Shown here piece by piece: positions 1-37,564 of a stretch of DNA of 37,564 bases (position 1 is the stretch's first letter; every line of letters starts with the position of its first letter). The notes under the pieces were generated by a model, which was given only the letters and a program-made list of their open reading frames with translations, searched no databases and was not told the origin of the DNA. Made by a program: the position numbers and the translations under genes. The DNA comes from a virus (lineage: Duplodnaviria; Caudoviricetes): positions 1 through 37,564 of the IMG/VR virus record IMGVR_UViG_3300036783_000187; one strand, written 5' to 3'.

Positions 1-53
1 CATTCTTCCCCCGGCGGATCGAGACCGTCGAACTGCCGGCCGAGGACCAGTGA
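1..53 (+). CDS. 3' end of a gene truncated by the window edge
   Basis: Open frame ...FFPRRIETVELPAEDQ* ends at TGA 51-53, which overlaps the next ATG (TGATG). Confidence 0.5.
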   Translation, partial: FFPRRIETVELPAEDQ

Positions 54-256
54 TGGCCTGGGCACAGTGCCGGGAGTGCGGGCAGAAGGGTAACGAGCCG
101 CCGGGACTGCGGCTGGAGGAATACCCGAACCTTGAGGCCGTGTTCGCCGACAACACGGCCGTGCCGGTGCCGCAGAAAATGGTGTGCCAGAAGTGTGGAT
201 ACGCGGAAATGGTGCCGCGGGGCAGTGTCGAGATCAAAGGAAAAGGAAGCAAATGA
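53..256 (+). CDS. Small Zn-ribbon phage protein
   Basis: CRECG and CQKCG pairs; TGATG and ATGA couplings with neighbours. Confidence 0.75.
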   Translation: MAWAQCRECGQKGNEPPGLRLEEYPNLEAVFADNTAVPVPQKMVCQKCGYAEMVPRGSVEIKGKGSK

Positions 257-456
257 CCATCGGACCACTCGGCTACGGCCGCTACGACGACACGCCGGAG
301 TACATCGGTTGCCCGCGTGCTACTTCCGACATGACTCCGTGCATAGCCCGGGACGGCCATACAGCCCTGGCCGACGACGGGCTGTGCGTCGGCTGCTCTG
401 TCAATCCCGCCGACGCCTTGACCGAATTGGTCAAAGAGGTCACCAAGAACCTGTAA
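253..456 (+). CDS. Hypothetical Cys-containing phage protein
   Basis: AAGGAAG RBS and ATGA overlap; MTIGPLGYGRY...CVGC. Confidence 0.75.
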   Translation: MTIGPLGYGRYDDTPEYIGCPRATSDMTPCIARDGHTALADDGLCVGCSVNPADALTELVKEVTKNL

Positions 457-475
457 CCGAGAAGCATTGCGCCGG

Positions 476-505
476 TTGGGATTTCGGCATCGCAGTTGGT
501 ATGAT
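476..505 (+). promoter_or_regulatory. Putative sigma70/SigA-type promoter
   Basis: TTGGGA-18 nt-TATGAT with TG extended -10; intergenic; homologous to the promoter region at 9649-9685. Confidence 0.55.
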
Positions 506-508
506 GTA

Positions 509-565
509 TGTGTCGCCGACAGACGTGGGGCCCAACGGAGGGAACACCCACCAGGAAGCGATGCA
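509..565 (+). ncRNA. Candidate structured leader or small RNA 1
   Basis: Lies between promoter and terminator; TGTGTCGC (509-516) pairs with GCGATGCA (558-565), GTGGG (525-529) with CCCAC (547-551). Confidence 0.35.
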
Positions 566-572
566 GTGGTTC

Positions 573-605
573 GCCTTCGAGACACCCGTCTCGGGGGCTT
601 TTTTT
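573..605 (+). terminator. Intrinsic terminator
   Basis: GCCTTCGAGAC-accc-GTCTCGGGGGC followed by T7. Confidence 0.75.
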
Positions 606-630
606 GTGCCCGAAAACAGGAAAGGAAATT

Positions 631-1053
631 ATGACCACCGAGAACGAGACCCGGCTGCCGCTGGAATCCATCGTCACCATCGACGATCCCCGCTGTCCGG
701 GGCTGTACAAAGTCATGCGTCACTTGCCGAAGAACGTGGCACTGACGCCGGTCAACCCCGACGGCAGCTTCCGGCCCGGCCGACAGGCCCGGATGCCGCC
801 GTACCTGCTGCACCTGTACGACCCGGCCGCCGATTCGGTGCCGCCGATCCCGCCGTCGATCTTCATCATCGGCGAGGTCGTCACGGTCAGGGCCCAGATC
901 GGATTATGGGTCGTGATTGCCGACAAGATGGACAAGGTCAACGTCACCAGACTCGGCGGTGATCACAACCGCTACCTGCGGGTGCCGCCGGCGATGTTGA
1001 CCCGGATCCCGCTGTCCGAGATCCCGACGCGGTTCGCGGCGGTGTTTCAATGA
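631..1053 (+). CDS. Hypothetical protein with two tandem SH3/KOW-like repeats
   Basis: AAAGGA RBS; two internally similar halves (ESIVTIDD..GLYKV..RMPPYLL / GEVVTVR..GLWVV..RVPPAML). Confidence 0.75.
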   Translation: MTTENETRLPLESIVTIDDPRCPGLYKVMRHLPKNVALTPVNPDGSFRPGRQARMPPYLLHLYDPAADSVPPIPPSIFIIGEVVTVRAQIGLWVVIADKMDKVNVTRLGGDHNRYLRVPPAMLTRIPLSEIPTRFAAVFQ

Positions 1054-1364
1054 CCGGGCACCGACATGCCTTCGGGTATGTCATCGTGCAGCACTCGGGC
1101 TGTGGGTATGCCGGGAATCTGGGCTTCCAGCACGGATTGGAGCCCCGGATACTGAACACCCGGCAGGAGTACGAGCTGGTGCGCAGGGTCGGTGGGCTGA
1201 TCTTCGACAGCTGGGAGGACGCCGAGGCTTTCGTCGATCGCGAGCAGTACCCACCCGGCCTGCAGGGGGTGTACCCACTGGCGCCCGGTGGGTTCTCCGG
1301 CACCGAGATCGACGGCCTGCGGATCTACCTACCGCCGGCGGAAAGGATGCAGGCGCATGGATGA
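1050..1364 (+). CDS. Hypothetical phage protein
   Basis: ATGA overlap with the upstream gene; GC-rich third positions. Confidence 0.75.
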   Translation: MTGHRHAFGYVIVQHSGCGYAGNLGFQHGLEPRILNTRQEYELVRRVGGLIFDSWEDAEAFVDREQYPPGLQGVYPLAPGGFSGTEIDGLRIYLPPAERMQAHG

Positions 1365-2019
1365 GGTGCTCGATACCATCACCTACCGGGGCTACACGAT
1401 CGAAATCCTGGCCGATGACGATGCCCCGAACCCGTTCGTTGAACTCGAGGGTTCACCGATGCTGGTGCTGCACAAGAACGCCGAGCGGCACTTCGGCTGG
1501 TCCACCGACAAAGCGTGGGTGGACCGGCTGGAAGGCGCGTTGGAACAGATCTACCAGCGCGGCGTCACCAAGAACCTGCACGGTCCGCGCGGCGCGCTGG
1601 CGCTGGTCGCCCGCTGGCTGAAGGTGGCCCACGGCATGAAGGTGGTGCTGCCGGTCTCGGCGTTGGAGCACTCCGGGGTGATGGTCTACCTCGGGGACGC
1701 CGAGCACTGGACCGATCCGGGCGGCTGGGACTCCGGCTGGATCGGTTTGCTGATGTTGCCCGCCGAAACGGTGGACGACTGGGGGCTGGTCAATTCCACC
1801 GAAGCCTCTTTGATGGAGGGGGTGGTGGCCGCGTTTGCCGAGTTCAACGCCTGGGTCAGCGGGGATGTGCTGCGCTACCGGATCGTCGACCCGGACTGGA
1901 CCGTGATCAACGAGAACTCACAGGTCTACGGCATGGACCACTTCAACGAGCCCAACGGCTGGGCGCTGGTGGAGTGCAAGGGCGTGATCAACGACGAGAT
2001 CGCCGAACGCACCAAGTGA
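1357..2019 (+). CDS. Conserved phage/MGE protein of unknown function (HSG...WDSGxxG type)
   Basis: Motifs DDDAPNP, LPVSALEHSG, GWDSGWIG, FNAWVSGDV; AAAGGA upstream. Confidence 0.75.
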   Translation: MDEVLDTITYRGYTIEILADDDAPNPFVELEGSPMLVLHKNAERHFGWSTDKAWVDRLEGALEQIYQRGVTKNLHGPRGALALVARWLKVAHGMKVVLPVSALEHSGVMVYLGDAEHWTDPGGWDSGWIGLLMLPAETVDDWGLVNSTEASLMEGVVAAFAEFNAWVSGDVLRYRIVDPDWTVINENSQVYGMDHFNEPNGWALVECKGVINDEIAERTK

Positions 2020-2038
2020 TGGGGATTTTCGCACTACG

Positions 2039-2065
2039 GCCACACCCAGTCGGGTGTGGCTTTTT
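2039..2065 (+). terminator. Intrinsic terminator
   Basis: GCCACACCC-agtc-GGGTGTGGC-TTTTT. Confidence 0.8.
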
Positions 2066-2087
2066 CGTTTCAACGGAAGGATTTGCA

Positions 2088-2261
2088 ATGGATGCATTCG
2101 TAGCGGCCCTGGAAGCAGTACTGCCCGAGGACTGGTCGGTGCACGACCCGGAGATGGGCTCTAGCTGCCTGCTGGAATGCCCGCACGGCAACGTGATCGA
2201 ACAGGACGGTCACTGCCCCGAGGGGTGCGAGAGCCCGATGCTCACCCTCGGCCTGATATAA
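2088..2261 (+). CDS. Small Cys/His protein
   Basis: GGAAGG RBS; MDAFVAALE...CPHG...CPEGC. Confidence 0.7.
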   Translation: MDAFVAALEAVLPEDWSVHDPEMGSSCLLECPHGNVIEQDGHCPEGCESPMLTLGLI

Positions 2262-2295
2262 CCACTCAATTAAATCCGAAAAAGGAGCCCCAAAA

Positions 2296-2862
2296 ATGAT
2301 CAAGATCGAGACCGACGAACAGGCCAGGGCCGAACTAGTCCGGCTGAGCGAGCTGCAGGGCACCGACCTGGCCGTCGAGGTGCTGACACTGATCGAGGAC
2401 AACCAGCTGCGCTGGACGCAGGGCAGCTGGCGGTTGGAGATCAACGGTTACGAGAGCGCCGTCGAGGAGTATCACGACGACCCGCTGAACCCGGCGTGCA
2501 CCACCGCGTTCTGTTTCGCCGGCTGGGTGGGTGCGCTGCGCCTGGTCAAATGGGCGGCGGACGACGGCCGCTACCACCACCCGTCAACCGAGATCATCGG
2601 CGACCCGGACCTGTGCGACTGTCCCGGCAATGTCTGTGTCCAGGGCCGGCACTACATGAGCATCCAGGACTATGCCGCCCGGGTGCTCGACATCGACGAC
2701 CGGGCGGCCATCGCACTGTTCAACGGGGAGAACAGCCTGCTCGCACTGCGGGCCGGGGTCGATGCCATGATCCGCGGCGACAACCTGGTGGATGCCATCC
2801 ATACCGTCCATGACCGGGAGGCTGGGGATCTGGACTACGACGACGAGGAGGAATACGCCTAA
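2296..2862 (+). CDS. Conserved phage protein (WxQxxW...CxTxxCFAGW type)
   Basis: AAAGGAG RBS; WTQGSW and CTTAFCFAGW motifs. Confidence 0.8.
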   Translation: MIKIETDEQARAELVRLSELQGTDLAVEVLTLIEDNQLRWTQGSWRLEINGYESAVEEYHDDPLNPACTTAFCFAGWVGALRLVKWAADDGRYHHPSTEIIGDPDLCDCPGNVCVQGRHYMSIQDYAARVLDIDDRAAIALFNGENSLLALRAGVDAMIRGDNLVDAIHTVHDREAGDLDYDDEEEYA

Positions 2863-3059
2863 TGCCAGTCGGCCCCGGGATCTACGACCAGGAGGTCACC
2901 GACTTGATGGCCTCGACGCAGGCCAGCGCGATCATCCTGCACGTGTTCAACGGCAACCGGGGCAGCGGCTTCTCGGTGCAGGCCCGCGGCGACATCACCG
3001 CGGACCTGCCCGGGATCCTGCGGCAGGTGGCCGACCGGATCGAGGAGAGCCTTCAGTGA
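2862..3059 (+). CDS. Hypothetical phage protein
   Basis: TAATG overlap; GPGxYD...GSGFSVQ...LPxILRxVA. Confidence 0.75.
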   Translation: MPVGPGIYDQEVTDLMASTQASAIILHVFNGNRGSGFSVQARGDITADLPGILRQVADRIEESLQ

Positions 3060-3250
3060 GCGGACAGCACCGCCGCGACCAGTTGTGGGGAGAGCGAGAA
3101 GTGGTCGTGATACCCGGGAAGGACCCCAAGACCTTCTGGCGGATGCCCACCGACCTGAAGACCTGGACCGAGGACATGCGGTACGGCATGGGCCTGGTCG
3201 ACGGGCGCCTGGTGGCCTGGCAGGCCGAGCCACCGGGGCCAGTGCAATGA
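3056..3250 (+). CDS. Hypothetical protein
   Basis: GTGA and ATGA overlaps on both sides. Confidence 0.6.
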   Translation: MSGQHRRDQLWGEREVVVIPGKDPKTFWRMPTDLKTWTEDMRYGMGLVDGRLVAWQAEPPGPVQ

Positions 3251-3498
3251 CCAAGCCAGCCTGCTGGTCGTGCGGGTCGCCGAACGACGACTACACGGCG
3301 GCCAACGACGCACCGGGCCCGGACAGGCCGTTCGAGGGTGCGGTGGGGGTCTGCCTCTACTGCGCCGCGATCAGTATCTACACCGGGAACGATCTGGAAA
3401 TGCGAGCACCGACCCCGGCGGAGCTGGCCGAGGTCATGGCCGATCAACACATCGTGAAAGTTGTGCAGGCCATCCATGCGATGAACGCAAGCAAATGA
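3247..3498 (+). CDS. Zn-ribbon protein
   Basis: CWSCG...CLYC; ATGA overlap. Confidence 0.75.
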   Translation: MTKPACWSCGSPNDDYTAANDAPGPDRPFEGAVGVCLYCAAISIYTGNDLEMRAPTPAELAEVMADQHIVKVVQAIHAMNASK

Positions 3499-3504
3499 AA
3501 GAAG

Positions 3505-4086
3505 GTGAATCACGTTGTGACCGACTTCGAGGACATGAGCTTCGTGGAGATCGCCAAGTCGACGTTCGTGTCGAACGAGGGTTTTTTCCCGCCGACCATC
3601 ATGGCCTTCCGGGACGAACATCTGGAATTGATAGTGAGTGTCCCGGAAGGCCAGCGGGTGGACACCGTGGGCAAGCTGATGGCGCTGCTGCTGTCCGCGG
3701 ACAAATTGGTGACGATGAGCGACACCTACCACAGCGCCCTGGAAAAGAACCCGCTCACCGGCCAGGACTGGGAACCCGGTGACATGCAGGAGCTGGCCGA
3801 CAACGACGGCCGGGAGAAGGGCTGGGTGTCCGACGCGCTGGTGATCAGTGAGCACGAGCGGTTCGGCGCGGTCCAGGTGACCTGCCTGCCCTACAGTTCC
3901 GGGCCGCCGTTGCAATGGGGTGACCAGGTGCAGCTCAACAGCCGGGAGCACGGCATCAGTGGTGCCATGTCCGACCTGTTCAATCCGGATCCGCCACCGC
4001 CACCGATCGTGGACTCGATGCCACAGTCGCTGCGCGAGGCGATGTTGCATGCGGCATTGCGCCGGATGGGATGCCTGGTCGGGTGA
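3505..4086 (+). CDS. Hypothetical phage protein
   Basis: 193-aa ORF with high GC3, in operon context. Confidence 0.75.
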   Translation: MNHVVTDFEDMSFVEIAKSTFVSNEGFFPPTIMAFRDEHLELIVSVPEGQRVDTVGKLMALLLSADKLVTMSDTYHSALEKNPLTGQDWEPGDMQELADNDGREKGWVSDALVISEHERFGAVQVTCLPYSSGPPLQWGDQVQLNSREHGISGAMSDLFNPDPPPPPIVDSMPQSLREAMLHAALRRMGCLVG

Positions 4087-4098
4087 GAATCTCCAAGG

Positions 4099-4338
4099 GT
4101 GAATGATCGGCCCTCTTACCTGCGATGCGTCCGGTGCGGGACGCTCATCAGCTGGCATTTCGATGATCGCAAGCACTGGGTGGGGTGTCCCGAGGATGCC
4201 CTGATCGCGCCCAAACCCTGTGCGTACCAGGACTGCCGGGACACCGAGATCGAGAACATCCCGCTTCACCTGTGCGCCAAGCACGCGAAGATCAAGCCGC
4301 ATGTCACGCCGGGGCGAACAAGCCCCGTCAATCAATGA
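4099..4338 (+). CDS. Cys/His-rich small protein
   Basis: CVRCG, C..DC and LCAKH motifs. Confidence 0.6.
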   Translation: MNDRPSYLRCVRCGTLISWHFDDRKHWVGCPEDALIAPKPCAYQDCRDTEIENIPLHLCAKHAKIKPHVTPGRTSPVNQ

Positions 4339-4347
4339 GGAGCGAGT

Positions 4348-4479
4348 ATGAGTTTCACCGATTGGTTTTTCACCTGGCCGGTGATCGTGTTCGGCATCCT
4401 GGTGGTCTGTGCCGCCCGGATCGTCTTCGACCACCTGGTGGCCAGGGACAACCGAAGACAGTCCGATGAGATCCGATGA
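4348..4479 (+). CDS. 43-aa single-pass membrane protein (not in the ORF track)
   Basis: GAGGAG RBS; MSFTDWFFTWPVIVFGILVVCAARIVFDHLVARDNRRQSDEIR. Confidence 0.7.
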   Translation: MSFTDWFFTWPVIVFGILVVCAARIVFDHLVARDNRRQSDEIR

Positions 4480-4699
4480 CCACGACCTGCGCTCGTTCCC
4501 CCGGCCCGTCCGGGTAAAGGTCAGCGAGGTGGTCAGCCGGCATGGCCTGCGCTGGCGCATCCAGCACCGCAGCGGGGGCCATGTGTACCTGTATCCGGGC
4601 GACGGCACCCGCCCGTTCAAGATCAGTGCCAGCCGGGAGGCCGAGCAGTCGCTGGCCTATCTCGATGCCTGGTGCGCCACCAAGGGCTATCTGTCATAG
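4466..4699 (+). CDS. HicA-like (dsRBD-fold) protein
   Basis: About 77 aa; W-x(5)-GGH-VYLYP-x-DG-x2-PFKIS pattern resembles HicA mRNA interferases. Confidence 0.5.
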   Translation: MRSDDHDLRSFPRPVRVKVSEVVSRHGLRWRIQHRSGGHVYLYPGDGTRPFKISASREAEQSLAYLDAWCATKGYLS

Positions 4700-4718
4700 T
4701 CCTGCGATGTAATCCCGG

Positions 4719-4752
4719 ACGGGGCAGGAGGCGAGAGCTTCCTGCCCCGTTT
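4719..4752 (+). terminator. Strong hairpin, possible terminator with weak U-tract
   Basis: ACGGGGCAGGAGGC-gaga-GCTTCCTGCCCCGT; GNRA loop. Confidence 0.55.
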
Positions 4753-4778
4753 GCCGTCTCCGACAAGAAAGGAATTCC

Positions 4779-4976
4779 ATGCCCGACAAGCGACCGGAGG
4801 ACATGCACACCCGCGACATGGTGTGCCCGGCCTGTAACGCCCAGCCCGGCAAGCCGTGCACCCAGTCGACCAATAACAACCGGGTGCCGGTGCGCTGGTA
4901 TCACCTGGCCCGCATCGAGGCCTTGGCCGAACTGCGGTACCAGACCACTGACTCAACGAGGAAAGGAACCGAATGA
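4779..4976 (+). CDS. Phage zinc-finger protein
   Basis: CPACNAQPGKPC...HLAR motif; AAAGGA RBS. Confidence 0.75.
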   Translation: MPDKRPEDMHTRDMVCPACNAQPGKPCTQSTNNNRVPVRWYHLARIEALAELRYQTTDSTRKGTE

Positions 4977-5260
4977 CCGAGGACCCACCCGATCGCCAGT
5001 TCTCCAGATGGGCGGCGGAAACCAGCGGGCGCCCGCAGGCGATCTGCATCCACTGCGGCAAGAAGCCGAGCGAGCTAGAGGAGTATTCGGCGGACGCCAT
5101 TCTGGATCCGGACGAGGACCGTGAGGACTTCAGTCCCGATGACTATGTCTGGACACAGGAGGGCACGCTCAACAAGAGCAACGGCCACTTCCTCTGTACG
5201 CCGTGCTACATCAAGGTCGGCCAGCCCAGCAGTGCCACCGGGCGGTGGGTGGCCCCGTGA
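4973..5260 (+). CDS. Cys4 zinc-binding hypothetical protein
   Basis: CIHCG...EGTLN...HFLCTPCY; AAAGGA RBS. Confidence 0.8.
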   Translation: MTEDPPDRQFSRWAAETSGRPQAICIHCGKKPSELEEYSADAILDPDEDREDFSPDDYVWTQEGTLNKSNGHFLCTPCYIKVGQPSSATGRWVAP

Positions 5261-5454
5261 TCGAGCTCGACTTGACTGACGACGAAGAGCTGGCATTGAT
5301 GGTGCGGATCTATGTCGACCTGATCCACCGGCTCGGCAACGACGAGATGCACCAGCGGCTGAAGAAGGCACTGGACTCAGTGCCGGAGCGGGTGGAGGTA
5401 CTGCGGGCATCGGATGCATTGGCCGCCTTCAAGGAATCGGAGCGGATCAGATGA
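5257..5454 (+). CDS. Hypothetical helical protein
   Basis: GTGA and ATGA overlaps. Confidence 0.7.
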   Translation: MIELDLTDDEELALMVRIYVDLIHRLGNDEMHQRLKKALDSVPERVEVLRASDALAAFKESERIR

Positions 5455-5639
5455 TCACTCTCGAGGAGGCCCGGCTCTGCCTGGACCTGCGGGTGCTCTA
5501 TACCGCCGGCGAGGAGGCCGAGGTTGGGCACATCGTCCGGGTCACCGACCAGCACGTGCTCGTCCGCCTCGGCCGGGACACCGTGCCGAAGGCGGCCAAG
5601 CCGGAGGAGCTGGAGTTCATGCCGGGACGCCAGCCGTGA
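5451..5639 (+). CDS. Small SH3-like protein
   Basis: RVLY...EVGHIVRV...VLVRL...AAKPEEL pattern; ATGA overlap. Confidence 0.7.
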   Translation: MITLEEARLCLDLRVLYTAGEEAEVGHIVRVTDQHVLVRLGRDTVPKAAKPEELEFMPGRQP

Positions 5640-5917
5640 CCGGCGACGACGAGCAGATGATCGTGATGTTCTCCGGTGTCTCGGTCTTCACCGGGGAGGG
5701 TTTCGTCACCCTGCGCTGGGGCCCCGAGTCCGGGCAGCTGAGCCCGACCCAGTGCCGCCAGCATGCGCTGGCCCTGCTCGCCTGTGCCGATGCGGCCGAG
5801 TCCGATGCCGGAATCTGGGCAGTGATGCACAACGACATGGGGATGGATCCGGACGCCATCGGCACCTTCCTGACCCGGCTGCGGGAGAACCGCGGCAAGC
5901 CGGGCGGGGGCATGTGA
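5636..5917 (+). CDS. Hypothetical phage protein
   Basis: GTGA overlap; GFVTLRW..QLSP.QCRQHALALLACADAAESD. Confidence 0.75.
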   Translation: MTGDDEQMIVMFSGVSVFTGEGFVTLRWGPESGQLSPTQCRQHALALLACADAAESDAGIWAVMHNDMGMDPDAIGTFLTRLRENRGKPGGGM

Positions 5918-6102
5918 TGACCCGGATCAACGACTCCCTGCTCGTCCAGTACATCGACGACATCAATCCGGCCGACGACCGGGTGGTGTTCGCCGACGAC
6001 AGTACCGGCAGCGAATTCACCATCAACTTCGACGACGTGGCCAGGGTCCAGAGGACTCTGGCCTACTTCGTCGAACGCCACCAGGAGGCGATGCAGCGAT
6101 GA
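5917..6102 (+). CDS. Hypothetical protein
   Basis: TGATG overlap; high GC3. Confidence 0.7.
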   Translation: MTRINDSLLVQYIDDINPADDRVVFADDSTGSEFTINFDDVARVQRTLAYFVERHQEAMQR

Positions 6103-6377
6103 CGCAGGACAAACCGAAGATCGTCGGCAAGACCGAGGACCAGCTGTTCCAGTACGCCGTCGAGGCGGGCGAGCACTACGACATGGTCGTGATGGAGCCG
6201 ATCGACGACACCGACACCCGGACCAGCGGCTCCGTGCTGCGGGTGACGGCCCGGCTGTTCGCCCTGCAGCCCAGGAACAAGGGCCTATGGGAGGCCCTCG
6301 AGATCGCCGCACTGCGGCACGCCATGGCGGTTGCCAATCGCCTGGGCAAGGACGAACCGGAGGAAGAGAAGAAGTGA
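6099..6377 (+). CDS. Hypothetical protein
   Basis: ATGA overlap; 92-aa ORF. Confidence 0.75.
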   Translation: MTQDKPKIVGKTEDQLFQYAVEAGEHYDMVVMEPIDDTDTRTSGSVLRVTARLFALQPRNKGLWEALEIAALRHAMAVANRLGKDEPEEEKK

Positions 6378-6607
6378 CCCAGCGAGTACCGAGCACCTGT
6401 CCAAGATGCAAGGCAAAGACCTGGCGAGTGCCCTACGACCTCGGCGACGGGCCGGAGCTGCACTGCGCCGACTGCCAGTTCTGCTGGGGCCTGCACGGAC
6501 AGGAGCTCACCGCACGGCCGACCCGGCACATCCGCCGCGAGTTGGAGCACGTCCAGCGCATCACGGCCGTCGTGGTGCCACGAAGAGAGAGGGAACCAAG
6601 TGTCTGA
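6374..6607 (+). CDS. Zn-ribbon protein
   Basis: CPRC...CADC; GTGA overlap. Confidence 0.7.
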   Translation: MTQRVPSTCPRCKAKTWRVPYDLGDGPELHCADCQFCWGLHGQELTARPTRHIRRELEHVQRITAVVVPRREREPSV

Positions 6608-6628
6608 ATCGAAAAAGGTGAGGGTCGG

Positions 6629-7429
6629 ATGAACACCAAGCCGGTGCACACCTTCCTCATCAACGGCAGCGAGGGACTGCTGTCGGTGGTCCCGATGATC
6701 CTGGGCTTCCACCCCGCCGATTCGGTGGTGCTGGCCTGCATGCAGGGACCGAAGAATCAGCTCCGGCCGGTGATGCGGGTGGACATGACCGACTATTTCG
6801 AGGACCCGCAGGGCATGGCGGAGCAACTGGCCGAGGCCGCGCTCAAGCATTCCGAGTCCTGCGCGCTGATGTTCTACGGCATCACCGTCGACCCGTACAA
6901 CCTCGAGGACAAGCTGCGCGACTGCGGCCTGCCCGTGCTGAGCACGGTGTTCGCCCCGAACGATCCGCACGAGCTGCTCCTGGAACTCCAGGCCGAGGAG
7001 GTCGGCAAGGGCAAGGTCGTCGAGCCGAACCGGGCGGCACTGCAGGCCCGGGTGGAGTTCGACGCCGACAGCACGGAGCAGGCCGACGCGGCGGTCCTGC
7101 GGGCGATGGGCAACATCGTCCTGCGGGACAGGTTCATGATCACCAACATGACCCGGGCCGAGCAGGTCCTGCCCGCCCTGCTGCGGACCTGCCGCCGGGT
7201 CCCCGATCCGGCACCCGGCGCCGCGACCCCCGAGATCCTGATGGTCGCGGACCTGTGCGCCACCGCCGGCCTGTTCGCCTACCGCCTCGGCGACGGGGCA
7301 CTGGCCCACACCTGCCTGGACCGGGCACTGCGGATCAACGGGAACCACCGGATGACCCACCTGGTGCTGACCATGATCGCGAGCTCGCTCGACCCGGAGC
7401 AGCTCGACGACATAGTGGCGGTGCTGTGA
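6629..7429 (+). CDS. DUF4192-like protein
   Basis: N-terminal LLSVVPMILGFHPADSVVL...RVD and C-terminal AYRLGDGALAHTCLDRAL match the actinobacterial DUF4192 signature. Confidence 0.75.
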   Translation: MNTKPVHTFLINGSEGLLSVVPMILGFHPADSVVLACMQGPKNQLRPVMRVDMTDYFEDPQGMAEQLAEAALKHSESCALMFYGITVDPYNLEDKLRDCGLPVLSTVFAPNDPHELLLELQAEEVGKGKVVEPNRAALQARVEFDADSTEQADAAVLRAMGNIVLRDRFMITNMTRAEQVLPALLRTCRRVPDPAPGAATPEILMVADLCATAGLFAYRLGDGALAHTCLDRALRINGNHRMTHLVLTMIASSLDPEQLDDIVAVL

Positions 7430-7716
7430 CCACCGCGGTCGACGGGGTGCCCTGCGCCCTGTGCGACGAGAAGATCGGTGAGGGTGAGGAGAGCAGCCCG
7501 CTCAACAGCGGTGCGCTCCGGGCGCACCGGGAGTGCCTGCTGCGGGCCGGTATCGGCGGCATCGGGCACTTGCGGGACCACGCCTACTGGTGCGCGCTGA
7601 TGCACGACCCGGACGCAGGGTTGACCTACCGGGAGTCCGCGCTGCAGGTGGACCAATGGGTCGCCGACCACGGCGTCGCCGCTGCGGTCAATCAACCGAT
7701 TGCGCCCCGGCGTTGA
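7426..7716 (+). CDS. Cys/His zinc-binding protein
   Basis: CALCDE...HREC; GTGA overlap. Confidence 0.75.
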   Translation: MTTAVDGVPCALCDEKIGEGEESSPLNSGALRAHRECLLRAGIGGIGHLRDHAYWCALMHDPDAGLTYRESALQVDQWVADHGVAAAVNQPIAPRR

Positions 7717-7895
7717 CCACCGGCTGTCCCACCTGCCCGTTGTGCGGATCGGAACCGGCCACATTGGTCCGGCCCCACCGGCTGGGACTCTGCCCCAATC
7801 CGGAGTGCACGGTTCTGTTCTGGGACACGGCCAAGACCCTGGACGAGAACCTGATGGACGCCCAGCAATTGCATCTTCCACCGAGAAAGGACTGA
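7713..7895 (+). CDS. Zn-ribbon protein
   Basis: CPLCG...CPNPEC; TTGA overlap. Confidence 0.65.
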   Translation: MTTGCPTCPLCGSEPATLVRPHRLGLCPNPECTVLFWDTAKTLDENLMDAQQLHLPPRKD

Positions 7896-7897
7896 TC

Positions 7898-8371
7898 GTG
7901 GGCCTCGACATGTACCTATTGAGAGTTGAAAAGAATTTCGACCCGACCGACATCGACACCCTGCACGGCGAGTACAAGGAAAAGCCGGCTGAGATGTCCG
8001 CCGATGAGTGGTACGGCAATCGGGACAACTGGAAGGGCAGCAATGAATTGATCTACTGGCGCAAGGCCAATGCGATTCACGGCTGGTTCATCCGCACCTG
8101 CGCGAACGGGGTGGACGACTGCACGCCGGTCCTGGTGCACAGCGAGCAGCTGCCGGAGCTCTACGAGCTGTGCAAGAAGGTACTGGCGAACCACGACCTG
8201 GCGGGGGAGCTGCTGCCGTCCCAGGCCGGATTCTTCTTCGGCCCGACCGACTACGACGAGTGGTATTTCTCCGATCTGGAGCAGACCGTGCAGGACCTGG
8301 AGAAGAACGTGATCAACAATCCGGACCTGCGCACCGGCAAGTACCAGGTGATCTACCGCGCTTCCTGGTAG
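7898..8371 (+). CDS. Widespread conserved phage protein (MGLDMYL...YWRKANAIH family), function unknown
   Basis: GLDMYL, YWRKANAIHGWF, GFFFGPTDYDEWY, YRASW; AAAGGA RBS. Confidence 0.85.
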   Translation: MGLDMYLLRVEKNFDPTDIDTLHGEYKEKPAEMSADEWYGNRDNWKGSNELIYWRKANAIHGWFIRTCANGVDDCTPVLVHSEQLPELYELCKKVLANHDLAGELLPSQAGFFFGPTDYDEWYFSDLEQTVQDLEKNVINNPDLRTGKYQVIYRASW

Positions 8372-8387
8372 CGCGACAATCCACCGA

Positions 8388-8426
8388 AGAACGGCCCCGC
8401 ATCCCTTGGGTGCGGGGCCGTTCTGT
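8388..8426 (+). terminator. Terminator-like hairpin
   Basis: AGAACGGCCCCGCATCC-ctt-GGGTGCGGGGCCGTTCT. Confidence 0.65.
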
Positions 8427-8446
8427 GTCCATCTGAAAGGAAGGCA

Positions 8447-9502
8447 ATGAGCCAACCGCAAGCAAAAGTCAAAGAGCTCGATGAGTTACTGAACAACATC
8501 ACCGTGGCAGAACCAAGCCACTATGCAGCCAGCCACTACGCCAAGAGCCATTACGCCAACACCCCCAGCCATTACGCCGGCATTCCCAGCCATTACGCCG
8601 CAGCCGCCACCGCTCCTAGTCATTACGCTGCTGCTGCTCCCAGCCATTACGCCAAGACCACTGCCGGCCGCCGTCCGAAACCCGGATCGAAGGTCAACAA
8701 GATCTTTGTCCTGCTCCCGCCGCCACGGGAACCGAAGGTCACCGAACAGCTGCTGTGGATGTCGGCCTTCGAATACGAGCGTTGTTTCGAGGGCTGGGAC
8801 TCCGAGGAGATGTGGCGGCCCGGCAACGTCGTCAACTTCGACGACGCCCTGGAGTCCCTGGGCTGGGAGTGCATTGACCCGGACGAGCTGTGCGAGATCC
8901 TGGCCATCACCGTCGAGAAGGAAAGCGACACATTCCATCCCGACGGCTGGGACGACTTCCGCGACGAGTACGACATGCCGATGGAGGAGGCGCTGGCACT
9001 GCGGGCACAGCTGGCCGCCGATCCGGAATGGGTCGGGCAGATCTACAGCAACACCGGCCTGAGCAACTTCTCCCACCTGCTCGGTTTCCCGGCGACCAGA
9101 ACCAGCCTGTTCGCGGTCGCCGATGCGATCGCGAACAAACCGGACGAGGACCTGGGTGGCGCCGCCCTGGATTACCTGGTCTGGCAGGAGCCGCAGCTGT
9201 GCGGCCCCGACGGGGTGAAGCTGGACAAGATCCTGGCCGGACTCCGGGCGGAGTACTGGGTCAGCGTCAACCCGGTGCAGAACTTCCTGCTGCACACCGG
9301 GGACCTGCATCCCGGCACCGTCGGCCAACCGGCCCTCGGCGGCGCTTCACATCGGACGATCTACTCGATGGTCGGCTCCTATGTGATCGATAGGATCGGC
9401 TACCGCAGTGACCTGACCGGCACGGTGGTCGGCGGCTGGCGGTCCTGTTGGCTGCAGGCGTACGAACCACCGGACCCAGAAGCGGAGAGCGGCCGTGGCT
9501 GA
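8447..9502 (+). CDS. SHYA-repeat protein; paralog of the C-terminal part of the head-region protein at 25869-27581
   Basis: AAAGGAAGG RBS; 7 SHYA units followed by an acidic globular domain collinear with 25869-27035. Confidence 0.85.
   Translation: MSQPQAKVKELDELLNNITVAEPSHYAASHYAKSHYANTPSHYAGIPSHYAAAATAPSHYAAAAPSHYAKTTAGRRPKPGSKVNKIFVLLPPPREPKVTEQLLWMSAFEYERCFEGWDSEEMWRPGNVVNFDDALESLGWECIDPDELCEILAITVEKESDTFHPDGWDDFRDEYDMPMEEALALRAQLAADPEWVGQIYSNTGLSNFSHLLGFPATRTSLFAVADAIANKPDEDLGGAALDYLVWQEPQLCGPDGVKLDKILAGLRAEYWVSVNPVQNFLLHTGDLHPGTVGQPALGGASHRTIYSMVGSYVIDRIGYRSDLTGTVVGGWRSCWLQAYEPPDPEAESGRG
8516..8656 (+). repeat. Coding repeat AG(C/T)CA(C/T)TA(C/T)GC (SHYA x7)
   Basis: Directly visible in DNA and in the translation. 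Confidence 0.9.
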
Positions 9503-9650
9503 GATCGAGGACTGGGACGAGAACGACGACGGCGAGGACCCCAGAATCGCCGCCGCCGAGTACGAGCGTCTCGCACCCGAGGTGGAGACCGGGCCCGATT
9601 ACGCCCGCTGGCATTACCCGGATCCGCACTGGCGTGACCCCGAGGAGTGA
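9495..9650 (+). CDS. 51-aa highly acidic protein (not in the ORF track)
   Basis: GGAGAG RBS, GTG start overlapping the upstream stop; MAEIEDWDENDDGEDPRIAAAEYERLAPEVETGPDYARWHYPDPHWRDPEE (18 D/E, 4 R, 0 K). Confidence 0.7.
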   Translation: MAEIEDWDENDDGEDPRIAAAEYERLAPEVETGPDYARWHYPDPHWRDPEE

Positions 9651-9656
9651 GAAGTG

Positions 9657-9685
9657 TTGTGGCACTTGGGGTTTCGTGATACAAT
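9657..9685 (+). promoter_or_regulatory. sigma70/SigA-type promoter
   Basis: TTGTGG-17 nt-TACAAT, intergenic. Confidence 0.7.
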
Positions 9686-9688
9686 GGA

Positions 9689-9787
9689 TGTACCGCTCCT
9701 TATGGAGTCGTGGGCAGTCAGAAGGTAAGGCCTCACCAGCCTGTGCCCCAAGACGTACCCTGCCGGTGAGGATCAAGCGGCGTTACA
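9689..9787 (+). ncRNA. Candidate structured leader or small RNA 2
   Basis: Lies between promoter and terminator; TGTA-CCGCT pairs with AGCGG-cgt-TACA, CCTCACC with GGTGAGG. Confidence 0.4.
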
Positions 9788-9792
9788 CACAG

Positions 9793-9829
9793 AAGGCCCC
9801 CGTGTCGTGGTTCGACACGGGGGCCTTTT
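9793..9829 (+). terminator. Intrinsic terminator upstream of the Mrr-like gene
   Basis: AAGGCCCCCGTGTCG-tggtt-CGACACGGGGGCCTT-TT. Confidence 0.75.
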
Positions 9830-9863
9830 GCATACCCAAAACGCACAGAGACAAGGACCAGAG

Positions 9864-10487
9864 ATGGAAGCACTACTCACCGATAGACCAGTCGAGACAT
9901 GGAAGTTCTCGATACTCCATCCGCCAGGGCGCTACCTGGATAGATCCACCGGGCGATCGATCTACTGGTCTGGCACACCCCGGCAGATCGAAAATTGGGA
10001 ACAGGCTGAAAAGAACGCCGCGGCCTTGATGAACGCTCTGGGTTATGACGCTGAAGTCACTCCACCGGGCGCTGATGAAGGTATCGACGTTCGCTCGACA
10101 AAGGCCTTGGCCCAGGTGAAGTACGAAAAAACGAAGACCAGCAGGCCAGCTCTGCAACAGTTGTACGGTGCTCGCGCCTTCGAACACCAAGGCAATCGGA
10201 AACATACTCCCAAAGAGCTGTGGTGCTTCTCTCTGACCGGGTACACCAAAACAGCCTTGGAGTATGCCAACCGAAATTCGATTCTGCTGTTCACCTACGC
10301 GCTAAACGGTGAACCCACCCCCGTGAACAAGATCGCCAGAGATACGTTCACTCGGCTCTTGGAAGAGCGAGCCCGACGGCTCGACAAGCGGAGAGCTTTC
10401 ACGCAGTCGCTGTACGTGCGGGCCAGGGTGGCATCCTCCGGCCAAGCACCAGAGCTGATCATTTATGGCGACGAGGTGGCAATCTAG
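9864..10487 (+). CDS. Mrr-like (Mrr_cat, PD-(D/E)xK) restriction endonuclease
   Basis: AE..AA..M..LGY, GADEGIDV, AQVK, LQQLYG and FSLTGYT..A..YA motifs; visibly lower GC than its flanks. Confidence 0.8.
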   Translation: MEALLTDRPVETWKFSILHPPGRYLDRSTGRSIYWSGTPRQIENWEQAEKNAAALMNALGYDAEVTPPGADEGIDVRSTKALAQVKYEKTKTSRPALQQLYGARAFEHQGNRKHTPKELWCFSLTGYTKTALEYANRNSILLFTYALNGEPTPVNKIARDTFTRLLEERARRLDKRRAFTQSLYVRARVASSGQAPELIIYGDEVAI

Positions 10488-10489
10488 GA

Positions 10490-10540
10490 CCAGGTATCGG
10501 GCCGTCCCTTCGGGGGCGGCCCGGTACCTGGCCTTTTTTT
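10490..10540. terminator. Terminator between the convergent early arm and virion operon
   Basis: CCAGGTATCGGGCCGTCCC-TTCG-GGGGCGGCCCGGTACCTGG followed by a T-run. Confidence 0.85.
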
Positions 10541-10558
10541 GTGCCCAAAATCGGCCGA

Positions 10559-13500
10559 TCAGTGCCGAACAGGGCTCGCCAGCCGAGCCAGTTTGGCCTT
10601 GCCCGCCAGTTCTTTCGCCATCTGGTTCGGGTCCTGGGCCACCACCTGGATCTCGGCGCCGGCGAAGCTGATCGAGTTGTCGTGGGTCGTCGACGCGGCC
10701 GTGGCCGGAACCCCGGCGATCGCCTGGGTGATGCCGCCGGCCAGCGACTTGGCGATCAGCCCGGTCAGGAAGTTCTCACCGCGGCTGTTCAGCGGCAGGT
10801 GCAGCTCCGGGCCGTGCTCGGACACCACCGCCTGCTGTTGGGTCAGCGAGATACCGCCGAACGCGAAAGGCCGGGATCCCTGCGAGAGCCCGTAATTCGG
10901 CCCGAGTGTGCCCGTTCCCGGTGCCAGGGCTCCGGTATTCGGATGTCCCGGTGGTGGTGTGTTTGGAACATGTGCCGGGTGGGGGGTCTGCGGGATCCCG
11001 TAGTTCGGCCCGAGAGTCCCTGGCGCTCCCGGGGTGGGTGACCCGGTGAGCTTGAGAAAATTCGGCAAGGGGGGCAGGGCCTTGAAAGCGGCCTGGATCT
11101 CGGCCCCCGCCTTGATGATGATGGCCGTCGCTGCCGGCGCATATTTCTTGAGGCCCCCCAGGGCCAGGTCGGACAGCTGGGTCATGACGGTGCCGAAACC
11201 ACCGGTGTACTGCGTCAGTGAGGTCACCAGGTCCTCGGCGGCCTGGTGCTGTGCGGTCTTCAGATCCAGGGCCATGTCGGCCAGCGCCTGCTTGTGCGCG
11301 GCGACGGCATGATCCCGGGTCTTGGTGAAGTCGGCGTCCATGTTCGCCAGGGTGGTGTCCTGATCCTCCTTGGCCTGCTTCTGGCTCAGGGCGAAATCCT
11401 CGCCCATGTGCTTGAGGCTCAGCGCCTGCGCGTCGGCCGCCCGCTTCTGGGTCTTCTCGTTGTCGGTGGCCATGTGCGACATGGTCTTTGCCTGGTCCTG
11501 CGCAGCCTGGGCCTGGGTCCGGGAGAAGTCCTCGGACATGTGCTTCATGGTCTTGCTCTGGTCCTGCGCGGCCCGCTTCTGGCTCTTGGAGAAGTCCTCC
11601 GAGCTCCTGGTCATCTGCTGGGAGAAGTCCTGCTCCCCGCGCCGGAAGGACTGGTTCAGTGACGGGTCCTGGGTCAGCGCCCTGGTACTCGTGGCCCGGG
11701 TGGCCACCTGGGCGTTGATCTGCTTGGCCTTTGCCGGGTCGAGACCTATCGAGGTGGTCAGCGAGTCGACCTCCTGGGCCTGGCTGGCATCGCCCAGGTT
11801 CAGCGTGTCGATAGTCTGCTGCGAGATGCCTTGGGCCTTGAGCCTTTTGAGCTCCTTCGTCTGTCGTGCGATGTCGGCGTTCTGCTCCTGCAGGTTGTAG
11901 ACCAGGGTGCCGGCATCGGTGGTGGCCTTGGCCTGGGTCCGGGCGAACGGGTCGTAGATGGTCTTCGCCGCGTCCTCCGCCTGCCGCTGCAGGTCCCGCA
12001 GATGGTCCGCGGTGGTCCGGGTGGCGTTGGTCTGGTAGTCCTCCTGTGCCCGCAGGGACTGCAGCTGGAAGTCCTGCTGGGCCCGCAGCACCTGGATGTT
12101 GTTGTTCTGCTCGGCCCGCAGCCGCTGCACGCCGTAGTCCTCATTGGCGCGCTGGCGCTGGATGTTGTAATCCTCGGTGGCCTGGGTCTGCTGGATCCCG
12201 AAGGCCTCGTTGGACCGGGCGATGTTGATCGTGTTCGCCAGCGCGGCACGGTCCTGAGAACGCCTGAAGCCGAACTGGGAACGCCCGCGCTGGATGCCGT
12301 AGTCCTGGGCGGCGTACCCCTGCTGCAGCGTGAAGTCGCGATTGCTCCTGCCGACCTGCAGCGTATTGGCCTGGACCTGCCGCTCCTGGCCGGTGATGAA
12401 CCCCTTGACCGTCTGGATCTGGCCGATCATGGTCTGCCGGAGGGTCTCGCGGGCGTCCTCACCGCCCGCGATCTTGGCCTTGGCCAAGTCGAGGGTGGCC
12501 CCGCTGGCACCGCGGTTGATCATCTCCTGGCCGGCCTGAGCTCCCTGCTGGGCCATTACGAACTGGCCCTCGCGGCTCATGGTGGCGGCCTTGAGATCCT
12601 GTACCCGCTGCGTCAGCGTGACGGCCTGGGCGCTGATCGCACCCAGCGGGTTGCTGATTCCACCCATGTTGTCGGAGAAGACCTGCAGGTTCTTGCCCGC
12701 GGTGACCAGGTTGCCGCTGGTCTGCTTGGTGGCCTGGTCGGCCAGTGCCTGCGCGGCCCGGTACTGGGCCGCCGGGTCGCCCACGTCGCCGCCGGTCACC
12801 GCCGCCTGGATGTTCTTGTTGCCTGCCGTCCACTGGCCCAGCGGTCCCTTGGTGCGTTCGAGGTCCTGCTCGGTGGTCGTGGTGTTCTGGGTCGTCGGCA
12901 GTGCGCCCGGGTTCACTATTCCCGCCATCAGTTGTTGCGGGGTGAGCCCGTAGGACGACATCAGGCTTTTGCCGCTCGTGGTGTTGGCGAAGGCCATGGC
13001 GTAGACCTGCTGGACGTCAGCTTCGTTGCGATAGGTCGAATCGACAAGGGCAGCCCCGGACGCGCCACGGGGAACCTTGAGGCCTTGTCGGTAGATACGA
13101 GTGCCCAGTTTTGTCTCGGCGTCAGCCTTGGCCTTCTCCCATTCCTTCGGGTCCACTTTGAGCGATTGCTGCAGGTCCTGGCCGAAGGCCTCTTCCCGTG
13201 ACCGCTGTGCCGCTAGATCTAATTTCTCGGCCTTGCCACCGGCGAAGGTGGCACCCATGGACAACAGGTTCATGATGTTCGCCTTGGCCCCGGGGGCCTT
13301 GAAGTCCTGTGTGTCAGCTTTCAGTGCACTCACACCGGTGCCGAAGATGTTCTTGGCTTCTTCGATGTTGCCCGGGGCAAACCCGGCAGTCCTGGCCAGC
13401 GTGGCGATCGCCTTGAAGTCGGGGGGAGCCAGCACCGCACCTTTTTTGAGAGTGTCCCGTTGACCGAAGGCGGTCATGATCGCACTGGTCTGGTCCGACC

Positions 13501-16060
13501 CGGCCTGGTCGTAACCGATCGAGGCCAGGACGTCCTGCCTCATCTTGACGAACCTGTCGCCCGTGGGTATGCCCTCGGCCGACTGGGTGTCCAGGTAATT
13601 GCCCACGGCCGCCTCGACGATGCCCGCACCGCTGCCGGGCTTCTTCTTCTCCGCCGCCGCGGCGTTCGCCTTCGCCTGGTTGACCACCGAGGTCAACTTG
13701 GCGTCGGTGACCTTGTAGTCCTTGTTGGATACCGCAGTGACGTCCTCCGGTTGCACCGTGCCCAGTTGGTTGATCGGGGTGTTGGCGAACTGGTCCAGCC
13801 GCTTGGCCGCGGACTCGAGGGAATCCCCGAAATTGGCCAGGTGTGTCGAGGTCTTGTCCAGTGCCTGGTCGTACGGGGTGGCCCCGGACAGTGCCGTGCT
13901 CGTGTCCAGCCGCTTGGCCTCGGCATCATGCGACTTCTGGATCAAGCTGCCGATCAGCGGTATCGCGATCATCGAACCGATCATGACGAGCGGATTGGAG
14001 ACGAAACCGCCGACCGCACCCATGGCCCGGGCGCCCAGGCCGGCCGTCTTCTCCACCGCCTGGGCACCTGCCGCCACCACCGGTGCCACTGCGGGCTGGA
14101 TCGGCGGTGGTGCGGGCACGCCCATCTTCGAGGCGAACCTGCCGATACCGGAACCCATGATCTTGGCGTTGGCGGCATCGGCCGCCTTGGCCGCGGTGTT
14201 GGCGGCGGCGGTGGCTGTCGCCTTGGCTGTCATGCCGATCGCCGTGGCGGTCATGCTGGCCCCGGCCGCCACCGATGAACTGACCAGTGCTCCGGCCTCG
14301 GCGGCCACCCCGCGCATATTGGTACCGGTCCGCACGGACTCGATGAACCCGCCGAGCCGGGGTTTGGCACCCGGGATGTTGGCGACCTTCTCGTCGCCCA
14401 CCAGTCCCTGCTCCCGGTTGATGTCGGTCTGGCTGCCCATAATCCACCGGGCACCGCCCAGTGTTCCGGCCCACGCCTTGCCGAACCCGGTGCGGGCCAT
14501 CTGCACCGGGGTGGGGGTCACCGGACCGCCGTACGCCGCCCTGGCCGCCAGGGCCGCCCCCCGATCCATGCCCATCTGGTACGGGATCCTGGTCCGGAGG
14601 TTCGCCTCCTGGTTCAGCACCCGGGTGCCGGACTTGGTCATCAGCATGGCCTCGTCGGCATCCATGCCAGCGGCGATGTTCTGCCCGGCTTCCACGCCCG
14701 CGGCGTGAGCGACCCGTGGCATGCTGCCCTTGCCGACCGCCCCCTTGATCAGGGACATGGTGGCAATTCGGCCCATGTTGGCGACGGCCAGCCCGATCGG
14801 GAGCGCCAGGGCGCCGGCGAAGGCTGCCATCCAGCCGGGTATCGGCCCCATCGCCGCGATGATCTTGTTGAGGGTCTCCATCAGCTTGCCGAAGGCCTTG
14901 ACCGCATCGGTGAGCGGCCCGAGGAACGGCTGCCCGATCATCTCGCCGAGCTTGGTGAACTCGTTCATCACCATGGTGATCGAGTTGGTCAGCCCGGAGA
15001 AGGCGGCCTGCGAGGCGTTGTCCAGGTTCTTGCTGTCGTGGCTGGCATCCTGGGCCTGGCTGATATACGGCTGCAGGCCACCACCCTGGCCGATGGCCGT
15101 ATAGGTCCTGAGGGCACGGGTGGAGTACCCCTGACTTTCCAGGAAGTTGCTGGCCCGCTGGTCGCCCTTGGCCAGCTGGTCAAACAGCTGGGTGGTCTGC
15201 TGGGTCCCACCCTCGCCTCGGAACTGCTCGACCCCCTTCCCGACGAAGTTGGCGTACTTCACCAGATCCGGGCTACCGGTCTGGGACAGCTTGGTCATGT
15301 CGGCGAGCAGCGAGTTGAAGGTGTTCGCCGCCAGGGCGCCGTCGGAACCGGTCTTGGCGAACGCCGTCGCGATACCCATGACCGCGGCCTCGCCGATCCC
15401 GGCCGCCCGGGCCATGGGCGCGATCGCCGAGGAGAAGTCCTGCACACTGCTGACCGCGACACCGTTGTTCTTGCTGACGGTGAGCAGGGCATTGTTGTAC
15501 TTGTCGATCATGGACGGATCGAGGTTGCCCATCTGCCGGTTCAGCTGCAGTCCACCGCTGGCCAGTTGGTTCGGATCCTCACCGGCGGCCGCACCGAGCT
15601 TGGTGTAGGAACTGGTCGCTATCCCAACGGTTTTCGGTGCAACGACACCCAGATTGGTGACGGTGCCCATGAGCTGGACCAGGTCGCTCCGGGCCACCGG
15701 GAACGAGCTGAACGCATTGTCCAGCTGGCGCTTCATCTCGCCCATCGAGGCGCCGGTCACCGTGGTGGTGGCCCGCAGGGTGCCCAGCTGCTTCTCCAGG
15801 CTGGCGGCGTCGGCGACGGCGCCACTGATCGCGGCGCCGGTCCCGAAACTGAAATGGAGCAACTGCCGCCCGGCGAACTTGGCCAGTCCGCCCATGCTGC
15901 TGGCCAGCCTGTCGACACCGGTGGCCAGCCCCATGGTCGCCTGCTGAGCGGCGGTGACCTGGGCGGTGTACCCGGAGACGTCGGCGTTGAGGTTGACCTG
16001 GACGTCGCGGGTGTCGTCCGCCTGCTGCGGCATGCCGCCCGGATCTGCGAAGGAGGTCAT
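10559..16060 (-). CDS. Tape measure protein
   Basis: 1833 aa, Ala/Gly-rich; N-terminal VQVNLNADVSGY; TP901-like core; 11-residue periodic aromatic repeats; C-terminal FAFGG..V.E.GPE; follows the tail chaperones. Confidence 0.92.
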   Translation of the reverse strand: MTSFADPGGMPQQADDTRDVQVNLNADVSGYTAQVTAAQQATMGLATGVDRLASSMGGLAKFAGRQLLHFSFGTGAAISGAVADAASLEKQLGTLRATTTVTGASMGEMKRQLDNAFSSFPVARSDLVQLMGTVTNLGVVAPKTVGIATSSYTKLGAAAGEDPNQLASGGLQLNRQMGNLDPSMIDKYNNALLTVSKNNGVAVSSVQDFSSAIAPMARAAGIGEAAVMGIATAFAKTGSDGALAANTFNSLLADMTKLSQTGSPDLVKYANFVGKGVEQFRGEGGTQQTTQLFDQLAKGDQRASNFLESQGYSTRALRTYTAIGQGGGLQPYISQAQDASHDSKNLDNASQAAFSGLTNSITMVMNEFTKLGEMIGQPFLGPLTDAVKAFGKLMETLNKIIAAMGPIPGWMAAFAGALALPIGLAVANMGRIATMSLIKGAVGKGSMPRVAHAAGVEAGQNIAAGMDADEAMLMTKSGTRVLNQEANLRTRIPYQMGMDRGAALAARAAYGGPVTPTPVQMARTGFGKAWAGTLGGARWIMGSQTDINREQGLVGDEKVANIPGAKPRLGGFIESVRTGTNMRGVAAEAGALVSSSVAAGASMTATAIGMTAKATATAAANTAAKAADAANAKIMGSGIGRFASKMGVPAPPPIQPAVAPVVAAGAQAVEKTAGLGARAMGAVGGFVSNPLVMIGSMIAIPLIGSLIQKSHDAEAKRLDTSTALSGATPYDQALDKTSTHLANFGDSLESAAKRLDQFANTPINQLGTVQPEDVTAVSNKDYKVTDAKLTSVVNQAKANAAAAEKKKPGSGAGIVEAAVGNYLDTQSAEGIPTGDRFVKMRQDVLASIGYDQAGSDQTSAIMTAFGQRDTLKKGAVLAPPDFKAIATLARTAGFAPGNIEEAKNIFGTGVSALKADTQDFKAPGAKANIMNLLSMGATFAGGKAEKLDLAAQRSREEAFGQDLQQSLKVDPKEWEKAKADAETKLGTRIYRQGLKVPRGASGAALVDSTYRNEADVQQVYAMAFANTTSGKSLMSSYGLTPQQLMAGIVNPGALPTTQNTTTTEQDLERTKGPLGQWTAGNKNIQAAVTGGDVGDPAAQYRAAQALADQATKQTSGNLVTAGKNLQVFSDNMGGISNPLGAISAQAVTLTQRVQDLKAATMSREGQFVMAQQGAQAGQEMINRGASGATLDLAKAKIAGGEDARETLRQTMIGQIQTVKGFITGQERQVQANTLQVGRSNRDFTLQQGYAAQDYGIQRGRSQFGFRRSQDRAALANTINIARSNEAFGIQQTQATEDYNIQRQRANEDYGVQRLRAEQNNNIQVLRAQQDFQLQSLRAQEDYQTNATRTTADHLRDLQRQAEDAAKTIYDPFARTQAKATTDAGTLVYNLQEQNADIARQTKELKRLKAQGISQQTIDTLNLGDASQAQEVDSLTTSIGLDPAKAKQINAQVATRATSTRALTQDPSLNQSFRRGEQDFSQQMTRSSEDFSKSQKRAAQDQSKTMKHMSEDFSRTQAQAAQDQAKTMSHMATDNEKTQKRAADAQALSLKHMGEDFALSQKQAKEDQDTTLANMDADFTKTRDHAVAAHKQALADMALDLKTAQHQAAEDLVTSLTQYTGGFGTVMTQLSDLALGGLKKYAPAATAIIIKAGAEIQAAFKALPPLPNFLKLTGSPTPGAPGTLGPNYGIPQTPHPAHVPNTPPPGHPNTGALAPGTGTLGPNYGLSQGSRPFAFGGISLTQQQAVVSEHGPELHLPLNSRGENFLTGLIAKSLAGGITQAIAGVPATAASTTHDNSISFAGAEIQVVAQDPNQMAKELAGKAKLARLASPVRH

Positions 16061-16445
16061 CCCCGGTCCCGCCTCATCCGCTTGGTGCTGACCCGCCGCC
16101 TGGCGGTGTCCAGGCTGGTGTCGTTCGGCACCAGCTCGACGGTGATGCCGTCGGTGTTACGGCCCGCATCCAGCTGACGCATCGAGGCCTTGGCGTAGCA
16201 GCCGGGACAGAACACCTCGACCGCCTCGTAGGCGGCCCGCTTGCCGCCCTGCTTCGGGTCCCATTCCCATTGCGAGGTACCGCACATGACGCAGTGCTCG
16301 TTCTTCACGATCGCGAACGCCAGCATTTTGATCTGGTCGACCGGATCCCAGGCCAGGAACTGTGAATGCGGAATGCCATGCTCGTTGCAGAACTGAAGCT
16401 CGAAGAAGAATTTCGAGTCCGCCCTCAGCCTGCGTAGATAGGGAG
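16057..16445 (-). CDS. Tail assembly chaperone, -1 frameshift extension (gpGT-like)
   Basis: The -1 frame stays open through the chaperone stop to the TMP start (ATGA overlap): ELQFCNEHGIPHSQFL.W...CVMCGT...CPGC. Confidence 0.7.
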
Positions 16446-16847
16446 TGGGTCGATTTCCCTGGAGCACAGGGCCCCGGCCCGGGTGAACAGCCCCATCAAT
16501 TCCCCGCGCCCCCAGGTCGGCGATTCCCAGAGTTCGGTCCAGCCCGCCTTGTCGATAGCAGGCTCTCGGCACACCTTGGACAGCAGGGCCGGGGCGAAGG
16601 TGTTGATGTTGAACGAGGCTCCGGCCAACCGCTGTTCCGGCAGCGGCGGGTGCTCGGTGAGCAGGGCGTCGTATTCCATCGCCCCGATCGCGACATATAG
16701 GAAGCTCACCTGTTCCCCGTCGGCACCGAATGGCACGGAGAACTCGTCGCGATTGGCCTTCTTGGCCATCAGTGTCTGCAGAGTCGCCCGCTTGGCCTTG
16801 GTGCGCTGGTGCGCCCTGATTTCGACGTCGGGCACGGTAGGGGCCAT
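16425..16847 (-). CDS. Tail assembly chaperone (gpG-like)
   Basis: Between major tail and TMP; GAGAGGA RBS; YDALLTEHPP...FNINTFAPALLS. Confidence 0.8.
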   Translation of the reverse strand: MAPTVPDVEIRAHQRTKAKRATLQTLMAKKANRDEFSVPFGADGEQVSFLYVAIGAMEYDALLTEHPPLPEQRLAGASFNINTFAPALLSKVCREPAIDKAGWTELWESPTWGRGELMGLFTRAGALCSREIDPLPIYAG

Positions 16848-16915
16848 GGAATTCCTCTCGATGGCGCGCAGTAGCGCAGGCATCGAGCATATCCACGCGA
16901 ATCACCCAATCGATA

Positions 16916-17707
16916 TCAGGCGACGACGACAGCATCCTCGGCGGGTGACTGCACCACGGCGAACGTGAGGGTGAAGGTGGCCGGGGTGTTGTTGGTCAGG
17001 TTCGCGTTCGTGCGGCTGGACACCCGGATCGGCCACACCTCGCAGTGGTCCCCGGGGGTGTCCGGCATGTTGCCGAACCGGGTGACGAAGATGAAGCCCT
17101 TCGTCCGGCGCGGCAACGCTTCCCAGGCCGCGTCGATCTCGTCGTCGCGGTAGCAGTCCATCGTCGCGGTGGCCTGGCTGGTGCCCTCGATGGAGGTCTC
17201 GAACAGTTGCTTGAGGTTCGGGGTGGGGACCACGTTGCCCTGCGCGGCGAAGTTGATCCCGGAGACGAACTCGGTCAGTTCGATACAGCTGTGCACATCG
17301 GCCACCGACGGCGCGTCCAGGTTGGACGCGGTCCCGGCGGTGGGCGGGACAGTCACCTGCGGGACGGCGGCACCGCTGTCGGTCCAGGTCAACGCGTTGC
17401 CCAGCTGCACCAGCAGCTTGTGCCCACCTGCAGTGGCGGACCGGCCGTAGACCCGGTAGCCGTCGGCGCCGGGCACCGCGGACCAGGTCAGGGTGGCACC
17501 GCCGGCGGAGGCGAGCACCAGGGAGGCGGCGGTGGACCCGGCGGTCTCCCCGGTCTGGTTGTACGCGGTGACCACGTAGGACACGGTGCTGGCCGGGATG
17601 GTGCCGGGTGCCGCTATCGCGGTCACTCCACTGGGAGCCGGCATGACACCGATCGGGCCGAGGGTGAACCCGATGAAACTGTTCTCGTTCGGGATGAAAC
17701 GACCCAT
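16916..17707 (-). CDS. Major tail (tube) protein with an internal FN3/Ig-like insertion
   Basis: AAGGAG RBS; MGRFIPNEN...APS.AD...ELT...YRDD...EVWP.RV tube signature; inserted YVVTAYN..GE, LTWSAVPGA.GYRVY, WTDSG. Confidence 0.85.
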   Translation of the reverse strand: MGRFIPNENSFIGFTLGPIGVMPAPSGVTAIAAPGTIPASTVSYVVTAYNQTGETAGSTAASLVLASAGGATLTWSAVPGADGYRVYGRSATAGGHKLLVQLGNALTWTDSGAAVPQVTVPPTAGTASNLDAPSVADVHSCIELTEFVSGINFAAQGNVVPTPNLKQLFETSIEGTSQATATMDCYRDDEIDAAWEALPRRTKGFIFVTRFGNMPDTPGDHCEVWPIRVSSRTNANLTNNTPATFTLTFAVVQSPAEDAVVVA

Positions 17708-17770
17708 GATCTAGCTCCTTGAATCGGTGACCGTTGCCGGACCTCTCGATTCAGTGTCTCGGGGCTGTCA

Positions 17771-18235
17771 TCACGCAGGAGCGATCTCCTTGGTCAGGTA
17801 CAGGGTGGTGCTGTCCTGCTGGTGCCAGAACACTGGATAGGTCACATTGATCTGGGTGGGCGCCCCGAAGGAGTCGGTCCGGACGTACTGGATCTTGTAG
17901 GAATCCGTGCCCAGCAACAGCTTTGAGAACCGCAGTTGGTTCAGCCCGCCACGCAGCTTGTCCGCCGTCCAGGACACCTGCTCCCGGCGGATGCCGAAGC
18001 ATTCCACCATGTACGGCATCCGCCAGTCCCCCTGGCTGGCGGCGAACGGTCCCTCGGCGTGGTCCGCGGTCAGCTCGGACAGCACCGCGAACGGCTCGTA
18101 AGTCGATCCGGGCAGGTTCGGCTGGCCGATCCAGCTGGCGTCCGGCAGCTCGCCGTCGCCGATGTCGATGCCGACCTCGCGCAGGGTGGTCAACACCAGC
18201 GTGGTCAGCGGGGAGCGCAGCAGCGGGGCGGTCAC
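17771..18235 (-). CDS. Tail terminator-like protein
   Basis: Immediately upstream of the major tail gene; IGDGELP..W...PFAVL...VECFG..REQ. Confidence 0.7.
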   Translation of the reverse strand: MTAPLLRSPLTTLVLTTLREVGIDIGDGELPDASWIGQPNLPGSTYEPFAVLSELTADHAEGPFAASQGDWRMPYMVECFGIRREQVSWTADKLRGGLNQLRFSKLLLGTDSYKIQYVRTDSFGAPTQINVTYPVFWHQQDSTTLYLTKEIAPA

Positions 18236-18528
18236 TTGTCGCCTCCGGACAGCAGCGATGCACCCTCGTCCAGGGCCCGGTCCGCCATCCGGTCGGCGAT
18301 CCTGGGCACCTGGTCGCTGCTCACGCCACCGGCCGAGGTACCGGCCCGCTTGCGGTGCTGGGCCAGCACGGAGCGCAGGGCCGCACCCGGTATCTGGACG
18401 GCGGCACCGGTCTTGGCCTCCACGCTGGCACTGGCCGTCAGCGAGGTAGCAAGACGGCTCGCCCCGGTGGTGGCGGCATACCCCAGCTCCTGGGCGTACT
18501 GGGACACGGAGATGCTCTGGTTCGCCAT
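18232..18528 (-). CDS. Head-tail or tail-completion region protein
   Basis: TGATG and GTGA couplings; synteny only. Confidence 0.6.
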   Translation of the reverse strand: MANQSISVSQYAQELGYAATTGASRLATSLTASASVEAKTGAAVQIPGAALRSVLAQHRKRAGTSAGGVSSDQVPRIADRMADRALDEGASLLSGGDK

Positions 18529-18995
18529 CAGCCGTTGCCGTCCCATTGGGCGGAGTAGCCCCAGGTGGTGCAGGACAGCCGCCGGGCGTCGCCGAAGTAC
18601 CCGCCGCCAGCGACCTCGACCACCCGCAGTGCGGCACCGGTGAGGGTGTCGTCCTGGCCGGCGTCGCGGATCAACACGATGTCGTCGCGCTGCGGCACCT
18701 GGGCACTCCACGGGATGGACACGGTGGTCTCCCTGACATTGATCTGGCCCGGACCCAGCGACAACGAGCCCTGCCCGGACACCGGGTGCACCCGGGCCTT
18801 GGCACCGATGGTGCCGATGACGCCGTCGGGTACCGGGTCGCCGTAGATCTGCTTGGCATTGGACAGCCCGCCCATCTTGCCGGTGACCGGATCCAGCACC
18901 CCGACCCCACCGCGCAGGATGGTGACCAGCCCGTCCATGTTGGACTCGGTGTACGTGCGGACCGCCGCGATCACGGCCGGATCGACGGTGGGCAT
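18528..18995 (-). CDS. Head-to-tail stopper (DUF6093-like)
   Basis: M..LVTILR...LDPVTG...IY...KARV...VSIPW...DDIV.I. Confidence 0.7.
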   Translation of the reverse strand: MPTVDPAVIAAVRTYTESNMDGLVTILRGGVGVLDPVTGKMGGLSNAKQIYGDPVPDGVIGTIGAKARVHPVSGQGSLSLGPGQINVRETTVSIPWSAQVPQRDDIVLIRDAGQDDTLTGAALRVVEVAGGGYFGDARRLSCTTWGYSAQWDGNG

Positions 18996-18998
18996 CGC

Positions 18999-19463
18999 TC
19001 AATTGACCTTCCCGGTATCGGTGTTGACCACCGTCTGCAGCTCATCATCCCCGTACGGATCCAGGTACTGGGTCTGCAGTGCGGCCTGCGGGTTGTCGTG
19101 CATGCCGACGGCGAACTGCATGCCCAGTGGCGACGCGCCCGCGAACGGCACCGCGTTCCAGCCCTGCATCGTCTTGGCGGACTGCCGCAGCTCCTTGGCC
19201 AGCGCCTGGTACTTCTGATAGAGCTGGTCGCCGGAGTAGCTGACCCCGTCGGCGTTGATCGAGACCATCCCGGCGTACTTCGCCGCGATCCGGTCGGCGG
19301 CCAGCGCCGCGATGTCGACCGGCGTCAGGTCCGGATCCAGGCCGGAGAAGGCGATCAGGTATTCGATCTCGTTGTCACTGAGCAGCCCCGGGTTCCCGGT
19401 GTCCTGCGCCCAGAAGCGCACCGCATCCAGGCCCGAGGAGGACGGGTCGCCGCTGTAGGACAT
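18999..19463 (-). CDS. Head-to-tail adaptor
   Basis: SYSGDPS...DAVRF..QDT...LLSDNEIEYL...IAAKYA motif; synteny. Confidence 0.75.
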   Translation of the reverse strand: MSYSGDPSSSGLDAVRFWAQDTGNPGLLSDNEIEYLIAFSGLDPDLTPVDIAALAADRIAAKYAGMVSINADGVSYSGDQLYQKYQALAKELRQSAKTMQGWNAVPFAGASPLGMQFAVGMHDNPQAALQTQYLDPYGDDELQTVVNTDTGKVN

Positions 19464-19466
19464 CGG

Positions 19467-19823
19467 CTATCCGTCCGTGATGGGCTTGATCTCCGCCGGC
19501 TTGGTCTGCACCGGCTTGATCGGCGTTGGCTTGGAGCTGGTCAGCACGGTGCGCGGCGCGCGGCCGGGACCGGTGTGCTCCGCGTTCGGCAGTTCCAGCG
19601 GGGTGATCCCCAGCAGGGCGTAGATCCGGTCCGCGTCCCCGGGGCAGTACTTGGCCACCGCGGCCGCGAAGTCGGCCTCCGACATCCGTGCCTTCTGGAT
19701 CTCGTGGTGCTCGAGCAGGCTCTCGGTCATGGTCCACAGGTGGGCTTCGGGGAGCGGCTCGCCGGGTTCGCGGTAGCTCAGGCCGACCAGGACGCGACGG
19801 AAGGCCGCATAGGTCTCGATCAT
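19467..19823 (-). CDS. Hypothetical protein downstream of the capsid gene
   Basis: GAGGAG upstream; KPxxx repeats at the C-terminus. Confidence 0.7.
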   Translation of the reverse strand: MIETYAAFRRVLVGLSYREPGEPLPEAHLWTMTESLLEHHEIQKARMSEADFAAAVAKYCPGDADRIYALLGITPLELPNAEHTGPGRAPRTVLTSSKPTPIKPVQTKPAEIKPITDG

Positions 19824-19842
19824 CTGTTCATCTCCTCACCCC

Positions 19843-19887
19843 GAAAGCCGGGCCGCGTCGGCGGGGGGGGTGGCGAGCGCGGCCCGG
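19843..19887 (-). terminator. Hairpin after the major capsid gene
   Basis: CCGGGCCGCG...CGCGGCCCGG inverted repeat followed by CTTTC on the minus strand. Confidence 0.55.
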
Positions 19888-19891
19888 ACTG

Positions 19892-20893
19892 TCAGCTGAC
19901 GGCTGAGTTGATGAAGACTCCGCAGTCCTTGGAGACCTGCTTCATGGAATACGCCGCCTCGCCCTCGATCCGATCCGAGCGGGTCTTCAGGTCGGGGAAG
20001 TTGCTCATCGTCAGGCCGTACTTGTTCCCGGCCCCGTAGCCCTTCCAGTTGAACGTGTACCCGGCGCTGGGTTCCAGAAGGCCCGGGCGGGCGGGTGCGT
20101 AGCCGAACAGCATGGCCTTCGGGTTCATCATCCAGCTGTAGACCGCGGCCGCGTCCTGGGCCTTGCCGTCGTTGATCGACGGGCCGGTGGCCTGGCTGGC
20201 GTAGCCGATGTAGAGCTTGTCGATGCCGAAGAACTCGGCCACCAGCTCCTCGGTGACGACGCCCTTCTGGGTGTACTTGATCCGGTCCAGGATCGCCGGG
20301 TGGTTCTTGAGCGCCGACCACACGTCGGTGCCGATGACCATGAAGTTGGCCTTGCGGCCGACAGAGAGCCGGAAGGCGGTGAACCACGAGGTGGTGACCC
20401 GCAGTGGATCGGAGGCGGCCTGGTCCCATTGCAGGAACTGGGTCCCGGTCGGGCCGGCGGCGACCCCGGTGTACTCCAGGCCCCACTGACCGGTGGCGAA
20501 GTACTTTGCGGCCCACTGCTTGTCCTTGAGCAGCAGCAGGTGCTGGGTGATCAGCCGGGTGGCGTCGGAATCCAGGTTCCAGTTGGTGTCCGCGTTCGCC
20601 CTGGTCTGCGCGTCGATGTCGACGTGTGCGGCATAGACGTCGCAGTAGTAGTTGTCGCTCTGGTTCGACCAGCCGATGCCCGCCGACTCGGTACCGGGGG
20701 CGCGCTTCTGCGCGTCCGTGCGGCGCCAGTCCGACTTGGTGTACTTCCAGTACAGGTCGGATCGCTTGTCGCTCGGTATGGCCGGGAAGACCTTGTCGGC
20801 GATGAAGTCGTTCGGGTCCTGGAAGTAGGCGATCGAGACGTTGGTCAGCGGTCGGTCGATGTGCAGATCAGGACCGCCGGGAAGCTGTGGCAT
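19892..20893 (-). CDS. Major capsid protein (HK97 fold, lambda gpE-like)
   Basis: DLHIDRPLTNVSIAY...FIADKVFP...RAPGTE...LKNHPAILDRIKYT...GYTF signature; 333 aa. Confidence 0.9.
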   Translation of the reverse strand: MPQLPGGPDLHIDRPLTNVSIAYFQDPNDFIADKVFPAIPSDKRSDLYWKYTKSDWRRTDAQKRAPGTESAGIGWSNQSDNYYCDVYAAHVDIDAQTRANADTNWNLDSDATRLITQHLLLLKDKQWAAKYFATGQWGLEYTGVAAGPTGTQFLQWDQAASDPLRVTTSWFTAFRLSVGRKANFMVIGTDVWSALKNHPAILDRIKYTQKGVVTEELVAEFFGIDKLYIGYASQATGPSINDGKAQDAAAVYSWMMNPKAMLFGYAPARPGLLEPSAGYTFNWKGYGAGNKYGLTMSNFPDLKTRSDRIEGEAAYSMKQVSKDCGVFINSAVS

Positions 20894-20906
20894 GTGCTGC
20901 TACCTC

Positions 20907-21311
20907 TCAGTTAACCCGTAGAAGCACGGTGGCCAATGCGCCGCTGGGGGCGCCGATGATGACCTTGCCCAGGACCTGTCCAGTGGTGGCCAAAATTCCG
21001 GCACCGGTGGCGGTGGCCTGGACCTTGTCCCCGGCGGTCAGGGTTCCGCTGGCCACCAGCAGCGTCGCGCCGGCGATGGCGACGGTGGCCGCCTCGCCGG
21101 CGTACTGCGGCTTGTTCTGCAGCACCCCGACCGAGTCGCCGCCGACGGCTGTCACCAACCCGGCCTGGTGCGGCCCGGTGATGTCGACGAAGTGGTACTG
21201 CATGCCGCCGTTGGGATCCAGCGAGCCGCGGGCCCCGGGCACACCGGTGTAGAAACCGATGGACGCGTCGGAGTCCAGGCTGATGGTCCGGAGTGTTTCG
21301 TCGTATGCCAT
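20907..21311 (-). CDS. Capsid decoration/cement protein (DUF2190-like)
   Basis: QYHFV...GVLQNKP..GEAATVA..G...AGDKV; directly upstream of the capsid gene. Confidence 0.75.
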   Translation of the reverse strand: MAYDETLRTISLDSDASIGFYTGVPGARGSLDPNGGMQYHFVDITGPHQAGLVTAVGGDSVGVLQNKPQYAGEAATVAIAGATLLVASGTLTAGDKVQATATGAGILATTGQVLGKVIIGAPSGALATVLLRVN

Positions 21312-21321
21312 GGATCCGCCC

Positions 21322-22161
21322 TCAGAGCCGCTCGGCCCGGAGCGCGTCGTAGGCGCCCGGGTTGTTGTCGAAGAACTCGGTCATGGCGGTGGCGGTAGAA
21401 CCGTTGCCGCTCTTGGACACTCCGTCGGCGAGGTACTCCTCGATCTGCGCCATCGGGTCCTCGACCTCGGCGGCCCCGTCGTAACCCGCCTCGACGTAGA
21501 GCATCTCGCCGGATGCGGCCAGCGCCTTGTGGATCACCGCGCAGTCGTCGAAGGACAGCGCCTCGGCGGCCCGCATGAGTACCGGGCCCAACTCCTCCGG
21601 GTCGACCGGCACGTTGTACTCGGCGGCCTTGGAGATGTACTCGCGGGTCAGCCGCAGGTCCCGCTCGCTCTTGGCGATCTGCTCGGATTCGGCCAGCCGC
21701 GCCTCGGCGGCCTGGGCCCGCTTGGACAGGGTGGTGAATGCCTTGGACAGCACCACATCCCGGTCCTCCTCGCTGACCGCCTTGGACAACTCCTGGCGGA
21801 TCCCGGCGATCACCGCGTCGCCGGGGTCGTAACCGAAGGCCGACTTGCCGACCTCGACGAGTTCGTCATCGGGGGCGTAGTCGTAGTCGCCGTAATCGCC
21901 GTCAGTGCCGGGATCCCTGTCGTCGTCGTCGTCGAAGGTGACCTCGAACTGGTTGCCGTCTTCGTCCTCGAGGATGTCGCCCTCCTCGAACTCACTGAGG
22001 TCGATGGGATTCCCGGCCTCGTCGAAGTAATCGGGCATGCTTTCCTCCTGGTCAGCGCGCTTGGAGAACACAATCGAGGCGGATGTATTGGCGGCACGGT
22101 CGACCATGGAGACCTCGTCGATCTCCATGTCGGTGATCCGCTGAACTGGCCGCTTCGGCAC
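21322..22161 (-). CDS. Scaffolding protein with an N-terminal XkdF/HK97-protease-like strand
   Basis: GGAGG RBS; N-terminal ITDMEIDEVSMVDRAAN; acidic and coiled-coil body; C-terminal NPGAYD; internal AGGAGG-ATG start at 22038. Confidence 0.8.
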   Translation of the reverse strand: MPKRPVQRITDMEIDEVSMVDRAANTSASIVFSKRADQEESMPDYFDEAGNPIDLSEFEEGDILEDEDGNQFEVTFDDDDDRDPGTDGDYGDYDYAPDDELVEVGKSAFGYDPGDAVIAGIRQELSKAVSEEDRDVVLSKAFTTLSKRAQAAEARLAESEQIAKSERDLRLTREYISKAAEYNVPVDPEELGPVLMRAAEALSFDDCAVIHKALAASGEMLYVEAGYDGAAEVEDPMAQIEEYLADGVSKSGNGSTATAMTEFFDNNPGAYDALRAERL

Positions 22162-22207
22162 GTGGCCTCCCTCGGTTTAAGTCTCGGGGGGCTTGCAAGA
22201 CGCAGAG

Positions 22208-22699
22208 CTAGCTGTTCCTGCGGCGGTTGTACGCGTACACGCCGCCTCCGGTACCGGCGGCACCAACACCGGCGGCACCGCCGTAGATGATCTTCCGGTT
22301 CGTCGGCAATGCCCGGAGGCGACCGGCGGCCTGCCTGGTCTCGTGTGCCCCGATCGCTCCGGCCATCCGGACGTTGCCGGCCAGGGTGGCCCCGGCTGTG
22401 GTCGCGCCGCCCTTGATCGCCGACATTCCGGCCGTGGCGCGGTTGCCCGCGGTGCTGGCCGTGTCGGCCACCACCTTCCGGCCGCTCTTGTATGCCGCCT
22501 GTGCGGCTCCCCTGGCATGGCCGTAGGTCGCCGCGCCTTGCGCCTGGGCTCGCCCGACCGCCCCGCCGGCCCGGCTCGCACCCCGGATCGTGGCCACCTG
22601 CGCCCGGCCGACACCCCGGCGCACCGCCTTCGCTCCTGAGCTCCAGACACTCTTCTCGATCAACCGGTCGTCGTAGACGCCGAAAGCGGACATGCTCAC
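22208..22699 (-). CDS. Basic Ala/Gly-rich putative internal virion protein
   Basis: GGAGG RBS; SAFGV...IEKS leader; C-terminal Gly/Ala hydrophobic segment plus RRR tail. Confidence 0.75.
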   Translation of the reverse strand: MSMSAFGVYDDRLIEKSVWSSGAKAVRRGVGRAQVATIRGASRAGGAVGRAQAQGAATYGHARGAAQAAYKSGRKVVADTASTAGNRATAGMSAIKGGATTAGATLAGNVRMAGAIGAHETRQAAGRLRALPTNRKIIYGGAAGVGAAGTGGGVYAYNRRRNS

Positions 22700-22708
22700 A
22701 ACTGCCTC

Positions 22709-25700
22709 CTAGTAGGCGTACGAACGGCCGCCACGGTGACGGTCATAGGTGTGTACTCCGAGCGCGGCTGCGCCCAGTGCTGCTGTGCCGAGTGCCGAAC
22801 CCCGCGAGATCCGGCGCAGGCCTTTGGCTTTCCCGGCCAACTCGGTCGACCTGAGCTGGTGGGTGATCGCCTGGTTGTGGGCCGTGGTCGCCCGGGTGAT
22901 GTGGGCCGGGTTCTCTGTCGCCTTCTTGTGCGCCGCGACCAGTTGGTGCAGCTGGCCCTTGGTCGGCGCCGTCGCGCCCGGCTTGGCCAGGTCGCTCAGC
23001 GAGGTCTGCACCGCCCTGTGTTCCGGGCTCGCGGTCCGCATGGCGGCCAGGGTGTTCTGCAGGTCGAGGTGCGCCGCGTTCGCGTGCTCCATCGTGGCGG
23101 CCGCCTCCCGGTCGACGGCCCTCGCCTTCCGCCCGGTCTTGACCGCATGACCCCCGGCCAGGACCGCACCGCCGGACAGCGCACCGGAGTACACGGCCTG
23201 CCGGTTGTGCCGGTTCTTCTCCGGGTCGTACGCCTTGCCGAAGGACTGGAACTTCTTCTTGGCCTGATTGCCGGTCCGGGCGAACGACCCCCGGTTGTGC
23301 AGGTCGCTGTAGGCGCCCTCACCGGCCAAGGCGAGCCCGCCGGCAACCAGGGCCGCACCGCCCTTGGTGGACAGCCGCCCGATCCGGGCCGCCCGCCGGG
23401 CGATCTTGGTGGCGTGTTCGGCTTCGCCGATCTTCTTGGGGGAGCGAGTGATCCACTGCGCCATGCCCGGCGCCACGTCACTGTGCCGGGAGGCGACCAG
23501 ATAGCCCAGGCCCGCGGTACTCAATCCGGCAGTACGCCTGGATCTGGCCATCTCGGCCTTGCGGTTGTCACCGGGCAACTTGCCGTCACGTGGCGGGGGC
23601 TTGTCGCCGAAGTCCTTGCGCACCGTGCCCCGGTCGTTCGCCCGGCGCTGTGCACGGACCGCCCGGATGTACCCGGTCTCACCGGCCCGGCCCCACTGCC
23701 TCGCACTGCGGGCGAGGTTCTCCCCTCGGCCCTGCATCTTCTTGGCCTGATCGGCGACCTTGACGCGGGCCGGGCCGGTGAGTTCGGCGGCCTTCCGCTC
23801 GAGCCGGTGCGCGGAGTCCAGACGCCGGTTGCCCGCCTTCTGGCTGATCACCTTGAGGTGCTTGTACTCGGTGCGCATCGGGTGGCGGTACGGCCCGAGC
23901 GGGTGGATGCCTGCTCCTTGCTTGTTGGCCAATTGCCGGCGCAGCTCATTGGTCCCGATCACCGCGGCGCTCCCGGCTCCGGCTGCGGCAAGAGGTATGA
24001 CGAGCGGGCTCATCTTGGACACCGGGTCGACGAACAGCCGGGCCCGGTCGGCCGGGCTGTAACCCTTGGCCCGCTTGACCTTCCCGCGGATCGCGGTGGC
24101 GTAGTGGTAGCCCTTGGATGGCGCGTTCAGTGCGTCCATCGCCTGGCCGCGGCCCATCTTGTACTCGTACGGCTCGCCCGGGCGGCTGCGCATCTCCACC
24201 GCCAGGCGCCGGGTCTGCGGCTGGTAGCCCATCGCATGGATCGCCGAGGACTTGACCGGGTGCAGTTTGACCGCCGGCGGATGGATAGCCTGCTCTGCAC
24301 GCACCCGGATCTTCGGCCGGTCGGCGGCCTTGGTCACCAATTGCAGGATGGTGTGCGGCAGGGTCGGATGGGTGGCCAGCACCCGGTTCGCCGTGCTGAT
24401 TCCCTGCCCGTACATGTGCAACCCGCGGGCGATCGCCACCTTGGCTCCCTTGGAGTTGACCAACACCTTCTTGCCGGTCTTGACCGGGATGCCACCCGGC
24501 GCCGGGCCGGGACCGGTGGGGATGTTCCGCTTGGACACTTTGGCCCGGGTGCCCTTTCCATGTATGGAAAAACCTGTCCGGGCACCGGATTTCACCAGGT
24601 TCCACTGCTCGTCGTCGTTCACGTGGTAGCCGACCCACCAGCCGTGCGGCAGTGAGTCCGCAGGCAGGCCCATCTTCTCCAGCTTCTCCGGGGTGACCAC
24701 AAAGCTCTCGATCATGTCCGCGGTGTGCAGCGGCTCGTCGAACTTGGCCACCCGGCGGTGCATGTCACCGCCCTTGCGGGAGTCGATCACGTAGCGGTAG
24801 GCCGATTTCTCCATCTCCTCGATGGGCACGATGTCGCCCTGCAGGTCGACGATCTCCTGGCCGTTGACCGCCGACACCGAGGCCCAGCCGAACACCTGGC
24901 GCTTGTCGGCGTCGACCTTGGCGATCTCGCCGGTCCAGGTCACGTCCGCCAGGTCCGACTTGGCCACCCGGGCCGGCATGGCCCGGGGGCGCTTTTTGTC
25001 CCGGCTGCGAACCCCGGCCCGGGCGCCGGCGTAGAAACCGGCGGCGGGCGCAGTGGCCAAGGTGGCCACCGTGCCGGCCCCGATCAGTGCCGCGGTACGC
25101 GGGCTGGGAATCAGCCGACCGAGCTTCGCCGATGCCTCGGCGGCCGATCTGGTCGCATTCTCGACCTGCTCGGTGGTGCCCCGGGCGTGCTCGGTGGTGC
25201 GGTAGACGTTCCGCAGCGTCGCCCGGCCGCCCCGGTACACCGACCGGATGCTCTTGGACATCGGCTGGTACAGCCCGCTCCTGGTCCTCGGGTTGGCCGG
25301 GGAGAAGTTGAGCTTCGGGCGCTTGGCCCGCAGGCTCGGCACCCGCATCGGCAGGGAGTTCAGCGGCTTGAGTCGGAAGGCCTTGTTGATCTGCTTGTTG
25401 GCCTGGTTGAGCTGCTTGAGTTGGGCGTGCGCACCCATGGCATCCGAGGCCAACTCCACGCCGTGCAGCGTGAGCAGGCCGCCGCCGATGACACCGGCCG
25501 CCACTGCGGGCTTGACCCCCATCCGCTTCAGGGCTCCGGCGACCCTGCCGACCTTCGCCGCCGGCAGCTCGATCCCCTTGGCCTCCGCCATCCGGCGTTT
25601 CTGTTCTCCGATGCTGGCGGTGACCGCATGCAGCCCGGCGGCACCGGCAACCCCGGTCGCCGCCAGTCCGGTCTCGGCGACCCGCTTCTGCCGTTTGGCC

Positions 25701-25846
25701 TGGGCCGCTGTCATCGGCTGGTCGCTGTGCAGGTCGGAGGAACCCGGTGCGAACTTGGCGATCTCCCGCGGGTCGACGTCGCCGTAGATCGCCTCGGCGA
25801 TCCCCGCGAACACGGGATCGACGGCGGGCAGGGACCGAGGCGGCAT
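22709..25846 (-). CDS. Multidomain polyprotein containing an XkdF-type capsid maturation protease and a KTSC domain
   Basis: About 24531-24958: KRQVFGWAS, DLQGD, MH, IESF, GWWVG, GFSIHG (XkdF-type). About 24075-24270: VKSSAIHAMGY...LAVEM...YEY...APSKG.HY...IRG (KTSC). Several Gly/Ala hydrophobic helices. Confidence 0.85.
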   Translation of the reverse strand: MPPRSLPAVDPVFAGIAEAIYGDVDPREIAKFAPGSSDLHSDQPMTAAQAKRQKRVAETGLAATGVAGAAGLHAVTASIGEQKRRMAEAKGIELPAAKVGRVAGALKRMGVKPAVAAGVIGGGLLTLHGVELASDAMGAHAQLKQLNQANKQINKAFRLKPLNSLPMRVPSLRAKRPKLNFSPANPRTRSGLYQPMSKSIRSVYRGGRATLRNVYRTTEHARGTTEQVENATRSAAEASAKLGRLIPSPRTAALIGAGTVATLATAPAAGFYAGARAGVRSRDKKRPRAMPARVAKSDLADVTWTGEIAKVDADKRQVFGWASVSAVNGQEIVDLQGDIVPIEEMEKSAYRYVIDSRKGGDMHRRVAKFDEPLHTADMIESFVVTPEKLEKMGLPADSLPHGWWVGYHVNDDEQWNLVKSGARTGFSIHGKGTRAKVSKRNIPTGPGPAPGGIPVKTGKKVLVNSKGAKVAIARGLHMYGQGISTANRVLATHPTLPHTILQLVTKAADRPKIRVRAEQAIHPPAVKLHPVKSSAIHAMGYQPQTRRLAVEMRSRPGEPYEYKMGRGQAMDALNAPSKGYHYATAIRGKVKRAKGYSPADRARLFVDPVSKMSPLVIPLAAAGAGSAAVIGTNELRRQLANKQGAGIHPLGPYRHPMRTEYKHLKVISQKAGNRRLDSAHRLERKAAELTGPARVKVADQAKKMQGRGENLARSARQWGRAGETGYIRAVRAQRRANDRGTVRKDFGDKPPPRDGKLPGDNRKAEMARSRRTAGLSTAGLGYLVASRHSDVAPGMAQWITRSPKKIGEAEHATKIARRAARIGRLSTKGGAALVAGGLALAGEGAYSDLHNRGSFARTGNQAKKKFQSFGKAYDPEKNRHNRQAVYSGALSGGAVLAGGHAVKTGRKARAVDREAAATMEHANAAHLDLQNTLAAMRTASPEHRAVQTSLSDLAKPGATAPTKGQLHQLVAAHKKATENPAHITRATTAHNQAITHQLRSTELAGKAKGLRRISRGSALGTAALGAAALGVHTYDRHRGGRSYAY

Positions 25847-25868
25847 ACCCCAAGTCTGAAAAGGTGTT

Positions 25869-27581
25869 CTACACGCGGTCCGGCTTGAGGTAGATCTCCC
25901 GCAGCCCGATCTTGCCGGTCGGTGCGCCGTACCCGAATTCGTGAATCGCCGAGGTGTAGGTCGTGCTGTCCACGGTGTACCTGCCCCGCATGTCGCCCAT
26001 GTGGTCGTCCTCGTGCAGGCCGTACCCGAACGACATCACCGATGGGATCGGGGTGTCGTCCAGCGCGTCGGAACCGAGGGCATCCTCCAGCTCCTGGCGG
26101 AACAGATCACCCTCGTCACCGACCCAGGTCGGATCCATCCAGGTGATGTAGTCGGCGAAGGCGTCCAGGATGCCGGGTTCGGCATAGACGTCGACCTCGT
26201 TCTTCCTGCTGATCTTCGCCGCGCCGGTTTCCCTCATGTGCTGCTGGTCGGAGATGCGCTGCAGCAACACCTGCTTGTTGGTCGACGGGGGGTATCCGGC
26301 CCACTCGGAGATCGTCGACAGGTCCACCGGATCGAGCTGGACGGCGATCCGCATCGGATCGTCGTAGACCTCCCGCCAGATCGGAGTCGCCCTCCGCACC
26401 AGGTGGGACCATTCGTCACCACCGACGTCCTCGAAGCCCTGGGCGGCATCCCAGCCCGATCCGTGCTCGCTGAGCTGGATCGGATTCGTCCGGCCGTGGA
26501 TGTCGACGAGGTAGTCACTGATGGCGCTGAAGTTCACCGTCGCTCGCCGGTTCAGTTCGAAGTTCTTGTCCTGGAAGTAGTTCGCCACGTTCTGGTACGG
26601 CAGGAAGATGTTGCCGTTGCCCTCGACGGTCTCCGGTTTCAGCTTTGCCGGTTTCGCACTGGGCAGGTTCGCGCCCAGCAGGAAGATCTGGTGCGACCTC
26701 CCGACCGCTGCCGGTTTGGCGTAATGACTGTCCTTCGGCGCTCCATAGGGACTTTGCGCGTAATGGCTCTGCGCGTAGTGGCTCTCGCCGCCGTAATGGC
26801 TCTTGCCGCCGTAGTGGCTCTGCGCGTAGTGGCTCTTGTCGCCGTACGGACTCTGGTTCACGGCAGCGTAATGCGACGTTGAATCCGGAGCCTCCGGTGC
26901 TGCATCACCGAACAGCCGGTCCACGATGTCGCCACCCGAACCCGCCTCGGTCTTCACCTTCGGCGCACCACGGGCACCGGCGGTCCAGCGGCCGGTCTCG
27001 TCCCGGTTCTCCTGTGGGTCGTAGGCCTTGGACACCGGGATCGCCGGCAACGTGGACCAGGCTGCGGCCTCCCGGGTGCCGATCTTCTCGGCCTGGGCCA
27101 GCAGGGCCTTGGCGGCCATCTTCTTGTTGGCGGCCAGCAAGGGCGCGACCCCCTTGGCGTCGGGTGCGATCACCGTGCCGAGATAGCCGCGCATGGCCGC
27201 CTCGTCCAGGCCGTACCCGGCCACCGCCCGCTGCCAGGCGACGTCGGGATGCTGACCCCGGGAGGTCAGCACGTCCACCGCGTGCGCCAGCGCACTGGCG
27301 GCGTCGGCGTTCAGGTGCTCGCCGAGCTCACCGGTGTAACGGCGGGCCAGGTCCGCGTCGTCGACCGGCGACAGGGCCAGTAACCGGTGGGCCACCGGCT
27401 CGGCCATCGAGAGCCAGTCGGCGAGCTTGGCCCCGAAAGCCATCCGGGCCTGCCCGGCGATGTCCCCGAGGTGTGGTGTCTGCCCGGACAGGGCCCGTCC
27501 GACATGCTGCTGCATGGCCAGGATGGTGGCGGCCAGTTCGATCGCCACCTCCTTCGTGTCGGGGGCGGTGGCGACGGTCAT
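25869..27581 (-). CDS. Head-region protein: helical N-domain, VSKAYDP..RDETGRW motif, SHY(A/G) repeats and an acidic C-domain
   Basis: ATGA overlap at 27578-27581; 570 aa; C-terminal part paralogous to 8447-9502. Confidence 0.8.
   Translation of the reverse strand: MTVATAPDTKEVAIELAATILAMQQHVGRALSGQTPHLGDIAGQARMAFGAKLADWLSMAEPVAHRLLALSPVDDADLARRYTGELGEHLNADAASALAHAVDVLTSRGQHPDVAWQRAVAGYGLDEAAMRGYLGTVIAPDAKGVAPLLAANKKMAAKALLAQAEKIGTREAAAWSTLPAIPVSKAYDPQENRDETGRWTAGARGAPKVKTEAGSGGDIVDRLFGDAAPEAPDSTSHYAAVNQSPYGDKSHYAQSHYGGKSHYGGESHYAQSHYAQSPYGAPKDSHYAKPAAVGRSHQIFLLGANLPSAKPAKLKPETVEGNGNIFLPYQNVANYFQDKNFELNRRATVNFSAISDYLVDIHGRTNPIQLSEHGSGWDAAQGFEDVGGDEWSHLVRRATPIWREVYDDPMRIAVQLDPVDLSTISEWAGYPPSTNKQVLLQRISDQQHMRETGAAKISRKNEVDVYAEPGILDAFADYITWMDPTWVGDEGDLFRQELEDALGSDALDDTPIPSVMSFGYGLHEDDHMGDMRGRYTVDSTTYTSAIHEFGYGAPTGKIGLREIYLKPDRV
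26715..26877 (-). repeat. Coding repeat S-[HP]-Y-[AG] x9
   Basis: SHYA x5, SHYG x2, SPYG x2 in the translation. Confidence 0.9.
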
Positions 27582-30500
27582 GTGCTGCTGCCGCCCAGGC
27601 CGAGCATCGCCGTCTGCTCCGGGGTGAGGCCGAAGATCGAGATCTGGTTGGTCGGCGCCCCGGCCGCGGCCGCATCTCCTGCCGCCTTGGCCTTGTTCTG
27701 GGCCTTGAGCCAGTTGCGCCGCAACTGGGCGGCCTGCGCCAGTGCGGTGGCGTCCCGCTTGTCCTGGGCCAGCTGATCGGGGGCAGGTCGGCGGCCCGCG
27801 TTGATACTGCGCATGTTGGCACTGTCGGTGGCCAGTAACCGCTGGCGCAGCGGCTCGGTGTTCGATCGGAACGCCGGGTCGTCGATCGCCGGCAGTTCCC
27901 CGGCCTTGACCAGGCGCTGGATGTCGGAGTTGTCGTGGTAGGCACTCTCGACGTCCTCGACACTGGCCCGCTCCGGGTCGAAGGCGATTCCCGGGAAGTC
28001 GTGGTCCCGGTCGACCCCGCGCACCAGCTCGCCCAGGTCGGTGGGCAATGGAGTCGCCTTCTCGGCGGCGAGCCCCGTCTTGCCCCTGTTCTTGTATGTC
28101 CGTTCCTTGGACTCGTCCACCGCGAAGACCTTTTCCTTCCCGCTGGACATGCTCAGGATGTCGTCCATCAGGGCGTCCAGTTCGCTCGGCGGTTTCGCCT
28201 CGAGTTCGGCCTTGTCCTTGGCGCCGTAGAAGATCTTGAGCGCACCGTCCGGGAACTTGGGATCTGCAACGTCCTTGCGAATGTTGCGGAACGCGCTCCT
28301 GGTCCCGTCGAAGTTGGCCTCGGGGCCGAACGTTTCCTTGTCCCACAACTCATCCAGCATCGCCAGGCTGGCCGCCCGCTTGGATTCGGCCTCGTTGGCC
28401 TTCGAGCCGGTCGAGGAGTACCGGCCGCCGGTGCTGCCGGTCTCGTCCTTGTCGTCCTTGGCCTTGCTCTTGTCCTCGATGTCGTGCAGCTTGCCGCCGT
28501 GCACCCGGAAGTTCTGGTACCGGGTACTGGACGCCTCCACCTTGCCCTGGCCCACCCGGTCGTTGAAGTAACCGGCCTGCGCCGCCTGCGGCCGGTTGAA
28601 CCGGGGTGCCACGTACCCGGTGTCGGGGGCGGTCTCCCGGCTCCGCTCGGTCAGTGCCTCGACGCCCGCACCGCCGCGCCAGGCGGTGTAGTGGGTGTTG
28701 ATGTAGTACGGGAACTGCTCCTGCAGAGCGCTCAGTGCGGCGGCATAGCCGGCACCGTCCAGCCGGAGTGCCCGGGCCTTCTTCGCACTTTCGTCGTTCG
28801 CCGCTCGCATCGCCCGGTCGAACTGGTCGGTTCTGCCGAGCATCCCGGCGACGATGGCGACATGGCCCGCGTCCAGCTCCCGGGTGGGCCGGTCGCCGAA
28901 GATCTGCTGGCGCACCGCATTGCGGTACTCCTCCTCGGAGATCACCGGCCGGACTCCCATGGTGGCAGCCTGCTGCAGACTGGCCTGGTACTCCTTCTTG
29001 GCCCCCGCGTTGATGGCCTCGTTGACCAGGTCGGCCGGTGCCAACTCCCGGGCGTTGCCGGTCTTGCGGCGCATCGCCTCGTCACCGAGCCAGCGCACCG
29101 CCGCCGCGTTGGTCTCGGCGACCGAGAGCTGCGGGTTCTCCTGTTCGGTCGTCCGCAGTTCCCGCAGCCGGTTCTTGAACGCCGCCGACTTGGTGTCCGG
29201 CTCGAACCGGCGCGCCTGCTCGGCCAGCTCGTTCATCCGGCTCGGTGAGATACCGCCGCGGCTGACCTGCTCGGAGCGCACCGCGTCCAGCAGCTGGCCG
29301 TAGCGGGCGACCATCCGGGCCGCCTTATCGTTGAACCGCCGGCCGCCGCGCAGGTTCTTGTCGAAGTCGACGGTGAAGACCCCGCTGTGGCTGACCACGG
29401 TCAGCGACTTGGCCCCGCTGACCAGTCCGGTGTAGATGTCCTCGGTGCTGGGACCGCCGAAGGTCCGGGTCCGGATGTACTCGCCGCCCTTGAGCGACTT
29501 GAGGTGCCGCAGGTTGAACGGCAGGTACCAGTCGTCGGCGAACCCGACGCTCTGGTGGGTGATCTGCCCGTTGGCGCCGATGATGATGCCCTCGCTGGGC
29601 GGGATCACCCCGGACTTGCGCTGCAGCTCGTTCAGATCCGGGCTGGGCAGCTGGCGGTGGAAGTACCGCAGCACCGGCCCCGGATCCCACTCCCCATCTC
29701 TGGCGCCTTCGACACCGCCGACCGCCGCGTCCCGGACATCCTGGCTGGACCGGCCGGGCTGGCGCAGCTGGCCGAACGCCCGGGTCAGGGTCGGGTCGGG
29801 GGTGCGCTCGGTGCCCCGGTACCGGTAGGCCATCCGATCGGCCGTCGGGCCGAGCACCTTTTGTGCCTCGGGGCCGAGCTGGCCGATGTGGTTGGCCACC
29901 GCCAGCGCGTACTGCAGGTGCTCCGGCGCGGCCGGGCCCAGGCTCTCCTGCAGCAGTTTCCCGCCGTGCTCCAGCCGACTGAAGGCCCGGGCCGCCGAGG
30001 AGAAGTTCTCGTTCGGGGTGACCTTCTGCCGCTGCTGGTTGTACTCGCGCAACTTGCCGGGGTTGAGCACGCCCTCGTGCAGATAGGCGGCACCGGCACC
30101 CAGGCGCGGCGCACCGGCCGCGGCCAATGCGTCGAAGGTGGCGCCGGGAGCTCCGATGCTCGGCACCACCGACACCGCCGCCGAGGTGATCCGGTCGCGG
30201 GGCTTGAGCTTCTCCGCGATATTGGGCCGCGGGCCGCTGACCGGCACCTGGACCTCGCGCTCGTCACTGCCGTTGACGATCTTCAGGTGCAGCACCGCAC
30301 CCAGCTCGGGATTCTGGAAGTTACCGACCATGTCCATGATCTGGCCGTAGGCCTGCTGGTAATGGGCCACGTCATCGGGGTGGCCGCTGGTCGCCGGGAT
30401 GCCGAGCCGATTCAGGTGGTCCTTGTCGGTGATCGGGTCGGCGTTCGGGTCGGTCCGGATCTCCTTGTGCTCCTGGACGAACCGGCCGTGCTCCCGGTGC

Positions 30501-30979
30501 CGGGCCTGGACATACCGCTGCCGGTCGGCGGCACTGAAGGCGAACGCCTTGCCGATCTGCACCAGGCAGGCGATCTCGTGGGTGTTGTCCGCGCCGCGCC
30601 GGGCCTTGCTCACCGCGGTGCGGGTGTAGTACCGCTTGAGCGTCTCGGCCCGCTCGGCAGCCTGGTCGGTGGCCATCTTCGCCAGCTCGCCGCGGTGCGC
30701 CAGCAGGTCGTGGTAGACCGCGTCGGCGACCAGGATCCGGCCGAAGACCAGCGCGGCGTCCGGATCCATCGCGGTCATCGCCTTGTAGACGGTGTCGGCG
30801 GCGAGTTGGTCGAACGCCGGATCCGCGCTCTTGTGCACCCGGGCCGGGAGCCGGTGCAGCCTCTTCTTCGAGGTGGCGCCGGCGAACTCCCGGCCGACCT
30901 TGGACGGGATGCCCAAGGTCGAGTTGCCGTGGGCAGCCGCCTGCATGGCGCGGAACTGGGCCTGACTCTTGACGGGCAT
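27578..30979 (-). CDS. Large head-region (MuF-position) protein with a degenerate JAB/MPN-like domain
   Basis: 1133 aa; N-terminal MPVKSQAQFRAM...GIPSKVGREF...LPARV module; SEGIIIG..G...LKG..IRTRT..GPSTEDI at about 29363-29600. Confidence 0.75.
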   Translation of the reverse strand: MPVKSQAQFRAMQAAAHGNSTLGIPSKVGREFAGATSKKRLHRLPARVHKSADPAFDQLAADTVYKAMTAMDPDAALVFGRILVADAVYHDLLAHRGELAKMATDQAAERAETLKRYYTRTAVSKARRGADNTHEIACLVQIGKAFAFSAADRQRYVQARHREHGRFVQEHKEIRTDPNADPITDKDHLNRLGIPATSGHPDDVAHYQQAYGQIMDMVGNFQNPELGAVLHLKIVNGSDEREVQVPVSGPRPNIAEKLKPRDRITSAAVSVVPSIGAPGATFDALAAAGAPRLGAGAAYLHEGVLNPGKLREYNQQRQKVTPNENFSSAARAFSRLEHGGKLLQESLGPAAPEHLQYALAVANHIGQLGPEAQKVLGPTADRMAYRYRGTERTPDPTLTRAFGQLRQPGRSSQDVRDAAVGGVEGARDGEWDPGPVLRYFHRQLPSPDLNELQRKSGVIPPSEGIIIGANGQITHQSVGFADDWYLPFNLRHLKSLKGGEYIRTRTFGGPSTEDIYTGLVSGAKSLTVVSHSGVFTVDFDKNLRGGRRFNDKAARMVARYGQLLDAVRSEQVSRGGISPSRMNELAEQARRFEPDTKSAAFKNRLRELRTTEQENPQLSVAETNAAAVRWLGDEAMRRKTGNARELAPADLVNEAINAGAKKEYQASLQQAATMGVRPVISEEEYRNAVRQQIFGDRPTRELDAGHVAIVAGMLGRTDQFDRAMRAANDESAKKARALRLDGAGYAAALSALQEQFPYYINTHYTAWRGGAGVEALTERSRETAPDTGYVAPRFNRPQAAQAGYFNDRVGQGKVEASSTRYQNFRVHGGKLHDIEDKSKAKDDKDETGSTGGRYSSTGSKANEAESKRAASLAMLDELWDKETFGPEANFDGTRSAFRNIRKDVADPKFPDGALKIFYGAKDKAELEAKPPSELDALMDDILSMSSGKEKVFAVDESKERTYKNRGKTGLAAEKATPLPTDLGELVRGVDRDHDFPGIAFDPERASVEDVESAYHDNSDIQRLVKAGELPAIDDPAFRSNTEPLRQRLLATDSANMRSINAGRRPAPDQLAQDKRDATALAQAAQLRRNWLKAQNKAKAAGDAAAAGAPTNQISIFGLTPEQTAMLGLGGSST

Positions 30980-30981
30980 GC

Positions 30982-31845
30982 TTACCTCAGCTTCATTCCG
31001 CGTTCGACCAGGCGGGCGACCCGGTGGTAGGCCCCGTGCGCCGCCAGTTCCGCCTTGGGTACCCGGAACTCTTTCGGCAGTGTCTTGTTGTCTCGTTTCA
31101 CTTGTCGCAACACCTTCGGGGTTCCGATCGCACCACTCCTGCGATAGATACCGGCCCGGGACACCGTGTCGGCCCTGGACTCTTCGCCCATATTGCGTAC
31201 CGGCTTCAGGTCATGGACCGGTTTGCCCTTGAGCGAGGCGTGCGCTATCTCGTGATTGAGAATGCGGGGCCCGGTAATGCCTTTCGCCTGGGCGTCCTCA
31301 TGGATGTTCCAGTGTCCGGTTTCGTGCAGAACCGGTCCGATGGCCACATGCCCACGCCCGCCCGTCAGTGGATGTGCCCCCAGGGCACCGGCGACGACTT
31401 GGGGGTGCAGATCCGGAACATGGTGAATCACGATGGGATGCGGTGACTTGGCGGCCAGCTTGGGATCGATGCTCCGGTCCAGCGTGGCCTTCATTTCGGG
31501 GTTGACACTGGGGCCGTAATGGATGTTGGGGTGCACCGCCGACGGAGTGTGATGCGTCGGATCAATTTCGTGCTTCATTGCGGTAGTTATTTGTTTGGCA
31601 CCCGCATCCTCGCGCATTGCGTAGGCATGGTGGACATAGGCATGCCCGAGTGACCGGTTCGCCGCGCTGGCCCTTTCCGGCGGGTTATTGACATCCCGAG
31701 CCATCTGACGGTCGATGACAAGATTGCGGACTTTCTCTTTCTTCTTGTCGCCCAGCTTCCTCGCCCGCTTGAACTTGCCGGGTGCAACCTCCGACTTGGC
31801 GAAATGCACCACTCCGAACGCACTGAAGCCACCTCGAGTGCTCAT
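30982..31845 (-). CDS. Zincin-type metallopeptidase-like putative virion cargo protein
   Basis: SAFGVVHFAKS leader; LNHEIAH followed by GEESRAD; His-rich; lower GC than its flanks. Confidence 0.65.
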   Translation of the reverse strand: MSTRGGFSAFGVVHFAKSEVAPGKFKRARKLGDKKKEKVRNLVIDRQMARDVNNPPERASAANRSLGHAYVHHAYAMREDAGAKQITTAMKHEIDPTHHTPSAVHPNIHYGPSVNPEMKATLDRSIDPKLAAKSPHPIVIHHVPDLHPQVVAGALGAHPLTGGRGHVAIGPVLHETGHWNIHEDAQAKGITGPRILNHEIAHASLKGKPVHDLKPVRNMGEESRADTVSRAGIYRRSGAIGTPKVLRQVKRDNKTLPKEFRVPKAELAAHGAYHRVARLVERGMKLR

Positions 31846-33419
31846 CGGCTGCCTACTCCCCTGCCCTTGGCGGTGGTCTTCGGCTTGGCCGCGGGTGCCG
31901 CGAGCTCCTTCTTGGCAGTGGCCGCCTCGAGTTGCTGGGTCTGGTCGGTGCCGGCGATCTGCTGGTCGCCCTGCACCAGGCCCTGCTGGCCGGTCATCGC
32001 CTGCTGCTGCATCTGCAGCGATTCCATCTTCTGCTGGGCCAGCGCCATGATCGCCTGCTGGCGCATCTGCACGTCGTGAATCTCGATGATCTGCGGGTCG
32101 ACCTTGGGTAGCTGCGCGGCGTCGCGGATGAACTGTTCCAGCTCGCCGTCGGGGAACCAGGTCATCCCGGCACTGGCGGTGGCCTGGATGAACGCGGCCA
32201 GCTGGGCCAGGTCCGGCGGGTTCACGTTGTTGGGCACCAGCTTCGGCAGGTCGTCGGGCTGCATCCCGTTGAGCTTGAACAGCTGCGGGATGGCCTTGCG
32301 GTTGAACGGGTCGGCGAAGGCCTTGGCGATGCCGTTCACCCCGGTCTCGAAAATGCCGGACTTGTCGGTGTGCAGTGCGTAGCTGGATCCGGAGTTCTCG
32401 TGCCCGGTCATGATGAAGTCCGCCATCACCGACATCAGCATCCGGGTCTCGTACCGCTGGATGATCCCGCCGACGTCGAACTGGCGGCTGCCGCCGGAGG
32501 TGAGCAGCTTGAAGTCGTACTGCAGGTTCCGATCATCGTCGTAGACCAGCGGCCAGACCAGGCCCTCCTGCTCGTTGCGACGGACCGCGGTGACCGCCTT
32601 CTTCACCGCCTCCAGCATCTTGGCGTCGTCACTGTTCGGCCGGGGGTTCAGCACGTTCGGCGGCACGAAGGCCACCGGCAGGCCGGTCAGGTCGCGCTCG
32701 ACACCGACCGCCTCGATCTCCTCGAATCGTTTGGTCATGAACCAGGACCGGTAGGCAGTGCGCAGCAGGCTGCGGCCCTCGGGCGAGCCCTTGTTCAGGT
32801 CCGGCCGCAGCAGCAGGCAGCGGCGCATGCCCAGCACCCGCTTGGCGTAACTCGGCGCCGGCATCTGCACCATCGCCTCGACGTCGCCGTTCTCGGCGAA
32901 CACCCAGCGCAGCAGGGACTCCTGGCCGCGGATGGGCATCTTGCGCCAGCCCAGGCGGCCGTCGTTGTACTTGCTCTTATGCCGCGGGTCGGGGCTCCAC
33001 AGGCCCAGTCGGCGCTTGTAGACCATCTCGTGCACGGACCAGCCGTAGACCAGCATCGAGCAGGCCTCGGAGATGAAGTCGGCGAACGTCTCCTCCATGT
33101 CGTCGAGGCATTCCTCGAAGAAGTCCGCGTTCTGCTTGTCCGCCGGTTTGCTGGAAGCCGGTTCCACCCGCCACTCGATCTGCCGGAGCAACTGCTTCAC
33201 CGTGTAGATCCAGGCGCCCAGGATGGCCGAGTTGTCGCTCATCTCCCGGTAGACCTTGACCGCCTGCCGGCCCCGCAGCTGCGGCAGGAACTCGTCGGTG
33301 ATGTACCCGCCGGAGCGGGACAGGCCGGTCGCGCCGACCTCGAGCATCGGCGAGAGATTCTTGATCTCGTCGGTGATGTCGGCGTCGAGCTGGTCCAGGT
33401 TGTACCCAGGTCGCGTCAC
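31842..33419 (-). CDS. Portal protein
   Basis: EFLPQLRG...YREM.DN, YGWSVHEMVYK, PEGRSLLR.AYR.W, GVERDL.GLP; follows the terminase. Confidence 0.92.
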   Translation of the reverse strand: MTRPGYNLDQLDADITDEIKNLSPMLEVGATGLSRSGGYITDEFLPQLRGRQAVKVYREMSDNSAILGAWIYTVKQLLRQIEWRVEPASSKPADKQNADFFEECLDDMEETFADFISEACSMLVYGWSVHEMVYKRRLGLWSPDPRHKSKYNDGRLGWRKMPIRGQESLLRWVFAENGDVEAMVQMPAPSYAKRVLGMRRCLLLRPDLNKGSPEGRSLLRTAYRSWFMTKRFEEIEAVGVERDLTGLPVAFVPPNVLNPRPNSDDAKMLEAVKKAVTAVRRNEQEGLVWPLVYDDDRNLQYDFKLLTSGGSRQFDVGGIIQRYETRMLMSVMADFIMTGHENSGSSYALHTDKSGIFETGVNGIAKAFADPFNRKAIPQLFKLNGMQPDDLPKLVPNNVNPPDLAQLAAFIQATASAGMTWFPDGELEQFIRDAAQLPKVDPQIIEIHDVQMRQQAIMALAQQKMESLQMQQQAMTGQQGLVQGDQQIAGTDQTQQLEAATAKKELAAPAAKPKTTAKGRGVGSR

Positions 33420-33471
33420 AGGCGGTCACCCCTCATTACCTCAGTCTGGGCAGACCGGCCAGATGCGAGGA

Positions 33472-35016
33472 TCAGTCGACCACCAGGTTGAATCCCGGCT
33501 TGCCCAGCGGCTGCAATTCGGCGTGCTCGGGCTTCTCGACACCGGTGAACTGCTTGTCCAGTGACGTCGGGGCGGTGCTGCGCTTGACCACCACCGGGGC
33601 ACCGGTGCCGGTGAACCGCTTGGCCGCGTACTCGGCCAGCGCGGCCGCGCACACCGTGTCCGGCAGGTGGTACTTCTTCTCGGAGCTGTACAGGTCGCCG
33701 GTGCTGCAGTACTTCATCTCGATGAAGGCGCTGGTGATCCGGGGGATGCGCCAGGTGCCCTTCTCCACCGCGTTGACGTAGTCCGAGAGCAGGATGGCCC
33801 GCTTGTCCCCGGTCATCGGGAACGGCCGGGCCCGGATGTCGAGGTAGTCGTTGACCACGTTGCCCAGGCCGGTGGAATCGTGCCAGACGCCCTTGAGCGG
33901 CACCCGGTAGTAGGAGATCGCCTTGTTCAGGTAGCCGATCATCTGCGGGTAGGGCCGCCGGTTGGCCCGCAGGAAGTAGACGAGCTCGCGCTGCGGGCCG
34001 TCGATCCGGGCCACCCAGATCACCGTCTTGTCCTGCTCCTTGGCCCAGTCGGCGCCGGCCACGTACTGGGCGCCGTCGGCCCGGCGGGCGAACCGGTACT
34101 CCTGGAAGTCCTTGAGCTCCTTGTGCTCGAGGTAGCCCGGACCGGTGCCCACCTTGTCGGTCGGGGCGAACTTGAGGCAGAACGCCCTCTCCACGGCGTC
34201 ACTGTCGAAGGCCCGGTTGCCGATGGACGGCTCGCCCAGGTCGTACTCCACCCGGAACATCTCCGCGGAGACCGAGTCCTTCTTCTCCTGGATGGTCTTC
34301 TGGGTCAGCCAGCCGTCCACCGGGTTCGCCGACTCCCGGTAGCACCACTTGTACGACGGCTCGTGTTTCTCATCGGCCCGCCGCAGGATCTCGGTGAAGG
34401 CGCCGTCCGGGTTCTGCCAGGTGGAGGACACCACGGTGAAGGTGTCCACCGTCTCGTTGAGGTAGTTGCGCTGCGGCAGCGGCTGGCCCAGTGCGGCGTC
34501 GTAGATGTCCAGGTCCATCTCGTCGGCCTCGTCGATCAACAGGATCGACGGGTGCGGGCCGCGGACGTTGCGCTGGGAGGCGGGCAGCGGGCGGATCCGG
34601 CCCTCGTTGGTCAGCTTGGTCTTCGTCGCGGTCTGGTCGATGGTCATCGAGTTCGGGATGCCGTCGAACTCCATCGTCTTGCTCATGTACTCGTGCACGT
34701 TGTTCGACTGGGCCAGCGACCCGCCCAGGATGGTGATGTCGGCGCCGATGACGTAGGCGAAGAACAGCCCCAGGGTGGCCAGGCTGTAGCTCTTGCCGGC
34801 AAGCCCACGGGAGGCGTGCCAGATGGCCCGGGAGATCGGCCCCTCGAATCCGGGCAGCGTGCACTCCCGGAAGTAGGCGTCGGCGAAGGCGTCGAACGGC
34901 GCGCAGTGATCCGGGCAGACCCTGGTCCGCGGGATCCGCACCCCGAACAGCGCCTGGACCGCCCAGTACAGCTGGTCCCGGTCCTGGGGAGGATAGGGTA
35001 ACTGGACCTGAGGCAC
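33472..35016 (-). CDS. Terminase large subunit
   Basis: Walker A-like SRGLAGKS, Walker B LLIDEADE, SST motif, nuclease GADWAK..D, HDSTGLG, HLPDTV. Confidence 0.93.
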   Translation of the reverse strand: MPQVQLPYPPQDRDQLYWAVQALFGVRIPRTRVCPDHCAPFDAFADAYFRECTLPGFEGPISRAIWHASRGLAGKSYSLATLGLFFAYVIGADITILGGSLAQSNNVHEYMSKTMEFDGIPNSMTIDQTATKTKLTNEGRIRPLPASQRNVRGPHPSILLIDEADEMDLDIYDAALGQPLPQRNYLNETVDTFTVVSSTWQNPDGAFTEILRRADEKHEPSYKWCYRESANPVDGWLTQKTIQEKKDSVSAEMFRVEYDLGEPSIGNRAFDSDAVERAFCLKFAPTDKVGTGPGYLEHKELKDFQEYRFARRADGAQYVAGADWAKEQDKTVIWVARIDGPQRELVYFLRANRRPYPQMIGYLNKAISYYRVPLKGVWHDSTGLGNVVNDYLDIRARPFPMTGDKRAILLSDYVNAVEKGTWRIPRITSAFIEMKYCSTGDLYSSEKKYHLPDTVCAAALAEYAAKRFTGTGAPVVVKRSTAPTSLDKQFTGVEKPEHAELQPLGKPGFNLVVD

Positions 35017-35118
35017 GGCAATACCCCTTCTGCCTCATATGCATGAACGGCTCCACCTGGTGCTGATACACCAGGCAGAGCCTGACCTTGGATCGACGAG
35101 ACCGATCGGCAGGCTGAC

Positions 35119-35592
35119 ATGACCTTATTCGGCGAAGCCCGGATCTATTACGAAGCACATGTCGACGACGACACCAACGAATGCCTGATCTGGCCGTTCG
35201 GAACCAGTACCGATGGTTACGGGAAGGTCCGGATCGGCAGTCGCACCTGCAGAGTTCACCTACTTGCCTGCGAGCGACACCACGGCCCCAGGCCGCAGGG
35301 CATGTACGCGCTTCATCTCCCGGTGATCTGTCACAACCAGAAATGCTTCAACTGGCAACACCTGTACTGGGGGACCCAGAAACAGAACATGGCCGACCGG
35401 GTGACCGACGGAAACGGCTGGATTCAAGATGGCGAGAACAATTACAACGCCAAGATGACCTGGGCTCTGATCAACGAGATCCGTGCACGTTATGCCGCAG
35501 GCGGAATCACCCAAGGGGCACTTGGCGCCGAATACGGAATGGACCGTCGCCGCGTAAGTCTGATCGTCACTCGACGCGTATGGCAGTCCTAG
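35119..35592 (+). CDS. HNH homing endonuclease with C-terminal HTH, antisense to the virion operon
   Basis: CLIWP...GYG...VH...H...CHN..CFN..HL..GT.KQN..D; GEN..NAKMT...IR...LGAEYGM. Confidence 0.88.
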   Translation: MTLFGEARIYYEAHVDDDTNECLIWPFGTSTDGYGKVRIGSRTCRVHLLACERHHGPRPQGMYALHLPVICHNQKCFNWQHLYWGTQKQNMADRVTDGNGWIQDGENNYNAKMTWALINEIRARYAAGGITQGALGAEYGMDRRRVSLIVTRRVWQS

Positions 35593-35984
35593 AGCGAGAT
35601 CGCGATGTCACCCACCGCGGAGAGCAGCTGGCCGGACGCCAGGACCGAGATCGGGGTGGCCAGCTTCTTGGCGAAGACCATGAACCCGCCGCCGATCACG
35701 GTCCAGACGGCGAGATAGGCCACTATGCACTGTGGCATGCCGGGGAAGATCTGCGCGTTGGTGCAGACCCGGGTGCGGTTGGATGACGGGGCGAAGCTGA
35801 TCGGCTGCCGCTGGTAGCCACCGCCGGCGACCTCGGACCCGGCATTGCCCAGTGCGGTCGGATCCGACAGGTGCGCGGCCAGCACCGCGCTCTTGGGGAT
35901 GATGTAGTTCAGCGCGGCGTTGGCAGCCCAGTCGCTGAGCACATCCCCGCCCGTCGCGAGCGGGATGACGATCGCACCGGTCAC
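35589..35984 (-). CDS. Minor tail protein
   Basis: H..DPT...EVAGGGYQRQ.ISF...N...FP...W...GG...L motif of small tail-associated phage proteins; start codon uncertain. Confidence 0.7.
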   Translation of the reverse strand: MTGAIVIPLATGGDVLSDWAANAALNYIIPKSAVLAAHLSDPTALGNAGSEVAGGGYQRQPISFAPSSNRTRVCTNAQIFPGMPQCIVAYLAVWTVIGGGFMVFAKKLATPISVLASGQLLSAVGDIAISL

Positions 35985-35994
35985 GGCAGTCTCC

Positions 35995-37164
35995 TCAGCG
36001 GTAGGTGTTGTTGGTACCCACCCGGGGCGGCTTGCCCGACTGGATGGATTTGCTGCCGTTGCTGCCGGCGCCGGCCAGCCGCGGGCTGCGGGCGATGCCC
36101 AGGCCGTCGTCCCGCTGGGTCATCCGCAGGTAGCGCGGCGGGACAACCCCACCACTGAGGTAGACGTTATCGGTCCAGGTCTGATCGGCAGTGGCTCCAG
36201 CGGTGATGTACAGGCCACCCTCGGCCACAATGCACCCGAACGCATACCGGGGAATCGGCAGATCGCCTATTTTTGTCCAGGCTGGTGCCCCGGGAAGCAG
36301 TTGATAGATCGCGCTCTGCGGAATGTTGGATCCGTCGTCGAGACGGCCGCCGAGCATATACAGGGTGGTGCCGTCGACAACGAAACCCGGCCAAGCCACT
36401 ATCGGGCCCGGCGGGGTCGGCAGCCTGGCCCAGGTATTACTGGCGATGGTGTAGGCCGAGACGAACATGCCGCCGTCGTTGTTCTCGTAGACGAAGACGG
36501 TCGAGCCGTTGGCCGCCAGTACCACGTCACCGGCATAGGTACCGGAATTCGTCGGCCGATCGGCAAGCTGGGTGAAGGTGTCGGTCCGGACGTCATATCC
36601 CCAGAATTGGTAATTCTGGGTTTCCCGCTCATTGGTGTGCGGATCGGGTTTGTCGACATATCCGACCGAATACATCGTGGTGCCAATACCTATAGTGATG
36701 TCCCACGGTGCCTCCAGCACGGTTACCGGAGGAGGTCCGTCACTGGATCGTTGGTAGGGCCGCCAGTGCGGCTGTAGGTCGATATCGAAGGTGGCCAATA
36801 CGGACCAGGTATCGGCCTTTTCGTCGTAAACCTGCAAGGAGCCGTAGGTCTCAATGAATTCGGCATCATGTGTCGGCACCCCAGTCGGCCAGCGGTATGC
36901 GGGCCGGACGAAGTACAGCTTCCCGTCGACGACCGCCAACTGGTTGCGGTAGTTCTGGGCGTAATGGTTGTCGTGCGGCACCGGGCCGGTTTTGTACTCC
37001 CAGCTGTCGGTGGCAATGGTGTAGACCAGCAGACCGAGATAGCCGGGACCGTCCTGGAAGACGACCGAGTAGAGCTTGCCGTTGAGATACCGCAGGATCT
37101 GCCAGTTGATGGTGTACGGGGTGGAGGCCTTATTAGTCCAGACAAAGGGGAGTGTCAGCGCCAT
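35995..37164 (-). CDS. Kelch-repeat beta-propeller minor tail/accessory protein
   Basis: Six Kelch-like blades (GKLYSV, GKLYFV, GTTMYSVG, GSTVFVY, GTTLYMLGG, GGLYITAG, with Y..W spacing); TGATG overlap at 37164. Confidence 0.75.
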   Translation of the reverse strand: MALTLPFVWTNKASTPYTINWQILRYLNGKLYSVVFQDGPGYLGLLVYTIATDSWEYKTGPVPHDNHYAQNYRNQLAVVDGKLYFVRPAYRWPTGVPTHDAEFIETYGSLQVYDEKADTWSVLATFDIDLQPHWRPYQRSSDGPPPVTVLEAPWDITIGIGTTMYSVGYVDKPDPHTNERETQNYQFWGYDVRTDTFTQLADRPTNSGTYAGDVVLAANGSTVFVYENNDGGMFVSAYTIASNTWARLPTPPGPIVAWPGFVVDGTTLYMLGGRLDDGSNIPQSAIYQLLPGAPAWTKIGDLPIPRYAFGCIVAEGGLYITAGATADQTWTDNVYLSGGVVPPRYLRMTQRDDGLGIARSPRLAGAGSNGSKSIQSGKPPRVGTNNTYR

Positions 37165-37564
37165 CAGGCATCGGTCCCGGGGTTCGACCGGTACAGCCGG
37201 GCCATGAAGTAGACAGTCTCGGTGTACTCGGCATAGAACATCGCGTAAAGGCTGATCGACGTCGCGGTCTGCCGGTATCCCGGCGGCGGGTTGAGCTTGT
37301 AGTTCGCGTTCCCGGTGTTGTCGTAGCTCCAGGTGGAGCCGTCGACGAGTAGGCCGGTCGGGCCGTTGCCGTCGTCCTCGGCACCCGGGGAGAAACCGGC
37401 CCGGTTGTAGACCCCGTTCTGCCGGTTGCCCCAGCCGATGATGAAGGCGTCCTTCATCGGGGCCAGGTAGTTGCCCGGCGGCCATGGCTGCCCGGTCTTC
37501 GGGTCGATCGACTCGAAGGCGTTGTCCAGGAAGGCGGACGGGCCCTGGTTGTCCCGCGGCATCG
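37164..37564 (-). CDS. 3' part of a probable minor tail protein, truncated by the window edge
   Basis: Open frame to the window edge, high GC3, coupled to the Kelch gene. Confidence 0.6.
   Translation of the reverse strand, partial: MPRDNQGPSAFLDNAFESIDPKTGQPWPPGNYLAPMKDAFIIGWGNRQNGVYNRAGFSPGAEDDGNGPTGLLVDGSTWSYDNTGNANYKLNPPPGYRQTATSISLYAMFYAEYTETVYFMARLYRSNPGTDA

Follow-up and report, generated by a model that had tools for sequence, protein, structure and literature searches.

Putative lysine cut sites and a shared peptide tag suggest a head cargo system in an uncultured phage family

The window, the whole 37,564-nucleotide stretch of viral DNA that we analyzed, carries a head region that runs from the portal gene to the major capsid gene (Table 1). 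The first-pass annotation had counted about 9.6 kb and five genes between portal and scaffold, and all five were recovered on the minus strand. For the gene ending at 25869, the likeliest start is the ATG at 27581 (570 aa) rather than the start of the 825-aa open reading frame. A scan for promoters and terminators gave nothing exceeding shuffled sequences.

Table 1. Head-region features in window coordinates; a slash within a motif marks the putative cut position.
Feature	Position	Strand	Basis or content
Portal protein, upstream boundary	31842..33419	-	Pfam Portal_Mu, E 1.9e-27; PHROG 113
Five genes between portal and scaffold	22208-31845	-	ORFs of the window
Tagged candidate cargo, predicted zincin metallopeptidase	30982..31845	-	SAFGVVH tag; FAK/S at K17; HEIAH aa 198-202; EE aa 221-222
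SAFG[VI] tag and lysine site of the 30982 gene	31795..31824	-	Sequence and family statistics
Conserved 1133-aa protein (JAB-type)	27578..30979	-	Site-rich N terminus; candidate deaminase/JAB-fold domain lacking the metal histidines
Degenerate MuF-type head protein	25869..27581	-	Positional homologs with Pfam Phage_Mu_F
1045-aa polyprotein	22709..25846	-	Basic Gly/Ala-rich modules, XkdF protease body, and KTSC module, joined at hydrophobic-x-K sites
XkdF-type serine protease body, aa 297-439	24530..24958	-	PF14550; alignment of 33
KTSC module, aa 507-611, VTK/A to VSK/M	24014..24328	-	PF13619
Tagged candidate cargo, MSAFGVYDDRLIEK/S then basic Gly/Ala-rich protein, pI 11.7	22208..22693	-	Sequence
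Scaffold, contains VGK/SAFG	21322..22161	-	Alignment; precedes decoration and capsid genes
Scaffold aa 1-34, strand predicted to complete the protease fold	22060..22161	-	Conservation, Pfam, predicted complex
Major capsid protein	19892..20893	-	PHROG 1005, E 2.5e-82

These proteins had been said to carry repeated hydrophobic-x-K motifs, and every example named is present in the sequence. We counted the motif as [VIFLM]xK[SA], a form picked after inspecting the window sequence. Six head-region proteins hold 23 such motifs among 194 lysines, compared to a shuffle mean of 8.2 (P = 0.001); 13 other late proteins hold 13 (9.3 in shuffles), 17 early or other proteins hold 3 (2.9 in shuffles), and the head proteins differ from the rest of the window by Fisher's test (P = 0.016). 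The proposed head-region enrichment thus stood for the motif with Ser or Ala but not for plain hydrophobic-x-K (38 in the window head proteins, 40.8 in shuffles). Tested one by one, the scaffold was clearly enriched (7 versus 0.45; P = 0.0005), with 10 of 10 lysines within hydrophobic-x-K and 7 of them followed by Ser or Ala; the 22709 protein was marginal (7 versus 3.3; P = 0.049), and no other window head protein was significant. The major capsid protein, an internal negative control, has zero hydrophobic-x-K-[SA]. In the 22709 polyprotein the hydrophobic-x-K sites lie at K31, 155, 198, 296, 439, 506, 611, 744, and 871. Those reported to bracket the protease (VAKS and VSKR) and the KTSC region (VTKA and VSKM) do enclose the respective Pfam matches, at aa 307-434 and 532-589. 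Three motifs inside the protease domain (IAKV 310, MEKS 347, and LVKS 419) are probably not cut.

The protease belongs to PF14550 (E 3.6e-15; 56.5 bits versus a cutoff of 24). H363 and S427 are invariant in the alignment of 33 XkdF sequences, and we take them to be catalytic by analogy with HK97 gp4; this alignment found nothing meaningful among PDB sequences. The XkdF body is without one strand, and a protease-like strand opens the scaffold, a feature overlooked in the earlier reading. This strand is conserved in 48 of 48 relatives, and the sole Pfam match of scaffold aa 5-35 is a weak one to positions 127-157 of 165 of Peptidase_S78 (E 0.045). A predicted complex of protease and strand scored 0.61, compared to 0.01 for the best control; 116 of 157 solved pairs attain the mark for this score, compared to 2 of 215 mismatched pairs. 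Runs agreed in at least 68% of contacts, which were centered on S427, and partner pLDDT was at least 54; the complex may owe its pass to resemblance to single-chain proteases with the same fold whose structures are solved. Body and strand are thus predicted to pair up and complete the protease, and from such pairing it would follow that the enzyme is anchored, and perhaps active, solely on the scaffold.

As an out-of-sample set we used 48 relatives with <85% scaffold identity, across which counts are not independent because the relatives are kin. The ratio of observed to shuffled motifs was 12.3 in their scaffolds (338 of 648 lysines in a motif), 3.0 in XkdF proteins, 3.8 in a stopper-like gene (14 versus 3.7), 0.38 in the capsid protein, and 0.85 in the portal, which is also somewhat poor in hydrophobic-x-K (0.75). 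Tape measure proteins of the relatives show the motif 1.6- to 1.9-fold (1.87), and equally so for its arginine version; together with the lack of significance of most single window proteins, this would fit a compositional artifact of helical Ala/Lys-rich proteins. However, scaffold K[SAG] is 9.4-fold enriched versus 0.62 for R[SAG], and the tag-linked sites described below number 114 versus 10 for arginine. The lysine/arginine comparison has largely refuted the artifact, to which we give almost no credence. When all lysines were put into an unbiased positional logo, composition and conserved positions drowned out any motif.

Alignment of homologous loci, a check that the first-pass annotation had proposed, indicates that modules shuffle at the sites. 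At ≥80% identity, 27 of 32 breakpoints fall within 6 aa of a site (background, 0.31), as do 9 of 9 with the protease flanks excluded (background, 0.29). The signal is weaker at relaxed identity, with 43 of 79 (background, 0.33) and, without protease flanks, 12 of 22 (background, 0.31). For the window 22709 protein alone it is not convincing, since only 7 of 17 distinct BLAST breakpoints lie near a site (background, 0.25); compared to one relative (L001), its modules at aa 440-506 and 612-744 are absent exactly between lysine sites. Among proteins with the RD..GR[FW] motif, a site also stands ahead of it in all 17 of the JAB type (19 complete) and in all 26 MuF proteins (30 complete), each against a background of 0.17. 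Beyond these positions the sites are avoided: hydrophobic-x-K is at 0.54 of expectation in the distal part of JAB-type proteins and 0.59 in that of MuF proteins, compared to 1.06 and 0.94 for hydrophobic-x-R, and the corresponding values in mature tagged cargo are 0.56 and 1.31. This avoidance argues that the mature parts survive. The literature searched yielded no XkdF cut site determined by measurement. Enrichment in relatives, shuffling at sites, specificity for lysine, and the scarcity of sites in mature parts all favor the protease-site reading, and hydrophobic-x-Lys followed by Ser, Ala, or Gly is very probably the cut site of this phage's XkdF-type protease.

A second feature that had been overlooked is a SAFG[VI] tag that opens or closes unrelated genes. 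In 49 loci, 163 tag matches lie on the late-gene strand and 1 on the opposite strand. Hydrophobic-x-K occurs within 14 residues of 114 of 117 N-terminal tags (background, 0.097), whereas the arginine version does so for 10 of 117; ahead of C-terminal tags, hydrophobic-x-K is present in 29 of 31 cases. In an overlapping collection, all 83 N-terminal tags have a site. Among 10 whole records, 9 genomes carry tags, all 47 matches keep to one strand per genome, and a reversed-pattern control gave 1 match. To judge by sequence, unrelated late proteins thus share a short peptide that a putative head-protease site would separate from them. The tag, fenced off in this way, strengthens the earlier idea of capsid cargo, and tag-driven packaging of unrelated proteins into the prohead is likely. 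Two of the five genes of the portal-scaffold interval carry the tag in the window, so the three untagged ones need another loading route. We rejected the generalization that every gene from protease to scaffold encodes cargo, as ValentiniPuff has 46 such genes with 0 tags and 3 early sites.

The shared stretch might instead be a DNA-level recombination or expression cassette with the peptide as a by-product, given that this is precisely where modules come and go and that many tags overlap gene starts. However, tag codons vary synonymously, with serine encoded as both AGY and TCN, C-terminal copies exist, and the lysine-specific avoidance within cargo is a signal at the level of protein, all of which makes a cassette of this kind very improbable.

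Tagged cargo is highly variable across relatives. Of 123 candidate cargo proteins, 119 had no Pfam match at E ≤ 0.001, and an atlas search with the 22208 protein gave a best score of 0.86, to unnamed viral clusters, which is below the 0.9 bar and a lead at most. All 86 mature tagged cargos have a pI of >10 (median, 11.3), with 31% Gly plus Ala. Such basic proteins, almost none with a known domain, could be accessory scaffold or core proteins whose sites serve disposal, being cut and lost, or inert DNA-neutralizing filler with no action in the host; lysines of T4 internal proteins contact packaged DNA, according to PMC3012670. The mature parts avoid sites, the cargo is variable, and intact-looking zincin motifs occur in several genomes; each of these observations argues against disposal or filler, which we consider unlikely.

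A strongly hydrophobic 19-residue stretch occurs in 29% of the 86 mature cargos, compared to 8.5% of 223 untagged downstream proteins. On this ground the tag could be an export or membrane leader that a host peptidase or the phage zincin cleaves, for action late in the producing cell or at the virion surface; PMC5512222 proposes zincins as processing enzymes of polyvalent proteins. But the tag is found at either terminus, the same lysine motif saturates the scaffold of the window and the scaffolds of six named phage records, and zincins occur in only a few relatives, whereas the XkdF body was found in 37 of 48, a count mostly limited by contig ends. We therefore regard a leader as highly unlikely.

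The first-pass annotation had also proposed a set of effector modules: a metallopeptidase, a KTSC module, a JAB-like domain, an SHY-repeat domain, and putative membrane-active peptides. This set is supported only in part, the first two members being plausible. In the 30982 protein, which has no Pfam, NCBIfam, or PDB sequence match, the HEIAH residues H198, E199, and H202 and the glutamates E221 and E222 are invariant in 6 homologs; its model is of low confidence (pLDDT 52), and the top nine structural matches, although weak (Z ≤ 5.7), are zinc peptidases. KTSC reaches 29.8 bits with PF13619 as an isolated module (cutoff, 25) and 24.3 bits in the full protein; free-standing KTSC gave 2 matches among 47 shorter candidates, both also with XkdF.

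For the JAB-like domain, the model leans toward the proposed fold, and the metal histidines are missing. Of 8 hydrophobic-x-K in the 27578 protein, 5 fall in its site-rich N-terminal ~144 aa, and R-x-x-x-GRF follows the last site. A deaminase/JAB-fold domain is modeled near aa 457-541 (pLDDT 67.5). The model matched BaDTF3 deaminase (Z 8.2; rmsd 2.7 over 83 aa), RadC (Z 6.0; rmsd 3.0 over 77 aa), and JAMM1 (Z 5.3), with no Foldseek match at E ≤ 0.001. The JAB/MPN zinc site is His-x-His...Asp; here E463 and D514 are kept, but an R503-x-R505 that is invariant in 12 sequences stands in place of His-x-His.

The 25869 protein has VSK/A at K185, an AYDP..RD..GRW motif, an SHY-repeat linker at aa 236-288, and an acidic C-terminal domain. 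Pfam gave no match to it, nor was PF04233 with its C-terminal Cys motif found, but because positional homologs that match PF04233 align to its N-terminal part, we regard it as a degenerate MuF protein. Comparison of linkers led us to reject the SHY repeat as a conserved effector domain; it is a lineage-variable linker. The best atlas score of the C-terminal domain was 0.84, to ART-PolyVal clusters, again below the 0.9 bar and a lead at most. ART-like and ParB-like stretches in relatives were read by eye, without Pfam or NCBIfam support, from motifs presumed to be diagnostic. That most cargo consists of enzymatic effectors is unlikely. Most of it, basic and Gly/Ala-rich, fits best with internal or ejection proteins that associate with DNA, and true effectors would be a minority (zincin, KTSC, and, in relatives, the ParB-like and ART-like domains).

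We put the probability that lysine cut sites and a SAFG[VI]xH tag load, and then free, head cargo at roughly 0.65. In the scheme of cleavage, packaging, and injection that we infer from these sequences, the tag beside a lysine site would bring unrelated proteins into the prohead; there the protease would take off the tag, cut up the scaffold, and separate polyprotein modules. The 22709 protease body would begin by pairing with the scaffold's opening strand. The site-saturated scaffold would then be cut small and leave the head, and the mature parts, which avoid the sites that fence tags and propeptides, would stay. In the last and weakest step, the surviving proteins would accompany the DNA into the host; we give injection an even chance. 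Neither the scaffold nor the JAB-like domain had a match among 50,697 phage records, and the family is therefore considered uncultured; 88 pattern matches of the scaffold alignment in bacterial genomes yielded 0 confirmed. A tag of 6 to 8 residues at either end and a protease assembled only with a scaffold-donated strand may, tentatively, form a self-timed, freely shuffled delivery cassette whose parts are unrelated to those of T4, carried by phages of a widespread, uncultured family that probably infect actinobacteria. We found no tagged, lysine-coded head cargo system in the literature searched.

In T4, the head protease gp21 removes the CTS at a site that ends in Glu. The window family tag would work like the CTS, as a short targeting peptide on unrelated proteins, but with different parts: the site ends in Lys, the protease is of PF14550 and not gp21-type (S77), the tag has another sequence and is N- or C-terminal, and polyproteins also link cargo to the protease. 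The T4 system has been shown by experiment, whereas that of the window is predicted from sequence. HK97 has a one-chain protease and a scaffold fused to the capsid protein, and we know of no tagged cargo set in it. Its cut between Lys103 and Ser104 (PMC10275583) resembles the candidate site, and scaffold aa 5-35 weakly match the C-terminal part of Peptidase_S78. According to PMC3012670, diverse T4 internal proteins share only the short CTS that brings them into the scaffolding core. For SPN3US and phiKZ, PMC10052503 describes A-x-E sites, a P3-x-P1 motif with Ser preferred at P1', and multiply cut propeptides, both short (20-24 aa) and long. The window family appears similar in its single P3-x-P1 motif, Ser at P1', and short and long propeptides with multiple putative cuts. 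Those phages, however, are jumbo myoviruses with Glu at P1 and cleaved capsid and portal, whereas the window family has genomes of ~76-83 kb, siphovirus-type tail genes, and a capsid protein that avoids the full motif. Iyer et al. 2017 (PMC5512222), in the portion available, describe virion-linked multidomain proteins with MuF, zincin, ParB, ART, and RadC-like JAB domains, which are proposed to be processed and injected. The likeness lies in the domain set; processing is ascribed there to zincin autoproteolysis, that portion describes no lysine code or shared tag, and window family cargo is probably for the most part non-enzymatic.

These results assign to the XkdF head proteases, which have had little study, a specificity that can be tested; they also provide a sequence rule to predict which late proteins of no family ride inside the virion and point to many candidate injected proteins outside known families. 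They suggest that mid-sized phages came by T4-style loading of tagged cargo a second time, from different components, and a tag that works at either end of a protein could find use in delivering proteins into bacteria. The same protease body occurs in HHTV-2 (gp38), Roseobacter phage CRP-6 (gp55/gp54), and Arthrobacter phages Laroye (gp18/gp24) and Ottawa (gp87/gp98). Read by eye, HHTV-2 gp38 has the same strand fused to the protease body; the strand is on the scaffold in CRP-6 (E 2.4e-9), with weak or visual matches in Laroye, Ottawa, and RHph. The SAFG tag was absent from the three cultured actinophage regions examined. Laroye, Ottawa, and CRP-6 are cultured phages in which the cut site and the scaffold-completed protease are testable, and the scaffolds of the six named phage records carry 8 to 12 motif sites, compared to 1.1 to 2.1 expected.

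The first-pass annotation had proposed that hydrophobic-x-K motifs, usually followed by Ser or Ala, are processing sites in the head-region proteins, and every motif that it listed was found in the window sequence. The pattern [VIFLM]xK[SA] occurs 23 times in six head-region proteins versus 8.2 expected, 13 times in other late proteins versus 9.3 expected, and 3 times in early proteins versus 2.9 expected. Since the pattern was picked post hoc from the window sequence itself, and protein by protein was clearly significant for the scaffold only, we examined it in relatives. A scaffold-alignment search, with the best 80 of 122 matches kept, gave 79 loci; from 84 loci with a scaffold, we retained 49 (the window and 48 relatives; scaffold identity, <85%), with genes called by a custom heuristic. 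Among the 48 relatives, which are kin, so that homologous sites enter the counts repeatedly, the expected enrichment was seen: observed/shuffled ratios were 12.3 for the scaffold, 3.0 for the XkdF protein, 1.55 for protease-to-scaffold genes, 1.30 for MuF, 1.27 for JAB-type proteins, 1.87 for the tape measure, 3.8 for stopper-like proteins (14 matches), 0.85 for the portal, and 0.38 for the capsid protein. The scaffold excess is lysine specific (K[SAG], 9.4-fold; R[SAG], 0.62). For the tape measure, lysine (1.58) and arginine (1.39) are both in excess, which looks like helix periodicity.

Shuffling of modules at the sites, a check put forward in the first-pass annotation, was evident among 153 distinct head-region proteins. 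At ≥80% identity, 27 of 32 internal breakpoints were no more than 6 residues from a site (background, 0.31), as were 88 of 145 at ≥60% identity (background, 0.28); with protease flanks removed, the counts near a site were 9/9, 12/22, and 43/79. A close relative (L001) lacks residues 440 to 506 and 612 to 744 of the window protein encoded by gene 22709 (named, like the others, by its lower coordinate), and sites bound both segments. In parts expected to survive cleavage, hydrophobic-x-K occurs at 0.54 to 0.59 of expectation, versus 0.94 to 1.31 for the arginine version. JAB-type proteins fall into a site-rich front (102 versus 58) and a site-poor remainder (117 versus 217), with the boundary at an RD..GR[FW] motif, which is conserved and is found after the MuF domain, too. 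Overall, hydrophobic-x-K behaves like a protease site: lysine specific, located at joints, and avoided in surviving parts.

A short tag that had been overlooked, [SDN][AP]FG[VIL], is present in 46 of the 49 loci, with 163 copies on the late strand versus a single copy on the opposite strand. A site lies shortly downstream of 114 of 117 N-terminal tags and shortly upstream of 29 of 31 C-terminal tags (background chance at this distance, 0.097); 15 tags are internal. Ten whole records held 47 matches, confined to one strand within each genome, with one record having none. A collection scan, overlapping the 49-locus tag set, yielded 117 stretches; of the 85 distinct tags found, 83 are N-terminal, and each of these is followed by a site. 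Tagged genes are also found downstream of the capsid gene and near the portal and terminase genes. In the window, genes 30982 and 22208 begin with the tag, and the scaffold has SAFG directly after a site. These comparative sequence tests give good support to a real tag/site system. A separate mobile module, PHROG 16759, begins 13 proteins from three classes and is possibly a second targeting leader.

Scaffold residues 1 to 34 are strongly conserved, and their sole Pfam match, below the cutoff, is to the end of an HK97-type protease profile. By eye, a similar strand precedes the protease body within a single chain in HHTV-2 gp38; in CRP-6, one starts the gene next to the protease body. Of 80 bacterial-genome loci, 44 carry the strand on an ORF of its own, and none carries it on the same ORF as the body; in the other 36, it was not detected. 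The predicted complex of protease body and scaffold strand scored 0.61 (best control, 0.01), on a scale whose mark was passed by 116 of 157 solved pairs and 2 of 215 mismatched pairs; contact agreement was at least 68%, partner pLDDT was at least 54, and contacts were centered on the invariant serine. The model supports pairing of the two but falls short of demonstration, because the two parts of a divided fold may pass through resemblance to solved structures. The protease might inactivate itself by cutting within the body, at the loop site tabulated below (VAK/A, VSK/A, or VTK/A in relatives).

The cargo had been described as a set of packaged effector modules. Mature tagged proteins have a pI of >10 in 86 of 86 cases and are Gly/Ala-rich, with a strong hydrophobic stretch in 29%. 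Among 123 candidate cargo proteins of ≥100 amino acids, 4 had Pfam matches (two sub- or near-cutoff, one ferritin, one M15 peptidase). The 30982 product retains a zincin motif, and tagged zincin-like relatives of it recur in other genomes; the KTSC domain is real. The 27578 domain called JAB-like is predicted to have a deaminase/JAB-type fold but lacks the canonical metal site. The 25869 product is a degenerate MuF protein, and its SHY repeats, put forward as an effector module, have counterparts of the DRY, DRW, DPF, or SAF type in relatives. Because the cargo is basic and Gly/Ala-rich, with few domain candidates, most of it resembles internal or ejection proteins, a few products may be enzymes, and the effector claim should be narrowed accordingly. 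The stand-alone 25869 homolog (see table) has no MuF part and no tag. Its nonrepeat part is matched by a profile from which it had been left out (E, 7.8e-7), and the homology was seen in a pairwise comparison, too.

Gene layout, motif statistics, the tag, module shuffling, and conserved protease residues are established. In the mechanism that we propose, a scaffold strand is predicted to complete the protease (strand complementation), the tag would load cargo into the head, cleavage at the sites would precede exit of the scaffold, and the cargo would be kept in the head and then injected. We give this whole scheme odds of about two in three. The CTS system of T4 (PMC3012670) and SPN3US maturation (PMC10052503) are working parallels, alike in mode of action; the window system belongs to neither, differing in protease family, in Lys instead of Glu, and in having a tag at either end. 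Precedents exist for a K/S cut (HK97; PMC10275583), for XkdF as a proposed head-processing peptidase (PMC7824862), and for effectors (MuF and polyvalent proteins; PMC5512222). Among the matches listed by full-text literature searches, largely of nonsubscription journals, none described the tag, a site for XkdF, or the split protease; supplements on polyvalent proteins could hold related architectures.

Two proteins of cultured phages, Laroye gp18 and Ottawa gp87, offer test cases. Each reads as a leader, an FAK site, a putatively 2H-like domain that carries two HxT motifs, another site, and an XkdF-like body (weak profile matches). ValentiniPuff has 46 small genes ahead of its scaffold, with no tag or leader sites, and 12 sites in the scaffold; an XkdF body was not detected within the stretch examined. 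Pfam and NCBIfam gave no confirmation of the ART-like and ParB-like stretches tabulated for three relatives.

Coordinates of features in the window and in compared loci
Locus	Coordinates	Strand	Feature
Window	8447-9502	+	Stand-alone homolog of 25869 distal half including SHY repeats, in opposite-strand early cluster
Window	9807-10487	+	Mrr-type endonuclease where two gene blocks meet
Window	16916-17707	-	Tail tube protein with additional N-terminal ~100-aa domain, missing in most relatives
Window	24743	-	22709 residues 366-368, hydrophobic-x-K site (VAK/F) in variable loop right behind invariant His
Window	30836-30979	-	First 48 aa of 27578 protein (PHROG 16759, MPxKSxxQ)
Window	35119-35592	+	HNH endonuclease directly upstream of terminase, on opposite strand to it
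Window	35995-37245	-	Kelch-repeat protein upstream of terminase
L004 (ValentiniPuff)	249-18707		Small genes ahead of scaffold
L005 (Laroye); L006 (Ottawa)	11382-12503; 12868-14007		gp18 and gp87, annotated aldolase and RNA ligase
L014	3546-5180		DUF7218 after protease
L014; L043; L096	8568-9068; 8517-8951; 4763-5236		Tagged/site-bounded stretches, ART-like and ParB-like motifs by eye
L023	3808-4239		Ferritin-like gene following protease gene
L072	3006-5189		SLOG (YAcAr, below cutoff) in MuF protein, flanked by two sites
L083	2508-6809		AAA ATPase joined to JAB-type protein
L096	564-2492		Portal ORF with tag match within last ~80 residues

The window, a virus record of 37,564 bases, has a GC content of ~65%, and its minus-strand genes encode terminase, portal, five other proteins, scaffold, a decoration-type protein, capsid protein, tail tube, and tape measure. 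One Microlunatus-binned contig has the same head layout, with no exact tag match. An actinobacterial host is likely, given this contig and given that the closest cultured capsid and portal proteins are from Microbacterium and Arthrobacter phages (identity, 40% and 44%).
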